A DNA stretch of 59,125 nt from Candidatus Omnitrophota bacterium (GTDB lineage: Bacteria > Omnitrophota > Gorgyraeia > Zapsychrales > Zapsychraceae). Below, piece by piece: positions 1-59,125 of this stretch. The stretch is taken from positions 1 to 59,125 of the forward strand of contig JADFXT010000013.1 of the NCBI GenBank assembly GCA_015233405.1. The letters run 5' to 3'. Position 1 is the first letter of the stretch; each line of letters starts with the position of its first letter. The position numbers and the translations under genes are program-made. The notes below the pieces were generated by a model, which was not told where the DNA came from, ran no database searches, and saw only the letters and a program-made list of their open reading frames with translations.

Positions 1-25
1 GCTCCGGAACCGCATGAATGAGAAT

Positions 26-1567
<1,542 letters not shown>

Positions 1568-1597
1568 AATAAGGCAAGGCGGTTCGAATCATGACAT

Positions 1598-1960
1598 TTA
1601 ACAGATTGCGAGCATCATTTGTATCAACATTTCTATTTCAAAAGGCTTTTTTATAATACCTGCCACGAGATCCATGACATTTTCTTGTTGAAGGATCGTC
1701 TCTATGGACGCCAAGCCGGAAATAATAAATACCACGCACTGCGGATTTACACTTTTTATCCTCTTTAGCAAATCGATCCCGGTCAGGCCTTTCATTTTAT
1801 AATCAAAAATACCGCCATCGTATCTGTTATTTTCAATAAGGACGGCTCCTTTTGCGCTGTCCGAAGCGTTATCGACAAGGAGCCCCTCTTCACGAAACAG
1901 GTTAGCCAATTCGTCGCACAACTCCTCATTGTCATCTATTAGTAAAATTTTCTTTGGCAT
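1598..1960 (-). CDS. Single-domain CheY-like response regulator receiver
   Basis: 120 aa. It has an N-terminal acidic pair (KILLIDDNEE), a central Asp (GGIFDYKMKGLTGIDLL), a conserved Lys region (IIKKPF) and no output domain. Its start overlaps the upstream gene by 29 nt. Confidence 0.85.
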   Translation of the reverse strand: MPKKILLIDDNEELCDELANLFREEGLLVDNASDSAKGAVLIENNRYDGGIFDYKMKGLTGIDLLKRIKSVNPQCVVFIISGLASIETILQQENVMDLVAGIIKKPFEIEMLIQMMLAIC

Positions 1961-4900
1961 TGTTTTTTCTGTGAATCGGCAACGTTATCTTTACCGTTGT
2001 TCCCTTTCCCTTTTCGCTTTCAATAACTAAAGATCCATCATGCAGCAGGATTATCTGATTGCAAACAGCAAGTCCAAGGCCGGTACCCTTGGCCTTCGTC
2101 GTGAAAAAAGGATCTATGACCTTTTCTAAATGTTCTTTTTCTATCCCCTCCCCATTGTCTTTGATAGAAACAGACACGATGGAGCCATTAACTTTAGATT
2201 CAATCTCTATCTTGCCCGAATCCTTACTAACCGCGTCTAACGCGTTGTTCAAAATATTACAAAACACCTCTTGGATTTGGACGCTATCCGCCTCAATGAA
2301 CAGATCTTTTGTGTCGTCCAGGTTATTAGTAATGGCTATCCCGCGGCTCAAGGCAATCGTTTTTACATCATTAACACATAGATCAAAAATGTCGTTAATT
2401 TTGACCGATTTAAAATCAGACGTCTTAATTTTTGAATACAATAAGACATTATTTATTATCTGGCCGCCTTCTATAATTTTCTTATTGATATTATTTAAAC
2501 TTCCTTCAACCGACGGGTCTTTGATTTTTCTTCTGATGCTATACGCCGCTGCATTTATCGCGGCCAGGGTATTACGCAGCTCATGCGCAACTGTGGCTGC
2601 TAAAGTCCCTATATCCGAAAGATACTTTGACCTTTCCAGTTTCGTCTGAAGACCTACTAATTCCTCAGATCCCGCTTTGATCAGTTCTTGCAAAGTCTTT
2701 CTGTCGCGCTTTAAAACATCTTCGGCTTTTTTACGCTGGGTTATATCTTCGATAACAAGAAGGATCAACTGATTGTCTTTATCGCGCATTTTGATTTGGC
2801 GTCCGTTTAAGATCATGGTCTTTTGCCCAATTTTTGGAAAATCAAAAGACATTTCAAAACCTTCAAAATGGCTCTTCTTCAGCAAGATCTCCCCAAGCAT
2901 TTTTCGTAACTCCGGGCAATCCCACTGATGCCCGCCAAGCTCAAAGAGCAACTTGTTTTCTACGTCGGGAACTTGGACCTTGAACATTTGATAAAAAGCT
3001 TTATTGGCTGATAAAATCTTTGCGTCTTTATCCAAGATCAAAAGCGGTTCTTTCATGGTTCTGATAACAGCACGGATATACTCCAGGGCGTCTTGCGCTG
3101 AATTTTCACTTTTTTTAAGGGCATCGATATCGACCATCGCAATGACGGCACCGTCGATCTTGTTATCCACGGTCCGGTAAGGCCTTATCCGCATGGAATA
3201 CCAGCGATTCTCTTTATCTTTGACTTCGTATTCTTTCGGGGTCATATCTTCGATGATATCCAAGACCTTGTCTTCCAAATTTGCAATATCAATATTTAGT
3301 TTAATATCACCTACCGGCCGGCCAACATCCGACGGGATCAAGTTCATCATTTTTCTTGCCGTTGGCGTGAAGCGCTTAATACGCAGATCATTTCCAACCA
3401 TGATGATCGGGATGTTTGTGCTGGCGAAGACATTGCTCAAATCACTGTTAAGACGCGTCAATTCCTTATTATTATTCTGCAGTTCACCATTAAGCGTTAA
3501 GAGTTCTTCGTTGGTTGACTGGAGCTCTTCTTTGGATGTCTCAAGCTCCTCGTTCATGCTCTGCAATTCTTCATTGCTGGATTGGATCTCTTCATTCGCC
3601 GCCTTTAGCTCTTCGTTAAAGGTGTCTTTCTCTTCGCTAATGGCATTCAAGCGTTCAACGGTCCGCGCGAATTCTTTTTTTAACTTCGCAATATCCTTCT
3701 CAGAATTCCCACTATTTTTCTTACCAGCACCGACGGGCTTTGACGGCGCCCCTCTTTTTTTGGTCTGGATGAGAATAAACGGCTTACCCGTTACCTTTTT
3801 AGCCGTTTTATGGCCTTTTGTTAGGGGCTTCTTCGACGCGGCTGTTGGCGTCCTAGCATTCAAAAGTTGTTTTCGAGAGACTACATTTTTTGAATATATC
3901 TTATATTTTCGATCGACGGCAGTAAAGAGATCCGGCACGGAAGTGACCGATTCGGCAGAGCCAAGGACAAGAAAGCCTTTGGGTTTAATTGCATAATGCA
4001 TCATAGATAATGCTTTGTTTTGTAAAAAAGTGTCCAGATAGATAAGCAGATTACGGCAGCTGACAATGTCCATATTCGATAACGGCGGATCATTTGTGAT
4101 GTCTTGCTTTGCGAATATACAAAGGTCACGGATGTGTTTGGCGATCTTGTAGCCGGCGTCTGTTTTCGTAAAAAATTTCCGTAGCCTGTCGGGTGAGGCA
4201 TTCGCTGAAATATCTTTTGTGTATACTCCACTACGCGCCTTTTCGATCACCCGTTCACTTAAATCCGTGCCAAAGACCTGGATATTGGGCTTAATGCTCT
4301 TTTCTTCCATAAATTCATAAAGAGATATCGCTAGAGAATAAGCTTCCTCGCCAGTAGAGCATGCAGGAACCCATATCCTTATAGGGCCTTGCCCCGAGAA
4401 ATCATTGACAAGCAAAGGAAATACTTTTTTCTTAAGTGCTGTAAACACGTCGGGATCGCGGAAGAATTCCGTAACGGGTATCAGGATATCTTTACGCAAA
4501 ACGTCTATTTCAGACGGATTTTTTTTCAAATAGTTATAATAATCGGTATAATTTTTTATATTATGAAAAGTCATCCGTCGAACAATACGGCGGTTAATGG
4601 TGGTCTGCTTATAGTGCGTGAAATCCACGCCCATAAGGTCCTTTAGCAGAACAAGGATCCTCGTCAGCCCGCCTTCTAAAGGCTCTAAAGGCTTCAAAGA
4701 CTTTAAAAGCTTTTTAACTCCACCTATGCCTATTTGTGCCAATTTTTTCGCGATCTGTCTTGGGTCCAAAATAAAATCAACCGCTCCGCTGGCGATGGCA
4801 CTTCCGGGCATCCCAAAATATTTCGCCGAATTCTCATCTTGTACAAAAATAATACCGCCCTTCGCTTTAATCTCTTTTGCCCCCAAAGTCCCGTCTGAAC

Positions 4901-5306
4901 CTGTTCCAGACAGAATAACGCCAATGGCGTTTTCGCCTTGATCCTTTGCTAGGGAAGCCATAAAAAAATCTACCGGCAAATATTTACCATCCGCACGTTT
5001 AATTCGGGTGGTGATTTCCAGATTCCCTTTGGAAATAGCCATCAACGTATTCGGCGGGATAACATAAATGTGCGCCGGCTCTATGTTCGTATGGTTCTTT
5101 GCTTCACGAATATTTAAGCTTGTTTCTCTCGAGAGGATATCCGCCAAGGCGCTTTTATGCTGAGGCTCCAGATGCTGGATCAGCACAAAAGCCATATTGA
5201 TATTTTTGGGTAAGGAGTTAAAAAGGACGCTAAGCGCCTCTAAGCCGCCAGCAGAAGCGCCGACGCATACAATGGAGAATGATTTTGGGGTACGATTATT
5301 AACCAT
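1932..5306 (-). CDS. CheB-methylesterase / CheR-methyltransferase / coiled-coil / PAS / histidine kinase fusion protein
   Basis: 1124 aa. CheB-like N-terminus (IVCVGASAGGLEAL, LIQHLEPQH, GTGSDGTLG). CheR-like SAM methyltransferase (IWVPACSTGEEAYSLA, VSCRNLLIYL). Heptad coiled coil (NEELQSMNEELETSKEELQSTNEELLTLNGELQ). PAS-like segments, a HisKA H-box (VAHELRNTLAAI) and HATPase_c (DNGEGI, GTGLGLAVCNQII). Confidence 0.9.
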   Translation of the reverse strand: MVNNRTPKSFSIVCVGASAGGLEALSVLFNSLPKNINMAFVLIQHLEPQHKSALADILSRETSLNIREAKNHTNIEPAHIYVIPPNTLMAISKGNLEITTRIKRADGKYLPVDFFMASLAKDQGENAIGVILSGTGSDGTLGAKEIKAKGGIIFVQDENSAKYFGMPGSAIASGAVDFILDPRQIAKKLAQIGIGGVKKLLKSLKPLEPLEGGLTRILVLLKDLMGVDFTHYKQTTINRRIVRRMTFHNIKNYTDYYNYLKKNPSEIDVLRKDILIPVTEFFRDPDVFTALKKKVFPLLVNDFSGQGPIRIWVPACSTGEEAYSLAISLYEFMEEKSIKPNIQVFGTDLSERVIEKARSGVYTKDISANASPDRLRKFFTKTDAGYKIAKHIRDLCIFAKQDITNDPPLSNMDIVSCRNLLIYLDTFLQNKALSMMHYAIKPKGFLVLGSAESVTSVPDLFTAVDRKYKIYSKNVVSRKQLLNARTPTAASKKPLTKGHKTAKKVTGKPFILIQTKKRGAPSKPVGAGKKNSGNSEKDIAKLKKEFARTVERLNAISEEKDTFNEELKAANEEIQSSNEELQSMNEELETSKEELQSTNEELLTLNGELQNNNKELTRLNSDLSNVFASTNIPIIMVGNDLRIKRFTPTARKMMNLIPSDVGRPVGDIKLNIDIANLEDKVLDIIEDMTPKEYEVKDKENRWYSMRIRPYRTVDNKIDGAVIAMVDIDALKKSENSAQDALEYIRAVIRTMKEPLLILDKDAKILSANKAFYQMFKVQVPDVENKLLFELGGHQWDCPELRKMLGEILLKKSHFEGFEMSFDFPKIGQKTMILNGRQIKMRDKDNQLILLVIEDITQRKKAEDVLKRDRKTLQELIKAGSEELVGLQTKLERSKYLSDIGTLAATVAHELRNTLAAINAAAYSIRRKIKDPSVEGSLNNINKKIIEGGQIINNVLLYSKIKTSDFKSVKINDIFDLCVNDVKTIALSRGIAITNNLDDTKDLFIEADSVQIQEVFCNILNNALDAVSKDSGKIEIESKVNGSIVSVSIKDNGEGIEKEHLEKVIDPFFTTKAKGTGLGLAVCNQIILLHDGSLVIESEKGKGTTVKITLPIHRKNNAKENFTNR

Positions 5307-5430
5307 ACTTGTTTTTTTCTTGAAAGACCAACTAATGCTCGAGGGGACGCAGACATCATTCTAGTCCTATTTTCTAAATAAGCAATTATATAAACAGCCT
5401 CTAGCTCATGGTCGAAAATCAAGCATTCTG

Positions 5431-6822
5431 CTACTTTTTCTCTTTTTCTAAAATATTATATTTAATCATTTTATTATAAAGAGTGGTTCTATTGATGCCT
5501 AAAATTGAAGCGGCCTTGTTCCTGCTCCAACCGCACTCGTCAAGGACGCTTATGATATGCTCCTGTTCAGGGTCCTCGACGGCTTTTCTTAAAGTTTTCA
5601 CATTATGTTCTGTCTTGTTAATATAAAATTTGGAGATATTCGGAGCATCTTCTTTAGAAATAATCTCCTGTTTGGCCATAATAACCGCGCCTTCTACCGC
5701 ATTTTCTAACTCTCTAATGTTTCCCGGCCAGGAGTAATCCATAAAAATCTGAATAACTCTTTCCGAGACACCCTTAATATTTTTGTTATTTATTTTGCTG
5801 TATTTCTTCACGAAATGGTCAACGATAAATCGGATGTCCTCTTTTCGCTCTCTTAATGGCGGCATATCAATGCCTATAACATTGACGCGGTAATAAAGGT
5901 CTTCCCTGAATTTCCCTTCTTTAACCAGGGTTGCTAAGTCCTGATTTGTTGCAACAATGATGCGGGCATCTGCTTTCCTTTGAACATTATCCCCGACTCT
6001 CTCAAATAGGCCGTCTTGTAAAACCCTAAGAAGCTTGACTTGCAGCGTCGGCGGGAAAGAATCGATCTCATCTAGAAATACGGTGCCGCCCTTGGCATAT
6101 TCAAAACGGCCCTCTTTATCTTTTATGGCTCCGGTAAAGGATCCTTTAACATGACCAAAAAGCTCGCTCTCTAAAAGGGTCTCCGACAAGGCGCCACAAC
6201 TGACTTCAACAAACAAGTTATTCTTTCTTCGTTGATCAGTCTGATGGATAGCTTTTGCAACAAGGCCTTTGCCTGTTCCGCTTTCTCCGCTTATCAAAAT
6301 GGTGGCATTCGTGCTCGCGACAGAATCTATAATATTGTAGATGTTCTGGATTTTAGCGCTTCCGCCGATCATCCCGCAGAACTGCCGCCTTTCTCCTCTA
6401 ACGATAATATCCTTCAGAGCTTTATTTTCGGATAGTATGTCTATTTTTTCCTCGATCTTTTTTATAATAATATTTATCTCGTCGTAGTTAACCGGCTTCG
6501 TAATATAATCATAAGCCCCTTTTTTCATAGACTCTATGGCAATTTCAACGGAGCTATAACCGGTGATCAAAATAAATTCTGTCGCAGGAGATTCCTTTTT
6601 AACATCGTCCAATAATTCAAGGCCATTTTTCTTGGGCAATTTATAATCAGAGATCACAACGTTTATAGGTTTCCGCGATATGATATCCATGGCTTCTTCG
6701 GCCGTGGAAGCCATAAAAACATCATGCCCCTCATCCTTAAGCGCTTCGCATAACGATTCCCGGATAATAGGTTCATCATCTACAACAAGCAATTTTAGAA
6801 CATTTTTTATATTTGGAGTCAT
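5431..6822 (-). CDS. Sigma-54-dependent response regulator (NtrC/AtoC-family bacterial enhancer-binding protein)
   Basis: 463 aa. Receiver domain (LLVVDDEPIIRE, ISDYKLPKKNG). AAA+ sigma-54 interaction module with Walker A GESGTGKG, a GAFTGA-loop variant GSFTGA and Walker B VFLDEID. C-terminal Fis-type HTH (NKAASILGINRTTLYNKM). Confidence 0.92.
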   Translation of the reverse strand: MTPNIKNVLKLLVVDDEPIIRESLCEALKDEGHDVFMASTAEEAMDIISRKPINVVISDYKLPKKNGLELLDDVKKESPATEFILITGYSSVEIAIESMKKGAYDYITKPVNYDEINIIIKKIEEKIDILSENKALKDIIVRGERRQFCGMIGGSAKIQNIYNIIDSVASTNATILISGESGTGKGLVAKAIHQTDQRRKNNLFVEVSCGALSETLLESELFGHVKGSFTGAIKDKEGRFEYAKGGTVFLDEIDSFPPTLQVKLLRVLQDGLFERVGDNVQRKADARIIVATNQDLATLVKEGKFREDLYYRVNVIGIDMPPLRERKEDIRFIVDHFVKKYSKINNKNIKGVSERVIQIFMDYSWPGNIRELENAVEGAVIMAKQEIISKEDAPNISKFYINKTEHNVKTLRKAVEDPEQEHIISVLDECGWSRNKAASILGINRTTLYNKMIKYNILEKEKK

Positions 6823-6846
6823 GATCGTTTTACGCTGCCACTAATT

Positions 6847-7755
6847 TCATTTTCTATTATTAGCAGATTCTAAATTTTGAGGTTCAGCTTTTATCTCACC
6901 CAACTTAATAATAATCGTTTGCATAACGGCAGATAAGGTATGCTTAGGATGGGCAGAGATAAAATCCTTATATATTTTTATAGCTAAATTCCGATTTTCC
7001 ATATTAACCCCAGCAATAGAATCAATGGTTTCCAATAAAACTGTTGCCGTCCTTCTATTTAAATACCCGGTATTTGCTGATTTGATCAGAACCCCTCCAA
7101 GCAAGGTTAAGGCCTCCGGTTGTTTACCTAGATCGAGATAGCAAACTGCGGCGTATCGCATGGATTCATATGCAGCAAACGTATCCGGCTTTTGGCCTAT
7201 AACATCCTTATAATGCGCAATCGCATCCTTGTAAGCCTTGTCGGCGGAAACTTGATCTCCCCTATTAGAGTAGATCTTCGCGATAATGACCGGGACTTTT
7301 AATCCTATAGCGGTCAACGGATAATTTCGTAATATTTGCTTATGCGTTCCGATAAGATCGTCGTAGTCCTTTGTCTCCTCATAAATTTTACCCAGCTCTA
7401 TCGTAGCGGTTATTGCGACGCTAGGATCCTGGCTATATTCTTTGACGACAAATTTAAACTTTTCCAAAGCCTTAGAATAATTCTTTTGGACTGCATACAG
7501 TCGGCCAATAAGAATATGGGCCATCGGAGTTAACTTTGACTTTGGAAACTTATTAATGAATTCATAATATTTCTTTTCAATCCGCTCATATGTCGCGGAA
7601 GGCACAGAATCGGGATCTTTAGAAATCTCCATGGCTTGCTTATTTATTTTCCAAAGAGCTTCTTCTGCGGCGTACTCTCCTTTTGAGTCAACATAACTTA
7701 GATAAATAAATAATCCCGCCAAAATCACAATAAATATAATGATGGTTTTTTTCAT
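6847..7755 (-). CDS. Membrane-anchored TPR-repeat protein
   Basis: I moved the start to the internal ATG at 7755 (MKKTIIIFIVILAGLFIYL signal-anchor). That ATG is preceded by GGAAAGGAAGAGG and overlaps the upstream stop as ATGA. The rest of the protein is helical and TPR-like (YAVQKNYSKALEKF, YEETKDYDDLI, YSNRGDQVSADKAYKDAI). Confidence 0.7.
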   Translation of the reverse strand: MKKTIIIFIVILAGLFIYLSYVDSKGEYAAEEALWKINKQAMEISKDPDSVPSATYERIEKKYYEFINKFPKSKLTPMAHILIGRLYAVQKNYSKALEKFKFVVKEYSQDPSVAITATIELGKIYEETKDYDDLIGTHKQILRNYPLTAIGLKVPVIIAKIYSNRGDQVSADKAYKDAIAHYKDVIGQKPDTFAAYESMRYAAVCYLDLGKQPEALTLLGGVLIKSANTGYLNRRTATVLLETIDSIAGVNMENRNLAIKIYKDFISAHPKHTLSAVMQTIIIKLGEIKAEPQNLESANNRK

Positions 7756-8609
7756 ACCTCTTCCTTTCCTAATAAATAATTTGTGCTCACTGTCGTATAG
7801 ACAACAGCGTCGATTATTGTGACAAAAAGAATGCCACACGCCATGATCACAGCGCTTAGTTCAGGCGCTGTAGACTGTAGGCCATCGCTGTTTTTGAGCA
7901 AAATGATGACCACATAAAGCATGGATGGAACAAGGACAATAAATATCGTGAAGAAAAAGGACCGGAACAACATTTTTATGTTTAGAAACAACGCCTTAAA
8001 AACATTTTTTCTGTCTATAACTATGATAGGCAGTATATATACAACAATGCATGTCGCTAAAATGTTGAGTAACAGGTTAAAATACGGCGCCCCATAAATC
8101 ACAAGCTTTTTGATATTTCCATATAGCCCTGATTCAGATCGAATGATAAGCGCTCTATTTAAAATCAATTCGTATCCCTTTAAAAACAGTAAACTGACAC
8201 CGACAGATATAGCGGCTGCAATAATAATATGAACATACGAGGCGAAGGTTTTTTTGTATATGTTCCCTAGCCGCAGCTTATCTCCGTTATTAACCGCCAC
8301 AAGAATGTTTATAGATGCGGCCATAAAATAGCTGCTGACCAATATATACACCGGGAGTTGTAAGTTCTGGAACAAGGTTGGCAAGAGAACAAAATTTAAA
8401 GGATAATGCAGATAATTATCCGACCATAATTTCTTAATAATAGGCCCGAAGAAAAGGTTAAGCGGATGCCTTGGAGCAAAATAAAAAATCTCCAATAAAA
8501 GAAGCTGAATAAAAGCTATTACGACATAGGGAAATAAAATTGCCTTGTTTTCTAATAAAATACTTGAGGCTAGTTTTAATGCTTGGAACGGGTTTTTGTT
8601 TTGAGCCAT
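7752..8609 (-). CDS. Polytopic inner-membrane protein of unknown function
   Basis: I trimmed the start to the ATG at 8609 (MAQNKNPF...), because the longer ORF overlaps the upstream gene. The protein has about 6-8 hydrophobic segments and no motif I recognise. It is translationally coupled to the TPR gene. Confidence 0.55.
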   Translation of the reverse strand: MAQNKNPFQALKLASSILLENKAILFPYVVIAFIQLLLLEIFYFAPRHPLNLFFGPIIKKLWSDNYLHYPLNFVLLPTLFQNLQLPVYILVSSYFMAASINILVAVNNGDKLRLGNIYKKTFASYVHIIIAAAISVGVSLLFLKGYELILNRALIIRSESGLYGNIKKLVIYGAPYFNLLLNILATCIVVYILPIIVIDRKNVFKALFLNIKMLFRSFFFTIFIVLVPSMLYVVIILLKNSDGLQSTAPELSAVIMACGILFVTIIDAVVYTTVSTNYLLGKEEV

Positions 8610-8667
8610 ATTTTCTCTCTTTTCTTTAGTTTTAATATTTATATATAAATAAAAACTTCCCGCAGAA

Positions 8668-11346
8668 TTACTTGAGTTTAAGGACCTTTTGGCGTAAATT
8701 GCTCGCAATAACCTCATAAATTTCTTGTTTTCCTGAATCGTTCCCGTACAAATCATCTAAAGTTGCCCTGCTCCCAAATTTTACTTTTATTGGATACGGC
8801 ATCGGAAAACGCCGCGCTCTCGGCCACGCCTTAAAAGCTCCATCGATATAAACAGGAACGACAGGGACATTTAATTCTTTGATCAAAATCCCCACGCCTT
8901 TTTTAAAATCTTCCAATTCTCCGTCGAAAGACCGCTCTCCTTCGGGGAAATAGCAAACAATCTTTGATCTGCGCAAAGCAAAAGAACAAGCCCTTAAGGC
9001 TTCTATCAAGCTTACGCTTGAGTCTATCGGGATTATGCTGCCGGTTTTCACAAGCCTTTTCAGCAAAATATTCTTAAAAATAAGGCTATAGCCAACAAAT
9101 TGAACTTCTAGCGCCACTTTAAATGGAAGTCCGCTTAAAACAACAAGTCCATCCAGATAGCTGGTATGATTTGGACAAATCAAATACGGGCCATGCTCTT
9201 TTAAATTTTCTTTTCCCTCAACGCGCAAAAAGAAAAACACTTTAAAGATCAGTTTAATTAAAAGAATCAACGATATATTAATAATACGCACAAATAATCC
9301 GGCTTTAATGAAGATCTGATCCTGAATTTCCTGGCTGGGAGATTGTTTTATGATCTCGTCCCATTTGCGAGATGCTCCCGGTTTAACTTCTGCTGCTCCG
9401 TCGGGAAAGTATTCTCTAAGCTTTATTAACAGATCCTTAACCGTGCTACTGATAAAAAATTCAACCGCCTGCTCAGAGGACATCTCAAGCCCTAAGCGCT
9501 CTTGGAGCCCAAGAAAGACATCTATTCTGGAAAGAGAATCTAATCCTAAATCCAGTTCAAGATGGTCATTGATTTTTACCTCTTTTTTTAAGATATCTTT
9601 GAGCGCAGCCAATGCCGGTTTAGACATTTTTGAGTTATAGATTTCCAAATCGTTTTCATTCAATTCTTCTTTTTCTGTTTTATATCCTTGTTTAACAATT
9701 TTAAATATTTCTTCAACCTTATATCTCATGATCTTCCCTAAAGCTGTACGCGGCAAACTGTCTCTGACAATAACAAAATCACTAATATGTTTATAAGAAG
9801 GCTGTCCTGACGAACGATTTTCTATCTCAAATTTTATTTTTTCCCTTACGTTAGAGCTTTCGATATCGTAAAAACTTTTTTCTTCAATCACAATGACCGC
9901 CGCAAGGTGCTCAACACCGGCCAAGAACCCTTCTTTGCTCACGGGAAAAACACAGAGCTCTTTTATATATTTACTCTCGGAATAGATGTTTTCAATTTCT
10001 TCGGGGTCAATATTCTTCCCCGAGCTAAGAACAATGACGTTTTTCTTCCTTCCGACAAGATAAAGGTAATCATTTTTATCAATATATCCCAAATCTCCGC
10101 TATAGAACCAACCGTCTATGATGGCCTCGCGCGTTTTTTCCTCCTGTTTATAATAACCCGCCATGACATTCGGACCTTTTATTAATACTTCCCCCACGCC
10201 TCTTGAATCTGGATTTAATATTTTTATTTCAACCCCGGGCAGAGCCTTTCCTACCGAACCGATCTTGGGATTTTCTATGGGATTAAAAGCCGCTGCGGGA
10301 GACGTCTCAGTTAAACCATATCCCTCGATGATTGAAAATCCCCACTTGTAAAAAGATATCGCCACATTCTTGTCTAACCGCGCCCCTCCAGAAACCATAA
10401 GCCTCACTTGGCCTCCATAAGCCTTATGTAATTCAGAAAACATCTTTTTGCTCCAATTGACATTTGATAACTTCCTAATATAAAAAAATATTTCAGAGAA
10501 AGATTTAAGTGCATATTTTTTAAGCCCTTTTAAATTCTTTAATTCATCTTCAACATGTCTTTTCATCAAAGAAAATACCTGGGGGACAGCAACAAAAATC
10601 GTAACCTTTTCCTCTTTGATGCACGACAATAATTCCTTCGAAGAGAGACCGGAAGGGAATATAACCGTAGAGCCAGTAACTAGCGGCAAAAGCAGGGTCG
10701 TCGTAAATGCATAGGCATGGTGTAAAGGCAAAATGGAAATCATTCTGTCAGATCCTGTTACATTCGCCAGAGAGCTAAGGGCATGAATATTGAACAAAAG
10801 GTTTGAGTGGGTAAGCATGACCCCCTTCGGCTCATCCGTCGTACCCGACGTATAAAATATCGCAGCCAAAGAATCCGCATCCGCCCCTCCATTAAATATG
10901 TTATTATCAGGATACCCTGCCAATTTTTTGATTAAATCATCGGAGTCAATCGATAAAACAACAGCGTCTTTGATACTGTTAACAATCTCTTTGTAACGGT
11001 CCTTTTTGACAATTAATGCCTTGGCATCTGAATGGATCATGATCCTTTTAATCTGATCCAATGAAAACTGAACATCTAAAGGAACGACCGTAGCACCCAT
11101 CGACATGACAGCAAAGAAAGATACTGCGTATTCAGATTGATTGCCCAGGATAAATGCCACTTTATCTTTCGGCTTAACCCCCACATCTCTAAGAAGATTC
11201 GCCAGCTGTAAAGACTTGCTGAAGAGCTCAGAATATGTCAAACGCCAAGTAGCATCTTTGCCATGAGTAATAATCGAACTTTGTGAAGGAAATGCCTGAA
11301 CAGCACTTGAGAATTCTTCAAAAATATTATCAACTTTTTGTCGCAT
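8668..11346 (-). CDS. Tri-domain fatty acyl-AMP/CoA ligase - acyl carrier protein - PlsC-type (lysophospholipid) acyltransferase
   Basis: 892 aa. AMP-binding signature (IFYTSGTTDEPKGVMLTHSNL, GYGLTETS, SGDLGYIDKNDYLYLVGRKK). Phosphopantetheine attachment site (LDLGLDSLSRIDVF). A TM stretch, then acyltransferase HX4D (CPNHTSYLDGLV) and FPEGERS motifs. Confidence 0.85.
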   Translation of the reverse strand: MRQKVDNIFEEFSSAVQAFPSQSSIITHGKDATWRLTYSELFSKSLQLANLLRDVGVKPKDKVAFILGNQSEYAVSFFAVMSMGATVVPLDVQFSLDQIKRIMIHSDAKALIVKKDRYKEIVNSIKDAVVLSIDSDDLIKKLAGYPDNNIFNGGADADSLAAIFYTSGTTDEPKGVMLTHSNLLFNIHALSSLANVTGSDRMISILPLHHAYAFTTTLLLPLVTGSTVIFPSGLSSKELLSCIKEEKVTIFVAVPQVFSLMKRHVEDELKNLKGLKKYALKSFSEIFFYIRKLSNVNWSKKMFSELHKAYGGQVRLMVSGGARLDKNVAISFYKWGFSIIEGYGLTETSPAAAFNPIENPKIGSVGKALPGVEIKILNPDSRGVGEVLIKGPNVMAGYYKQEEKTREAIIDGWFYSGDLGYIDKNDYLYLVGRKKNVIVLSSGKNIDPEEIENIYSESKYIKELCVFPVSKEGFLAGVEHLAAVIVIEEKSFYDIESSNVREKIKFEIENRSSGQPSYKHISDFVIVRDSLPRTALGKIMRYKVEEIFKIVKQGYKTEKEELNENDLEIYNSKMSKPALAALKDILKKEVKINDHLELDLGLDSLSRIDVFLGLQERLGLEMSSEQAVEFFISSTVKDLLIKLREYFPDGAAEVKPGASRKWDEIIKQSPSQEIQDQIFIKAGLFVRIINISLILLIKLIFKVFFFLRVEGKENLKEHGPYLICPNHTSYLDGLVVLSGLPFKVALEVQFVGYSLIFKNILLKRLVKTGSIIPIDSSVSLIEALRACSFALRRSKIVCYFPEGERSFDGELEDFKKGVGILIKELNVPVVPVYIDGAFKAWPRARRFPMPYPIKVKFGSRATLDDLYGNDSGKQEIYEVIASNLRQKVLKLK

Positions 11347-11381
11347 ATTATGCCTGTATGGATATTAATAAATTTGCAAGA

Positions 11382-12257
11382 TTAATAAGAATGCGCTTCT
11401 TTAATGTTCGGAATGATTTTCGCAAAATCATAACCAGGGTAGAGCTCTTCAAGGAAACCAATTTTTTCCGGAGACATTTTCAGAAGGATGTCTGACTTAT
11501 TAACAAAGAAATACTCAATATCTTCAAGGCTTAGCTTGATCTTCCCCGAGAAACTTTCATGGTCGATTTCCCGAGAAAAGAACAACTGATATAATATCTT
11601 CGACCGATTAATTCTTGCACAATCTTCTTTGACTGTTTTTAAGTTTAGGCATTTTCCTAAAGCAGGAGCGCCGTTGACTTTGGCATAAGATTTTAAACCG
11701 CCGAGATCTTTAAACAGCAGATTGTCATATGTCATTTCATGCTTAGGATTGATTGCTATGCAGATATAATCCAGATTTAAGTACTCTATCGTATAATCGA
11801 AGATATATTTAAAAAGATAGTACACTAAAAACATTTTCCATGGGTTCAATAAAAGCGGGGTGCCTTCTTTAAATTTAAAAATGCTATTGTTAATTGCCAG
11901 CATCGATATTTCACAAAGCTTGTTCCCTTTTCTTAAGATATCCAATTCAGGCTTATACAAATCATCCATCGGAAGCCCAAAACAGGTATCCAGGATAACG
12001 CTTGCGGTTGCCAGTATTTCGTCGTCTGCAAGAGCAATAAAAGTCGTGTTCTCCGGCAGCAGATTATACTCGGAAAGATGTAACCCGGACTTGTTGTCGT
12101 TTTCATAATTTTTTTTTAAATATTCATTGTGGACCAAGGCATATGCTTGCTCTAATTCGTTCCGTGTGCGGGCGACCCTATATTGGATGCATTCCAAATA
12201 AGCCCGCATATGGTTCTTTTCACTCATAACCCGATTATTATTGTCGACTAAATTCAT
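11382..12257 (-). CDS. FeeM-like N-acyl amino acid synthase (GNAT / autoinducer-synthase-like fold), exosortase-system-associated type
   Basis: 291 aa. The pattern RVARTRNELEQAYALVHNEYLKKNY ... LHLSEYNLLPENTTFIALADDEILATASVILDTCFGLPMDDLY ... LCEISMLAI resembles long-chain N-acyl amino acid synthases. This is a by-eye assignment only. Confidence 0.6.
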   Translation of the reverse strand: MNLVDNNNRVMSEKNHMRAYLECIQYRVARTRNELEQAYALVHNEYLKKNYENDNKSGLHLSEYNLLPENTTFIALADDEILATASVILDTCFGLPMDDLYKPELDILRKGNKLCEISMLAINNSIFKFKEGTPLLLNPWKMFLVYYLFKYIFDYTIEYLNLDYICIAINPKHEMTYDNLLFKDLGGLKSYAKVNGAPALGKCLNLKTVKEDCARINRSKILYQLFFSREIDHESFSGKIKLSLEDIEYFFVNKSDILLKMSPEKIGFLEELYPGYDFAKIIPNIKEAHSY

Positions 12258-12262
12258 TTTTA

Positions 12263-12703
12263 TTATTTGCCCTGAACATCCGAATATTTAGACAAAATAT
12301 TATCACTCATAAAAGATATGAATTGTTTTTCATATTTTTGGCTTATTTCATCAAACTGAATTCCAATCAAATAATGCTGTTGAGGTGTGGCCTCTTCCTT
12401 TGCGCTCGAAGAGGCATGTTCTTTACACCAGACAATGGTTCCCCAAAAACACATCGGTTCAAGGTCCCCGGGCAAGGCTATCATGATTTGCAGTCTTGTG
12501 CCGAGGGCTAATTTCTCGTTAACATTTAAGCTTATTCCATTCCCGGAAATATTCTCAAGAGCAAACGGCCTTATCCATTCGCACGAGCAGGAATCCTTCT
12601 CTTCATTGAAGCTATATAACACTTCAACATCTAAAGACAACCGTTCACACCTGCGCTGGTCCTCAGAGATCATTTTCCGTATATCTTCAAATTTTTTAGT
12701 CAT
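12263..12703 (-). CDS. PilZ-domain protein (predicted c-di-GMP receptor)
   Basis: 146 aa. Both halves of the PilZ signature are present, RxxxR (QRRCERLSL) and (D/N)xSxxG (ENISGNGISL). Confidence 0.75.
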   Translation of the reverse strand: MTKKFEDIRKMISEDQRRCERLSLDVEVLYSFNEEKDSCSCEWIRPFALENISGNGISLNVNEKLALGTRLQIMIALPGDLEPMCFWGTIVWCKEHASSSAKEEATPQQHYLIGIQFDEISQKYEKQFISFMSDNILSKYSDVQGK

Positions 12704-12951
12704 TTTTAGATCCTAGGATCATTCTTGATTCCCGCTTGAGAAATATTTATTCCGACGAGGAAAGAGATGCCGTTAAAACACGAATTGCGGTTACACCATT
12801 CCCAAGTGCGTACTTTTGACGCTATTGTGAAGTAATCTCAAAATTAATCAATTGTACCAAGGTATAATAGGCAGAATTCTGCAGTTTGGTTGGAAGGAAA
12901 TGTGTTTTTCGACGACCAATCGTTTGCTTAAAGGGCAACTTAACAATCGAG

Positions 12952-14340
12952 TTAAAATAAATATTTGATTTCCGTATAAATGAGGTCTTTTGTGGTAAAC
13001 GCTCCAAAGGTGGTCGTTTGATCTCCCATAAAAATAAAGCCACCGAAAGAAACACTTACGCCATTATTAAATTTATATTCTATTCTTGGATTAATCATCG
13101 TGTCCTGATACGACAAACTATAGGACCAGTCCAAGTTAAAATTAACAATGCCCCGTTTAAAACTTTTCCTTATGCTCCCCGTTAGCCGTTTTGAGTTTTC
13201 TTCCTGCTCAAACAACCTTTCATAATCCATGACATGGTCAATGATCAACTGCACATCAATATATGTATCATTGCTCGTCGTGTGGTCAATTCCCAAGCCC
13301 ACAGATACAAGATTTTTTTTCACATAAGAAAAATCATCGCGCAAAAACGGCTGGCCGAGCAATACGCCAGTTTCCCCTCTTATGCCGAATGCTCCTATCA
13401 CGGTTTCCCAATCTGCGCCAATGACATTTAATCTCGGGTGAGCCTTTTCTAATATAAAATCATCCCCTGTTGGGGAAGCCGCTTCTAAGGCATTTAAATT
13501 ATCCGCGTTGGGAATATAGAGAAACTTTTTAACTAAATTACCCGTAGCTGTTTTCTCTTTTAAAACAGGGATGGAGTTGTGGACATTCATATAGTAAAGA
13601 GAATAGTCGACATCATTCATTTTGCTGGCAAACCGTATTCCCGCCTCACCATTTTTAAGGTCGTTATCCGTGACATTATCTTGGTCCTCTATAGCTATGG
13701 AGCTAACAATGTTTTTCTTAGCTTGGGACAAAACGCTGCTGTCGGCCACAGCTTGTTTTAAATTTTGAAACACCGCCCAGTCGGACCCAAAAAAATTCAC
13801 TAAGGAGGGCTTGAAAAATGGTTTAAAAACACTTTCCACCTTCCAATCTTCTTGGTTGTAGTCATACTTAAACATAAGCGCTGAACGTTTTCTCTCCTGC
13901 TTATCATAAAGGACAAACCTTCTATAATCTTGCGGGTTGATCTTATCCAAAATAACCACATCATCCAACTTGCCCCAAGTAACAATCTTTTCTCCAAAAG
14001 TAAAAACTTGGGCCCCTTTAGTAAGCTCTAAAAAATCCTCCTTAAATCTTAGACTGGTATCCGTAGAAGGATCATGATTATCAAAAGTTTCCAACCGGCC
14101 TTCCACATCCGCCTTGATCAAAAGCTCATGGTCGAGCATCCAGACATTGTTCTTGATGAGAACCATGGAGTCGGTAACAAGCTTATCTTCGAATGCATTG
14201 TTATCAACAGCATCCTGGTAGATGCGTGATCTAATCTCCCCTTTTTTATCCCATTGGATATTCGCGCTCTCTAGGGCAAACGCCCTTAAAGGAAAACATG
14301 CGGCAAAAAGGAAGAGTGGGAAAAATAGGTTGATTTTCAT
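12952..14340 (-). CDS. Putative outer-membrane beta-barrel protein (DUF1302-like)
   Basis: 462 aa. Signal peptide (MKINLFFPLFLFAACFPLRAFA), alternating beta-strand-like composition and a C-terminal aromatic residue (EIKYLF). It overlaps the upstream gene by 4 nt. Confidence 0.6.
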   Translation of the reverse strand: MKINLFFPLFLFAACFPLRAFALESANIQWDKKGEIRSRIYQDAVDNNAFEDKLVTDSMVLIKNNVWMLDHELLIKADVEGRLETFDNHDPSTDTSLRFKEDFLELTKGAQVFTFGEKIVTWGKLDDVVILDKINPQDYRRFVLYDKQERKRSALMFKYDYNQEDWKVESVFKPFFKPSLVNFFGSDWAVFQNLKQAVADSSVLSQAKKNIVSSIAIEDQDNVTDNDLKNGEAGIRFASKMNDVDYSLYYMNVHNSIPVLKEKTATGNLVKKFLYIPNADNLNALEAASPTGDDFILEKAHPRLNVIGADWETVIGAFGIRGETGVLLGQPFLRDDFSYVKKNLVSVGLGIDHTTSNDTYIDVQLIIDHVMDYERLFEQEENSKRLTGSIRKSFKRGIVNFNLDWSYSLSYQDTMINPRIEYKFNNGVSVSFGGFIFMGDQTTTFGAFTTKDLIYTEIKYLF

Positions 14341-15116
14341 TGTTTTTCTAGTCGATAAACCGTAAACAAATCATCCACTAAACCTTGGTTATAGTTGATC
14401 TCAAGCAGCTTCATTAAAGTCTTGTGCTGGTCCTTAAGATTCTCCATTTCCACTTGCGTTATGGTCCAAATCCCCTGCTTTATTTCAAAATTCTTAACCC
14501 TTAACTCTTTGGTCTTTTGAACTTTCTTATCATAAAAATCAACCCGTAAAACAAGATAACTTTCTTTATCTATCCAGCTTATGCGTTTCGAATATTGTGA
14601 CGCGCCGTCGCGAGGAATACTTTCAACAACGAAACAACTATGCCCATCCAAAGATTCTTCAGCTATAAGCTTATGCGCATCTTTTTCTGGTCGGCGCCTC
14701 TGCATATCTTCATAGGTATAATCCGTATTTACAAAAGCAAGGTTCTTTTGACTGCTTACGATTCTTCTCGCCCTACCCAATGCCGGCAAATATAGGTATT
14801 GCGTATTATCGGCATTTTTCTCTTCGATAGAAAGAAACCTTGTGTCCTTTATATCAGCAGGCTTAGAGAACTCAAGGAACGTCTTGGTCAGGTCTCCGAA
14901 ATCTTTTGAATATATCTCCAGGATCCTGCTTCTTAAATTGTTTTGCTTATCAACAAGGGTCATTTCTATCTTTGAGTAGCTGTCTTTTCCGTCGTCGCGA
15001 TTAAACGACTTTTCAATAATACTCGCGCCAGAGGGCGCTTCCGCAAAACTTTGTCTATATGCCAAAAGCACACAAAAAGCGATAATAACACCTACAAATA
15101 GATTTCTCATGTTCAA
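14337..15116 (-). CDS. LolA-like outer-membrane lipoprotein-sorting family protein
   Basis: 259 aa. Signal peptide present. Family-typical segments are YSKIEMTLVDKQNNLRSRILEIYSKDF, FSKPADIKDTRFLS and YLYLPALGRARRIVSSQKNLAFVNTDYTYEDM. Confidence 0.75.
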   Translation of the reverse strand: MNMRNLFVGVIIAFCVLLAYRQSFAEAPSGASIIEKSFNRDDGKDSYSKIEMTLVDKQNNLRSRILEIYSKDFGDLTKTFLEFSKPADIKDTRFLSIEEKNADNTQYLYLPALGRARRIVSSQKNLAFVNTDYTYEDMQRRRPEKDAHKLIAEESLDGHSCFVVESIPRDGASQYSKRISWIDKESYLVLRVDFYDKKVQKTKELRVKNFEIKQGIWTITQVEMENLKDQHKTLMKLLEINYNQGLVDDLFTVYRLEKQ

Positions 15117-16003
15117 CTCTTTCCTGAAAAAGTTTTAAAGAGATACCATCTTTTTAATCTTTGTATAGGATTTCTGTTGCCCCACAAAAGATATCCCTTC
15201 TTATATTCTTGCTCATAGGGATCGAACTGAAAATAATACGGCACAGGTTTTAGATTTTTTTTGCTTAACAGGATTTTTAACGTTTCCGTTATGATCAGCG
15301 TATTACATAAATGGCAGGAGGAAACTAACGCTGGCCCAGTCTTGGCGCTTATATCAACCTTGCTAAGGTCGCAATACTTCATATGAATGGACGCTGGCGC
15401 CAGCCCGACAGCAAAAGCAATCAATTTTTCTAACCAGCTCATTTTATCGTTGATGTCAAAATACTCATCAAAGCTCATGGATGTCGGAGAAAAAACCAGA
15501 AGAGCGCTTCCAAACCCCAATGGACCCGCCGTCACCGAATAGATCCCTCTTTTTTTAGCCTCAGCGAATATCAACCTTCTCGTCTCAATACAAAAAAAGT
15601 CTATTCCATCCACCAAGACATCAACGCCATCCAGAAACTCGCCGATATTTTGTTTGTCGACGCCTTTATTAAAACTATCTATTTCCAGATGTGGATTTAT
15701 GCTCAAAGCGATTTCTTTCATTGTATCTGATTTGTTCTTGCCAAGGGTGTCCATCGAAGACCCATATTGCCTCTGTATATTAGCAATATCAAAATCGTCC
15801 ATGTCTGCGATATTGAATTTTCCAATACCTGTTCTGACCAAGCCGATCAAATGGGACCCGCCAACGCCTCCGCATCCGGCAATGGCAATTTTAGAAGATC
15901 TCAATATCTTTTGTTCCTCTTCCGTTAACACGCCGATATTGCGGTTAAAGGCTTTATCGTAGAACAAATCAACATCATTACAATATTTTGAAAAATCGTT
16001 CAT
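15113..16003 (-). CDS. ThiF/MoeB/HesA-family E1-like adenylyltransferase
   Basis: 296 aa. Nucleotide-binding motif KIAIAGCGGVGGSHLIGLVRTGIGKFNIADMDDFDIANIQRQ. A single CxxC (CHLC). It has 4-nt overlaps with the downstream LolA-like gene. Confidence 0.8.
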   Translation of the reverse strand: MNDFSKYCNDVDLFYDKAFNRNIGVLTEEEQKILRSSKIAIAGCGGVGGSHLIGLVRTGIGKFNIADMDDFDIANIQRQYGSSMDTLGKNKSDTMKEIALSINPHLEIDSFNKGVDKQNIGEFLDGVDVLVDGIDFFCIETRRLIFAEAKKRGIYSVTAGPLGFGSALLVFSPTSMSFDEYFDINDKMSWLEKLIAFAVGLAPASIHMKYCDLSKVDISAKTGPALVSSCHLCNTLIITETLKILLSKKNLKPVPYYFQFDPYEQEYKKGYLLWGNRNPIQRLKRWYLFKTFSGKS

Positions 16004-16019
16004 AGTATTTCACTACGCC

Positions 16020-18365
16020 TTATTTGAACTTGGGTTTAAAAAAAGTCAACAGCGCCGGATTCAGAACAAGTTCTATCCATAATCCATTAAAAATAAGAAC
16101 AGCGCTCAATATTCCAAAATAATAGGTCGGCACAAACCGTGAAAAACCAACCACGCCAAAACCCATGATCAAAATCAAAGAAGTAATCACAGTCGGCCTG
16201 CCTTTGGAAGCAAAACAACGGTAAACCGACTCTTCTCTATTATTATTTGTCTTCTTCATCTCTTCGCCAAATGCATGAAAAAAATGTATCGTATCATCCA
16301 CAATAATACCTATCCCGATATCAGAGATCATACTCGTCGCGCTATCAAGCCTAATGGCAAACAATCCCATGATCCCGAAATTAACCAGAAGCGGTAATAA
16401 ATTCGGGATGATGCTTAAGAACCCTACCGGAATAGACCTAAAATCGATAAACATCATTCCAAAAATGACAAGCATCGCGAATGCTAAACTCAGCACCTGG
16501 CCGTTTGTAACGGCCTCGTTGGAATCAACCTCTAAAACAGTCTGGCCTAAAACTCTTGAGGAAATGCCCGCCGGCACGTTTTCTTTTAAGTAGCTATTGA
16601 TCTCAGCAATAATCTTTTGTAATTTCGCCGTGCTATGCTCTTTTAAACGCACCCGTACGCTTGCCCACTCCCAACGCGAATCCATGAATTTGCTTAAATC
16701 ATCAGCTCCGTACAAAAGCACATATTGAGCAACTAAATTACGCGAATCGGGAATTGCATAATAACGCGCATCTTCATCATGAAACGATTTATTAATTTCC
16801 TTAAGATAATCCACAACTGAGGTCACTTTATCGACCACGGGAATGGTGTATAAAAATTTTTCAATGTCCTCTATCTTTTTAAGTTCACGAGGATCTTTAA
16901 AGTAATCTTCTGTGCCTGCACGCAAAGAAATATTGATCATGTGAACGCCGCTTAGATGGCTTTCAATAAAGTCCGTGGCCTGGCGAACGGGACTATCTTT
17001 TCTAAAATATTCAATGACGCTTGTTTCTGTTTTTATCTTAAACGTTGCCCATGTCGAAACAATCCCAACCACCAAAGATGTGATGAGAATAATTTCTTTG
17101 TGCCGGATACTAAACCGCGCAACAGACATTATTATTTTATCAGGCGCCTCTTGTAAGAATGCAAACCCGTAAAGTTCAGTATCGTTTGCCCCAGTGGCTT
17201 GATCTTTGGGATTGTATAAATGTCGTAGAAGAGAAAACTGTTTTATGACAGCCGGCAGAAATGTGAACGTAATAATAAAGGCAAAAAATACTCCGGTACC
17301 GGCGACAAAACCTAATTGTTGGATAGGCGGAACAGAGCTTATCAATAACGAATAAAATCCCACAACCGTCGTGATGTTCGTAAGAAAACACGGCCAAAAA
17401 AGATGGTGCATTGTATCGCGAATGATCTCATTTTGGTTGCTATCTAAGTCCTTCGGTTTTAATCTTACGCTCTTGAGGATCAACTCCCATAAAAAATGAA
17501 TGCTCTCAAGCAAAGTAATGCTTAACATGACCGGCGGGATAATGGTCGTGACATTATTTATTGAGAATCCGCAGAGATACAAAAACGCCATTGTCCACAC
17601 AAGAGAAATAAGCGTTCCAACCAAAGGCAGCAGGACGCCATAAAAAGTGCGAAAACTTAATATCAGGACGGCCAATAAGATCAAGAACATCAGCGGGATA
17701 AAAGTCGCCAAGTCCGATTGCATAAACCGAGCATAAATGACCTCTATGGTCGTAAAACCGCTGACATAATATTTCTTTCCCTTTGGAAATTCTTCTATTA
17801 AGACCTTATTGACATTATCAACCAGCTCTTTTTTATATTTATCCTCCGAACCCTTTTTGTGGATTAATTCAATTATAAAGGCCGTGGAAGTCCCATCCGC
17901 AGAAATTACATTCTTTAAGAACAACGGATTTGATAAAGCCCTGTGCCTTAAGGCCTTCAATGCTACAGGGTCTTCAGGAACGTTTTCAACAAAAGGCCGG
18001 ACAATAAAGTCTTGTTCTTGACCGATAACGTCATTGACATTCGTCAGGCTGGTCACTTTATCAACGTCGGGTAAATCTTCAAAACGATTGGTGAGGCGGG
18101 AAATGAGCTCTAAATTTTTTTGGGTAAATATATCTGCATCTTTAAACGCGACCATAACAACCTGATCGCTGCCAAATTGTTCTTTCCAAGCTTGAAAATC
18201 AATATAATTACTACTTTTTTTATTAAAAAAAACATCGACGCCGTTATCCATTTTAATTTGAGGCAAAACAGCAACGGATAAGACGGTAACTAAGGCTGTA
18301 AGGATAATGACAGCAGAAGAATGATCAAGGATATATCTGAAAAATTTATCTAGAATATTTTTCAT
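16020..18365 (-). CDS. MMPL/RND-superfamily exporter (HpnN-like lipid transporter type)
   Basis: 781 aa. Two blocks of TM helices each follow a large periplasmic domain. The N-terminus is typical of this family (ILTALVTVLSVAVLPQIKMDNGVDVFF ... FGSDQVVMVAF). Confidence 0.85.
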   Translation of the reverse strand: MKNILDKFFRYILDHSSAVIILTALVTVLSVAVLPQIKMDNGVDVFFNKKSSNYIDFQAWKEQFGSDQVVMVAFKDADIFTQKNLELISRLTNRFEDLPDVDKVTSLTNVNDVIGQEQDFIVRPFVENVPEDPVALKALRHRALSNPLFLKNVISADGTSTAFIIELIHKKGSEDKYKKELVDNVNKVLIEEFPKGKKYYVSGFTTIEVIYARFMQSDLATFIPLMFLILLAVLILSFRTFYGVLLPLVGTLISLVWTMAFLYLCGFSINNVTTIIPPVMLSITLLESIHFLWELILKSVRLKPKDLDSNQNEIIRDTMHHLFWPCFLTNITTVVGFYSLLISSVPPIQQLGFVAGTGVFFAFIITFTFLPAVIKQFSLLRHLYNPKDQATGANDTELYGFAFLQEAPDKIIMSVARFSIRHKEIILITSLVVGIVSTWATFKIKTETSVIEYFRKDSPVRQATDFIESHLSGVHMINISLRAGTEDYFKDPRELKKIEDIEKFLYTIPVVDKVTSVVDYLKEINKSFHDEDARYYAIPDSRNLVAQYVLLYGADDLSKFMDSRWEWASVRVRLKEHSTAKLQKIIAEINSYLKENVPAGISSRVLGQTVLEVDSNEAVTNGQVLSLAFAMLVIFGMMFIDFRSIPVGFLSIIPNLLPLLVNFGIMGLFAIRLDSATSMISDIGIGIIVDDTIHFFHAFGEEMKKTNNNREESVYRCFASKGRPTVITSLILIMGFGVVGFSRFVPTYYFGILSAVLIFNGLWIELVLNPALLTFFKPKFK

Positions 18366-18434
18366 TCTTTCATATTCTTATCTATTTTTATTCAGCCTAT
18401 TCTGGAAAAACTCCGACATTTATATAATATCTTA

Positions 18435-18469
18435 AAGAGAGGCAGGAGAATTGCTCTCCCGCCTCTCTT
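18435..18469 (-). terminator. Rho-independent terminator after the PEP-CTERM gene
   Basis: A 15-bp inverted repeat AAGAGAGGCAGGAGA / TCTCCCGCCTCTCTT (1 mismatch, 5-nt loop) sits directly downstream of the stop at 18502. On the minus strand it is followed by a moderately U-rich tail. Confidence 0.6.
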
Positions 18470-18501
18470 GCTAGAAATACTAAGAGACATCCTTAGTATT
18501 T

Positions 18502-19293
18502 TTATGCTGTTTTACGTCTAAATCCAGCTCCCAACATCCCCATGAGGCCGCTTGCAAAAAGAGCAATTGAACCGGGCTCAGGAATGGCAACATCAGCAGA
18601 ACCATCATGGACTGACATTGTTTGTCCAGTTGTCGGGTTAATAATAACTAGGTCTGTGTTTGAATCAACAATGAGCCTAGGTCTGGTAGCTAATAAACTT
18701 AGGTCATTGCCATTTGCATCAAGCCAGAAACCTGGCTTCATATCTACAAATTTCCAGTCTAAAACGGCATCGCCGGATAGGAATTTGGTATCAAGTTCCC
18801 CTTTTCCGCTATTTAAAGTTAATGTGCCGACTAAATCCCCAACTGGGCCAACAAAACCAGTATCATCATTTGCGCCTGCTGCTCCTGTATGAAAATTATA
18901 GGGAACGCCAGCTGATGCATACAGGTTTAAATCTCCTGAGGTATAATTAAAGAACAATGCCGGATTACCAGCAGGATTAGTGCCTGGTGTTACAGTCCCG
19001 GCTAAATTTGTCCAGCTACCATACAGCGACCATTGATATGAAAGAAGCCCTTCATTATCAATAACCGGCGGAGGAATTAAACTGGTAACAGCAACATTAC
19101 CAACGTCGCTGAAAGTACCACCACCTGTGTTTGTTGAAGTTGTTTCAGCATACAATCCCATTTCATCAAATGCTCCTGTGACGCCATTTCCTGATCCTAT
19201 GCCGCCTGGACCTAATTTCATGATGAAAGCGTCTGCTCTGCCAGCTACTAAAACAACCGTAGCCAAAACCAATGTTATTATTAGTTTTCTCAT
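18502..19293 (-). CDS. Secreted PEP-CTERM sorting-domain protein
   Basis: 263 aa. Signal peptide (LVLATVVLVAGRADA), a G/T/N-rich body and a C-terminal tail AIPEPGSIALFASGLMGMLGAGFRRKTA (PEP motif, TM helix, basic cluster). Confidence 0.9.
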   Translation of the reverse strand: MRKLIITLVLATVVLVAGRADAFIMKLGPGGIGSGNGVTGAFDEMGLYAETTSTNTGGGTFSDVGNVAVTSLIPPPVIDNEGLLSYQWSLYGSWTNLAGTVTPGTNPAGNPALFFNYTSGDLNLYASAGVPYNFHTGAAGANDDTGFVGPVGDLVGTLTLNSGKGELDTKFLSGDAVLDWKFVDMKPGFWLDANGNDLSLLATRPRLIVDSNTDLVIINPTTGQTMSVHDGSADVAIPEPGSIALFASGLMGMLGAGFRRKTA

Positions 19294-19403
19294 TGTTTCT
19301 TGTTTCCTTTCCGTTTTAACCCTTGTGATTATTGAATTTACTCATTTCATCTATATTAAAACATCATAAAACGATGTAGAAAATTTGAGCTAGAGTCTAT
19401 GGT

Positions 19404-20294
19404 TTATCTAGCTCCCTCACCGGTTAAAACAACTCTAAACGTCCTAAAGAAAATCCTTAGATCCGTCCATAAACAAATCTTTTTTATATAGAGAATGTCG
19501 TACTTCACTTTCTTTTTGACATCATCGATCGTTTCATCGTATCTGTTCCAAACTTGCGCTAATCCGGTTAATCCAGGCTTTACAGAAAGCCTTTTTTCAT
19601 AATCCGGGATCTCTCTTATAAACTTTTCCACAAAAACCGGTCTCTCAGGTCTTGGCCCGATTAAACTCATATCACCTTTAAGGATATTTAGAAATTGAGG
19701 TATCTCATCAATATGGGCTTTTCTTAAAAATTTAGCGCAAGGAATGAACCTTTTATCATTTTCAGAAGCCCAAACAGGACCAGTTTCTTTCTCAGCGTCT
19801 ACGCGCATGGTCCGGAATTTATATATCAAAAAAGCTTTACCGTTTTTTCCAACCCGTATTTGGTTATAAAAAATCGGGCCTTTTGATCCTAATTTTATGA
19901 TGATGGATGTAATCAAAAACAACGGTGAGAGAACGATTAAACCTATAATACCCGCCAAAATATCCAAAATTCTTTTAGTAACAGCATAGGTCCTGCGGAC
20001 AAAGCTAACCAACATTCCAAACAAGCCGCTTCCAAAAAGAATGATAGTTGAAGATTCTGGCATTACTGGCCTAACAGGATCCAACGGAGCGAGCAATGGA
20101 TTTTGATTCTTTGGGGAATACTTCATCTCACCTATAGGAATATCCAGCGATTTTGCATCTTCAAATCGGACATAGTTATTTAGCTGTATGGAGGATGCTG
20201 TAAAAGCCCAGGCAGAAGCTCTAGATAAAAAAATCAGCGTAAACATACCTGCAATCAAAATAAAATATTTAATTTTTCCAAGTATGCCTATCAT
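19404..20294 (-). CDS. Polyprenyl-phosphate sugar-phosphate transferase (small Bac_transf/PglC-WbaP-C type) fused to an N-terminal signal peptide plus PEP-CTERM-like segment
   Basis: 296 aa. Residues 1-30 form a signal peptide (LIFLSRASAWA). Residues 78-101 read MPESSTIILFGSGLFGMLVSFVRR. From residue 105 onward it is a canonical small PGT (KRILDILAGIIGLIVLSPLFLITSIIIKLGSKGPIFYNQIRVGKNGKAFLIYKFRTM, DEIPQFLNILKGDMSLIGPRPERP). Confidence 0.9.
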   Translation of the reverse strand: MIGILGKIKYFILIAGMFTLIFLSRASAWAFTASSIQLNNYVRFEDAKSLDIPIGEMKYSPKNQNPLLAPLDPVRPVMPESSTIILFGSGLFGMLVSFVRRTYAVTKRILDILAGIIGLIVLSPLFLITSIIIKLGSKGPIFYNQIRVGKNGKAFLIYKFRTMRVDAEKETGPVWASENDKRFIPCAKFLRKAHIDEIPQFLNILKGDMSLIGPRPERPVFVEKFIREIPDYEKRLSVKPGLTGLAQVWNRYDETIDDVKKKVKYDILYIKKICLWTDLRIFFRTFRVVLTGEGAR

Positions 20295-20353
20295 TGCTTT
20301 TGCTCCTCTTTTTATTCGGGGAAACGTTTTTTTTAATTCCCGTATTATATTGG

Positions 20354-20369
20354 AGCAAAATGCGTGCCA
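20354..20369 (-). promoter_or_regulatory. Sigma-54 (-24/-12) promoter
   Basis: The minus strand reads TGGCACGCATTTTGCT, a perfect match to TGGCACG-N4-TTGCW. It lies about 60 nt upstream of the ATG at 20294, which has the SD AAAGAGGAG. Confidence 0.75.
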
Positions 20370-20508
20370 GCCTCAGCAGAAGCACAGCCTGTTTTTTTAA
20401 AAAATCATAAATCCTTGCAGTTTATGTGTTTACAAATAATATTTTTCTTTGGCATAAAACTTTTACCCATGACTATCCTAGACACTCCCGGATACTCATA
20501 GACAAAAG

Positions 20509-20528
20509 ATGTTTAAACAATAAAACAT
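20509..20528. promoter_or_regulatory. Dyad ATGTTT-N8-AAACAT, a candidate enhancer (UAS) site
   Basis: ATGTTTAAACAATAAAACAT lies about 140-160 bp upstream of the 20354-20369 promoter. The same TGTTT-N8-AAACAT dyad occurs at 45930-45949. Confidence 0.35.
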
Positions 20529-20601
20529 TTGATGAGGATTGTTGACGGAACTATAGGCAAGAGAAGAAGAATTAAAGAAATTTTTTAAATTCAGAACTAA
20601 T

Positions 20602-21255
20602 TTACGGAAGGTATGTTCTTAAATACGGAGTTATCAATCCTGCAAACTCTCTTAAAGTTTTTTCTGCACCGGCAATGTCATTATTTTTAACAACGGTTGA
20701 AATTCGAATTAACGCGCTGCTTGATGGTTTTCCCATAAGAGTTTTAAAAGCAATTAACATTTGCTGCTTCCAATAACTTGCCGTAAATTCATCTCCCACT
20801 TTGAACCAATACATCAGCGATTGCTGCATTCCTAACCCATCCATAACCAGATTATTAAAAGGCAGATCTATGCCTTTAGGATCATCTTTTGTTGCTATAT
20901 GAATCGATTGGGTTTTCTTACTGATGGCCATTGTCCCTCCTCCTGTATAACAAATCTCTGGAGGATGCGAAACCTTTCTATTTCTTTGGGAATAAACAAC
21001 AAAAAAGTTAACATTCTCGCCGGAAGGTAAATGATAATGCCGAATAAAAGCATTTTTTGTTTCTAAAACAGCATATTCTGTTTTGGAAAGCTCTACTTCC
21101 TCAGATGTCCAGTTCCCGATCGTCCGCGGGAACCCATGGATGCTTACCGTATCTTTATACAAATAAACCTTAAAGTAACTGTTCCACGACACCACGCATA
21201 CAGATAAGAAAAGAATTATAATGAGCACGTATTTTAAGTCAAATTTGGTTTTCAT
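20602..21255 (-). CDS. EpsI-family exosortase-associated protein
   Basis: 217 aa. N-terminal TM helix, then FPRTIGNWTSEEVEL ... FIRHYHLPSGENVNFFVVYS ... SHPPEICYTGGG, the pattern typical of EpsI. It sits immediately downstream of the exosortase gene. Confidence 0.8.
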   Translation of the reverse strand: MKTKFDLKYVLIIILFLSVCVVSWNSYFKVYLYKDTVSIHGFPRTIGNWTSEEVELSKTEYAVLETKNAFIRHYHLPSGENVNFFVVYSQRNRKVSHPPEICYTGGGTMAISKKTQSIHIATKDDPKGIDLPFNNLVMDGLGMQQSLMYWFKVGDEFTASYWKQQMLIAFKTLMGKPSSSALIRISTVVKNNDIAGAEKTLREFAGLITPYLRTYLP

Positions 21256-21275
21256 TTTTTATCCTTTATCGTTTA

Positions 21276-22094
21276 TCATTCCAACAGTTTTCCAATTGAA
21301 TAAAGCAACAAAAAGGCTAAAGCAAATACTACAAATCCTGTCCCGTCATGAACAAAATGATTTATATATTGGGGTCCCCAGATTTCGCTAATACTTGCAA
21401 GAATAAGAACCCGGCATACATTTGTTATAACAGCTATGGGTATCGCACTAGCAAACAAAACACATCTTTTGATTATTGGGCCCTTCAGCCAATAGGCAAA
21501 GATGCTTCCCAAAGCCATTAATGATATCAACGACCTTAGGCCGCTGCAGACATCATCCACAATGACCTCAGAAGTAGGCATTTTAATGATGCTTCCTTGT
21601 TGTACCGCCGGTATTCGCATATGATTGAGTAACCATGTGGCCAACGTCGTGGCAAACATTTTTAAACGAAAACTTATATTGACGATAGCCACTTCCGGCA
21701 GAGGAACCATAAAAAGCAAGAACGCCAGCGGAAATGAAATCTTCAAAAACATTTCCTTGCCCCAAAAATATAGCACCATTCCATAAAGGACAATCAGCAT
21801 GGATAACCCTGAGGAAAAATATATTCTAAATAAAGAACTCAACAAATAAATAACAAGTCCGATGATTATCAAAGGCAGCCCTAGTGGAGATTCTTTGGGC
21901 TTTATCATTTTGAGCTTATCTCTAATCTGCCATATCAAAAAACAGCTAACAAACGGGACAAGAACTCCATGGCTGTAATACGAATCCCGGACAAACCACC
22001 GATCCCACATCCAATGCAAGATTGGAAAATAAGCCAGGATGAATAAAATGCCGGCAAAAGCTTGCTTCTTGTAGTCATTAATGAATTTTCTCAT
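21276..22094 (-). CDS. Exosortase (EpsH/Xrt family) transpeptidase
   Basis: 272 aa with about 8 TM helices. Signature blocks are WMWDRWFVRDSYYSHGVLVP, MVPLPE, the catalytic-Cys block DDVCSGLRSLISL, NVCRV and HFVHDGTGFVVF. Confidence 0.9.
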   Translation of the reverse strand: MRKFINDYKKQAFAGILFILAYFPILHWMWDRWFVRDSYYSHGVLVPFVSCFLIWQIRDKLKMIKPKESPLGLPLIIIGLVIYLLSSLFRIYFSSGLSMLIVLYGMVLYFWGKEMFLKISFPLAFLLFMVPLPEVAIVNISFRLKMFATTLATWLLNHMRIPAVQQGSIIKMPTSEVIVDDVCSGLRSLISLMALGSIFAYWLKGPIIKRCVLFASAIPIAVITNVCRVLILASISEIWGPQYINHFVHDGTGFVVFALAFLLLYSIGKLLE

Positions 22095-22109
22095 GATTAT
22101 CCCATCCTC

Positions 22110-23135
22110 TTATTTTACCTTTTTAATTTCTGGGCCTATTGCGCATCTCGTTCTATGAAATTTCCCTTCCTCCAAATACCAAGCGACCATTCTCTTCAAT
22201 CCCTCGTCGCTAGAAAACCTTTGTTGATAGCCAAGCTTTCTTACTTTATCAGAAGCATAAAGAGTGTTAGCGTTAAACTTTTTTATACGTTTAGCCGTTA
22301 TAGGAAAATTTTTATTAGTAAATTTTGCCGCAATATCAAAAGGATAAGCCAAAAAAACCGCAAGACTTAATGGGAACTTAAATTTTATCGGCTTTAGTCC
22401 TAATTCTTTTCTAATGATATTTGCGATCTCAATCGATGTCTTTTGAGGAAGATCCGAATAGTTAAATCGCTCTATACCGGCAGACATTCTTTGTATCATA
22501 TGGAAAGTCGCCTCAACTAAATTCTCCACATACGCCGTAGATTTCTTATTGGCCCCATCCCCAACCATAAAGAATCTTTTCAAATAAATATTATCAATCA
22601 AACGAAACATGTTCGCATAATTTTTAGGGCCATAAACAACCACCGGACGGACGATCAAGACTTCCCTTGTCGCATCTTCACTCGCCCATTTCTCAATTAA
22701 CTTTTCTCCAGCCAGCTTTGATTCTCCATAATCATTAGATGGCACATAAGGAGTGCTTTCATCTATTTCAAAATCATGCGTTCCATAAACCGCGACCGTA
22801 CTAAAGAAAACAAACCTTTTTATTCCAAGCTTTGACAAACAATTCAAGCAATTACGTGTTCCGGATTCATTAATAAGGAAGAAGTCTTCTCTCGATATCC
22901 CGAAATCATGATGCTTTGCTGCTAAATTAATCACCAGCTCAACGCCTTTGGCCGCGACAAGAACATCATCTTCATTCAAGATGTCTCCTTTATGCGTAAA
23001 ATAACCGCTGGAATCATCATTTTGAGCGGTTATATCAAGCCCGACTATCTTGTGACCCTGTTTGATGAGATATCGGCTCATATGACCGCCAATAAAGCCT
23101 TTGTTCCCTATAATAAGTATTTTCATAACTATCAC
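22110..23135 (-). CDS. NAD-dependent sugar epimerase/dehydratase (extended SDR)
   Basis: 341 aa. Rossmann motif KILIIGNKGFIGGH and catalytic YxxxK (YGESKLAGE). Confidence 0.85.
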   Translation of the reverse strand: MIVMKILIIGNKGFIGGHMSRYLIKQGHKIVGLDITAQNDDSSGYFTHKGDILNEDDVLVAAKGVELVINLAAKHHDFGISREDFFLINESGTRNCLNCLSKLGIKRFVFFSTVAVYGTHDFEIDESTPYVPSNDYGESKLAGEKLIEKWASEDATREVLIVRPVVVYGPKNYANMFRLIDNIYLKRFFMVGDGANKKSTAYVENLVEATFHMIQRMSAGIERFNYSDLPQKTSIEIANIIRKELGLKPIKFKFPLSLAVFLAYPFDIAAKFTNKNFPITAKRIKKFNANTLYASDKVRKLGYQQRFSSDEGLKRMVAWYLEEGKFHRTRCAIGPEIKKVK

Positions 23136-23141
23136 CCTCCC

Positions 23142-24278
23142 TCAGCGAGCCGTTTCCCAAGTAGCCATTCTATTCCCAGAAGCATACTCCAGAAAACCGA
23201 CAAAAATCGCATAATTGGATAAACAAAAATAATAAACAGCGTTAAGTAGCTTAGGTCTATTGTTGTGATAAAAATGGCCCGTTATTCCTAAGACATAAAA
23301 TAAAACTTGGCATATTAAAAGCATCAAATAAAAAAGAGATCCGAAAGACATCATGAGACAGACCAGAAATAACATGATCAACAAAAACGGCGAAAGCAAC
23401 CTGAAAAGTTTATGCGATATCAGCATGACCGAATACAATCCATATTTAATGAAATTGAGCATACAAGCCTGGTCTAATAAACCTCCGATATTTTGAACGG
23501 TAATCCTAACCCTTTTTTTAATTTCATCTTTACCTGTTGGAACAGTAACTTCGCGGCAAACAGCTTCTGGTTCAAAAACCGTTAAGAAGCCTCTCTTTTT
23601 AACTGTCAGCGGGACCAAAAGATCATCCGCCAGATAATCCTTTATATAGATAGGATACAGACCTTTTCTGACAGCATAAAAAGTTCCAGACACAGAGGTC
23701 AAAGAACTAAGTCTGCTTTCAAAATTTTTTACCCCATCCTCATATTCCCAGTAAGTTTTTTCGCCTTCTCCTATACTTAGTTCCCCAGGGTCAACATATT
23801 TAAGGCGCCCACCGACGCAACCGACTTTTTTATCATTAAAATTTCTAACCAATTTCAAGATGCCATCTTTTTCCAGAATCCCTGTCGCATCTGAAAATAT
23901 AATAATATCTCCCTTGAGGCTTGGAATGACATTTCTGTACGCAGCTATTTTCCCTCCCCTATTTCTTAAACGGCACAAACGAACACCCCTAAGAGAAAAA
24001 GATCTAACAATCGCATCCGTATTATCAGAAGAGCAATCTGAGGCTACAACTATTTCAATTTTATCTTTCGGATAATCAAGGGATAGAACGTTTTCCAACT
24101 TCTCGGCAATAGCCGCCTGTTCATTGTAGGCAGGGATCACAATGCTAACGAATGGATAAACTCCTGCCTTGTTCACCTTATACGGCTTTACGAACATATT
24201 AAGCAGTCGAAGCGCCACAGGATAACCAATATAAGTGTGGAAAATCAATACCAGCAAGACTATAAACAAAATGGTCAT
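23142..24278 (-). CDS. Family 2 glycosyltransferase with flanking TM helices (membrane-embedded GT2)
   Basis: 378 aa. VSIVIPAYNEQ, VVASDCSSDNTD, IIFSDATG and C-terminal TM helices. Confidence 0.85.
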   Translation of the reverse strand: MTILFIVLLVLIFHTYIGYPVALRLLNMFVKPYKVNKAGVYPFVSIVIPAYNEQAAIAEKLENVLSLDYPKDKIEIVVASDCSSDNTDAIVRSFSLRGVRLCRLRNRGGKIAAYRNVIPSLKGDIIIFSDATGILEKDGILKLVRNFNDKKVGCVGGRLKYVDPGELSIGEGEKTYWEYEDGVKNFESRLSSLTSVSGTFYAVRKGLYPIYIKDYLADDLLVPLTVKKRGFLTVFEPEAVCREVTVPTGKDEIKKRVRITVQNIGGLLDQACMLNFIKYGLYSVMLISHKLFRLLSPFLLIMLFLVCLMMSFGSLFYLMLLICQVLFYVLGITGHFYHNNRPKLLNAVYYFCLSNYAIFVGFLEYASGNRMATWETAR

Positions 24279-24279
24279 T

Positions 24280-25245
24280 TTAATCCTTTTTTCCTTTTAT
24301 AGCGACGAGCTCTCTTCCCCATAGATTTAAATCAAAAAGAGCAACTGTCCGCGCTAGCCCATATATAAAATATAAAAACACAAGCGCGCCTGAATATCTA
24401 TACTCTCTCGTTCGCAAGATCGTTTTTATGGACATAACCAACGGAATTACAAATGCCAATAAAACAAAAAGAACTATTCCCAGAAGATCTTTCGTCAGCA
24501 ACGATTTTATTATTCCGATCAAAGAACATATTAGAAAAAAAGAAAAAACCATGGTTTTATCCGTAATATACCGCGGGAACTCTCTGACAAATCTCTGGAC
24601 AGCTCCAATTCCATGCCATCTCTGTTTTAAAAAAAACTGTTTAACGGTTTTCGCCTCTCCTAAATGCGTAACTGCGATATTAGACGAGGAATAAATACGA
24701 TTCCCTCCATCAATTAACCTTGTGCAAATATCCGTATCTTCCCCTGTCTTAAGCGCCTCATTAAATCCATGAACGCTCAAAAATACCTCTCGCTTAATGA
24801 TCAAATCTCCGCTGGGAACCCATTTGACAAATTGACCTTCTCCTCTTCGCCAAGACATTTGCAAATCCCACACCTTCTCTACCCACGTCGGCTTATTTGA
24901 TATCCAATACCAACAACCCACAACCGAAACTTGCTTCTCTTTCATAAGAGTTAAAGCATTCTTAACCCAATCTTTACCAGGAACACAGTCGCTATCTAAA
25001 AAGAACAAAACGTCCCCAGTTGCTCGCCTTGCCCCAATATTCCTTAGCCCAGAAACATTCGCATCCGCGTCAATGATCACATTTTTAGTATAAGCTTTAG
25101 CAATCGCTACTGTTCTATCAGAAGAGCCGTTATCAACAACGATCAGCTCTATCTGCTCGGCAGGAAAAGTCTGGCCGGCAACAGCGCCTAAACACTTTTC
25201 TAAATATTTCTGTGAATAATATGTTGGAATAATGATTGATATCAT
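24280..25245 (-). CDS. Family 2 glycosyltransferase
   Basis: 321 aa. ISIIIPTYY, IVVDNGSSDRT, FFLDSDC and a C-terminal TM region. Confidence 0.85.
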   Translation of the reverse strand: MISIIIPTYYSQKYLEKCLGAVAGQTFPAEQIELIVVDNGSSDRTVAIAKAYTKNVIIDADANVSGLRNIGARRATGDVLFFLDSDCVPGKDWVKNALTLMKEKQVSVVGCWYWISNKPTWVEKVWDLQMSWRRGEGQFVKWVPSGDLIIKREVFLSVHGFNEALKTGEDTDICTRLIDGGNRIYSSSNIAVTHLGEAKTVKQFFLKQRWHGIGAVQRFVREFPRYITDKTMVFSFFLICSLIGIIKSLLTKDLLGIVLFVLLAFVIPLVMSIKTILRTREYRYSGALVFLYFIYGLARTVALFDLNLWGRELVAIKGKKD

Positions 25246-28200
25246 GGTTTGAGCGTGTATATTTTCTCGATCATTTCTGATATTTTTGCCCGATATTGAT
25301 TAAATTTTTCGACCGGCAATTTCTTGCTTAATTCAACCGACAGATTATCATCGATTTCCTTTAACAAATTATTGGCCTCATTTCTTAAAGCTAAATTACT
25401 TTCATTAAACACCGTCGATTCAATAAGTTTCTCAAGTGTCTTTATATATCGATAATCATCTATGCCCTCTCTAGCTAATTCAAACCAAACAGCATTGATG
25501 GGGCCTTGAAATGAAGGATACGACGCACAATAATCGCTTTCTCTGCCATCAAGATCAAAATATGGATCTACAGCAGGAAGCTGATAATGCCACTGGACAC
25601 GGCCCTTGGCTTTTGTTTTCCAAAGATAATATCCGAAGGAGAAGCGGTCCTGTCCGATGTTATAAAACCAAATATCGGTGTTTACCTCCTGAGCATATTT
25701 CAACAAAGACTCGGAAATGCCCAATCCATTATTTATTGTTGCGGTCTTTAAATAAGGAAAGATCTCTTTATCGTTCTTCCCGTTAAAATATCCTGTTACA
25801 TTCAATCCCGCATCTTTAAGGATTCCTGCGGCATTCTTTATTGAATCAATCCCCTCTCCGCCCGAATTGGAAACCTCATCAGCTAATCCAATCAAAATCT
25901 CATTACCTGTTAAATCTTTAGCTGAATTATTAATTTGCTTAAACGCAGATACGAGCGCTTTGTTAAAAAGATCGTTCGAATCTTTTGTCCTTTCCTTGAT
26001 ATGCTTAAAGACAGAAATCAACCCATATCCTGAAATAGGCTTATCAAAACCAAAATGTTTATAAACATGTAAAAACTCGTCAAAAAAATTAGAATCTAAA
26101 GAAGCATCTCCATTGGGGTCAATTTCTTTTATTTTAGGAGCCAGGCTTAAAGCGAGCGTATTCATCCCGTGATCTCTTATGTCCTTCAATTGCCCCTCAA
26201 TAGCTGACCAGCGCTGTGTTTTTGTTTCTTCATACCAGTCATATTGAGGCGGCATGGCATAAAACAAACCGATGGGAATATCCAGGGCACTCAATTCAAA
26301 TGGCAACACTTTTGCCTCGACGTCAAAAGACCCAACCGCTGCGGCAGCATTTACCTCAGCGCCTTCCTTATATGGATATATCTTAATTTTGCCCTTATAA
26401 GTACCCGGTGGCGTTCCGTTAGGGACATGGACAGTTATCCATTGATATCGCGTTAAACCTGATAAACCGTCAAAATCAGCAATATCTCGCAACAACTCTC
26501 CTCGAATGGCATAGACATTAGACCCGCTAAGTTTTAATTTATATTGAACGGTTCGTATTCGTATATTCTCAGCAGAGAAAATCTGTCCGTTTTCCGACAC
26601 AAGGTCTTCAGCTTTAACGATAAACGAACCATCTTTCTTCAGAGGATAAAACCCTAAAACAAACGGCTCATATTCTCCTTGAGAAATCGCTAGTTTTATA
26701 ATATTGTTAATCTGACTTGGATTAGGTGTATCATAGGGAAGCAACGGCTCATTAAAATCTTTGATAAACGGGATAAAACTTTTCTCTGCAAATTTTTGCG
26801 CCAAATCAGTACTAAGCTTTTCTTTATTAACGCTTGTCTCAACATATGTGGCGTCGATAAACTCTTTTCTCTCTTTGTCCAATTCTTTTAAAAACTTCTG
26901 AACCTCGCCATCCTTGTTTAAAGGAGCAACTATTAAGGCGGAGACCGTGTTTGCATAGCCATTGGCCGGGTCAAACGAAAGCGATAACTGTCCTCCTTCC
27001 ACTTTTACCTCAAATCTTCGCCAGACAAATCGCTTCTGTATATATTCGTTAAAAATATCTTCGCCGGGCTTATCCTCAAGCGATAAATTTTTATAATAGT
27101 ATTCTTTAAAAAATTTTTCCGCCGACATTGCTTCATCTATGACAATCTTCCCATTGGCCATAACCTTACGATACGTATAATTCTGATAGTATTCCCAGAA
27201 TCCTGGATCCTCGAGCATGATATAAACAACATAATCCCCATTCTCTACATCAACCTTAAATGGACCGCCTCCTAATACCCAATCGCGAAACAAAGGGTCT
27301 GGATATTGCCGGTCTTCAGCCCTCAACCCCCAAATGTTTTCCCACCCAAATCCTAAATCCTTACTATAAGCCGTTTTATCTGTTACCTGGCCAAACCCTG
27401 GCCAAACCGGCGACGACTCTTTACCGAAATCAAAACATTTCATTCCGCCTATTTTCGCCACATCCGATTTATCCAGGCGAATGTTATCAAAATAAAGAAC
27501 TGTTTCTTTGTCTGGATTAATTAAGAAAATAACCAACTCCATAATCTGTGTAATATCGATATTGCGGCTCTTATCATTTGTTTTAAGCCCTGTTATATTA
27601 AGGATAAATTGACTTTTGCCCGGCTTAAACGCAAATTGGCCGTCATATCTACTCACATAGTTATGCCCACCGGGAACATCTTTAATAAGAATTCCAAATT
27701 TAACAACCTCGCTCGATGGATTAAAGACATCAAATTTAAGAGTGTCATACCCGGACCAATCAGAAGGAAGGTTTTTGGAAGATAATCCCGGATAACTTTT
27801 TTTAGGATATGTTACCTTAAGACATTTTCCCGACGCGCAATTTTCATCAGAAACCACCTCATTCTTTACCCCGGACCAACCGACAGGGTCATCCCCCTCA
27901 AAAGAGCTAAATATTCCTGAATTTTTTGAAAAAGATTTTTTCTTAGTATTAGAACCTTCAGCCTTCACGCTTTTTGATTTCTCTAAACGGATATTGTCAA
28001 AATACAAAGTGGTGTTCTGACCGGGATTAACCAAAAAAATCACCAGATCCATTACTTGGTGGATATCCATTGGACGGCTTTTATTATTGGTCTTGAGACT
28101 TTTTATATCGAGAGAAAAGTCATTCATACCAGGCTTAAACGCAAATTGACCATCATATCGATTGGCATAACTATGCCCACCTGGAATGTCCTTAATAAGC

Positions 28201-28580
28201 ACGCCGAAATTGACCACAAAATTCTCAGGATTAAAAACTTCGAACTTTAGAGTATCGAAACCAGACCAATCCGCTGGCAAATTTTTTGCTTCTAAGCCTG
28301 GATAGCCGCCCTTAGGATAAACAACCTCTAAACATTTTCCTTCAGCGCAAAACTTATTAGATACTATTTCAATTTTTAAGGCGGTTCCATCCCAAGAAAC
28401 TACATCATGGCCCTCAAACGTGCTAAAAATATTTCCTGCAACATTTGGAGCTGTTGTCTTCTTTCCAGAGTTCACGCTTGAGGCGTGACACTTTAGACCT
28501 TTCATCATTTCAGGAACAAAACTGGAGAATATAATTCCTGCAACAAATCCCGCAAAAAACATCATTAATGGTTTTCTCAT
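25242..28580 (-). CDS. Large exported protein with two tandem carbohydrate-binding-like domains and a C-terminal glycoside-hydrolase-like (DUF4091-like) region
   Basis: 1112 aa. Signal-anchor present. Residues 52-202 and 224-372 are clear duplicates. The C-terminal part (WFYNIGQDRFSFGYYLWKTKAKGRVQWHYQ ... AREGIDDYRYIKTLEKL) resembles DUF4091/GH-like TIM-barrel proteins. The functional call is by eye only. Confidence 0.5.
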   Translation of the reverse strand: MRKPLMMFFAGFVAGIIFSSFVPEMMKGLKCHASSVNSGKKTTAPNVAGNIFSTFEGHDVVSWDGTALKIEIVSNKFCAEGKCLEVVYPKGGYPGLEAKNLPADWSGFDTLKFEVFNPENFVVNFGVLIKDIPGGHSYANRYDGQFAFKPGMNDFSLDIKSLKTNNKSRPMDIHQVMDLVIFLVNPGQNTTLYFDNIRLEKSKSVKAEGSNTKKKSFSKNSGIFSSFEGDDPVGWSGVKNEVVSDENCASGKCLKVTYPKKSYPGLSSKNLPSDWSGYDTLKFDVFNPSSEVVKFGILIKDVPGGHNYVSRYDGQFAFKPGKSQFILNITGLKTNDKSRNIDITQIMELVIFLINPDKETVLYFDNIRLDKSDVAKIGGMKCFDFGKESSPVWPGFGQVTDKTAYSKDLGFGWENIWGLRAEDRQYPDPLFRDWVLGGGPFKVDVENGDYVVYIMLEDPGFWEYYQNYTYRKVMANGKIVIDEAMSAEKFFKEYYYKNLSLEDKPGEDIFNEYIQKRFVWRRFEVKVEGGQLSLSFDPANGYANTVSALIVAPLNKDGEVQKFLKELDKERKEFIDATYVETSVNKEKLSTDLAQKFAEKSFIPFIKDFNEPLLPYDTPNPSQINNIIKLAISQGEYEPFVLGFYPLKKDGSFIVKAEDLVSENGQIFSAENIRIRTVQYKLKLSGSNVYAIRGELLRDIADFDGLSGLTRYQWITVHVPNGTPPGTYKGKIKIYPYKEGAEVNAAAAVGSFDVEAKVLPFELSALDIPIGLFYAMPPQYDWYEETKTQRWSAIEGQLKDIRDHGMNTLALSLAPKIKEIDPNGDASLDSNFFDEFLHVYKHFGFDKPISGYGLISVFKHIKERTKDSNDLFNKALVSAFKQINNSAKDLTGNEILIGLADEVSNSGGEGIDSIKNAAGILKDAGLNVTGYFNGKNDKEIFPYLKTATINNGLGISESLLKYAQEVNTDIWFYNIGQDRFSFGYYLWKTKAKGRVQWHYQLPAVDPYFDLDGRESDYCASYPSFQGPINAVWFELAREGIDDYRYIKTLEKLIESTVFNESNLALRNEANNLLKEIDDNLSVELSKKLPVEKFNQYRAKISEMIEKIYTLKP
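27465..28427 (-). repeat. Intragenic tandem duplication (two domain copies of about 150 aa)
   Basis: Copy 1 is FSTFEGHDVVSWDG...YPGLEAKNLPADWSGFDTLKFEVFNP...RYDGQFAFKPG...LYFDNIRLEKS. Copy 2 is FSSFEGDDPVGWSG...YPGLSSKNLPSDWSGYDTLKFDVFNP...RYDGQFAFKPG...LYFDNIRLDKS. Confidence 0.9.
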
Positions 28581-29749
28581 GAGACAATCCTTGGGTTAAA
28601 GATTAACGTATAAATTTCAATATATTTTTGCGTCATTGATTCGACGGAATATTCTTTTTTAACCAAATCTTTAGCATTCCGCACCATCTTTAACGCAGAC
28701 TCAGCGTCATTGTTTCTGTTTTTAATCACTGTCATAATAGCCGCTGCCAACCCGGCGACATCTTTAGGATTAACCAATATCCCCGTAAAGCCATCCTTAA
28801 TCAATTTAGGAATATCTCCGACAGGTGTTGCTATAACAAGAACCCCGGCGGACATCGCTTCAAGAAGAACCATTGGAAGTCCTTCGGATAACGATGGCAT
28901 AACCAGGACATCAATAGCGCCAAGGACCGATTTAATATCATCACAAAAACCTGTAAAAATTATATTTTTTGAAATGCCTAGTTCATTCACTAATTCCTTT
29001 AAATCTTTATCTAAAGCGCCATCTCCGGCAACTAAGACTTTGAGTGGAAAATTCTTATTCGTCTGCAATATATTAGAAACGGCACGAAACAAATATTCAT
29101 GACCTTTTTGTTGAGCTAGCCTTCCCACAATACCAAGAACAATATTGCTCTGTTCCAGGCTAAATTTCATTCTACTTCTCGCCTTTTCCTCTTTTCCCCC
29201 TAGATGAGAAAAACCATCAACATCAATCCCATTCGATATAACCGACAGCTTCCCTTTATTAAAAAGGAACGGACGAACTTCATCCGCAACAGGATCAGAA
29301 ACGGCAATAATACGATCAAAAAAATTAAACAGAATCCCCTCAATGAATTCATAACCCCTAAGCTTAATATTCCCATGCGTCCACAAATGATTGGTTGATA
29401 CCCTGTTGACTTTTAATCCCAATGATGCCAATAAGCCAAAAGCACTCGCCTTATAATCATGCGTATGAATAATAGAAAAACACTCTTCTTTCAGCATTTT
29501 TCTAATTTTCCTGATCGCTACGAAATCAAACAATCCTTTGCAATCAATGCTAACGGCATCAAGCCCCTTAAGCCGTGCTCTATCAATCAACTCAACATGA
29601 GGATTCTTGAAATTATTAATACACAGGACTCTATTGACCATGTCTTTTGATTTTAAAGCCTCAAGAAGTCCTAAAATAACCCCTTCCGCGCCATAAAACC
29701 CGCCGGAGCTACGAAGATGCAAAATTTTTAATCGTTGTTCCTTTTTCAT
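28577..29749 (-). CDS. Family 4 (GT-B) glycosyltransferase
   Basis: 390 aa. C-terminal EX7E-type block SLSEGLPMVLLEAMSAGVLVIATPVGD. Confidence 0.85.
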   Translation of the reverse strand: MKKEQRLKILHLRSSGGFYGAEGVILGLLEALKSKDMVNRVLCINNFKNPHVELIDRARLKGLDAVSIDCKGLFDFVAIRKIRKMLKEECFSIIHTHDYKASAFGLLASLGLKVNRVSTNHLWTHGNIKLRGYEFIEGILFNFFDRIIAVSDPVADEVRPFLFNKGKLSVISNGIDVDGFSHLGGKEEKARSRMKFSLEQSNIVLGIVGRLAQQKGHEYLFRAVSNILQTNKNFPLKVLVAGDGALDKDLKELVNELGISKNIIFTGFCDDIKSVLGAIDVLVMPSLSEGLPMVLLEAMSAGVLVIATPVGDIPKLIKDGFTGILVNPKDVAGLAAAIMTVIKNRNNDAESALKMVRNAKDLVKKEYSVESMTQKYIEIYTLIFNPRIVS

Positions 29750-30873
29750 GATTTATTATCTTTCACCAAAAATTTCTCAACTTCAGTTCTTACTGTTCTT
29801 GTAAAATTTTCTCTGTCAAATTTCTCTTCAGCGATTTTACGAGAATTGTCGCCGAACCGCTTTAAAATAGATCTGTTTTCATGCAAATAGTTAATCTTCT
29901 GGGCCCAATCTTCCTCCGTGCTGTCATAGGGCATCAAAAATCCATTTTTTCTGTCTTTCACAATATTTGAAATCCCACCAACATCCCGAGCCATAACAGG
30001 CAATCCACAAGCTAACGCTTCTGCTAAAACCAAAGCTAATTGATCTCTTTTCGTTGGAAAGACAAATAAATCTGTCTGCTGAAAAAATATCGGCATCTGG
30101 TCATGAGGGATTTCACATCTTAAAACAACACCTTCAGGAAGATCCTTTTTCCTCATATCCTTATCATTTGTCACAATGGTAAGGACATAAGAACCTGACA
30201 AATAACGCGAATAAAGAGTTAACAAAAAATCGCCCCCTTTGCGCATAAAATCATTTCCAACAAAAAGGAGCTGGAATTTATCTTTTTGCGGATAATCTTT
30301 GTCCCGTCGCCAAACTTTAAGATCAAAACACGGATAAATCGTCTTGATCTTTCTTGGAGAGATTGAAAAATGTTTTATTAGTGACTGGGCACACCAATCT
30401 GACACCGGCAGAAAGAACGCAACACGATTAAATAATCTTCTATAAAGAAATTTAGATAAAAAAGGTAGCAATCTAGACCGCAATCTTTGAAGAAAACCAT
30501 TGGATGATTTTAAAATCATTTCTTGGGCTAACACAGGTGTTGTATCAAGTATCAGAATAAAAGGGCATTCTTTGAACAAAAATATAAGCGCATTTACAAA
30601 TTCAAACCCGTTAATAATAACCAGGTCAAACTTATCAAATTCCCGGATGTCCTCCTGTAATTTCTTTTTCGCGACATAAACCGTTTCCCAAGTAGAGCTG
30701 AAACGCAACCACATCGGTCTAGGGAATCTAATATAATCTTCATCTGTAATATCCAGATACACGAAATCAACATCCTTAATCTCTGACAATGCATGCCGGT
30801 ACATTTGAGAAAAAATCTTATTTCCCAAAATTTGGGATAGGACCACCAATGCCTTTTTATTAACTATTTTCAT
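29746..30873 (-). CDS. Family 4-like (GT-B) glycosyltransferase
   Basis: 375 aa. FPTKRDQLALVLAEALACGLPVMARDVGG. Confidence 0.75.
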   Translation of the reverse strand: MKIVNKKALVVLSQILGNKIFSQMYRHALSEIKDVDFVYLDITDEDYIRFPRPMWLRFSSTWETVYVAKKKLQEDIREFDKFDLVIINGFEFVNALIFLFKECPFILILDTTPVLAQEMILKSSNGFLQRLRSRLLPFLSKFLYRRLFNRVAFFLPVSDWCAQSLIKHFSISPRKIKTIYPCFDLKVWRRDKDYPQKDKFQLLFVGNDFMRKGGDFLLTLYSRYLSGSYVLTIVTNDKDMRKKDLPEGVVLRCEIPHDQMPIFFQQTDLFVFPTKRDQLALVLAEALACGLPVMARDVGGISNIVKDRKNGFLMPYDSTEEDWAQKINYLHENRSILKRFGDNSRKIAEEKFDRENFTRTVRTEVEKFLVKDNKS

Positions 30874-30880
30874 TTAGCCT

Positions 30881-31825
30881 TTATTTCCTTATGCTTTTAA
30901 TAAAACGCGCTGCTCTTTGCGCATAGTAATTTTTATAAAACCGATGCGTGCCGACAAAATGAAGCACTGCTGAGGCGTTGTAATCAACATCGGATTTGCC
31001 ATAAAAGATCGCATATTTCGGATACGGCAAGATCTTGGACTTAGGAGTATCCGCGATCAAGCAACAAACAGCGATCTGTTCTGACCCCCAGCTATGCCAT
31101 AATTGGCCAAAAACTGATTCCATTTCTTTAGATAAACCTTCAACTTTTCCTCTCGAAATCGAGCTTTTGGCAAAAGCATTAAAACCACCGCTGCCTTTTA
31201 AATATAAACGACGCTGGTAATTAGTTATCTCATTTAATCTTGCCTCAAAAACAAACTGAAATGCCTGATTAGAAAGATTCTTTCCCGCATACTTTGCTTT
31301 TTCTTCAAGGAAGACTTCTTCCATGGTTTGCACTTGTTGATTTTCTTTTAATCCCATAATAAAACTCTGATTATTCTTTAAACATTCAACAACATCAGGA
31401 ATCGCCGCTTGAGTTAACATGTCCGCATCAAGAACAAGCACTTGTTCAAATTGATTATGGTCGGCAGCAAACAACAACCGCTCCCAGCACCCGCCTTTAG
31501 GACAGATGGCATTAGGAATTTCATCAATATGGACAATCTTTATTTGCGGGATATGATTCTTAAATAGTTTAATATGAGCATCGCTTAATGAGCCGTCGTT
31601 AATTACGGTAAAAGAGCCTATTTTAAAATGATGATAAAACGACTTTGCAGCGACCAAATACATGCACACATCTCTTCTAGAAACTAAACTTAGAATTAAA
31701 ATTCCATCTTTTTTTGTTTCTATGGGCGGCGTCTTAAAGATGTCCTGACAATAAAAATAAAAACGCGTTCTATTAATCCACGCAGGAATAGAATATTTCC
31801 AGATAGACGATAATTTACTTAACAT
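30881..31825 (-). CDS. Hypothetical protein, possibly a GT-A-fold nucleotide-sugar transferase
   Basis: 314 aa. A DxD-like block (QVLVLDADMLTQ) follows a Rossmann-like N-terminal half. I recognise no firm family. Confidence 0.35.
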   Translation of the reverse strand: MLSKLSSIWKYSIPAWINRTRFYFYCQDIFKTPPIETKKDGILILSLVSRRDVCMYLVAAKSFYHHFKIGSFTVINDGSLSDAHIKLFKNHIPQIKIVHIDEIPNAICPKGGCWERLLFAADHNQFEQVLVLDADMLTQAAIPDVVECLKNNQSFIMGLKENQQVQTMEEVFLEEKAKYAGKNLSNQAFQFVFEARLNEITNYQRRLYLKGSGGFNAFAKSSISRGKVEGLSKEMESVFGQLWHSWGSEQIAVCCLIADTPKSKILPYPKYAIFYGKSDVDYNASAVLHFVGTHRFYKNYYAQRAARFIKSIRK

Positions 31826-32988
31826 TTAAACTCCTTAATCGATACCCCATCGATCATATTTTTGAAATATTCACAATATTTCTTTGAGGAGAAACTTTCG
31901 CTAATAACATCAAGGCTTTCTTTTCCCATTTTCTGGGTCAACTTATCGGAGGAAAGAAATCGTTCTAATTTTTCAGATAAACTATCTACATTCTCCGATT
32001 CAAACAGAAATCCATTTCTCTCATCCCTTATTATTCCCGGGATACCTCCCACGCGAGAGCCAATAACCGGTTTTCCACAAGACATAGCCTCCAAAAGAAC
32101 GCATCCCATGCCTTCCTCTCTCGAGGGCAAAACAAAACAATAACAATTTAAAAAATGGTCTCTTAACTCATCATAAAAAACAGGTTTTAAAAATTCTATC
32201 CTTTCATGCCATATCCCTAACCGTTTCTTAGCTTCTTCTTGAAGCTCATGTCCCACAAACCTTAAAGTGAAATCCGGATAACGATCGGCAATTTTCTCAA
32301 AAGCTTTTACTAAAATATCCACGCCCTTACGATGAAACGGGAACCCAACGCAAAGGATATAATTCCCGAAAGTTGCCGCTTTTTCTTGAAAGAAATGTGT
32401 TGGAACATAGTCATTGAAACAATATATTTTTTTTCGCTCATAACGCGGCTCTAAATCGATCCTTTGATTTTCAGTTAAAAGCTTAATTCCATCTGCAAAT
32501 TTTAAAGTAAACGATCTCAAAAGCTTATACATAAAAGCTTTTAATCGTATTGCTGCTGTTGCACCTTCTTCCATCTCTAAAGCCTTTGCCAAGTTACTGT
32601 TATTCAACTCAACTATTAATCGACTTTTTAACCGCCATTTTAATAAAACACCTAAAACTCCTGTAAAAACAGGATCATAACAAACGATCACATCAATATT
32701 CTTTAAGCTAAAACCTTTAGATAAAACAAAGAAAGCTAACTTCAGCTTCCCTTTTAGGCCCTTCCCGGGATTGAGCGATGCTAAAAAATTGAAATCTCCT
32801 ATTTTATAATCCTTAAACTTTGCATTTGTGGTCCAGCTAAATATAACGCCAGAAGAATTTTCAGATAACATCTCAAAACGATGAAAAAAATTAGGAAGGT
32901 CTGGCCGATACGTCGGACCCGGAAAAATGTACAATATTTTAGGTTTATTTTTGATTTTAAACTCCCCTCTCGCTAAACAAGTCCTCAT
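31819..32988 (-). CDS. Family 4 (GT-B) glycosyltransferase
   Basis: 389 aa. LPSREEGMGCVLLEAMSCGKPVIGSRVGGIP. Confidence 0.85.
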   Translation of the reverse strand: MRTCLARGEFKIKNKPKILYIFPGPTYRPDLPNFFHRFEMLSENSSGVIFSWTTNAKFKDYKIGDFNFLASLNPGKGLKGKLKLAFFVLSKGFSLKNIDVIVCYDPVFTGVLGVLLKWRLKSRLIVELNNSNLAKALEMEEGATAAIRLKAFMYKLLRSFTLKFADGIKLLTENQRIDLEPRYERKKIYCFNDYVPTHFFQEKAATFGNYILCVGFPFHRKGVDILVKAFEKIADRYPDFTLRFVGHELQEEAKKRLGIWHERIEFLKPVFYDELRDHFLNCYCFVLPSREEGMGCVLLEAMSCGKPVIGSRVGGIPGIIRDERNGFLFESENVDSLSEKLERFLSSDKLTQKMGKESLDVISESFSSKKYCEYFKNMIDGVSIKEFKC

Positions 32989-34087
32989 ACTTCTTTATCA
33001 TTAAATTAAACGAAAATGCTTCAACATTCTTGGCAGCATTTGCCGTTAGTCTTTCCCCAAGCCCTCTATCATTTATCAACAAAACAATTTTATCTCTTAA
33101 ATCATCCGGAGAATTTGGCTTAACCAAAATGGCATTTTGTAAATTTATAGCTATTTCATTATTTCCTATGACATCTGATGCCACGACGATTTTTTCTGCG
33201 GCCATGGCTTCCAATAAACTAAAAGGAAGCCCTTCGAAATGGGAAGGAAGACAATAGATATCGATCATGTTCATAAGTTGCGGAATATCTAACCTTGGCT
33301 CAAGAAATATAAATTTATCGTTTAAACCTAAAATATTTACCAATTCCTTGCTTTCTTTTAGCGCCGGTCCATTTCCTGCAAAAACGACTCTAAAATGATT
33401 AAGCTTATCTTTTAGCAATTGCGCTGCTTTTATTAAACATTCGTGATTTTTTTGCTTCCTAAAATTCGCAAAAAGGCCAATAACAATCTCATCCTGTGCA
33501 ATACCTAATTCAGCCCTCATCTTTATTCTTAACTCTTTACTTTTGGCTCTTCTAAATATCTCTACATCAACGCCATTTAATATTTTTACAATCTTTCTTC
33601 TTGGCAAACCCATTTCTTTTTCAAAATAATCACAGACCCCTTGGGAAATCCCTAAGGCATAATCAACAAACCTTAGGCAAAACTTAACAATAATCAAAAT
33701 CTTTGGTGTAACATGAGGATCCAAATCAAGGCGCGTATGTTCAGTGTGAATCCAGCGAACTTTATTAAACAACTTAAACGATAATAACCCTTGGATTAAT
33801 GGCAAAGTATGGTGTGAATTTACGACCTGAATTTTATGTTGTCGTATAATTTGATTTAAAAACTTAACAACCGAAATTTTAGATATAATCTTATCTTTAT
33901 TTATGACGTAAAAAGGGTGCCCTAGCTTTAAATACGAGTCCTCATATTTCCCACTAAAAAAAACACACAAGATAGGATTAAACATGGATTTATCAATATT
34001 TTTTATAATATCAAAGACGAGCTTTTCAGACCCGCCGGTATCAAAAGTCGGAAGAACGAATAAAATATTTATTTTTTCCTTATTCAT
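32957..34087 (-). CDS. Family 4 (GT-B) glycosyltransferase
   Basis: 376 aa. FDTGGSEKLV at the N-terminus and LPSHFEGLPFSLLEAMAAEKIVVASDV. Confidence 0.85.
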   Translation of the reverse strand: MNKEKINILFVLPTFDTGGSEKLVFDIIKNIDKSMFNPILCVFFSGKYEDSYLKLGHPFYVINKDKIISKISVVKFLNQIIRQHKIQVVNSHHTLPLIQGLLSFKLFNKVRWIHTEHTRLDLDPHVTPKILIIVKFCLRFVDYALGISQGVCDYFEKEMGLPRRKIVKILNGVDVEIFRRAKSKELRIKMRAELGIAQDEIVIGLFANFRKQKNHECLIKAAQLLKDKLNHFRVVFAGNGPALKESKELVNILGLNDKFIFLEPRLDIPQLMNMIDIYCLPSHFEGLPFSLLEAMAAEKIVVASDVIGNNEIAINLQNAILVKPNSPDDLRDKIVLLINDRGLGERLTANAAKNVEAFSFNLMIKKYEDLFSERGV

Positions 34088-35379
34088 TTCTTTGTTCTCA
34101 ATGCTGATTGATCTATAGTTAAATGACTCAAAAATTGATCCAATAAGACTGCAAAAGCTACAAGGTAATACAACACCCAGTTATAAGCCTGCGATAAAAA
34201 TATCCCGCTCGCACAATATCCACAAAGCCCTACAATGTTTGCTTTCGCGAATAATTCAATTTCTCTAACCGCAGGGTTCGTATCTTTCATCTCTTGTGCC
34301 GCTTTTGAGACCTTGTTAAATGTCTTAAATGTTGAAAAAATCAGGATAAGAAAAACTATCAAGCCTGGAATTCCCATCTCCCCACCAACCTGAACAAACA
34401 TATTGTGTGATGCGCGCCTCATCCCAGGAACGTCAATCGCCCCTTCTGGTCGATAAATAACAAACGCTTCGCCAAAATTTCCGACTCCAACGCCGAAAAC
34501 ACGATCTTTCATCATATTTAGACCAGCTTTCCAGGCATCCAACCGACTAATGGCGGCCGCATCATCTACAGAAGCGGCTTGAATGGACATCATCCGATCT
34601 TTATAATCCTGCGGCGCCATATTCCATCCAACCAAGATCACAATGGCGACAGCTAAAGCGGTCACAATCTTTTGTTTGCTTATTAGCCAAAAAGCAAAAA
34701 ACATACCCGCGATCCCAAATAACCCTCCTCTGGATTTAGTCAAAACAAAAGCACCTAAAAATAGCCCCATAACAGCGATATGAACAATCTTTCTCACAAA
34801 TCCTTTCTTAACAAAAATTCCATAAAACAAAAACGGGATCAGCATAATAAGACCTAAAGACAAATCATTAGGGTCGCCAAATAACGCGCCGCGGAAAGAC
34901 CCAAACAACCGCCCACCGTCATAATCTTTCAATGACATAACAACAATAAAAACCATGGATAAGATCATGGCCCACACCAATATTCGGCATTTCCTAACGG
35001 TAGTAGCCAGATTAATAATCAAAAAGTAAGCTAAAATTACTTTTAAAAAATCTCCAACGACCTCAACAGCATTACTTATCCAAATGGATGTTGTGACGGA
35101 TAAGCACATCATCCCAAAGAAAAACAGCAAAAGCTTTGATAAGTGATGTTCAAACAGAACGATCTTTTCCTTTATTTCTTGGTGAAAGAATAAAAGGATA
35201 AATGTGACAAGGGCAATTAATCGGGTCAAATGCACGGATGAAAGCGCCGGATGAAAAATCCCTGGCCTTAAATAAAGTAAAACAGTAAAAACATATAGTC
35301 CGATAAAAGGATTACGTATGATCAAAAAGATGATCACCAATCCAATGAGAAGCATAAAAAATAAAATCAACAAATCCAT
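34084..35379 (-). CDS. O-antigen ligase/Wzy-family polytopic membrane protein (likely repeat-unit polymerase)
   Basis: 431 aa with about 10-12 TM helices. A periplasmic loop carries TKSRGGLFG and RASHNMFVQVGGEMG (Wzy_C-like). Confidence 0.7.
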   Translation of the reverse strand: MDLLILFFMLLIGLVIIFLIIRNPFIGLYVFTVLLYLRPGIFHPALSSVHLTRLIALVTFILLFFHQEIKEKIVLFEHHLSKLLLFFFGMMCLSVTTSIWISNAVEVVGDFLKVILAYFLIINLATTVRKCRILVWAMILSMVFIVVMSLKDYDGGRLFGSFRGALFGDPNDLSLGLIMLIPFLFYGIFVKKGFVRKIVHIAVMGLFLGAFVLTKSRGGLFGIAGMFFAFWLISKQKIVTALAVAIVILVGWNMAPQDYKDRMMSIQAASVDDAAAISRLDAWKAGLNMMKDRVFGVGVGNFGEAFVIYRPEGAIDVPGMRRASHNMFVQVGGEMGIPGLIVFLILIFSTFKTFNKVSKAAQEMKDTNPAVREIELFAKANIVGLCGYCASGIFLSQAYNWVLYYLVAFAVLLDQFLSHLTIDQSALRTKK

Positions 35380-36330
35380 TTATAATCCCCTTCGTTTTCG
35401 TTTCCAATACGAAATCCATTGATCCGGCAAAAAACTACCTAACCAATATCGATAATAAACCAAATTTAACGGGCAACGATTAATGGCCTCCTTAAAAAAA
35501 CGGCGCGAGGGCTTAAGCTGTCCTTGATGCATCAACTGATAACCCAAATCAAAATAAGGCTGCGCCAAACGGTTTTTCCATTCTAAATCGGACACCTTTT
35601 CTAGTTCCTTCGGATTATTTTTAACAAAATTTTGAATAACCATAACTTCCGAGGGGTCGAAGTTCTTACGATCTTCCTTCATAATATTAGAATCATGCTG
35701 ACGATATCGTGCCAAAACATTTTTTACTGCCCCTATTTGATGTTTTTGAGCAACACGTAGCCACAAATCGTAATCCTCTCCTATGCGCAGCCGCTCATTA
35801 AACCCATTCATTTCTTTAAAAAGATTACGCCTCATAACAACCGTTGATGTCCAGATAAAGCATCTTAACAACAACTCCGGGAGAACATTTCCTTGAGGTA
35901 AAACCTTATAATAATTTGCCAGCACATCCGACACGCAAGAGCCGCGATCATCAAATGATTCATAAAGACTATATACAAGCGAAACATCTGGAGTCTCATC
36001 AAGAAATTTTATTTGCTGTTCCAATTTATAAGGCAGCCAAAGATCATCACTATCCAAAAATGCGATCCATTCCCCCGAAGCATGCTTTACTCCAAAATTC
36101 CTAGCCGCAGCCGCCCCTTTATTTTCACAAAAGAAGCATTTAATCTTCCCCTGATATGCCGACTTATAATCATTAAGGACTTCTTTTGTATTATCTATTG
36201 ACCCGCCGTCTACAACAACCACCTCAAAATCCGTATATGTTTGCTGAAAAACGCTATCAAGAGCATGTTTTAAATACTGTGCCCGGTTATAAGTTGGAAT
36301 AATTACGCTGACTTTCATCATTGGTTTCAT
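35380..36330 (-). CDS. Family 2 glycosyltransferase
   Basis: 316 aa. VSVIIPTYNRA, VVVDGGSIDNT, AFLDSDD. Confidence 0.85.
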   Translation of the reverse strand: MKPMMKVSVIIPTYNRAQYLKHALDSVFQQTYTDFEVVVVDGGSIDNTKEVLNDYKSAYQGKIKCFFCENKGAAAARNFGVKHASGEWIAFLDSDDLWLPYKLEQQIKFLDETPDVSLVYSLYESFDDRGSCVSDVLANYYKVLPQGNVLPELLLRCFIWTSTVVMRRNLFKEMNGFNERLRIGEDYDLWLRVAQKHQIGAVKNVLARYRQHDSNIMKEDRKNFDPSEVMVIQNFVKNNPKELEKVSDLEWKNRLAQPYFDLGYQLMHQGQLKPSRRFFKEAINRCPLNLVYYRYWLGSFLPDQWISYWKRKRRGL

Positions 36331-37316
36331 TTCTTCCTATTCAGTGTCATTAAAACTATGCACGCAAGGAAATTTCTCCACACCAAAAATCTAAATGGAT
36401 TTAAAATTATGCTTTTAACAGCATAGGATAATGCTTTGTCATACATTTTCTTTTTTGAACGATAAAAATAGCTTAAATAAAAATAAAATTGAGACAAATT
36501 TCTCTTAAAAACGCCAAAAACTTCAGAACAATCAGACATAGCTAAGAGCTTTTCAAACATTCTTATATTGCATAAAAGGCTCGTTTCATGACCTTTTGTT
36601 AAAGTGCTATCTTCTCTATAATAAATTGCTAACGCCTCATTAATGTATACAGATCTCTTCCCTTTTAGGATCTCAAACCATAAGAAAACATCTTGAGCGC
36701 TAGGCAGATCAAGCGCAAATCGTAATCCTGAATCAAAGCATGTGCGTTTCATCATAATGGCCTGGGTGCATATTGGATACGGAGAGAAATCAAAAAATTT
36801 TTTATAAAAATTACCGTCTAACACATATTCCTCTCCATCGCTTCTCTCAATATTTTTTCTAAAAGCTTTCAAAAAATCAGTATTTTTTAACCAATAACCA
36901 TCAATCTTATTGCGAACAAAAACGTCTGAAAAAACAATATCAATATCCGGATGACGTTTTAAGCTTTCAACTCTCTTAGAAATAGAATGGTTACTCAAAG
37001 TATCATCACTATCTAAAAAACAGATATACTCTCCTCTCGCAATATCGATACCTTTGTTTCTTGCAGCGCTAACCCCAGAATTTTCTTGATATTCAAAGAT
37101 AATTTTCTTTTTAGGAAACCTTTCAGCAACTTTCAGCACAACATCTTTTGTCCCATCAGTAGACCCGTCGTCAACAACAATAATTTCCAGATTTTCATAT
37201 ATCTGAGAAAACAGGCTATCTAAAGCCCTGGCTATAACATGCCCATTGTTATATGTCGGGATAATAACGCTGACTAAAGATTGATTCTCCACCTTAATTT
37301 CCTTTTCTTTAAACAT
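36327..37316 (-). CDS. Family 2 glycosyltransferase
   Basis: 329 aa. VSVIIPTYNNG, IVVDDGSTDGT, CFLDSDD. Confidence 0.85.
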   Translation of the reverse strand: MFKEKEIKVENQSLVSVIIPTYNNGHVIARALDSLFSQIYENLEIIVVDDGSTDGTKDVVLKVAERFPKKKIIFEYQENSGVSAARNKGIDIARGEYICFLDSDDTLSNHSISKRVESLKRHPDIDIVFSDVFVRNKIDGYWLKNTDFLKAFRKNIERSDGEEYVLDGNFYKKFFDFSPYPICTQAIMMKRTCFDSGLRFALDLPSAQDVFLWFEILKGKRSVYINEALAIYYREDSTLTKGHETSLLCNIRMFEKLLAMSDCSEVFGVFKRNLSQFYFYLSYFYRSKKKMYDKALSYAVKSIILNPFRFLVWRNFLACIVLMTLNRKK

Positions 37317-38466
37317 CTAAAGACAAACTGTCATATAATTCTGCTTTGTATCGCTTCCAAGCCTGTCCCTGATAACTAAAAATCGATTGAGCGAAAGAAA
37401 ACATTTTAGCCTTATCAAACTGAGAAAATGCTTTCTCAATATCCGTTTCTAAATTGTCGACATTATTTATCAAATACGCATTGGCTTTTGTTTTCTCAAA
37501 AATATTTTCTTTCTCACATTTAATATCAGAGTTATATAGCAATATCATGGGTCTCAATAAATGAGGAAAATACAAACTTAAACTGGTAATGTCTGAAATA
37601 AGGATGTCTGCGTTGGCCAACAAAAAAAACGGATCCCGCCTTTCGTATAAAACGAACACATTCTTATGTTCAATGGCTTTTAATTTCTGTTCCCAATCAA
37701 TCCCGCCGGAATATTCTTTAACATAATTGTTATGATGAATTGTTAATACGACATTGTACTTTTCTGCTAGTTTGGGTATTTTCTTAATCATCTCAAGCCC
37801 AAAGCTCTGGATAAGCGAATCAGACCCCCAGGTTGAAACAATCATTACTGTTTTCCTTGAGAAGTCCAATCCAGCGTCTTTAAATATCTCCGACTTTAAC
37901 GATATATATTTATCCATTTCATCTAACAATAAATTCCCTACAACTCTGACCCGCGAATGGAATTCAGGATAGCAGCGTTTAACCCGAGCAAGCTCGTTCT
38001 CGCTTCCAACGAATATTTTGCTATAGATGATTTCTCCTTTAATATTTTTGGAGCGCGATCCGTAGACATACGATTCCCCAGCTTCAAAAGCTTTACCGCC
38101 ACCTCCTGCTCCATGGCCCACATAGATTTTCAAACAATCTTTTCTGACATTAAATCCATGATCGGGATATACAACCAAATCCCACTTGAAATAATTCGCC
38201 ATGAACTTGTTTACGGTTTTTAAGAAGTACTTTCTCTTAATTTGTTCTAAATCTTCTGGCTTAAAACGTTCAGGCCGATAAAATAAAAACCACAGTCTCA
38301 AACGTTTATCCTCTTTTAATCGTTCATATATCGGGCGGACATAGCTAAACATGGTGCGGTTAATAACAACAAACAAAATATCTTTCTTTTTCTTTAATCT
38401 TAAAAAGAAAGATTCTAGGTAAAGATACGCTGCTTTCAAGAAAACCATTATTCTCTGTTTTTCCAT
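37309..38466 (-). CDS. TagB/TagF-like CDP-glycerol glycerophosphotransferase family protein
   Basis: 385 aa. VMIVSTWGSDS, LTIHHNNY and ADILISDITSLSLYF resemble the Glyphos_transf blocks (PTWR / H / D-LITDYSS). By-eye assignment. Confidence 0.5.
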   Translation of the reverse strand: MEKQRIMVFLKAAYLYLESFFLRLKKKKDILFVVINRTMFSYVRPIYERLKEDKRLRLWFLFYRPERFKPEDLEQIKRKYFLKTVNKFMANYFKWDLVVYPDHGFNVRKDCLKIYVGHGAGGGGKAFEAGESYVYGSRSKNIKGEIIYSKIFVGSENELARVKRCYPEFHSRVRVVGNLLLDEMDKYISLKSEIFKDAGLDFSRKTVMIVSTWGSDSLIQSFGLEMIKKIPKLAEKYNVVLTIHHNNYVKEYSGGIDWEQKLKAIEHKNVFVLYERRDPFFLLANADILISDITSLSLYFPHLLRPMILLYNSDIKCEKENIFEKTKANAYLINNVDNLETDIEKAFSQFDKAKMFSFAQSIFSYQGQAWKRYKAELYDSLSLDV

Positions 38467-39971
38467 TTCAAAAATGTGTTATTAAAGACCCTTTGTAAAT
38501 ATTCTTTTTCTTGTCTGTCAAATCCGCCGAAATAAATAATAATGAAAAAGAAAACCACGCTTGCAAGAGATAAACAGGCGACACTTAAATAATTCGCTTT
38601 TATGAAAGGACTTAAAACGATCCTCTCAACAGCAATAACTGACCAGGAGATCAAGATGATTTTTAAAAGCAACCCGATATATTTATAAAATGAGATTTTG
38701 AGTTGACGGCAAGTGTAGGCCGGCAGGATGAAGATCTTAACGACGAGCATAGGGATTGCCGTTCCGAGAGCGACTCCAGCTATTCCATAAGAACGAACAA
38801 AAATCAAACTCAAGATTAAATTCGCTAAAGCTTCTAAAAACCCAGTAACAGCTAAAAATTTATGTTTGGAGATGCCATAAAGCATTTGTCCTGCGGGCGA
38901 TTGCATTAAATCTAATGAAGTTGCAAATAACAAAATCAGCATAATTTCATATGCCGACACATATTCCGCACCAACCCACCGCAGGATAAATACGCGTCCG
39001 AAAACAAAAAGCATACCAGCGACTAAACAAGATAAATATCCGCTTATTTTTATCATAAACCAAAACTTTTCGCGGATAGCGTTGAAATCATTCTGTCCCT
39101 CCCACTGGCTAAATATGGGCATAACTATTCCCACGGCATTATTTAAAAACTGCCTGTAATACCCTATCAAGCGCGCCGCCACAGAATATAACGTTACCGG
39201 GCTAAGCCCCATAAAGCCTGCGATGACAAAATTATCTATGTTAAATTTAATGTTCCCGGAAACATTAGCGATAAAAGAATAAACGCTGTAATGGAACAAT
39301 TTCTTGATTTGCGGCTTATGAAGATATGTAAAGCTGAATCTCAAATACGGCGCGATCCGTAATGAAATAAAGAAACACGCAATATATCCGGCCACATCCG
39401 TTAAAAACATGATCATGGCAAAAGCAAAAAGTTTATACCCATGCCCAATAAAAACAATGATCAAAAATGTTCGAATGACGAGTTTGACAAGATCAACATA
39501 AATGCTCAGATCCCAACGCAGGTGACTAGAAAATATCGCCCAAAAAGAACGCATGGGAAACCCGATGGCTAAAGTAAGGCCGGTCATGATAAGAATCATC
39601 CGGAATAACCCGATTTCAGACGGGTCTTTCAGAAAAAGATGCCCCAGCATCGCCGCGCCAAAAGAAATGATCAAAGAGGCTATTCCAATGAGGCTAAAAA
39701 CAATTAGCGAATTATTAACCACACTATTTACTTCCTCGTAATCATTAGTCCCCAACGCTCGAGACATATAGCGCTGAACAGCCGAACCCAAACCAAGATC
39801 AAGCAATCCATAAAATCCAAAAACAGCTCCTAAAAGCAACCACAATCCGTACATGCGATTTCCCAGATGCAAAATCAAAAACGGCATCATATAAAGCGAT
39901 ACTAATGTAGTCGCGAAAAAATTGACAACCCCTAGAAATGAGCCAGTCATTAATCGTTTGGATTTATTCAT
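38448..39971 (-). CDS. Wzx-type polysaccharide flippase (MOP superfamily)
   Basis: 507 aa with about 14 TM helices. The N-terminus is typical of oligosaccharide flippases (GSFLGVVNFFATTLVSLYMMPFLILHLG). Confidence 0.8.
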   Translation of the reverse strand: MNKSKRLMTGSFLGVVNFFATTLVSLYMMPFLILHLGNRMYGLWLLLGAVFGFYGLLDLGLGSAVQRYMSRALGTNDYEEVNSVVNNSLIVFSLIGIASLIISFGAAMLGHLFLKDPSEIGLFRMILIMTGLTLAIGFPMRSFWAIFSSHLRWDLSIYVDLVKLVIRTFLIIVFIGHGYKLFAFAMIMFLTDVAGYIACFFISLRIAPYLRFSFTYLHKPQIKKLFHYSVYSFIANVSGNIKFNIDNFVIAGFMGLSPVTLYSVAARLIGYYRQFLNNAVGIVMPIFSQWEGQNDFNAIREKFWFMIKISGYLSCLVAGMLFVFGRVFILRWVGAEYVSAYEIMLILLFATSLDLMQSPAGQMLYGISKHKFLAVTGFLEALANLILSLIFVRSYGIAGVALGTAIPMLVVKIFILPAYTCRQLKISFYKYIGLLLKIILISWSVIAVERIVLSPFIKANYLSVACLSLASVVFFFIIIYFGGFDRQEKEYLQRVFNNTFLKWKNRE

Positions 39972-40558
39972 TTAACCTTCCTTATTTTCTTAATAATCGC
40001 AGGAACCCCGACGGCTGTTGCATTATCCGGTATATCTTTAAGAACAACCGCATTAGCTCCTATCCAAACATTATTACCAACCTTAATCCCGCCGATCACC
40101 TTTGCCCCAGCGCCGATATAAACATTATCCCCAATCGTAGGGACAGCATCATCATGACCTTCGCCTTTCTGCCCGATGGTCACCCCCTGACTGACATTAC
40201 AATTCATTCCCATCTTAACCTTATGATGGAAAATAACCGTCCCAACATGGCCAATATACAATCCAGGGCCGATATCCACATTGGCAGGCAAGCGCACGCC
40301 AAGAAACATTTCAGAAAAAACACTTAACAACATACAAATAAGACGAAAAATCCATTTGATAATCGGAATATTGATCAAAAATAAGAATCGGCTTAATCGA
40401 TAAACCAAAGTTGCCCAAAGGCCCAGCTCAAAGATAGTGTAAAAAATATCCCTCAAGCTAAAGATATCCCAGCGGTCCAGATCTTTTTTAAAATACAATA
40501 TTTGTTCAATCATTTTATTTCGCGATCTTTGAAATATTATTCCAATGTCTTCTGCCAT
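39968..40558 (-). CDS. Serine-acetyltransferase-like hexapeptide-repeat O-acetyltransferase
   Basis: 196 aa. Left-handed beta-helix repeats (IGPGLYIGHVGTVIF ... TIGDNVYIGAGAKVIGGIKVGNNVWIGANAVVLKDIP). Confidence 0.8.
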   Translation of the reverse strand: MAEDIGIIFQRSRNKMIEQILYFKKDLDRWDIFSLRDIFYTIFELGLWATLVYRLSRFLFLINIPIIKWIFRLICMLLSVFSEMFLGVRLPANVDIGPGLYIGHVGTVIFHHKVKMGMNCNVSQGVTIGQKGEGHDDAVPTIGDNVYIGAGAKVIGGIKVGNNVWIGANAVVLKDIPDNATAVGVPAIIKKIRKVK

Positions 40559-41562
40559 GCCCAGGAATCCTTAAGCGATTGCGCCAAAGTTCTCTCGGAG
40601 TGCCAATCTAATATTCTTTTTGCTTTATCACAACTCGCATAAAGAGCCTCTACATCGCCTTCTCTTCGAGGCCCGATGACATAATTCAACTTTATGCCCG
40701 TTACCTGTTCAAAGGTCTTAATAACTTCCATGACGCTGTTGCCTTTTCCTGTGCCCAGGTTAAAGACGTCATAAAATCCTTTTCCTTTTGGGATATCTTG
40801 TTTCTTGCTTAGATATTCCAAGGCTTTAATATGTGCTTTGGCTAAATCAACCACATGAATATAGTCACGAATCGGGCTGCCATCCGGCGTATTATAGTCA
40901 TTGCCGTACACAACCAACTTTTCCAACTTTCCTGCAGCTGCCTGTGTTACGAATGGGACCAAATTGTTAGGTGTGCCTATCGGAAATTCCCCTATTTTTG
41001 CGCTCTCATGAGCTCCAACAGGATTAAAATATCGAAGGGAAACGGCTCTTAGCTGATCACCAAGACAAACAAGCTCTTTGATGAGATCTTCGCAAATCTT
41101 CTTTGTTTCTCCATAAGGAGACGTGGCTTTCTGTAACGGAGTTTCTTCTGTGGCTGGCAATTTATCCGGCTGGCCATATACGCAGGCGGAAGATGAAAAA
41201 ACCAGATATGGAATCTGATAGTCTGTGACAACTTTCAAAATCACCTTCATGGCCCCGACATTATTAGTATGGTAAAGCTGCGGCCTTTTAACTGACTCTC
41301 CGACAGCTTTTAAAGCAGCGAAATGCACAACCCCTGTTATCTCAGATTCTTTGTCAAAGACGGAACGCATGAAATTCTCGTCGCAGCAATTTCCTTCATG
41401 GCAAGGCACATCAAACCCTAAAATATCTTTTAGCCTTTCAATAACATCTTTTCGCGAATTGCAAAAATTATCGATAATAACAGGCTTATAGCCTGCCGTT
41501 GCCAATTCAACAACTGTATGTGAGCCAATGTATCCGGCTCCGCCGGTGATTATGATTTTCAT
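40537..41562 (-). CDS. galE: UDP-glucose 4-epimerase
   Basis: 341 aa. MKIIITGGAGYIGSH, SSSACVYG, YGETKKICE (YxxxK), RYFNPVGAH. Confidence 0.88.
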   Translation of the reverse strand: MKIIITGGAGYIGSHTVVELATAGYKPVIIDNFCNSRKDVIERLKDILGFDVPCHEGNCCDENFMRSVFDKESEITGVVHFAALKAVGESVKRPQLYHTNNVGAMKVILKVVTDYQIPYLVFSSSACVYGQPDKLPATEETPLQKATSPYGETKKICEDLIKELVCLGDQLRAVSLRYFNPVGAHESAKIGEFPIGTPNNLVPFVTQAAAGKLEKLVVYGNDYNTPDGSPIRDYIHVVDLAKAHIKALEYLSKKQDIPKGKGFYDVFNLGTGKGNSVMEVIKTFEQVTGIKLNYVIGPRREGDVEALYASCDKAKRILDWHSERTLAQSLKDSWAWQKTLE

Positions 41563-41590
41563 AATAAAGATATCCGTTCAACATGGAGCC

Positions 41591-42379
41591 TCATAAATAC
41601 CTATAAATATATTCCGGCAAATGATATTCAATATTGGTCAAAACATGGCCCAATATGGCTGAATGTGATTGATGTAATTTTTCAAGGGCCCGTTTTACCA
41701 CTCCTCGTTGCGTGCTACCCGCCTTAACCACCAATATTAGCCCATCTACCAAGCGGCCTAAAATGCTGGCATCGGTGACGGGAATAATCGGAGACGTGTC
41801 TATGATGACATGGTCAAATCGATCTTTCATCTCAACAAAAAACTTCCTCATCTCATCCGAAGCCAACAGCTCCGATGGATTTTCCGGAACGCTCCCCGAG
41901 GCAATGAAAGCCAGGTTTTCATAGTTATCCAGCTTAAAAACGACATCTTCCATTTTTGCGACACCGGTCAATATTTCAGATAATCCCACTGGTTGCTTGA
42001 CTCCTAAATATTTTGCGATCCTCCCTTTTCTTAGATCCGCATCGATAAGAAGAATTTTGGGTTTACTAACAGCTTGCGCCATAGATATCGCAATGTTTAA
42101 TGACGTGACGGTTTTGCCTTCTCCGGGAAGAGCGCTGGTGATCACAAATGCCTTCGGAGGTTTTCCGTTATTCTTAGACAAAATATTTGTACGAAGAGTT
42201 TTATACTGTTCGCTGATTACGGCTTTTGTGTCAAAGTAAGTGATTATGCTGGCATCTATATTGGATTCTTTTATTTTCTTAACAACAAGGTCATCCCTGT
42301 TTTTTATCTTGGACATTTTCTCGAGATGATCCATTCGTTCTTCCGCTGCCTTCTTAAGTGCGTCTGTAATCTTCCCCAT
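41591..42379 (-). CDS. BY-kinase-like P-loop ATPase (CpsD/EpsG type chain-length co-regulator)
   Basis: 262 aa. Walker A (ITSALPGEGKTVTSLNIA), Walker A' (LLIDADLRKG) and Walker B (VIIDTSP). It ends in YIYRYL, which is Tyr-containing but not a long Tyr cluster. Confidence 0.8.
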   Translation of the reverse strand: MGKITDALKKAAEERMDHLEKMSKIKNRDDLVVKKIKESNIDASIITYFDTKAVISEQYKTLRTNILSKNNGKPPKAFVITSALPGEGKTVTSLNIAISMAQAVSKPKILLIDADLRKGRIAKYLGVKQPVGLSEILTGVAKMEDVVFKLDNYENLAFIASGSVPENPSELLASDEMRKFFVEMKDRFDHVIIDTSPIIPVTDASILGRLVDGLILVVKAGSTQRGVVKRALEKLHQSHSAILGHVLTNIEYHLPEYIYRYL

Positions 42380-42439
42380 TATCTATTCCTCTCTCTTCTA
42401 TTAATTTCCCCGTTAAGAATTCATCAAGGGGTTGTTCTT

Positions 42440-43309
42440 CTAAACCATTTTTTCAATGAGCATTCCCTCTTCCGCAGGAACATTTTTCACCCCGCCAAGC
42501 TGCATTGTAGGAGACTCACCAATGGCCTCACACATTATTTTGCCGGCTATCTGATCTGACTCATAGATGTATCCGGATAGTAAGGCGCTGTCACATATTT
42601 GATTGATGAGCCTGGGAACTCCTTTTGAAAATTCATAGATAAGTTCAAACGCTTCCGGAGTAAAGATCTCTTGAGCTTCATCTCCCCTCGCAACATTAAG
42701 CCTGTGCCGGATATAATTAATGGTTTCTTCTCTATTTAAAGGGCTCAGGTCATAATACACTGCGATTCGTTGGCGAAGCTGCTCTAGCCTAGAGAGAGCC
42801 AATTTCTTTTTTAATTCAGGTTGCCCAATGAAAACGATCTGAATTAACTTTTCATTTTCAGTCTCTAGATTTGACAGCATTCTGACTTCTTCAAGAACAG
42901 AAGGAGTTAAATTCTGGGCCTCATCAATAATTAAAACAACGTTGTAGTCATTTTTTAGCTGTTCAATTAAATAATTATTGATATGAAAAAGCAACTTCGC
43001 CTTCGAACCTGGGGTGTAATCAATTTCCAGATCATCCAAAATAGACATAAGCAAATCTTTTCCGCTGATGTGCGTATTGGTAATCAAGGCAGTTCTTGTC
43101 CTTATGCTTAATTTGTTTATAAGCTTTCTGCAGACGGTTGTCTTTCCGGAACCAATGTCGCCGGTCAAAACAACAAAACCTTTTCTTTGATTAATCGCAT
43201 AAAGCAAAGTGTTTAACGCTTCGGTGTGCTGGCTGCTTTCGAAGAAAAAATGAGGGTTTGGTGTTAAATTAAACGGCGGCTCTTTAAAACCATAATATCT
43301 ATAGTACAT
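42440..43309 (-). CDS. ExeA/GspA-like AAA ATPase (PEP-CTERM-locus secretion ATPase type)
   Basis: I trimmed the start to MYYRYYGFKEPPFNLTPNPHFFF at 43309, the typical ExeA N-terminus. Walker A is TGDIGSGKTT and Walker B is LIIDEAQNL. Confidence 0.8.
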   Translation of the reverse strand: MYYRYYGFKEPPFNLTPNPHFFFESSQHTEALNTLLYAINQRKGFVVLTGDIGSGKTTVCRKLINKLSIRTRTALITNTHISGKDLLMSILDDLEIDYTPGSKAKLLFHINNYLIEQLKNDYNVVLIIDEAQNLTPSVLEEVRMLSNLETENEKLIQIVFIGQPELKKKLALSRLEQLRQRIAVYYDLSPLNREETINYIRHRLNVARGDEAQEIFTPEAFELIYEFSKGVPRLINQICDSALLSGYIYESDQIAGKIMCEAIGESPTMQLGGVKNVPAEEGMLIEKMV

Positions 43310-43322
43310 ACCATTCCCTTTT

Positions 43323-44618
43323 TTATTGAACAAACTTAGACAATGTCTGCGCAACCATCATGAGCGCAAATCCAGAAATTGACGTTAAAACATATAACCA
43401 CATGATGCGTTCTTTCCTTATTCTTATAATATCTACGGTGACTATTCTTGAAATTGCTCCGATGAGCGGAACTTCAAAAAATTTAGAAGCCTCCTCGACA
43501 TCGAGAAAAGAACGATCAAGAAATTCCATAAGAAATACTAAACCCGCGCCGATACCAACACCCAAAATCAACCCGATAAATGTCACCAGCACTTTGTTTG
43601 GCTTAGACGGTGTCAACGGCACCCTCGGAGGGTCTAAAATCGTATAACGCGTCCCTTCATTCGACATTTGTAATCGCTGAGTCATCTTTGCGATCTCTAA
43701 TCTTTCCAAGAGCATGTTGTATATCTTTGTGTTGACGTTTTCATCGCGCGCAACCGCAGAATCCAATTTATCAATCAACATGACCTTATAAATATCTTCC
43801 GGTTTATTTTCTGCGGAAAGGGATCCGCTTGATTTTCCTTCTATATTATCTAAAGCTTTCTTTATCTCCGTTATAAGCGGATTGCCGGTTGCCACTTTAT
43901 TGCTTGAATCTTCCGTATATTCAAGATTTTCCTTCCTCAGTTCTTCTTCTTTGACCCTAAGCTGCTCTCTTAATTGTTTGACAGCCGGATGCATTTCGGT
44001 CGAGTCGACCAATAAGGCATTCAGCTGGTCTTTAATAGCAGCGATCTCAGAAGATTTCACCTTTCCTTTATATATGCGCAGCTGTCCTTCCATAAAAACG
44101 ATCGCATCTGCGGTTTCACCATTCTGAATTCGCAAATTACGATCAATAAATATTTCCGTGATATTTTTGACAACATCCCGAACGTTTAACGGATCTTTAC
44201 CTAAATAGGAAAGCTGAATAATATTACGGCTTTTCAATCTAATCGACATCTTCTTCCGTATCCCGAGGATAAGATCTTCGTAGTCTTGGCTAGTTTTAAC
44301 ATCTTTATCCATTTTTAACCTCTTGACCAACTCGACCAGACTATTCCACCCCAGCATGGACTCTTTGATCGTATCTACTCGCTGCCCGATGCTGGTCGCT
44401 ACGGCCAATTTATCAAAAAGAGGATTATCGCTTTTGCCCTCTTCCACAAGGAGTGTGGTTGAAGAACTGTATTCTTTAGGCAAGATCATGCTGGCACAGA
44501 TCCCTAAAAATAATCCCAATAATCCGGGAATAATGATCAAATGCTTACGCATAAATAATATTTTTAAATAATTTATATATGTCTTTTCTTTTTCTATTGA
44601 TTCGCTCATAGCTCTCAC
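43323..44618 (-). CDS. Wzz-family polysaccharide chain-length determinant (PCP) protein
   Basis: 431 aa. An N-terminal TM helix, then YSSSTTLLVE, a long coiled-coil periplasmic region, a PPRVPLTPSKPNK motif and a C-terminal TM helix. Confidence 0.8.
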   Translation of the reverse strand: MRAMSESIEKEKTYINYLKILFMRKHLIIIPGLLGLFLGICASMILPKEYSSSTTLLVEEGKSDNPLFDKLAVATSIGQRVDTIKESMLGWNSLVELVKRLKMDKDVKTSQDYEDLILGIRKKMSIRLKSRNIIQLSYLGKDPLNVRDVVKNITEIFIDRNLRIQNGETADAIVFMEGQLRIYKGKVKSSEIAAIKDQLNALLVDSTEMHPAVKQLREQLRVKEEELRKENLEYTEDSSNKVATGNPLITEIKKALDNIEGKSSGSLSAENKPEDIYKVMLIDKLDSAVARDENVNTKIYNMLLERLEIAKMTQRLQMSNEGTRYTILDPPRVPLTPSKPNKVLVTFIGLILGVGIGAGLVFLMEFLDRSFLDVEEASKFFEVPLIGAISRIVTVDIIRIRKERIMWLYVLTSISGFALMMVAQTLSKFVQ

Positions 44619-44666
44619 TTTCGTAGTTTTTAAAATAGACCCGACTTAAAAATAAAAGTTCTAATA

Positions 44667-45488
44667 TTAAAAGGGCGACATAACTGATCGTCCTGCTCCA
44701 GCAGCCGTAATTACAGGATTTGTGACAGGTTGTATCACTCTCATGATCTTTGTCATGACAGTCGACGGAATATACAAAGTATCTCCCGGCTTCATCACAA
44801 GATTTTCTTTAAGATCACCTTCGTAAAGTAATTTATTAACATCCACGTGCTTAATGACAGGCTGATTCTTAAGCGATGGAGTTATCAGCTTGCTGTTAGA
44901 AGCTTTTGCGCTGAGCAGTGGAAGACCGGCTCTTATCAGCGCCTCTCTAACTGTTATAGAGTCTCCTCGCATAAAAACTTTCCCCGGCAGGCCGACTTCT
45001 CCAATGACATAAACAACCTTGCTATTATATTCTGCAATTTTCAAAGATATTTCCGGAGAAAAAATGTAAGTTGAAAGTTTTTTCTTGATAAGTTCTGTGG
45101 CTTGGTCTTTCTTCAGCCCGGCAAGAGTAATATCTCCCACAAATTCATACTGAATATTGCCTTCATCGTTTATAGAATATTTTCCGCTTACCTCAGGATG
45201 CCGTAGAACAGTAATTTCGATGACATCAGTAGCGCCTAAAGTATATTGACTTGCAGCTTGTTCTTCAGTAGCAGCTCCAGGTTCCGGAGCAATTCCTTCG
45301 TCCATGAGCATTTTGTTGACATCGCTCTCATTAAGTTTCGGATTCAGGGCTGTTTCTGTCTTCTTCGGCGCTTCTTTTATAGGAGAAGCGTCCTTTGAAA
45401 AATTCTGAGAATTGGCATTTCCTGTTAAAAAGGCATAAAAACAGATAAAAATAAACCCAATTACTACGTATTTCCTTGTTATTTTCAT
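44667..45488 (-). CDS. Wza-like polysaccharide export protein (Poly_export plus SLBB)
   Basis: 273 aa. Signal peptide present. YTLGATDVIEITV, GEVGLPG and PGDTLYIP blocks. Confidence 0.8.
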   Translation of the reverse strand: MKITRKYVVIGFIFICFYAFLTGNANSQNFSKDASPIKEAPKKTETALNPKLNESDVNKMLMDEGIAPEPGAATEEQAASQYTLGATDVIEITVLRHPEVSGKYSINDEGNIQYEFVGDITLAGLKKDQATELIKKKLSTYIFSPEISLKIAEYNSKVVYVIGEVGLPGKVFMRGDSITVREALIRAGLPLLSAKASNSKLITPSLKNQPVIKHVDVNKLLYEGDLKENLVMKPGDTLYIPSTVMTKIMRVIQPVTNPVITAAGAGRSVMSPF

Positions 45489-45527
45489 AAATTCTCCCTG
45501 TATAAATTAATACCTGAAATTATTTCG

Positions 45528-45734
45528 CTAAACGTCAAAAAGAGCTTCCTTTAATTCTTTAATTAGCTCTACTTCGTGAGGATCGTAAATTCGCCAGCCC
45601 CGCCAGTCTCTCTTTGTTTTATTTATTTTTCCGACCTTTTCCCAGCGGGTTAAAGTTTTTGTGCTGACGCCAACTATTTGAGCGACCTCTGTAATAGTTA
45701 ACCTGTCTTGCACTTGGCCAATCTCCTTTTTCAT
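45528..45734 (-). CDS. Small MerR/excisionase-type helix-turn-helix DNA-binding protein
   Basis: 68 aa. LTITEVAQIVGVSTKTLTRWEKVGKI ... RIYDPHEVELIKELK. It is the first gene of the minus-strand EPS gene string. Confidence 0.7.
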   Translation of the reverse strand: MKKEIGQVQDRLTITEVAQIVGVSTKTLTRWEKVGKINKTKRDWRGWRIYDPHEVELIKELKEALFDV

Positions 45735-45795
45735 GAAATTATTAATTAAAATTAACCATCTGGTGAAATATCTTCATTATCCACACATTTAATAC

Positions 45796-45811
45796 AGCAA
45801 GAAGTATACCT
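45796..45811 (-). promoter_or_regulatory. Weak candidate sigma-54 promoter
   Basis: The minus strand reads AGGTATACTTCTTGCT. GG and GC are correctly spaced and the -12 TTGCT is perfect, but the -24 box is poor. It lies about 60 nt upstream of the ATG at 45734. Confidence 0.3.
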
Positions 45812-45900
45812 GTCCAGCACAACGAACAATAAATTTCTTTATATTTATCATAAATCATTGCAATCAAATAAGTTCCAAATTAAAAAAACAATTAGCCGGC

Positions 45901-45975
45901 ACAGTTTATAACTGTCCTATAAAAAACCAGTGTTTAAAGGAATAAACATCCTTGTCTATGACAGACTAGGACTGT
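45901..45975. promoter_or_regulatory. Cluster of dyad-symmetric sites in the divergent intergenic region
   Basis: ACAGTTTATAACTGT lies at 45901-45915 and ACAGACTAGGACTGT at 45961-45975. Both are ACAG-N7-CTGT and they are exactly 60 bp apart. Between them lies GTGTTTAAAGGAATAAACAT (45930-45949). TGTAAA-N7-TTTACA follows at 45978-45996. Confidence 0.35.
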
Positions 45976-46201
45976 ACTGTAAAGCCATTGTTTACACGCA
46001 CTTACATCAATGTTTATTATTATCAACATCTTTTGATCGATTTTTTATCTTAGAAATGAAAAACTGTTGAGATAAATAATTTGTTCTTATTAGACTGTAT
46101 TCTTGAAAAATCATTTTTCTTTTTTCTTTAAACTTTTTTAAATCACTTTCTTCATCCAAAAATCCGACAAAATTAAATATCTATCTTTTATTATTAAGAT
46201 G

Positions 46202-46218
46202 TGGTACGCTTTTTGCAT
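46202..46218 (+). promoter_or_regulatory. Sigma-54 -24/-12-like site abutting the rpoN start codon
   Basis: The + strand reads TGGTACGCTTTTTGCAT, against TGGCACG-N4-TTGCW. The rpoN ATG begins at 46219. Confidence 0.4.
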
Positions 46219-47589
46219 ATGCTACGCACTTCATTACAACAACTGCAGAAACAAACCCTTTCCCCGATTATGCAAAAATCCATCGAGGTGCTTTTACTAC
46301 CTGTTATGGATTTGAATGTCGCCATCGACCAGGAAATCGAAACAAATCCTCTTCTGGAAATTAATGAAGACGAAACAGAAAATTTAAAAACCCAAGCAGA
46401 GGATGTCTTTAATAAAATCAAAGCCATTGAATCCTTGCCCAATAATATCCCCAGCAATTACAATAATGACGACGAGGAAAATACTTACGAGCGGCCCATA
46501 GTAAAATATATCGAGCTCGAAGAAAACCTTCTAAAGGAACTTAAATATGAGCTGGATGACCCTTTAGAAATCAAGATCGGCGAGCTTATCATAGGAAATC
46601 TTGACAGCGACGGATACCTAAAGGTCACCTTAGAAGATATCGCCGAGAGCGTCGGCACAGATAATATTAATCTCGTGGAAAAAGTTTTAACGACAATACA
46701 GACTTTTGGGCCTGAAGGAATCGCGGCCAGAGATCTTAAGGAATGTTTGGCTTTACAGGCTAAAAATAAGTGCCCCGACGATCTGAAAACAATCACCGCC
46801 CAGATTATTTCCGAGTACCTTCCGGAGTTGGCAAGCAAGAAATACTTACAAATCGCCAGAAAATTAAAGGAAAATATTGAGAAAGTCAAACAGGCGGCAA
46901 AGATCATCTCGTCGCTAGACCCAAAACCAGCAAGAAACCTTAGGCCCATTAAAGGCGATATCTATATAAAACCAGACATCACCATATCCAAAGATGATGA
47001 CTCAGAGATTTACAAGGCGCATGTGAACCGCGAAGGGATTCCCTCCTTACGCATCAATAAGACCTATCAAGAAATGCTCAATAATTCCGCGCTAAAACCT
47101 GAAGAAAAAGAATTTATCCAAGACAACATTAAAAAAGCTCTTAATTTCATCCAAAGCATAGATCAGCGAGGAAAAACCATTCACAAAATCGCCGAATATA
47201 TTTTAGAGAAACAAAAAGACTTTTTTCAAGATGGAATTAGTTCACTAATACCCATGACTTTAGAAGATATCGCGCAAGCATTAGACCGAAACAAATCGAC
47301 GATAAGCAGAGCCATAAGTAATAAATATATTGATACCCCTCACGGGATGTTCCCTATAAAAGCATTATTTTCACAAGGGATAAATGAACAAGCCAACGGA
47401 TCCGTTGCGTCGAAAAGCATTAAGGAAGAAATTTGGGGCCTTGTAGAAGAGGAAGAGCCCTCTGCTCCTCTATCTGACAGCGACATTCAAGAACACTTCT
47501 CAAAAAAAGGTCTACAAATAGCCAGAAGAACCATTAGCAAATATAGGCAATCGCTCAGGATCCTGCCCTCCAACCTAAGAAAAAATTAA
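46219..47589 (+). CDS. rpoN: RNA polymerase sigma-54 factor
   Basis: Region I is (M)LRTSLQQLQKQTLSPIMQKSIEVLLLPVMDL. An acidic region II and a core-binding region follow. C-terminal HTH and RpoN box (IARRTISKYRQSL). I prefer the ATG at 46219 over the GTG at 46201 because it aligns with the canonical Region I start. Confidence 0.92.
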   Translation: MLRTSLQQLQKQTLSPIMQKSIEVLLLPVMDLNVAIDQEIETNPLLEINEDETENLKTQAEDVFNKIKAIESLPNNIPSNYNNDDEENTYERPIVKYIELEENLLKELKYELDDPLEIKIGELIIGNLDSDGYLKVTLEDIAESVGTDNINLVEKVLTTIQTFGPEGIAARDLKECLALQAKNKCPDDLKTITAQIISEYLPELASKKYLQIARKLKENIEKVKQAAKIISSLDPKPARNLRPIKGDIYIKPDITISKDDDSEIYKAHVNREGIPSLRINKTYQEMLNNSALKPEEKEFIQDNIKKALNFIQSIDQRGKTIHKIAEYILEKQKDFFQDGISSLIPMTLEDIAQALDRNKSTISRAISNKYIDTPHGMFPIKALFSQGINEQANGSVASKSIKEEIWGLVEEEEPSAPLSDSDIQEHFSKKGLQIARRTISKYRQSLRILPSNLRKN

Positions 47590-47610
47590 AAAATAACAGC
47601 AAATAAATAA

Positions 47611-47646
47611 AAAGAGCATCTCACGTCAATGAGATGCCCTTTTTAC
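47611..47646. terminator. Bidirectional Rho-independent terminator between convergent genes
   Basis: Stem GCATCTCA (47616-47623) pairs with TGAGATGC (47630-47637). It is flanked by an A-run upstream and CCCTTTTT downstream. Confidence 0.7.
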
Positions 47647-47662
47647 TATTATTTTATATCTC

Positions 47663-48277
47663 TTAAATCTTCCGTCGTTTAAAGAATGCTCCGAATAAAC
47701 CTGTGCCGAACAAAATTACCGAGGCTGGTTCTGGTATTGCATTCGTGGTTTCCACCCTTAAAGAAACTCCCTTATTCCAGTAATGGCAATCCGGATCAAA
47801 TCCAAAACCGAAATTACCGTCAGCATCAAACAAATTAAAACGATCAATTTCACTCTTGGAAAACAAACAGCTGTAATCTTCGACATGCCCGCGCGGACCA
47901 CCATCTTTATCCGTATAAGTATCGAGAAGAATGTCCGAAATATGTTTATTTTTAGCCCATCGCGCCACACCATCTCCGCTCGACGGGGTATCTCTTTTAA
48001 CAATTAAACCAGGACTTACTTTGTCCAGAAGGTCTATGTAGAGAACATTCTTTTTATTGTTCCAGTTATTAATATCATCGATTTTTAACGTTATATTTTT
48101 TACCGTCTCTCCCGTTACCGGTTTCCAATTAATACCCCAAAGGTAATAGTTATAATGATCCAGGTCAAATAGATTAGCTTGGCGCGGAGTGAGCTCATAA
48201 ATCGTAGCAAAAGCCTGCGGAATTAAGAAAAGTAAAAATAATGTTGCAATTCCAAACAATAGTACGGTTTTTTTCAT
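47663..48277 (-). CDS. Secreted PEP-CTERM sorting-domain protein
   Basis: 204 aa. Signal peptide (LFLLFLIPQAFA) and C-terminal tail AIPEPASVILFGTGLFGAFFKRRKI. Confidence 0.9.
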   Translation of the reverse strand: MKKTVLLFGIATLFLLFLIPQAFATIYELTPRQANLFDLDHYNYYLWGINWKPVTGETVKNITLKIDDINNWNNKKNVLYIDLLDKVSPGLIVKRDTPSSGDGVARWAKNKHISDILLDTYTDKDGGPRGHVEDYSCLFSKSEIDRFNLFDADGNFGFGFDPDCHYWNKGVSLRVETTNAIPEPASVILFGTGLFGAFFKRRKI

Positions 48278-48326
48278 TGGACGCTCCTTTTTAATCTGTT
48301 TTTTAAAATACTCCTAACATAATAAC

Positions 48327-48342
48327 AGCAACTTTTATGCCA
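48327..48342 (-). promoter_or_regulatory. Sigma-54 (-24/-12) promoter
   Basis: The minus strand reads TGGCATAAAAGTTGCT. GG and GC spacing is correct, with TGGCA and TTGCT boxes. It lies about 50 nt upstream of the ATG at 48277, which has the SD AAAGGAG. Confidence 0.65.
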
Positions 48343-48411
48343 CACTTTCCAATAGCACAACGCGCTGGGATTCAATAGTTTACGTTTTAGAGTATTTACA
48401 GGGGACTGGTG

Positions 48412-48456
48412 AAAATGTTTAATTTATATAACACCGTCTAATAATTTAAACATTTT
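48412..48456. promoter_or_regulatory. 11-bp perfect inverted repeat AAAATGTTTAA / TTAAACATTTT with a 23-nt spacer
   Basis: Read directly. It lies 70-115 bp upstream of the 48327-48342 promoter. The half-site ATGTTTAA is shared with the dyads at 20509 and 45930. Confidence 0.35.
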
Positions 48457-48516
48457 TCACAGAATCGAATAAAAGGAAAGTTTATTTTGCCGTAGGCTTT
48501 AACACACTTACAAACA

Positions 48517-48556
48517 TAAAAAAGGCCCTCAGTAACAAGACTACTACTGAAGGCCT
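48517..48556 (-). terminator. Rho-independent terminator of the lipoprotein gene
   Basis: The minus strand reads GGCCTTCAGTA-loop-TACTGAGGGCC (1 mismatch) followed by TTTTTT. Confidence 0.7.
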
Positions 48557-48572
48557 TCTTTCTATAAAATAA

Positions 48573-48917
48573 CTAAAGGCCCCAAAAGGCATCATGACAT
48601 CGGTTTTCTTTAAAAAGCTCAACTTTGCGAATGGTTTTTAATTTTTTATCAGAAGCGCCAATTGTTAGAACATACACGCCCTTGTTTGGGCCATTATTTA
48701 TTTCATAAGACCATTCTTCACCGCCCCCGCTTGAAGCGGTCGCCGTTTTCCCCCACAATGTTAAGATTTCATTTTCCGTCATACCTACAGCGATCTCCTT
48801 GCCATCTTCATTGGTAAGCGAAGAAAGAAGCTTAATATCTTTGCGAGACAATTCATCCTGACAGATACACCCACCTAAAATAAGAATTAAGAAAACTAAC
48901 ATAAAAACTTTCTTCAT
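48573..48917 (-). CDS. Small lipoprotein of unknown function
   Basis: I trimmed the start to MKKVFMLVFLILILGGC (lipobox LGGC) at 48917. The mature protein is about 95 aa. Confidence 0.6.
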   Translation of the reverse strand: MKKVFMLVFLILILGGCICQDELSRKDIKLLSSLTNEDGKEIAVGMTENEILTLWGKTATASSGGGEEWSYEINNGPNKGVYVLTIGASDKKLKTIRKVELFKENRCHDAFWGL

Positions 48918-48980
48918 ATTTTCCTCTCCGTAACTAAGCTCAGGAAATGCTTGAATTATGAGGACAGACATAAAATTCTG

Positions 48981-49027
48981 GAAACACGTACTTTATTCCA
49001 TCCTATTTAGTACGTGCCCCCGGAATT
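48981..49027. repeat. Hairpin repeat element, copy A (also a likely terminator of the DenV-like gene)
   Basis: CACGTAC (48985-48991) pairs with GTACGTG (49010-49016). The 3' part GTACGTGCCCCCGGAATT (49010-49027) matches 49412-49429 at 17 of 18 positions. Confidence 0.7.
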
Positions 49028-49028
49028 C

Positions 49029-49358
49029 TTACACCCTGCACTCGCACCCCTTGGCCTTGAGCCGCTTTATCTGCTCGCGTTTAGGAGTAATGAGCACGGC
49101 CTGCATACGTTTCCCGACGGCAAGGCGCTTGTCTAAAGGACTCAAATGGCCATAGCCCCGGCGCTTCATTTCCGCAACAAGTTCCTCATGACGTAAAAAA
49201 AGCGCCTTAAGTTTTCCCTTCCACCGCAGCGTTTCCGGGTGACGGGAATAGCCCTTTCGCCCTTTGGTGATGACGACCCAGATCGCGTGAAGTTCACGGT
49301 GCTCACCGAGCAGATGGTTTCGGCACAATTTTCGTGCAGCGATGTCCCAGATACGCAT
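49029..49358 (-). CDS. Pyrimidine-dimer DNA glycosylase (T4 endonuclease V / DenV-like family)
   Basis: 109 aa. MRIWDIAARKLCRNHLLGEHRELHAIWVVI ... GYSRHPETLRW is the family-typical N-terminus. It is visibly GC-richer than the EPS region. Confidence 0.75.
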   Translation of the reverse strand: MRIWDIAARKLCRNHLLGEHRELHAIWVVITKGRKGYSRHPETLRWKGKLKALFLRHEELVAEMKRRGYGHLSPLDKRLAVGKRMQAVLITPKREQIKRLKAKGCECRV

Positions 49359-49382
49359 AATATTTTCTTATCCAAAAATTAT

Positions 49383-49429
49383 GGGGACATGTACCGAACT
49401 CTCTTAATCAGGTACGTGTCCCCGGAATT
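49383..49429. repeat. Hairpin repeat element, copy B (also a likely terminator of the glp operon)
   Basis: GGGGACATGTACC (49383-49395) pairs with GGTACGTGTCCCC (49411-49423), a 13-bp stem with 1 mismatch. On the minus strand it is followed by ATAATTTTT. It shares GTACGTGYCCCCGGAATT with copy A. Confidence 0.7.
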
Positions 49430-49500
49430 TGTCGCCGGATTTTTTAACGTAGGGGCAGACATGCCGTGCCCCTACAAAGCCAGCAATCTCACCCTAAATC

Positions 49501-49854
49501 CTAAGAATCTCTTGTGGCAATAAGATCAGCATCTGTATCGAGAAAATTTTTAACAATTACATCCCCTACTTTAACCGCTTGTGTGATCTTGAGCTTTTTG
49601 ATTTCATCAACGGCAACCATCATAAGCCTTTTGGGAATAGCTTGACTTGTTTTAACAGGGACCATCTTTAAAGACAACCCTTCCGCAAGCACAACCGATG
49701 TCAAAATCCTCGTCGGATTTTCGATCTCGGCCAAGGCATATTTTTCGCCTTTCGGGCACTTAAAACCTTCCACTGAAACCGCCTTGCCATCCTTAACATC
49801 AACACACAACCGGCATCCATTAGGGCATTCGATACAAGTAAATTCTTTCTTCAT
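49501..49854 (-). CDS. DUF1667-domain protein (accessory subunit of the GlpA-like dehydrogenase operon)
   Basis: 117 aa. An N-terminal Cys cluster (FTCIECPNGCRLCV) is followed by the conserved LTSVV ... PVKTS pattern. Confidence 0.75.
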   Translation of the reverse strand: MKKEFTCIECPNGCRLCVDVKDGKAVSVEGFKCPKGEKYALAEIENPTRILTSVVLAEGLSLKMVPVKTSQAIPKRLMMVAVDEIKKLKITQAVKVGDVIVKNFLDTDADLIATRDS

Positions 49855-50828
49855 AACTTCCCCCTGATATATTCCGCTGCCATTTTTCCGGCGAGAATGC
49901 TGTCTTTAGTCACCGAATCCGCCAGGTCATAGATCTGATATGCATTACCGCAAACGAACAGCCCATCAATTGAAGTCTGATTCACTTTGTCCGATACCGG
50001 CGTATTTGTTTTTTTGTCCATCACAACGCCCGCCATTTCGATAAGCTCGTTCTCTGGAATAAGCCCGGCGGAAATCAGCACGGTATCACACGCAATTTCA
50101 AATTGAGAACCCGCAATTTCACAAAAATTTTCATCTACGCGCGCCACATCCACTTTTTCCACCCTGTCTTTTCCGTGAATCTTTATTATCTTGTGGCTTA
50201 AATAAAGCGGAATATCAAAATCATTAAGGCACTGGACCACATTTCTCACGAGCCCTTTACTTACTTTCTGAATTTCAATAACGGCTTTGACATGTGCGCC
50301 TTCCAAAGCCATGCGCCGCGCCATAATTAGGCCAATATCACCGCTTCCGACGATAACGACCTCCTTGCCCGGCAATAATCCTTCGATATTGATCAATTTT
50401 TGCGCGAGCCCTGCAGAAAATATTCCAGCCGGACGCGTGCCTGCGATATGTGCCATTTCCCTCGTGCGTTCACGGCAACCCGTCGCCATAATGATGGCCT
50501 TGGCCTTGATCTCATCCATCCTCCCGGGGCTCAATGACGTTAACACTTTTTTTCCGGTTAATTGTGTGACAAACGTTTTTAACGAGACCTCAATATCTTT
50601 AACGGCTGTGATTTTCTTGATAAACCTGTCGGCATATTCCGGGCCGGTCAAAATTTCCTTAAAATACGTCAGTCCAAATCCGGGATGGATACATTGATTA
50701 AGAATGCCACCTAAAAACTGGTCACGTTCAAGAAGTAAAATATCTTTAACGCCATGTTCGTGCGCGGAAAGCGCCGCAGCCATGCCGGCGGGCCCGCCGC
50801 CTACCACGATCAGATCGCGTTTGATCAT
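49851..50828 (-). CDS. FAD/NAD(P)-dependent pyridine nucleotide-disulfide-type oxidoreductase
   Basis: I trimmed the start to MIKRDLIVVGGGPAGMAAAL at 50828, which overlaps the upstream stop as ATGA. A second dinucleotide fold is VVIVGSGDIGLIMA. Confidence 0.8.
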   Translation of the reverse strand: MIKRDLIVVGGGPAGMAAALSAHEHGVKDILLLERDQFLGGILNQCIHPGFGLTYFKEILTGPEYADRFIKKITAVKDIEVSLKTFVTQLTGKKVLTSLSPGRMDEIKAKAIIMATGCRERTREMAHIAGTRPAGIFSAGLAQKLINIEGLLPGKEVVIVGSGDIGLIMARRMALEGAHVKAVIEIQKVSKGLVRNVVQCLNDFDIPLYLSHKIIKIHGKDRVEKVDVARVDENFCEIAGSQFEIACDTVLISAGLIPENELIEMAGVVMDKKTNTPVSDKVNQTSIDGLFVCGNAYQIYDLADSVTKDSILAGKMAAEYIRGKL

Positions 50829-52294
50829 ACTTTTCGTTCTCCCATTACGACAATAGACCCTCGCCCTCGCTTGGTTAAAGCGGTGACAGGCACTTTCATT
50901 TTTTCCGAAAGTATTTTTAAAATTCTCGTCGTACAAAATCCGCCGTGACACCGGCCGGCCTGAGCGCGGGTCCTGAATTTTATGCCGTCAAGGGTTCGAG
51001 CGCCCCGGTCAATAGCATCTTCAATTTCCTTTCTCGAGACCATCTCGCAGCGACAAACAATATCCCCATACCTCTCATCTTCTTTAATCAATCGCTTCAT
51101 TTTCTTTCGATCCGCCTTAAAAAGATGCACGGTCTTTTCCCGGAACTTATTAAAAATCTTTTTCTTTTGAAGGCGGCATCCGTTATTCTTTAAAATATCG
51201 ACGACCATCAAAGCGATCGCGGGAGCAGCGGTCAACCCAGGCGATTGAATGCCGGCGACATTAATAAATCCCGGCACTTTGGGTTCATGACGGATAATAA
51301 AATCGTCTCCGGCGACAGGCCTTAGGCCCGCAAAATACGCAATAATGTCATGACCGTTAATGGACGGGACCATGCGCTTAACGAACGACAAGACCGTATT
51401 TAAACCTTCCTCATCCGTGGCTCGGTCTTCTTTATCGTTAACACTTTGAGCAGTCGGCCCGACCATGGGATTTCCGTCGGACGTCTTGATCACCAAAACG
51501 CCTTTGGACTCCTTAGACGGCAAAGGAAAAATAAGATGATTGGTCAGATTCTCGCGCTTCTTGTCTAAAAGAAATTCCTGGCCCTTGCGCGGCGTGATCG
51601 TAAAATCATCAACACCGACCAGCTTCGAAATCTCATCTGCAAAAAGGCCGGCGGCATTGATGACAAAACGCGACCGATAAATCGATTGAGTGGTAGAAAT
51701 TTCAAAGGGAACTTGCGCATTCTTTAAGACGTTGATTTTCAAAACCTTATTATCTGTGAAAATCTCGACGCCATTTTTCGCCGCGTTCTCGGCAAGATCA
51801 TACGTCATCCGATACGGACTAATAATTCCGGCGGACGGGACATAAAGCGCGGCGACAATATCCGGGCTTAAATTCGGCTCATTTTTAGAAAGCCAGGCGC
51901 GGTCCACAATTTTCATTTTCGCTATCCCAAAACGTTTCGCCTCTTTCTGAATGTCTTTAAGATGCTCAATATCCTCGTCGTTAAATGCGACGATGAGCTC
52001 GCCGACCTCTTTAAAATCAATCCCTAATTCCTTGGCGATCTTGCGGATAAGCTTGTTGCCTTTAACGCAAAGTTTCCCCTTTAAGGACCCGAATTTATTC
52101 TGCGTCCCGGGATGAATAATTCCACTATTGGATTTGGACACGCCAAAGGCAAGTTCTATTTCTTTCTCGAGGAGAGCGATCGTTAACCTGTATTTGGAAA
52201 GCTCACGGGCGATCGCGCAGCCTACCACGCCGCCGCCGATGATAAGAACATCGTAAATAGTATTGTTATTTGGAGAGGGTTTTATTAACGGCAT
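50825..52294 (-). CDS. FAD-dependent glycerol-3-phosphate dehydrogenase-like oxidoreductase with a BFD-like [2Fe-2S] domain
   Basis: 489 aa. YDVLIIGGGVVGCAIAREL (DAO fold) and C-terminal CRCEMVSRKEIEDAI ... AGRCHGGFC. It sits directly downstream of glpK. Confidence 0.8.
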   Translation of the reverse strand: MPLIKPSPNNNTIYDVLIIGGGVVGCAIARELSKYRLTIALLEKEIELAFGVSKSNSGIIHPGTQNKFGSLKGKLCVKGNKLIRKIAKELGIDFKEVGELIVAFNDEDIEHLKDIQKEAKRFGIAKMKIVDRAWLSKNEPNLSPDIVAALYVPSAGIISPYRMTYDLAENAAKNGVEIFTDNKVLKINVLKNAQVPFEISTTQSIYRSRFVINAAGLFADEISKLVGVDDFTITPRKGQEFLLDKKRENLTNHLIFPLPSKESKGVLVIKTSDGNPMVGPTAQSVNDKEDRATDEEGLNTVLSFVKRMVPSINGHDIIAYFAGLRPVAGDDFIIRHEPKVPGFINVAGIQSPGLTAAPAIALMVVDILKNNGCRLQKKKIFNKFREKTVHLFKADRKKMKRLIKEDERYGDIVCRCEMVSRKEIEDAIDRGARTLDGIKFRTRAQAGRCHGGFCTTRILKILSEKMKVPVTALTKRGRGSIVVMGERKV

Positions 52295-53759
52295 TCTGCC
52301 ATCCTGAATAACACTGTAAAGAGGATTCCCGGTTCATCTTGGGACTAAAAATCTTGTCCTTCATCCAGCATTTCATAATATCATTGGTGTTTTTCCAATA
52401 TCCGACCGCTAAGCCGGCCAAATACGCTGCGCCCAAAGACGTAGTTTCGATGGTTTGGGGCCTGACAATAGGAACGCCTAAAATATCCGCCTGGAACTGG
52501 CAGAGAAAATCATTCGCCGCCGATCCACCGTCCACCTTAAGGCCTTTGACTTTTAACCCGGAGTCTTTCTGCATCGCCATTAACACATCTTTGGTTTGGT
52601 ACGCCATGGCCTCGAGCGCGGCGCGGGCCAAATGTTTTCTGGTCGTTCCCCGCGTTATCCCGACGATCACGCCTCGCGCGTCCTGGTCCCAATAGGGCGC
52701 GCCTAAGCCCACCAACGCCGGGACAAAATAAACGCCTTCATTATTTTTTAAAGACAGTGCCATCGCCTGCGTCTCTTTCGCGCTTTCAATAATCCTTAAT
52801 CCGTCGCGGAGCCATTGAATAGCCGCGCCCGCGATAAAGACAGCCCCTTCAAGCGCATAGACGGGCTCTCCATTTTTGCCGCAGGCAAGCGTTGTAATAA
52901 GCCCATGTTTTGATATCGTCCTTTTCGTTCCCGTATTCAGTAAAATAAACGCGCCGGTGCCATACGTATTTTTTATGTCTCCGGGGGTAAAACACGTTTG
53001 GCCAAAAAGCGCGGCTTGCTGGTCTCCGGCGATGCCGGCAATAGGAATTCCGGCGGGAAGATTTCCCGTCTTGACCGTGTGGCCAAAAACACCGGACGAT
53101 TGTTTCACTTCAGGCAAAATGCTTTCTGGAATATGGAACTCTTTCAAGAGGTCCTTGTCCCAAGCAAGACTCTTGATATTAAATACCATGGTCCGCGAGG
53201 CGTTCGTATAATCCGTGGCATGGACTTTCCCTCCGGTCAGTTTCCACAAGACCCAGGCATCGGTCGTGCCGAATAATAACTTTCCTTGTTGTGCTTTCTT
53301 AAGCGCGCCTGGGACATTTTTTAAGATCCACTCGATCTTTGTCGCCGAGAAATAAGCGTCAATGGGCAAGCCCGTTTTTTCTCTGAACAATTTCTCCACG
53401 CCTTTTCTTTTTTTTAGCTCATCACATCGGCGGGAAGTCCGTCGGCACTGCCAGACAATAGCGTTATAAACAGGACTACCTGTCTCTTTGTCCCAAAGGA
53501 CCGTGGTCTCGCGCTGATTCGTAATACCGATAGCCGCGATGGCGCTCGGCGAAACTCCGTCTAAGACTTTCTGGATCGACTTGTAAACGCTATACCAAAT
53601 TTCGTTGGGGTCATGTTCGACCCAGCCGGGCTTAGGGAAGTACTGCGGAAATTCCAGATACACATTCTGGACCGCCATCCCTTGTTTATCATAAAGAATG
53701 GCGCGGGTTCCCGTCGTACCCTGGTCAATAGAAAGAATATATTGTTTAAGATTTTTCAT
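52266..53759 (-). CDS. glpK: Glycerol kinase
   Basis: 497 aa. YILSIDQGTTGTRAILYD, GITNQRETTVLWDK, GDQQAALFGQ and KVDGGSAANDFLCQFQADILG are all canonical FGGY/GlpK blocks. Confidence 0.93.
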   Translation of the reverse strand: MKNLKQYILSIDQGTTGTRAILYDKQGMAVQNVYLEFPQYFPKPGWVEHDPNEIWYSVYKSIQKVLDGVSPSAIAAIGITNQRETTVLWDKETGSPVYNAIVWQCRRTSRRCDELKKRKGVEKLFREKTGLPIDAYFSATKIEWILKNVPGALKKAQQGKLLFGTTDAWVLWKLTGGKVHATDYTNASRTMVFNIKSLAWDKDLLKEFHIPESILPEVKQSSGVFGHTVKTGNLPAGIPIAGIAGDQQAALFGQTCFTPGDIKNTYGTGAFILLNTGTKRTISKHGLITTLACGKNGEPVYALEGAVFIAGAAIQWLRDGLRIIESAKETQAMALSLKNNEGVYFVPALVGLGAPYWDQDARGVIVGITRGTTRKHLARAALEAMAYQTKDVLMAMQKDSGLKVKGLKVDGGSAANDFLCQFQADILGVPIVRPQTIETTSLGAAYLAGLAVGYWKNTNDIMKCWMKDKIFSPKMNRESSLQCYSGWQNAVNKTLSK

Positions 53760-53780
53760 AAAGATATCGTTAGTATACCA

Positions 53781-54737
53781 TCAACCAAGATACTCAAAAA
53801 TCTTATTATAAACAATTTCCGTCTTGGCATGCGGCTGAAGAGGATCGATGATGTCGTGGTCCATTTTTAAACTTTTGGGGAATCGAACCCACAAAACCTT
53901 TGCCCCCAAACGTTTCCAATCATTTATTAAATTCTTTGTCGCCGCAAGGTCAACCGCCTTATCCCCGTCGTTGGTCATCACAAGGATATTCTGGGCCAAC
54001 GGTTTTTCACGTCGAGCTGTGCGCAGGACAGACAGCCCCAAACGCATGATTTGGCCAACACCGCGCAAAGAAAAATGAAAATACATCGAATATGGAAACG
54101 GATGCTTATCTTTCAGGCGCGGGTCCCACCAACAAAATGTATCCGGCAATAACGCAATCAAATTAATGGTCGCTTGAACACTCCCAGGAAGAAAATACCA
54201 GGCAAAACTCGGGTCCAGAATGACCGCCGCATGGATCTTTAAGCGGAATTGCGCATTAAAGGCTGCCATCACACCACCCATGGACAACCCCAAAATTGTG
54301 ATCTCTTCTCCTAGACCACAAGCGATATCGACGGAAGAATCGCAAACTTCCAGCAGGTCTTTAATGCTCAATCGCCTAATCTCTTTGGTCAACCTGTCAT
54401 TAATACCGTGATACGGCACCCTCGGGACATAAACGTTATACCCGCGGTCAAAGAATGCCTTGGCCAGCTGTTCATGCTGGCGCGGGCAATTGGTGTATCC
54501 ATGATAGAGAACAGCGACGAGCTTGGTCTTGTGCCCATGAGTTAAAATGATCGTATGCCCGTAATCCGCGATCGGAGGAATTTCTGTGCGAATCTTGTCT
54601 TCAATACGGCGCATGCTTTCTTCATAACTCTTGGATGGATTTGGATGCGGGCGCAAAGAAGCTGTCTCAACCGGCATTGTCTTTAAAATTACGGCGAGAA
54701 GCGCGATGAGAAACACTATCAAAAGAAGGACGATCAT
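53781..54737 (-). CDS. Membrane-anchored alpha/beta-fold hydrolase
   Basis: 318 aa. N-terminal TM helix and nucleophile elbow GLSMGG. Its start overlaps the upstream gene's stop as ATGA. Confidence 0.7.
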   Translation of the reverse strand: MIVLLLIVFLIALLAVILKTMPVETASLRPHPNPSKSYEESMRRIEDKIRTEIPPIADYGHTIILTHGHKTKLVAVLYHGYTNCPRQHEQLAKAFFDRGYNVYVPRVPYHGINDRLTKEIRRLSIKDLLEVCDSSVDIACGLGEEITILGLSMGGVMAAFNAQFRLKIHAAVILDPSFAWYFLPGSVQATINLIALLPDTFCWWDPRLKDKHPFPYSMYFHFSLRGVGQIMRLGLSVLRTARREKPLAQNILVMTNDGDKAVDLAATKNLINDWKRLGAKVLWVRFPKSLKMDHDIIDPLQPHAKTEIVYNKIFEYLG

Positions 54738-56602
54738 CTTGTTTTTAGTATATCACTATTCCCGGGAGCAAATCCCTTTATCCAAAAAAGAAAAGTGGCG
54801 CTCCGACCGCCTTCTCTCATCACAATAGTTTGCGGATGAAAATTACGCTCAAATTCCTGGACGAGCGGCATGAAATTCGGCTTAGGAGCCTTGACGAATT
54901 CTGCAGCCTCAAAAGGACCTGCCAAAATCCAATCATATGGATATTGATCAGATTCCTTTATTGCTTTAGTCATCTTGAGAGCACTTGATATAATTTTAGT
55001 CATTACTCCAGATCTTGCCGCCTTTATAGCAAACCTTTGGGCGTATAACCCGTTTGGCTCAATCACCAAAGCCTTTAATCCATGTCCAGGATTTGGCAAC
55101 TGTTCTATCAACGAAGCATAAAGCTCTGACTCATACCACTTTTCTTTGAAATTCCAAATTTCTGAGAAACTTGGAGACAGTTTCTTTGCATCCTTCCGAT
55201 TCCAAACAAGAACGCCACGCCCAAGATGCCCACACTCTGATAATGTAACTGTGCAATGAAAGATCGATACAATTACAATCAGAAAAACTCCAACTTTGTG
55301 TACAGGAAAAATATTGTTTCTCAACCTGAGCATAACGACCAGACTCATCAACGCCAAAACAAGCGCCTCAACTTGATAAACTCGAGAAGTGTTATCATTA
55401 GCAAATGAAGCAATAAAAGGATGAATAAAAATAGACCCAAAGATGGCCACCATCCAATAGGCCTGTTCGGGAATTTTTCTCGTCCTGTCCCGAGCTACAA
55501 ACCACATAATAACCGCAACCAAACCCAAAAAGAGAAATACGCTCATCGAATAGCTGAAAAAATCCGTCCAAAATTTAGTAAGAATAAAAGCAAACCCTTG
55601 TCCGGGCTTAAATGAGAACATTGAATCTGGAGGGCCCTCAAAAGATGCATGGTGAGCCCATCCGTAGATAGCCCTAATAAATGGTAAATCCCATAACACG
55701 ATTATAGAAAAAGCCGCGGCATAAAATGAAATCCATCCGCGCCAGGAAACACTCTTAATTGATGCGATCCAAAGCAGGATCGCCAATACAAAGGCGGAAC
55801 ACGTCAAAAAATAAAGCATCCAAAGAGGAGCCCTTGCCGGATAAATTAGCACACAATAAATAATACTCAGCACCAACACGCCCAAAGAAGGAAGACAAAT
55901 AAAAAGCGCACCGGAAGGAATTTTCTTCTCTCTCAAACAAAGACCGAGAAAGATTAATCCTGCGGGCATTAAAACAAGAATAGCCTCGACGGGCCTGATG
56001 GCAAAAGCCAAACCAGCACCTAACCCTGCCAAAAAAGAATATCTGGCAAGAGTAAAACTTTTCGAACGATAGACATAATAAACCGTTATAACAGAGGTGA
56101 GAATAAATAACGGTTCGCACATGAAAATCAACATTGACCGGTTAACCCATGGCAAAGTTCCTACCAAAAGCAGAGTCACACATAGCTCTAACGGAGTCAA
56201 AAAATCCTGAAGCAGCTTCCGAAGGAAAAACAAAATAAGGAATAAAACAATCGCTGAATAACAGTTAAGCAACAATAAAAGCGGCGCCTTGGGGAAAAAG
56301 GCAAATAACGGCAAAGCAACTACAGGAAGAAGAACCGGCCGCCATCCGCGAACGATATACGCATTATAGATCCAAGCAACAGGATCTCCCCCATCATGCT
56401 TGGCTGAATTGATGATATCCAAGACCGTCTTCAAATAATCACCAGAATCATCCAGCGGAAGGCAGGTCACTTGACGAGTTCGAATCCAGAATAAGAACAG
56501 CGGAATTCCAAAACTAGGAATGAATAAAGCGCATTCCCGGGCAAGAGTGAAAAAATTTGCGCCAAGACAATTAAAAATTTTTATCTTATATTTATTTAAC
56601 AT
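54734..56602 (-). CDS. GT-C-like polytopic membrane protein (ArnT/PMT-like), paralog 1
   Basis: 622 aa with about 12 or more TM helices. An acidic first-loop motif (PLDDSGDYL) is followed by GWRPVLLPV. There is a C-terminal soluble domain of about 150 aa. The family call is by eye. Confidence 0.55.
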   Translation of the reverse strand: MLNKYKIKIFNCLGANFFTLARECALFIPSFGIPLFLFWIRTRQVTCLPLDDSGDYLKTVLDIINSAKHDGGDPVAWIYNAYIVRGWRPVLLPVVALPLFAFFPKAPLLLLLNCYSAIVLFLILFFLRKLLQDFLTPLELCVTLLLVGTLPWVNRSMLIFMCEPLFILTSVITVYYVYRSKSFTLARYSFLAGLGAGLAFAIRPVEAILVLMPAGLIFLGLCLREKKIPSGALFICLPSLGVLVLSIIYCVLIYPARAPLWMLYFLTCSAFVLAILLWIASIKSVSWRGWISFYAAAFSIIVLWDLPFIRAIYGWAHHASFEGPPDSMFSFKPGQGFAFILTKFWTDFFSYSMSVFLFLGLVAVIMWFVARDRTRKIPEQAYWMVAIFGSIFIHPFIASFANDNTSRVYQVEALVLALMSLVVMLRLRNNIFPVHKVGVFLIVIVSIFHCTVTLSECGHLGRGVLVWNRKDAKKLSPSFSEIWNFKEKWYESELYASLIEQLPNPGHGLKALVIEPNGLYAQRFAIKAARSGVMTKIISSALKMTKAIKESDQYPYDWILAGPFEAAEFVKAPKPNFMPLVQEFERNFHPQTIVMREGGRSATFLFWIKGFAPGNSDILKTR

Positions 56603-56698
56603 TGCTTGGTCCTTGTTTTTATTAAACTCTCCTCACTCGCTTTGAAGGAAACATGTGTAAACTCACTGATCACAAAAAAATTAATTAAAACAAAATAC

Positions 56699-58546
56699 CT
56701 AATTTTTGGCTACAGTTCCTAGCCGACGAAAAAGAAAAGTCGCAGTCTTATCTCCTTCTCTAATAACAATCGTTTGCGGCTGAAAGTTGCGCTCAAATTC
56801 CTGGACGAGCAACATAAAATTCGGATTAGGATCCTTGCCAAATTCTTCGATCTCAAGAGGCCCTATCAAAATCCAGTCACATGAAGATCGCCCGATGCAT
56901 TCATTTTGAGTAGCCTTGCTCCCCCCCAACTTAATCGTCGTCATCACTCCAGCCCTTTCAGCCTTTAAAACAAATCTTTGAGCGTATAATGGACTCGGTT
57001 CAACCACTAAAGCGTTTAATCCATATCCAGGATTGGGCAACTTTTCTATTAATGAAGTATAAAGTTTCGGCTCATACCACTTCTCATCAGCAGCCCAAAG
57101 TTCTGAGAATCTGGGACCCCATCTCTTTGTATGCTTTTGGCTCCAATCTCTAACGCCAGCCCCAAAACTCCCACACTCTGCTAATATAACGGAGCAATGA
57201 AAGATCGCCACAATTATAATCAAAAAAATTCCAACTTTACGTATAGAAAAAACATTGTTTTTCAACCTGAATACTGCGACCAGACACATCAGCGTCAAGA
57301 CAAGCGCTTCAAGTTGGTAAACTCGAGAAGTATTGTCATTAGAAAATGGCGCTGCGAAAGGATGAATAAAGATAGACCCAAGCATCACCGCCATCCAATA
57401 AGTCTGATAAGGAATTCGCTTTGTTCTATCTCGGCTTATCAGCCACATAATAACCGTAACTACACCCAAAAAAAGAAATATGCTCATCGAGTAGCCAAAA
57501 AAATTCGACCAAGCTTTAACGAGAACAAAAGAAAATCCCTGTCCCGGCTTAAATGCGTATGGTAAATCTTGACTATAATCAAATAAAACCATGTGGCCCC
57601 AATTGAACATTTTTTTAATGTATGGTAAAGCCCAAGCGACTGATATAGAAAAAGCCGAAACATAAAATGAAATCCAACCACGCCAAGACCTCATCAGCTT
57701 AAGTGATGCTATCCAGGGCAGAATAGCAAGAATAAGCGTGGAACACGTCATAAAAAGAATCGTTCCAATACTTACATTTGCCGGGTAAATCCGTATGCAA
57801 TAGATAAGGCTCAATACCAATACTCCTAAGGAAGGAAGGCTCACAAGAAGCGCACTGACAGGAATTTTTCTTTCTTTAATGCAGAGACCAAGGAAGATTA
57901 CCCCTACGGGCAGTAAAACAAGCATCGATTCCATAGGCCTAATTGTAAAAGCTAAACCAGTGCTGACCCCTGCAAAAAAAGAATATCTAGCAAAAGTAAA
58001 GCCTTGAGAACGATAGATATAATAAACGGCGATAAGCGCGGTGAGCATAAACAACGGCTCGCACATGAACATTACTACCGACCGGTTAAACCACGGTAAA
58101 GTTCCGGCCAGAATCAGCGTCAAACATAATTCTAAAGGAGTCAGAAAATTCTGAAGTAACTTGCGAAGGTAGAATAAAATAAAAAATAAAACGATCGCCG
58201 AAAAACAGTTAACCAAAAATACGAGTGGCGCATTCGGGAAAAACGCAAATAAGGGTAAAGCGATTACAGGAAAAAGAATTGGGCGCCATCCGCGAATAGT
58301 ATAAGCATTATAGATCCAATCAATAGGCCCTCCCCCATCATGTTTAGCTGAATTGATGATATCCAAGACCGTCTTAAGATATTGCCCTGCGTCCCACAAT
58401 GGAATACAGGTCACTTGACGAGTTCGAATCCAGAACAAGAACAGTGGGATTCCAAAACTAAGAATAACCAAGAGGATCCCCGGCCAAAGAGGGAAAAAAG
58501 ATGCGCGCAGCCAATTGAAAACCCTTGTCTTGTATTTATTAAACAT
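56699..58546 (-). CDS. GT-C-like polytopic membrane protein, paralog 2
   Basis: 615 aa, collinear with paralog 1 over its full length. Identical runs include SFGIPLFLFWIRTRQVTC, YLKTVLDIINSAKHDGG, FMCEPLF, WRGWISFY, FKPGQGF, GSIFIHPF and NDNTSRVYQ. The first-loop motif is changed to PLWDAGQYL. Confidence 0.55.
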   Translation of the reverse strand: MFNKYKTRVFNWLRASFFPLWPGILLVILSFGIPLFLFWIRTRQVTCIPLWDAGQYLKTVLDIINSAKHDGGGPIDWIYNAYTIRGWRPILFPVIALPLFAFFPNAPLVFLVNCFSAIVLFFILFYLRKLLQNFLTPLELCLTLILAGTLPWFNRSVVMFMCEPLFMLTALIAVYYIYRSQGFTFARYSFFAGVSTGLAFTIRPMESMLVLLPVGVIFLGLCIKERKIPVSALLVSLPSLGVLVLSLIYCIRIYPANVSIGTILFMTCSTLILAILPWIASLKLMRSWRGWISFYVSAFSISVAWALPYIKKMFNWGHMVLFDYSQDLPYAFKPGQGFSFVLVKAWSNFFGYSMSIFLFLGVVTVIMWLISRDRTKRIPYQTYWMAVMLGSIFIHPFAAPFSNDNTSRVYQLEALVLTLMCLVAVFRLKNNVFSIRKVGIFLIIIVAIFHCSVILAECGSFGAGVRDWSQKHTKRWGPRFSELWAADEKWYEPKLYTSLIEKLPNPGYGLNALVVEPSPLYAQRFVLKAERAGVMTTIKLGGSKATQNECIGRSSCDWILIGPLEIEEFGKDPNPNFMLLVQEFERNFQPQTIVIREGDKTATFLFRRLGTVAKN

Positions 58547-58728
58547 CGTGTGCTGATTCTCTACTTTTTATAAGGTTCCTTAATTACTGTTTCTCGACTT
58601 TCACATCCAGACTATTACAAAAATTTTCTAATATTTTTTTGACCCAATCAAAATCATTCTCCGATATTTTATGAAGATCGAATTCTTATCAACCAAAAAA
58701 GCATTAAAGATATCCTAAGAACTATGCC

Positions 58729-58998
58729 TCATTTTATAGATCTTACCCCTTCAACCGAATGGTCAATTTTTGATGCCTTACCTATAATATTCTTAAGAGT
58801 TACCGTAGCGCCAAAGTGTTTGCCATGAAGATAATAGGACCCTTTATCTACCTTAAATTTCCTAACAAGCTCCTTTTTTCCATGATCCTTACAATTATAG
58901 AAATTAACGCCCCTTAGCTCGGGATAATCTATTTTTTTATTATTCACATAAATTCCATCTTCTTTTTTCTCTACCGTTTCTCCCGCTAGAGCGATCAA
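58729..58998 (-). CDS. Hypothetical protein resembling the non-catalytic C-terminal part of signal peptidase I (S26), possibly a gene remnant
   Basis: 89 aa from a TTG start. IALAGETVEKKEDGIYVNNKKI and VDKGSYYLHGKHFGATVTLKNIIGKA mirror the S26 blocks (VIGLPGDTVE..DG.lYiNGk and vPeGhYFvmGDNR..S.DSR....IiGKA). The catalytic Ser/Lys region is absent. Confidence 0.3.
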   Translation of the reverse strand: MIALAGETVEKKEDGIYVNNKKIDYPELRGVNFYNCKDHGKKELVRKFKVDKGSYYLHGKHFGATVTLKNIIGKASKIDHSVEGVRSIK

Positions 58999-59125
58999 AC
59001 GCCTAGCGGTCTTAACTGCTTAATTAAATAAAGCGCGGTCATCTCTCCTTCATTATCAGGATCGGTCGCGATAATGATTTCCTGAATGCCTTCGGTCCTG
59101 ATGCGGCCTAAAAGCTCGGGGATTT
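58995..59125 (-). CDS. Partial CDS running off the window edge, a Toprim-domain protein (RecR-like C-terminal region)
   Basis: The minus-strand frame gives IPELLGRIRTEGIQEIIIATDPDNEGEMTALYLIKQLRPLGV-stop. The IIIATDPDNEGE-TA-Y block is the RecR/Toprim signature. The stop TGA overlaps the TTG start of the next ORF. Confidence 0.4.
   Translation of the reverse strand, partial: IPELLGRIRTEGIQEIIIATDPDNEGEMTALYLIKQLRPLGV

Follow-up and report, generated by a model that had tools for sequence, protein, structure and literature searches.

The window analysed here is the whole 59,125-nt stretch of DNA from an uncultured Omnitrophota bacterium, and it carries, at positions 6847-18365, nine ORFs that are all encoded on the minus strand (Table 1). 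The nine ORFs called in an earlier, sequence-only reading were all confirmed, and profile-HMM annotation of their products against Pfam and NCBIfam reproduced every one of its domain assignments; two starts required a small correction, those of the membrane protein, most likely at 8609 rather than 8756 (in agreement with the public gene call), and of the TPR protein, most likely at 7758 (MKKT...). Adjacent genes overlap by 4 nt or are separated by 5-58 nt, and the only wide gap, of 248 nt, lies between the barrel gene and the PilZ gene.

Table 1. Genes and elements of the cassette and its surroundings, in window positions.
Feature	Position	Strand	Basis
Sigma-54-dependent response regulator (PrsR-like)	5431..6822	-	TIGR02915 PEP_resp_reg, 411 bits (cutoff 503)
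N-terminally anchored TPR protein (YbgF/CpoB-like repeats)	6847..7758	-	TPR Pfam matches
Polytopic all-helical membrane protein, 285 aa	7752..8609	-	found in 12 of 14 related loci
Tri-domain protein of 892 aa: long-chain acyl-AMP ligase, ACP, TM helix, PlsC-type acyltransferase	8668..11346	-	three Pfam domains
FeeM-type N-acyl amino acid synthase	11382..12257	-	PF21926, 106 bits
PilZ c-di-GMP receptor	12263..12703	-	PF07238, 43 bits; motifs intact
DUF1302-type outer-membrane beta-barrel candidate, 462 aa	12952..14340	-	PF06980, 32 bits (cutoff 23)
LolA-like (TP_0789-like) periplasmic lipid/lipoprotein carrier, signal peptide	14337..15116	-	PF17131, 200 bits; DUF1329, 42 bits
ThiF-family adenylating enzyme, stand-alone, 296 aa	15113..16003	-	NF006077/PRK08223, 387 bits (cutoff 266)
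MMPL/HAE3-type RND inner-membrane transporter, 781 aa, about 12 TM	16020..18365	-	PF03176, 115 bits
PepA-like PEP-CTERM substrate protein, encoded immediately before the MMPL gene	18502..19293	-	tail ...IPEPGSIALFASGLMGMLGAGFRRKTA; NF033554, 68 bits (cutoff 80)
Priming sugar transferase	19404-20294	-	TIGR03025, 293 bits
Perfect sigma-54 promoter consensus TGGCACGCATTTTGCT	20354..20369	-	zero mismatches
EpsI	20602-21255	-	TIGR02914, 95 bits
Exosortase	21276-22094	-	TIGR02602, 184 bits

The transporter also matches the HAE3 model TIGR00921 (238 bits, short of the cutoff of 352), the LolA-like carrier has PDB relatives 9tp6, 4z48 and 3bk5, and the barrel candidate carries a signal peptide and ends in Phe (...KYLF). 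In the ThiF-family protein, the ATP loop is GCGGVG, and PRK14851 (375 bits) and PRK14852 (283 bits) are further matches. The PilZ motifs RxxxR and N-x-S-x-x-G are present as RRCER17 and NISGNG51. The profile of the FeeM-type synthase matches PDB 2G0B (E 9e-31), and in this alignment the catalytic Glu corresponds to the invariant E116; the AF2 model (pLDDT 91) was matched to the same structure by Foldseek with a TM score of 0.83-0.86, and the C terminus is lengthened by a conserved helical segment of about 85 aa. Neither this synthase nor any of the six other FeeM-like relatives scanned matched TIGR03694 even at E<=1, and the cassette synthase represents a lineage different from that of the TIGR03694 synthases. 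The tri-domain protein (PF00501, 278 bits; PF00550, 23 bits; PF01553, 76 bits) contains the motifs TSGTT, YGLTE, GLDSL, HTSYLD (HX4D) and FPEG and is similar to TmPlsC (5KYM, E 1.6e-8). For the polytopic membrane protein, no family match was found in Pfam or NCBIfam and no PDB match to its AF2 model (pLDDT 88) at E<0.1; its 31 homologs are all unnamed. The TPR protein has a TM helix at residues 5-23 and a match to TIGR02795 (72 bits) below the cutoff.

Co-occurrence was assessed in 14 non-redundant related loci, mostly from Omnitrophota, each of which encodes an ortholog of the FeeM protein at 44% identity or more. The PilZ gene is present in all 14, every time immediately upstream of the FeeM gene, and fused FeeM-PilZ-PilZ forms occur in the relatives L028 and L029; the full tri-domain enzyme and the barrel are each found in 13 loci, the polytopic protein in 12, the TPR protein in 11, the LolA-like carrier in 10 and ThiF in 6. 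The polytopic and TPR proteins are conserved accessory parts, and ThiF is accessory too, since no fewer than 5 of the 14 loci lack it. One Omnitrophota MAG (L007) shows full synteny, its nine gene products being 46-78% identical in amino-acid sequence to those of the cassette (62-78% without PilZ); elsewhere the families return in varied order and orientation, with shuffled arrangements in L011, L014, L016, L018 and L021. When all ORFs of 57 related loci were clustered without supervision, the top co-occurring families were exactly these nine together with the sigma-54 regulator and the kinases, and the grouping is therefore far beyond chance. That the nine genes are unrelated, fortuitous neighbours bordering an EPS locus is very improbable: the 248-nt gap does divide the block (16020-12952 and 12703-6847), and ThiF, MMPL and the LolA-like carrier are not universal, but the co-occurrence in the 14 loci and the clustering contradict such a juxtaposition, as does the persistence of the families across rearrangements and phyla. 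The conserved co-occurrence on which the sequence-only reading had staked its proposal is thus found, and the nine co-directional genes form a conserved cassette within the exosortase locus.

The relation to that locus is closer than the adjacency described earlier. The cassette is flanked by, or interleaved with, genes for exosortase, EpsI and PEP-CTERM proteins; PEP-CTERM genes lie next to or within it in L004, L007, L011, L012 and L018. The sigma-54-dependent response regulator is a conserved downstream partner, with orthologs 59-65% identical following the cassette in L004, L006, L012, L013 and L017, and GAF/PocR kinases are, like the regulator, strictly co-located. Sigma-54-type promoters are conserved ahead of cassette genes. 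The gene string is headed by the sugar-transferase gene, and the perfect sigma-54 consensus precedes this gene by 60 nt; about 0.06 perfect matches are expected by chance in the window (an estimate). The same element occupies the same place in L007, one-mismatch versions occur in L001 and L018, a sigma-54-type promoter directly precedes the tri-domain gene in L011, and rpoN is itself encoded within the window. PEP-CTERM genes, sigma-54-type promoters and the sigma-54 response regulator accompany the cassette, which thus belongs to the PEP-CTERM/exosortase system and is not just its neighbour; the proposed exosortase link is real, whereas the description of the cassette as self-contained gives way to one of a module embedded in the PEP-CTERM/exosortase regulon.

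This embedding invites a reading in which the lipid is an anchor for PEP-CTERM proteins rather than an end product: the exosortase acyl-enzyme would be resolved onto an amine-bearing N-acyl-amino-acid lipid, or an azlactone made by ThiF would N-acyl-aminoacylate the protein, and the pump (MMPL or MacB), LolA-like carrier and barrel would form a Lol-like route taking lipidated proteins to the surface. We consider this unlikely, although PEP-CTERM genes directly adjoin or sit inside the cassette, the synthase-exosortase link is long known and unexplained, the periplasmic carrier is of the LolA type, and LolCDE is a MacB-type ABC system of the kind that substitutes for MMPL in relatives. Archaeosortase substrates, moreover, are lipid-modified. 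Against it, no acceptor is known for any exosortase, ThiF and FeeM are proteins of the cytoplasm but an exosortase should act at the outer membrane face, the characterised FeeM-type products (Tyr, Phe, Trp and Arg conjugates) mostly lack a free amine, and FeeM-ThiF-exporter sets occur in L054 and L055 with no visible exosortase within 8-10 kb.

Alternatively, the synthase could, with or without ThiF, produce an AHL-like signal (an N-acyl amino acid or oxazolone) that is exported, diffuses and is perceived by the co-located histidine kinases and the sigma-54 regulator, in a c-di-GMP-gated quorum or aggregation circuit over EPS and PEP-CTERM expression. The AHL synthases LasI and BjaI are indeed the closest folds to the synthase after FeeM itself, and both N-acyl amino acids and oxazolones are discussed as signals in the literature. 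A signal, however, would make the dedicated fatty-acid-loading O-acyltransferase, the LolA-like carrier and the outer-membrane barrel superfluous, and ThiF is less well conserved in the clade than these parts, so we give this circuit a low probability.

The exporter bears on the direction of transport. In L016, L021, L001/L022, L026 and L043, MMPL is swapped for a MacB-type ABC pair while the LolA-like carrier and barrel are retained. RND and MacB-type machines are extractors and exporters, not importers, and this interchangeability of the pump next to a constant carrier and barrel argues for outward lipid traffic. The exporter nature of these machines also speaks against lipid scavenging or repair, in which fatty acids and lysolipids from a host or the environment would be imported or recycled through barrel, carrier and pump, the tri-domain enzyme, Aas/ElbD-like, would re-esterify them to ordinary membrane phospholipid, and FeeM, PilZ and ThiF would serve a separate, neighbouring function. 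The tri-domain protein does match the Aas-type model NF006386 (284 bits, below cutoff), its homologs occur in housekeeping (L057) and phospholipid or ether-lipid-like (L058) contexts, and DUF1302/DUF1329/HAE3 cassettes of Proteobacteria are tied to the ability to grow on hydrophobic substrates or to tolerate them, with the direction of transport there lacking rigorous proof. Scavenging nevertheless seems quite unlikely, given that the tri-domain gene keeps its place beside PilZ-FeeM through several rearrangements and has the sigma-54-type promoter in L011. Its family is broad: the ACP-acyltransferase region is common to 336 cluster representatives (E<=1e-30), most full-length members among the 150 best listed are ~870-920 aa, and the protein belongs to the large ElbD-like ACS-ACP-AGPAT family. 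In view of these other contexts the acceptor may be an ordinary lysophospholipid.

The ThiF-family enzyme had been described as wedged inside the exporter; comparison with relatives instead pairs it with the FeeM-like synthase. It is 44-53% identical to ThiF domains fused or adjacent to nitroreductase/FDO in relatives, and it shares its NCBIfam subfamily (PRK08223) with the ThiF domains of their ThiF-FDO fusions, of which that in L009 also matches the Rv1355c/TrzS family. FeeM adjoins ThiF-nitroreductase fusions in relatives, the NCBIfam model PRK14852 describes a FeeM-ThiF(-FDO) fusion, and the FeeM-ThiF link crosses phyla (Thermodesulfobacteriota, L054; Gemmataceae, L055; Desulfovibrionaceae, L009; Acidobacteriota, L008). 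This is the acyl-oxazolone architecture of OxzAB, TyzABC and TrzAS. According to published biochemistry, TyzB, OxzB and TrzS are ATP-dependent cyclases acting on N-acyl amino acids, and in TrzS cyclisation precedes desaturation. No nitroreductase/FDO desaturase was found in the 59-kb window or in any Omnitrophota-type locus; such a gene could lie outside the window.

Taken together, the cassette probably makes a fatty-acyl amino-acid lipid and sends it to the outer membrane. We put at roughly 0.5 the probability that the nine genes serve the PEP-CTERM/exosortase (floc/EPS) system as an accessory module for lipid, switched on by sigma-54 and its response regulator, gated by c-di-GMP and operating as follows. 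Judging from its domains and motifs, the tri-domain enzyme would adenylate a free long-chain fatty acid and load its own ACP. The FeeM-type synthase, whose fold, catalytic Glu and homology are supported, would N-acylate an amino acid, with PilZ, strictly adjacent and in some relatives fused, as its c-di-GMP-dependent partner; coupling of the synthase to the cis-ACP is assumed, because OxzA and TyzA use acyl-CoA, not acyl-ACP. The membrane-tethered PlsC domain would take another acyl chain from the cis-ACP and esterify with it either the acyl-amino-acid lipid, at the hydroxyl of a 3-OH acyl group or of a Ser/Thr/Tyr side chain, or else a lyso-lipid. Where ThiF is present, its product is expected to be a saturated 5(4H)-oxazolone (azlactone), since a flavin desaturase is missing; as oxazolones are subject to hydrolysis and alcoholysis, it would not be a stable end product but a donor of activated N-acyl-aminoacyl groups. 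The MMPL pump (MacB-type ABC in relatives) would extract the product from the inner membrane and the LolA-like carrier would receive it in the periplasm, for insertion in or passage through the DUF1302 barrel, with the polytopic and anchored TPR proteins as accessory parts.

As the sequence-only reading had surmised, the composition is without characterised precedent: a full-text literature search found no paper describing it. The individual modules all have known relatives, and the links of synthase to exosortase and to PilZ, as well as HAE3/LolA-like/DUF1302 cassettes, are already published; it is their combination that is undescribed. The OlsB/OlsA, GlsB/GlsA and OlsF systems likewise join an N-acyltransferase of the GNAT/LuxI-like superfold to a PlsC-type O-acyltransferase with HX4D, and by this analogy the OlsB/OlsA-like two-step chemistry suggested earlier is plausible, but the cassette N-acyltransferase is of the FeeM family rather than the OlsB/GlsB family, its O-acyltransferase has its own ligase and ACP, and a 3-hydroxyacyl intermediate is purely hypothetical here. 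ElbD, the Myxococcus xanthus ether-lipid enzyme, and Aas (acyl-ACP synthetase/2-acyl-GPE acyltransferase) similarly unite a fatty-acid-activating AMP ligase, a carrier function and an AGPAT/PlsC-type acyltransferase in one polypeptide; the cassette protein lacks the FAR reductase domain of ElbD, as do uncharacterised "ElbD-like" proteins noted in other phyla, differs from Aas in its reversed domain order and cis-ACP, and differs from both in being encoded among synthase and exporter genes. Nas343 and Nas354, published NAS-PilZ fusions that produce N-acyl-tyrosine in E. coli (Thies et al. 2016), also couple a FeeM-like synthase to a PilZ c-di-GMP domain, which in the cassette is a separate upstream gene, and those clones were reported outside any biosynthetic operon. 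AmeABCD-type cassettes share the HAE3-like RND pump, LolA-superfamily periplasmic protein and DUF1302 outer-membrane protein, whereas the present cassette has no AmeC (COG4447/BNR-like) component, a PF17131-type carrier, a pump exchangeable with a MacB-type ABC and a cargo presumed endogenous rather than xenobiotic. [quoted passage not shown]

Nine co-directional ORFs, all on the minus strand, occupy positions 6847-18365 as the sequence-only reading had described, and profile HMMs from Pfam and NCBIfam confirmed the domain assignments proposed there for the encoded proteins (table below). The window has a low GC content (about 0.35-0.48), and nearly all of its genes lie on the minus strand. 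In the order of transcription, the cassette encodes an MMPL pump, a ThiF-family enzyme, a LolA-like protein, a DUF1302-type barrel, a PilZ protein, a FeeM-type N-acyl amino acid synthase, a tri-domain enzyme, a polytopic membrane protein, and a TPR protein. We propose, with a probability of roughly 0.5, that this is a module under sigma-54 and c-di-GMP control that builds a lipid based on an N-acyl amino acid and delivers it to the cell envelope. In the chemical steps that we infer, the synthase would make the N-acyl amino acid, the tri-domain enzyme would supply acyl-ACP and add an ester-linked chain, with both the acceptor of its PlsC domain and the direction of transport being predictions, the ThiF-family enzyme could optionally activate or cyclize the carboxylate, and the finished lipid would be exported to the outer membrane or the surface.

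Features of the window, with coordinates, strand and basis of assignment
Feature	Coordinates	Strand	Basis
CheB-like methylesterase, CheR-like methyltransferase and histidine kinase in one chain, 1124 aa	1932-5306	-	
N-terminally anchored TPR protein	probable start 7758	-	Pfam/NCBIfam
Polytopic membrane protein, 285 aa	start probably 8609	-	no family match
AMP-binding/PP-binding/PlsC-acyltransferase protein, 892 aa	8668-11346	-	Pfam and motifs
FeeM-type N-acyl amino acid synthase	11382-12257	-	PF21926, 106.3 bits, cutoff 27
PilZ protein	12263-12703	-	Pfam and motifs
DUF1302-type protein, signal peptide, C-terminal Phe	12952-14340	-	Pfam
LolA_like/TP_0789-like periplasmic protein	14337-15116	-	Pfam, 200 bits
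ThiF-family enzyme	15113-16003	-	NF006077/PRK08223, 387 bits, cutoff 266
MMPL/HAE3-like RND pump	16020-18365	-	Pfam/NCBIfam
PEP-CTERM protein, upstream of cassette	18502-19293	-	canonical tail IPEPGSIALFASGLMGMLGAGFRRKTA
Perfect sigma-54 promoter consensus	20354-20369	-	TGGCACGCATTTTGCT
ORF of 1112 aa amid the glycosyltransferase block	25242-28580	-	no Pfam family at E <= 1e-6
rpoN (sigma-54 gene), sole large plus-strand gene	46201-47589	+	
Second PEP-CTERM gene	47663-48277		canonical tail
One-mismatch sigma-54 site	48327-48342	-	

The AF2 model of the synthase (pLDDT 91) has a FeeM/LuxI-like alpha/beta/alpha fold, with 2G0B as the top Foldseek match (TM 0.83-0.86) and the AHL synthases LasI and BjaI next, and 2G0B was also matched in a profile comparison against the PDB (E 9e-31). 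In the alignment, an invariant glutamate, E116, falls on the active-site Glu of FeeM ('KKLAEVVQF'), so the catalytic residue is conserved. [quoted passage not shown] The likeness to LasI and BjaI could also be read as a sign that the cassette runs an AHL-like signal circuit; next to the linkage to acyl loading and envelope export genes, we consider this reading rather unlikely.

In related loci, the PilZ gene always precedes the FeeM gene, and the encoded protein is a putative c-di-GMP receptor, as first proposed, with the motifs RRCER at 17 and NISGNG at 51 fitting RxxxR and (D/N)xSxxG. The FeeM-like protein also carries a conserved helical C-terminal extension of ~85 residues, and a matching stretch lies between the FeeM and PilZ domains of a FeeM-PilZ-PilZ fusion in L028, one of the related loci collected for comparison (designated by L and a number). 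Such single proteins of 565-568 aa, with FeeM, an extension-like stretch and two PilZ domains, occur in L028 (9959-11656, +) and L029 (about 7150-8855). The characterized NAS-PilZ fusions Nas343 and Nas354 yield N-acyl-tyrosine (Thies et al. 2016).

The tri-domain enzyme combines an AMP ligase, a phosphopantetheine-binding domain and an AGPAT domain in one chain, with intact ligase motifs (TSGTT, YGLTE, YSGD), the phosphopantetheine Ser in GLDSL, and a hydrophobic helix (688-706) preceding the acyltransferase, which displays HTSYLD (HX4D) at 727 and FPEG at 800, scores 76 bits against PF01553, and resembles Thermotoga PlsC (TmPlsC 5KYM, E 1.6e-8). The ligase scores higher against FACS-type structures (FadD13, 8weu) than against the FAAL 3pbk; given this better match to long-chain FACS-type structures, we make no claim that it is a FAAL. 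The ACP-acyltransferase region is common to 336 representatives of 50%-identity clusters at E <= 1e-30 and, among the 150 best of these, most full-length proteins are 870-920 aa long, with the match at the C-terminus; the named relatives are 'AMP-binding protein' from Omnitrophota and Auribacterota. Other homologs have ribosomal and tRNA-synthetase genes as neighbors (L057) or belong to an ether-lipid/phospholipid cluster that contains AGPS-like, CdsA and CDP-alcohol transferase genes (L058); the family as a whole is therefore best described, from sequence, as a general enzyme of free-fatty-acid activation and esterification, and what is specific to the cassette is its strict linkage to PilZ-FeeM. 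Together with a 1115-aa tri-domain homolog, the L058 region (1-15206) encodes a PKS, a FAD oxidase of the AGPS-like kind, CdsA, a CDP-alcohol phosphatidyltransferase and an MFS protein, a content reminiscent of ether-lipid loci of the myxobacterial type. The gene is split into two ORFs in L012 (760 + 232 aa) and L021 (721 + 243 aa), which could reflect a frameshift, assembly error or decay. An Aas-type role in lipid scavenging or repair is compatible with this general chemistry; set beside the linkage to the synthase, it seems a doubtful explanation, slightly less probable than a signal circuit.

Conserved co-occurrence of the cassette genes in other genomes, on which the proposal of a dedicated system depended, was found. 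A set of 5.8 billion proteins contained 91 homologs of the FeeM-like protein besides itself, a single one of which has a functional name, and among those with an organism label Candidatus Omnitrophota is the most frequent. Labels of Pacearchaeota or Thermoproteota on some FeeM homologs, and of Bathyarchaeia on one ThiF homolog, probably denote mis-binned Omnitrophota contigs. Exact-protein look-ups and scans of contigs and metagenomes yielded 57 loci, for which ORFs were called and all proteins clustered unsupervised. Ranked by locus frequency, the families were FeeM, tri-domain enzyme, PilZ, barrel, LolA-like protein, sigma-54 regulator, the uncharacterized membrane protein, ThiF, TPR, kinases, sugar transferase, MacB-type permease and MMPL, so that the most frequent ones comprise all nine cassette genes and their regulators.

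For closer comparison, 14 non-redundant loci were used whose FeeM protein is at least 44% identical to that of the window. PilZ lies directly upstream of FeeM in all 14; the full tri-domain enzyme and the barrel are each present in 13, the membrane protein in 12, TPR in 11, the LolA-like protein in 10, and ThiF in 6, these counts being lower bounds because several contigs are cut. The one locus lacking the full tri-domain enzyme carries a ligase-only gene. Synteny is complete from the exosortase to the TPR gene in L007, an Omnitrophota MAG, at 46-78% amino-acid identity (62-78% without PilZ). The genes occur in altered orders and orientations in L011, L014, L016, L018 and L021, and in L011 and L018 the TPR and membrane-protein genes are separated by a PEP-CTERM gene. 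Such persistence through rearrangement is, at the level of sequence, a signature of functional linkage, and chance juxtaposition is highly improbable. Two FeeM-like paralogs, side by side or close, occur in many loci (L004 8788-9420, L018 about 11900-12900, L043 10921-11802, L054 734-2542, L030/L031), compared with the single gene of the window. A small ORF of ~110 aa with a sigma-54-type promoter ahead of it separates the tri-domain and membrane-protein genes in L006 (13846-14199) and L013 (13729-14067); its equivalent was not called in the window, where the long version of an ORF (7752-8756) spans that interval.

The ThiF-family enzyme had been viewed as wedged inside the export set, a reading that the comparison did not bear out. 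PRK14852 (989 aa) is a fusion model whose N-terminus matches the FeeM-like protein and whose middle matches the window's ThiF protein; the two are co-located in the window, and adjacent or fused in L008, L009, L018 and L026. The enzyme is thus, on sequence evidence, assigned as the partner of the FeeM-type synthase, and the same fusions and adjacencies argue for a small-molecule substrate, not a ubiquitin-like protein. A role as E1 for a ubiquitin-like protein was dropped, since no ThiS/MoaD-like gene was seen among the conserved families (ORFs of at least 70 aa), as was TOMM-like azoline machinery, a YcaO gene being absent among the examined genes of the loci.

In the distant relatives L009 (Desulfovibrionaceae), L008 (Acidobacteriota), L026, L043 and L055 (Gemmataceae), FeeM is immediately followed by a ThiF protein fused or adjacent to a nitroreductase-superfamily domain, the flavin-dependent oxidase (FDO). 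The L009 ThiF-FDO fusion matches PRK14851 (803 bits), PRK08223 (346 bits, compared with 387 for the window protein), the Rv1355c family, which is TrzS (282 bits), and the Acg-type FMN oxidase (154 bits), this placement being by HMM models; the GCGGVG motif is intact in ThiF. In the oxazolone route of the characterized acyl-oxazolone synthetases, TrzS, OxzB of Pseudoalteromonas rubra and TyzB/TyzC of M. tuberculosis, an aromatic amino acid is N-acylated by OxzA/TyzA/TrzA, cyclized with ATP by the ThiF protein, and desaturated by the FDO. For TrzS, cyclization comes first and, without O2, the saturated cyclized intermediate accumulates; oxazolones are readily hydrolysed and alcoholysed, and do not survive acid or methanol. 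Searches by tblastn with three FDO domains found the oxidase in L008, L009, L026, L043, L055 and L056, and none in the window or the Omnitrophota-type loci. Because of this absence, a lone ThiF enzyme would be expected, by analogy, to convert an N-acyl amino acid to a saturated azlactone, a chemically activated N-acyl-aminoacyl donor. As no more than about half of the loci in the clade have ThiF, this would be an accessory step there. FeeM, ThiF and a hydrophobe exporter occur together in L054 (Thermodesulfobacteriota) and L055. On the 2-Mb contig L056 (4350-9952), the same ThiF subfamily is found with a separate FDO and with genes for a methyltransferase, a GMC oxidoreductase and a UDP-glycosyltransferase. 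An exosortase gene and a PEP-CTERM gene adjoin this set, and no FeeM is annotated within 8 kb; the set may be a decorated oxazolone pathway.

The export set has a constant part, the LolA-like protein with the barrel, and an inner-membrane energizer that is swapped between loci, being MMPL in the window, L004, L007, L011-L014 and L054, a MacB-type ABC system (FtsX/MacB_PCD permease and ATPase) in L001/L022, L016, L021, L026 and L043, and MacB with an HlyD-like adaptor in L055. MMPL/RND and MacB-type ABC proteins are extractor or exporter machines, LolCDE itself being of the MacB type. Because both interchangeable energizers belong to this class, outward traffic of lipid or lipid-anchored cargo is favored by analogy. 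The pump can be assigned to its family approximately, with 238 bits against the HAE3 model TIGR00921, below its cutoff of 352. A B12-binding radical SAM gene adjoins the exporter in L001 (14202-16073), L022 and L016 (16314-16919), with the MacB-type ABC, and in L011 (15435-16596), with MMPL. The 285-aa membrane protein was modeled with confidence as all-helical (pLDDT 88), and a fold search with it gave no significant match in the PDB and a weak likeness (TM 0.5-0.6) to CysZ and choline-transporter-like folds; none of its 31 homologs is named, and PF10110 is present in the most distant one. The TPR protein is YbgF/CpoB-like and scores 27 bits against the PrsT model, far below the cutoff of 312; large PrsT-like TPR proteins adjoin FeeM or ThiF in L043, L055 and L056.

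Upstream of the cassette, on the same strand, lie genes for a PEP-CTERM protein, a priming sugar transferase, EpsI (TIGR02914, 95 bits, cutoff 43) and the exosortase (TIGR02602, 184 bits, cutoff 106), and farther upstream a full EPS locus with glycosyltransferases, a Wzy-like polymerase, a flippase, GNVR/AAA chain-length proteins, a Wza-like exporter, rpoN and the second PEP-CTERM gene; exosortase, EpsI and two canonical PEP-CTERM tails thus share the locus with the cassette. Downstream are a sigma-54-dependent response regulator, which scores 411 bits against the PEP-CTERM-box regulator (PrsR) model (cutoff 503), and two sensor kinases; the 1124-aa CheB/CheR/kinase gene directly follows the regulator gene. 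The perfect sigma-54 consensus precedes the sugar-transferase gene by 60 nt and recurs at the same position in the syntenic L007, and one-mismatch sites precede cassette or PEP-CTERM genes in L001, L006, L011, L013, L018 and L021. As the total number of sigma-54-like sites in the window is at chance level, only perfect, correctly placed and conserved ones were retained; the one-mismatch site in the window precedes the second PEP-CTERM gene by 50 nt. An Rfam search of the window returned zero RNA families, and generic scans for sigma-70 promoters and terminators did no better than on shuffled sequence. The exosortase link of the sequence-only reading holds, and mere adjacency understates it: given the PEP-CTERM/exosortase surroundings, the regulator and the conserved sigma-54 promoters, the cassette is a member of the exosortase regulon rather than its neighbor.

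These surroundings also invite a bolder reading, in which the c-di-GMP-gated N-acyl-amino-acid lipid, or the ThiF-made azlactone acting as activated donor, is the missing partner of the exosortase, covalently attached to PEP-CTERM proteins, and MMPL/MacB, the LolA-like protein, the DUF1302 barrel and TPR form an unrecognized Lol-like pathway to the cell surface. We regard it as a long shot, on a par with a signal circuit. Which partner the exosortase attaches to PEP-CTERM proteins, and why N-acyl amino acid synthases reside in such loci, have been questions since 2006-2011, and the cassette offers a compact, testable gene set for them: synthase, PilZ, ThiF cyclase, acyl-loading O-acyltransferase and a Lol-like route for export. 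The cassette is recurrent across Omnitrophota, with a FeeM-ThiF-exporter core also in Thermodesulfobacteriota, Planctomycetota, Acidobacteriota and Desulfovibrionaceae, which extends the range of the oxazolone pairing of acyl-amino-acid synthase and ThiF cyclase far past its original description in Proteobacteria and Actinomycetota, identifies an FDO-less form with a reactive azlactone as predicted product, and ties acyl-amino-acid/oxazolone-type lipids to second-messenger control and envelope export. For the Omnitrophota, uncultured and very small diderms, it points to a surface lipid or lipoprotein for aggregation or attachment.

Earlier publications cover several elements: the link between synthase and exosortase, fusions of the synthase with PilZ, oxazolone pathways of synthase, ThiF and FDO, ElbD-like proteins that lack the FAR domain, and HAE3/DUF1302/LolA-like cassettes. 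Their conserved union in one cassette was not found in the literature searched, in agreement with the initial impression of a composition without described precedent, nor were the FDO-less ThiF form, an association of oxazolone-type genes with exosortase loci and an envelope export route, or the MMPL/MacB interchange. The two-step OlsB/OlsA-type logic suggested earlier stands for its second half, the PlsC-type O-acyltransferase with HX4D and FPEG common to both systems, whereas the N-acyltransferase family differs: Pfam and NCBIfam matches of the synthase comprised FeeM, a below-cutoff Surface_Ag_2, and the N-terminus of PRK14852 (its only NCBIfam match), and no OlsB/GlsB-type family. The exosortase-associated acyltransferase model TIGR03694 likewise gave zero matches at E <= 1 to the window synthase and six relatives. 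The tri-domain enzyme has the architecture of ElbD minus its reductase (FAR) domain, AMP-binding starting at residue 17 and reductase families being unmatched; ElbD-like proteins without FAR have been noted in other phyla, not characterized. With the acyl-oxazolone synthetases (OxzAB/TyzABC/TrzAS), the cassette shares the co-location of synthase and ThiF-family cyclase and the ThiF subfamily, but it and the Omnitrophota-type loci are without their FDO desaturase. The nearest described cassette is AmeABCD, whose extra periplasmic subunit AmeC (COG4447/BNR-like) has no counterpart domain in the nine cassette proteins or their conserved neighbors and whose carrier is a DUF1329 protein, but which shares the HAE3 RND pump, the DUF1302 outer-membrane protein and a LolA-superfamily periplasmic protein.

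Follow-up and report, generated by a model that had tools for sequence, protein, structure and literature searches.

Exosortases have been known in exopolysaccharide (EPS) loci since 2006, and the locus described here raises the question of what an exosortase sorting signal might be doing inside the enzyme that starts polysaccharide synthesis. The window (the whole stretch of DNA analysed, 59,125 nucleotides from a Candidatus Omnitrophota bacterium) covers a 59-kb EPS locus whose only Bac_transf protein is a fusion. A sequence-only reading had placed a PEP-CTERM-like segment within this 296-aa priming transferase (PGT), and the open reading frame, signal peptide, module, and PGT domain that it described are all confirmed. 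The parts of the protein are as follows.

19404..20294 (-): fusion protein, 296 aa, with signal peptide, spacer, PEP-CTERM-like module, and small monotopic PGT (open reading frame, Pfam and NCBIfam matches, ~230 homologues)
20208..20294 (-): predicted Sec-type signal peptide, residues 1-29 (hydropathy and charge map: K7 and K9, h-region 10-24, A-W-A at 27-29)
20061..20207 (-): variable residues 30-78, predicted to be disordered, forming a periplasmic spacer or vestigial cargo
19992..20060 (-): PEP-CTERM-like module, residues 79-101, with PES, TM helix TIILFGSGLFGMLVSFV, and RR (TIGR02595, 15.1 bits)
19887..19991 (-): basic linker (TYAVTKR), then the re-entrant membrane helix, broken at S123-P124 (PglC alignment, invariant residues)
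19407..19886 (-): predicted cytoplasmic catalytic domain of the PGT, containing the dyad D196-E197 and the GPRPE motif (PF02397, 223 bits)

Architecture of the fusion protein

Residues 76-101 (nt 19992-20069) read PVMPESSTIILFGSGLFGMLVSFVRR. The TM helix of the module spans residues 83-99; the motif abuts it on one side and R100 and R101 follow on the other. The whole PGT, 195 residues, lies C-terminal of this basic cluster, so the module is not at the extreme C-terminus of the protein. The stretch between RR and residue 162 lacks a Met, as had been pointed out, with the correction that the first Met is M163.

The cleavable-looking signal peptide is called by rules for the n-region, h-region, and AWA c-region applied to a hydropathy and charge map. 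It is conserved in orthologues, with an AxA-type site in ~92% and AWA itself in 60 of 117. The same map gives loop 100-108 four K/R and zero D/E, and spacer 32-78 is net neutral. The topology suggested from the sequence is thus self-consistent: the TM helix would be oriented N-out/C-in, with the catalytic domain on the cytoplasmic face.

The Bac_transf model (PF02397) matches residues 107-290 with 223.1 bits (gathering score 27; E 2.5e-66), and residue 10 of PglC (8e37/8g1n) aligns to fusion residue 106. Because the PglC alignment starts at this point, a complete small PGT follows the module, in agreement with the sequence-only reading. Foldseek comparison with PglC (8e37/8g1n) gives an E value of 2e-12 and a TMt of 0.74-0.80, and WbaP (8t53) is also matched. 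In the re-entrant helix, K107 and R108 are followed by L122, S123, and P124, and the AF2 helix breaks at residue 122. Residues Y103, K107, R108, D111, and P124 are invariant in an alignment of the family (A1), and D196, E197, and the G213-P-R-P-E217 segment are also invariant. In the alignment with PglC, the dyad falls on the DE of LDELPQ, which we take to be the PglC catalytic dyad. Sequence and predicted fold indicate that the C-terminal domain is a PglC-type small monotopic PGT. Two models of related enzymes stay below their cut-offs and cover part of the model only: TIGR03013 (EpsB_2) scores 261.6 against 393.35 bits over model positions 251-443, and TIGR03025 (EPS_sugtrans) scores 292.6 against 295.55 bits over model positions 249-445.

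The junction, its start codon, and its conservation

The database gene call for the window protein begins at M78 and yields 219 aa (P0001), and five other database entries (P0070, P0182, P0250, P0405, and P0494) begin at or within the motif. These calls would fit an artefact, in which a small PEP-CTERM ORF became joined to the PGT through a frameshift or the loss of a stop, or in which M78 is the true start and 77 codons are untranslated. We consider such an artefact highly improbable. The same in-frame junction, with fixed spacing, recurs in ~230 independent proteins from many samples, which upholds the earlier view that this is a true fusion and not two adjacent genes. In addition, the long start is preceded by recognizable expression signals, and the cognate sigma factor is encoded in the window.

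20303..20310 (-): Shine-Dalgarno sequence AAGAGGAG, 8 nt before the ATG at 20294, read from the sequence
20354..20369 (-): putative sigma-54 type -24/-12 promoter TGGCACGCATTTTGCT, an exact consensus match ~60 nt upstream of the ATG
46201..47589 (+): rpoN (sigma-54), with Sigma54_AID, Sigma54_CBD, and Sigma54_DBD domains

The sigma-54 element is also found upstream of the orthologous gene in five loci (L001, L081, L082, L084, and L094) and in a one-mismatch form in a sixth (L092). Met78 is not conserved, 109 of 118 orthologues having Ala at this position, whereas the signal peptide with its AxA site is. The strong Shine-Dalgarno sequence, conserved sigma-54 promoter, conserved signal peptide, and Ala78 of the orthologues make the long start (ATG 20294) appear better supported than M78. 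An Rfam scan of the window gave no matches, and a scan of the window for sigma-70 promoters and terminators gave counts at or below chance.

A search for Bac_transf proteins with an N-terminal PEP-CTERM segment had been proposed, and ~230 distinct database proteins carry the same junction. In two sets of homologues, 114 of 118 and 115 of 120 have the fused architecture, and the sequences that carry it, hundreds in number, come from Omnitrophota and at least one Elusimicrobiota genome. The segment from PEP to KRxxD is free of indels in 19 diverse members. A protein homologue search with a profile of the junction alone (A2) returned short PGT fragments only and did not reveal this spread.

The module is conserved nearly as strongly as the enzyme (0.79 vs 0.84 for the catalytic domain in A1). 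Residues P79, E80, and R100 do not vary, and P81 is retained in at least 90% of members. By comparison, the spacer has a mean top-residue frequency of 0.19 and 32% gaps in the same alignment, its AF2 pLDDT is below 50-60, and its length after the predicted signal-peptidase site ranges from 11 to 64 residues across the family (median ~35).

The window copy carries P79-E80-S81 rather than Pro-Glu-Pro, a difference for which a single CCT-to-TCT change would suffice. PEP is found at this place in 114 of 118 close homologues and in 110 of 120 members of the second set (~95%). The PES form is sporadic, being found in the window protein, P0105, and P0464, and there are rare PEA and PEF forms besides. 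The closest orthologue (P0002, locus L094) lies in an identical locus and has the canonical PEP; at 69% aa identity, its gene and that of the window are too far apart for codon-level selection tests. The proposal that PES marks a special non-cleavable pseudo-substrate is therefore unsupported.

Scoring the module with PEP-CTERM models, as had been suggested, gave an answer in two parts. The window copy falls just short of TIGR02595 (15.1 against a cut-off of 16) and below PF07589 (11.5 against 20.7), but TIGR02595 matches 48 of 53 orthologues at E<=0.02. The Pfam PEP-CTERM gathering score is reached by 7 of 10 long forms and by the L005 protein (8 of 11 together). A near residue-for-residue match to the bona fide PEP-CTERM tails in the window, which the sequence-only reading had reported, does not hold up: identity is 10/25 and 13/25 to the two tails, and 17/25 to the orthologue consensus.

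The long forms carry larger domains ahead of the tag. P0126 has a choice-of-anchor N domain, the clade-c cargo shares 46-62% identity with a separately encoded PEP-CTERM protein (L087), and residues 3-181 of P0207 match the PEP-CTERM protein encoded at 47663-48277 of the window (BLASTP, E 2e-19). This homology of cargo to free-standing PEP-CTERM proteins argues that the tag is genuine, and the sequence comparisons taken together indicate that the module is a true PEP-CTERM homologue. Fold searches with long-form cargo returned weak CBM9-like matches only (E 0.01), on which no conclusion is built.

The exosortase neighbourhood and possible roles of the module

The fusion gene adjoins genes of an exosortase system, and the window encodes two canonical PEP-CTERM proteins.

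21276..22094 (-): exosortase (EpsH family), 184 bits to TIGR02602, with the general models TIGR02602 and TIGR04178 both satisfied
20602..21255 (-): EpsI, exosortase-associated protein (TIGR02914, 94.9 bits; PF11984)
18502..19293 (-): canonical PEP-CTERM protein (PepA-like), directly downstream of the fusion (PF07589 23.7 bits, TIGR02595 18.0 bits)
47663..48277 (-): second canonical PEP-CTERM protein (PF07589, 27.3 bits)

The exosortase scores 175.9 with the XrtA model (cut-off 208), and no named Xrt subtype is reached. It lies next to the fusion and has an intact Cys/Arg/His set; across fused loci, the exosortases all keep C183, R228, and H249. The 110-nt gap between the fusion and the downstream PEP-CTERM gene was searched for a sigma-54 site and a terminator, and neither was found; the two genes are probably co-transcribed. 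A sigma-54-like site with one mismatch is located at 48327-48342, near the second PEP-CTERM gene.

The order exosortase-EpsI-fusion-PEP-CTERM gene is seen in the window, L001, L081, L082, L084, L086, L092, and L094, and L005, L081, L084, L087, and L094 have a PEP-CTERM gene after the fusion. The co-occurrence with exosortases that the sequence-only reading had asked about is clear. The PGT gene comes directly after exosortase-EpsI and ahead of a PEP-CTERM gene at 7 of 10 fused loci vs 3 of 78 non-fused PGT loci (Fisher p = 2e-6, a value that overstates independence because the loci are phylogenetically related), the non-fused controls being, among the matches listed, mostly unrelated large PGTs from a profile scan of genome contigs. 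The addition of L094 after the test brings the fused loci with this order to 8 of 11. Among the matches listed, that contig scan contains the fusion in L001 and L005 only.

We favour a model, at a rough probability of 0.55, in which the PGT is an exosortase client whose module serves as a genuine recognition signal and is probably cut at the motif, leaving a TM-anchored enzyme. The sigma-54 promoter would drive the fusion gene, probably jointly with the downstream PEP-CTERM gene, and the Sec signal peptide would target the precursor. The short spacer would cross to the periplasm, and the PE(P/S)-TM-RR module would act as a stop-transfer helix in the N-out/C-in orientation. The re-entrant helix and catalytic domain would then lie at the cytoplasmic face, where the EPS repeat unit would be primed on polyprenyl phosphate. 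The neighbouring exosortase/EpsI would recognize the module and most probably cut it at the motif, taking off a vestigial periplasmic stub, or a real cargo domain in the long forms, and the PGT would remain at the exosortase or close by. EPS initiation would thereby be coupled to the protein-sorting machinery in space, amount, or activity. Release of the enzyme by cleavage, which had been considered earlier, is unlikely because both the TM helix and the re-entrant helix stay with the PGT after a cut at the motif.

We infer the topology, exosortase recognition, cleavage, and functional coupling of the fusion PGT, and the client model gains from the fact that P79 and E80 lie outside the membrane yet are invariant. 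The PES module of the window, which is just under both model cut-offs, counts against the client model, as do relatives that keep the TM helix and have lost the PEP motif.

If the module is instead a stable tether, it would sit in the substrate groove of the exosortase, uncleaved or slowly cleaved, with the PGT acting like a subunit and PES as the extreme case. The TM helix residues (LFGSGxxGMxxSF) are more conserved than generic sorting needs, the short-form spacer has no conserved function, and PES, PEA, and PEF variants are tolerated, all of which would suit docking of this kind. Nevertheless, we judge it unlikely, given that the canonical PEP, thought to be cleaved by exosortases, is kept in ~95% of members. 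Moreover, long-form cargo homologous to free-standing sorted proteins would need release to act like them, and PES does not define a clade and gives way to PEP in the identical locus of the closest orthologue.

A second alternative, to which we give slightly less credence than to docking, is that the module is a leftover of a PEP-CTERM gene fusion and now serves, independently of any exosortase, as a TM helix that holds or orients the PGT, perhaps through GxGxxG dimerisation. Eight relatives (P0127, P0131, P0134, P0135, P0143, P0146, P0158, and P0161) combine the same TM helix and basic linker with a decayed motif, which suggests that plain anchoring is sufficient in some lineages. Four of them (P0127, P0131, P0135, and P0146) sit on contigs of just 1.4-10.7 kb. 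Likewise, three fused loci (L005, L087, and L093) have no exosortase within their available DNA. In the AF2 model, the module helix runs straight on into the first arm of the re-entrant helix, which could also point to an anchor, but that arrangement is impossible in a membrane and the model is uninformative on packing. A simple anchor requires no specific periplasmic residues, yet P79 and E80, which lie on that side, are invariant and P81 is kept in at least 90% of members. In addition, the fusion gene is tightly and conservedly placed after exosortase-EpsI, and most members exceed the PEP-CTERM model cut-offs.

A more specific form of the client model can be offered tentatively, and we hold it to be less probable than the model itself. 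In the normal sorting scheme, the fragment C-terminal of the cut is discarded. Here the module might be an internal junction at which the leaving group is the active enzyme, such that the cut licenses, positions, or doses the only PGT of the locus. If so, the onset of EPS synthesis would be confined to places and times of active sorting, and a single long-form polypeptide would give rise to a surface protein as well as a glycan-priming enzyme. A sorting signal would then have been shown for the first time to switch an enzyme on the cytoplasmic face, and there would be a direct experimental handle on the presence of exosortases in EPS loci.

Comparison with known systems

The fusion appears to be a new domain architecture made of known parts. 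We know of no case, in the literature searched, of an enzyme domain placed after a sorting signal, and the earlier impression that the architecture is undescribed agrees with the literature open to search. Since the tag anchor is conserved in hundreds of proteins and adjacent to an exosortase, it may provide a physical link between the priming of polysaccharide and the sorting of surface proteins, and a connection between sorting and glycan synthesis would be written into one conserved polypeptide. The fusion suggests that 'C-terminal' sorting signals are usable internally, and it offers a simple, testable candidate exosortase substrate attached to a small enzyme. At present, such fused PGTs are given wrong starts by gene callers or are incompletely described by family models.

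Exosortases are viewed as enzymes that cleave PEP-CTERM, acting as endopeptidases or possibly transpeptidases (bioRxiv 10.1101/2023.06.07.544157; PMC1569441). Like canonical PEP-CTERM proteins (Haft et al. 2006, PMC1569441; TIGR02595/PF07589), the fusion has a signal peptide, a PE(P) motif, a Gly-rich TM segment, and a basic cluster, and its gene lies next to exosortase/EpsI in an EPS locus. It is probably sigma-54 dependent, as is the RpoN-dependent PEP-CTERM gene reported from Aquincola (PMC9850573). Unlike these proteins, its signal is internal and its 'cargo' is a variable stub of ~50 aa. With a 195-residue cytoplasmic enzyme after the signal, the part that is normally discarded would be the functional protein.

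The enzyme domain resembles small monoPGTs (PglC of Campylobacter; PDB 8e37, 8g1n, 5W7L class) in its re-entrant Ser-Pro helix, Asp-Glu dyad, GPRPE motif, and fold. However, PglC begins a few residues before the re-entrant helix, where the fusion has a signal peptide, spacer, and full TM helix. MonoPGTs are classed as small, large, and bifunctional (PMC11257628), and the fusion form is not among the three. The XrtA/PEP-CTERM glycosyltransferase of TIGR03013 (EpsB_2), WbaP, and WcaJ are also Bac_transf priming enzymes with a homologous catalytic domain, and the TIGR03013 enzyme, like the fusion, is genetically linked to an exosortase system. In contrast to the fusion, these enzymes are ~445 aa in length, with a four-TM bundle, a nucleotide-binding-like domain, and no sorting signal.

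Finally, the module belongs with the tripartite signals that archaeosortase/PGF-CTERM, rhombosortase/GlyGly-CTERM, and sortase/LPXTG systems present to a dedicated membrane enzyme. In those systems, the signal is cut and the upstream part is handed to an anchor. Their signals form the protein end in all described cases (bioRxiv 10.1101/2023.06.07.544157), whereas in the fusion an entire PGT follows.

Architecture and start codon of the fused transferase

The 296-residue fused protein, the product of the sole Bac_transf (PF02397) gene within the 59-kb window, carries a PEP-CTERM-like module ahead of a small phosphoglycosyl transferase (PGT). Its parts and its promoter are as follows.

20354-20369, minus: sigma-54 -24/-12 element, exact consensus, TGGCACGCATTTTGCT, about 60 nt upstream of ATG 20294
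19404..20294, minus: fused PGT ORF, 296 residues
Residues 1-29: Sec-type signal peptide (K7, K9; hydrophobic core 10-24; A-W-A at 27-29)
Residues 30-78: spacer, net charge neutral
Residues 79-101: PEP-CTERM-like module, PESSTIILFGSGLFGMLVSFVRR
Residues 100-108: basic stretch with four K/R and no acidic residues
Residues 107-290: Bac_transf domain, E 2.5e-66

Residue 10 of Campylobacter PglC (205 aa) aligns to residue 106 of the fused protein, and therefore a complete small PGT lies downstream of the PEP-CTERM-like segment. An AlphaFold model of the fusion (pLDDT 78.5) matches the structures of PglC and WbaP with TMt of 0.74-0.80.

The database gene call for this gene, P0001, starts at M78 and yields only 219 aa (19404-20063). 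The long start at ATG 20294 is better supported, because AAGAGGAG lies 8 nt ahead of it, because the sigma-54 site is present and its position is conserved, and because homologues have a conserved signal peptide with Ala at position 78. Five other loci (L001, L081, L082, L084 and L094) have the same element ahead of the orthologous gene's long start, as does L092 with one mismatch. An AxA site occurs in about 92% of homologues (AWA in 60/117), and 109/118 have Ala where the window protein has M78. Gene callers often place the start at or inside the module (P0001, P0070, P0182, P0250, P0405, P0494), and thus many database entries are without signal peptide and spacer, which hides the architecture. 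A one-mismatch copy of the sigma-54 element (48327-48342, minus) is also found upstream of the PEP-CTERM gene at 47663-48277, and rpoN (46201-47589, plus) is encoded between the two sites.

Conservation of the junction and its cargo

Taken alone, the segment in the window protein makes a borderline candidate for a sorting signal, scoring just below the model cut-offs (TIGR02595, 15.1 versus 16; PF07589, 11.5 versus 20.7). The sequence-only reading was correct in substance to place a PEP-CTERM segment inside the transferase, but the near residue-for-residue match it described amounts to 10/25 and 13/25 identities with the two real tails in the window.

The relatives are far more uniform. Nearly all of the best 120 homologues are about 280 aa long, and those with a named source are all Candidatus Omnitrophica; 114 of the 118 full-length homologues read ...[KR]SRAPEPSTLALFGSGILGMIVSFVRRTY...KRxxD at the equivalent position. 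Among 53 aligned sequences, P79, E80, R100, Y103, K107, R108 and D111 are invariant and P81 is conserved in at least 90%, with a mean top-residue frequency of 0.79 in the module, 0.84 in the catalytic domain and 0.19 in the spacer. TIGR02595 matches 48 of these 53 at E<=0.02. A profile run against 1.84 billion representatives placed 16 additional fused representatives in its best 150. When these in turn served as seeds, a second set of 120 proteins came back, and 115 of them carry the junction (PEP 110, PEA 2, PEF 2, PES 1). Across 19 diverse members there are no indels from PEP to the Asp of KRxxD. The subgroups are listed below; one member, P0207, is annotated Elusimicrobiota.

Subgroups of fused PGTs
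(a) window-like, about 280 aa
(b) about 290 aa, ...KSHAPEPSTLFLILSG...RFARKSF
(c) about 480 aa, bearing an N-terminal beta-rich domain (240 residues, conserved) and, within the PGT, an Arg-rich insert

Judged from this in-frame junction and its fixed spacing, the fusion is true and old, which leaves little room for an annotation or assembly artefact. An observation made on one protein is confirmed and extended to a large family. Precomputed Pfam matches to PF07589 and PF02397 exist for about half of the database proteins, under generic names.

The window protein has PES in place of PEP at residues 79-81, S81 being one base from the family Pro (CCT to TCT). By sequence comparison, PES is a sporadic departure from a signal that is normally canonical, because it recurs in members of different subgroups (P0105, P0464), PEA and PEF are tolerated, and the nearest orthologue (P0002, 69% identical) has canonical PEP in a locus, L094, with a gene arrangement identical to that of the window. 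The suggestion that PES marks a special pseudo-substrate class is rejected on the same grounds.

By homology, what precedes the tag in the long forms is real exosortase cargo. P0126 reads choice-of-anchor N domain (53.8 bits, cut-off 40), PEP-CTERM (21.8 bits), PGT. Residues 264-500 of a free-standing 525-aa PEP-CTERM protein, whose gene directly follows the fused PGT in L087, share 46-62% identity with the subgroup (c) domain, and the P0207 cargo matches the window PEP-CTERM protein at 47663-48277 (E 2e-19). These domains thus exist in two settings, as ordinary sorted proteins and joined through their sorting signal to a PGT. The Pfam PEP-CTERM gathering score is reached by seven of ten long forms and by the L005 protein. 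The conserved cargo domain of P0129 (residues ~60-240) is predicted to be beta-rich, and fold comparison links it only weakly to family 9 carbohydrate-binding modules (E 0.01). Long-form PGTs (P0126, P0128, P0129, P0164, P0207 and relatives) have a 25-35-residue Arg-rich insert after RVGxN; short forms are without it.

The exosortase locus

The window order is epimerase, exosortase, EpsI, fused PGT and PepA-like PEP-CTERM protein.

21276-22094, minus: exosortase, following the epimerase gene
20602-21255: EpsI, between exosortase and fused PGT
18502-19293: PepA-like PEP-CTERM protein, following the fused PGT
44667-45488: Wza-like exporter

Many glycosyltransferases are also encoded in the window. 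The placement of exosortase and EpsI immediately ahead of the fusion recurs in L001, L081, L082, L084, L086 and L092. Among the matches listed, both occur within 10 kb in 8/11 distinct fused loci versus 3/78 non-fused PGT loci; Fisher p is 2e-6 for 7/10 versus 3/78, which overstates independence as the loci are related. No exosortase is present within the DNA available around the fused PGT in L005, L087 and L093. Exosortases of fused loci keep C183, R228 and H249 and share 44-60% identity. That of the window falls below every named Xrt cut-off (best XrtD, 184 of 400, and XrtA, 176 of 208) and may represent an undescribed subtype common to these loci.

Beyond the PepA-like gene, the set following the exosortase operon (8668-18365, minus) encodes, in order, an MMPL transporter, ThiF-like, LolA-like/DUF1329, DUF1302 and PilZ proteins, a FeeM-type N-acyl amino acid synthase and an AMP-binding/carrier/acyltransferase protein. 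This order is the same in L082 and L094 and partial in L092. The set looks like a module for lipid synthesis and export, and its product might be the anchor that receives exosortase substrates.

Other associations recur. A PF05635 gene (23S rRNA intervening-sequence protein), absent from the window, sits between exosortase and EpsI in L082 (8365-8724) and L086 (1820-2173) and immediately ahead of the exosortase in L084 (2714-3100). A pair encoding a ~290-aa protein without Pfam match and then a TPR protein adjoins the fused PGT or a PEP-CTERM array (L084 14273-16038; L086 11589-13365; L093 5600-7322; L087 13021-15308), even in loci with no exosortase nearby. In three Gemmatimonadales loci (L017, L052, L080), an exosortase gene directly follows a non-fused PGT, a separate unfused pairing.

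Predicted processing and relation to known systems

Alongside the established domain order and its conservation, PGT fold, catalytic residues, synteny and promoter consensus, sequence rules suggest a topology. The signal peptide would translocate the N-terminus, the PE(P/S)-TM-RR module would act as a stop-transfer segment (N-out/C-in), and the re-entrant helix and catalytic domain would remain at the cytoplasmic face. Current work treats exosortases as Cys/Arg/His endopeptidases or transpeptidases cutting PEP-CTERM (bioRxiv 10.1101/2023.06.07.544157; PMC1569441), and because of this family role the neighbouring exosortase would be expected to recognise the module. Some relatives retain a helix and basic linker at the same place after losing the motif. 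This lends some support to a plain membrane anchor, but we consider that reading improbable. The motif residues are invariant though outside the membrane, and short forms keep the tag while their cargo is a shrunken variable stub, which point to selection on how the PGT itself interacts with the exosortase.

We therefore favor a model where the fused PGT is an exosortase client that is probably cleaved (probability about 0.55). Docking on the exosortase without cleavage seems unlikely, if a little less so than a plain anchor. Cleavage is the more likely outcome of recognition, because 95% keep canonical PEP and because long-form cargo would need release to act like its free-standing homologues. 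The earlier interpretation is partly supported. Cleavage would probably not free the enzyme, one of the outcomes that had been proposed, since the PGT product would still be held by its TM helix.

Haft et al. give PF02397 solely as a neighbouring gene family (PMC1569441), and neither PEP-CTERM nor exosortase is mentioned in the paper that sets out the current classification of monotopic PGTs as small, large and bifunctional (PMC11257628). In the searchable full-text literature linking either of these two terms with sugar transferase, PGT, Bac_transf or Omnitrophota, we found no account of the fusion, and it would surprise a specialist on exosortases or PGTs. With it, the long-standing puzzle of exosortases residing in EPS loci becomes open to a simple experiment on cleavage and activity. 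The parts of the fusion are known, but their arrangement breaks the definition of the sorting signal.
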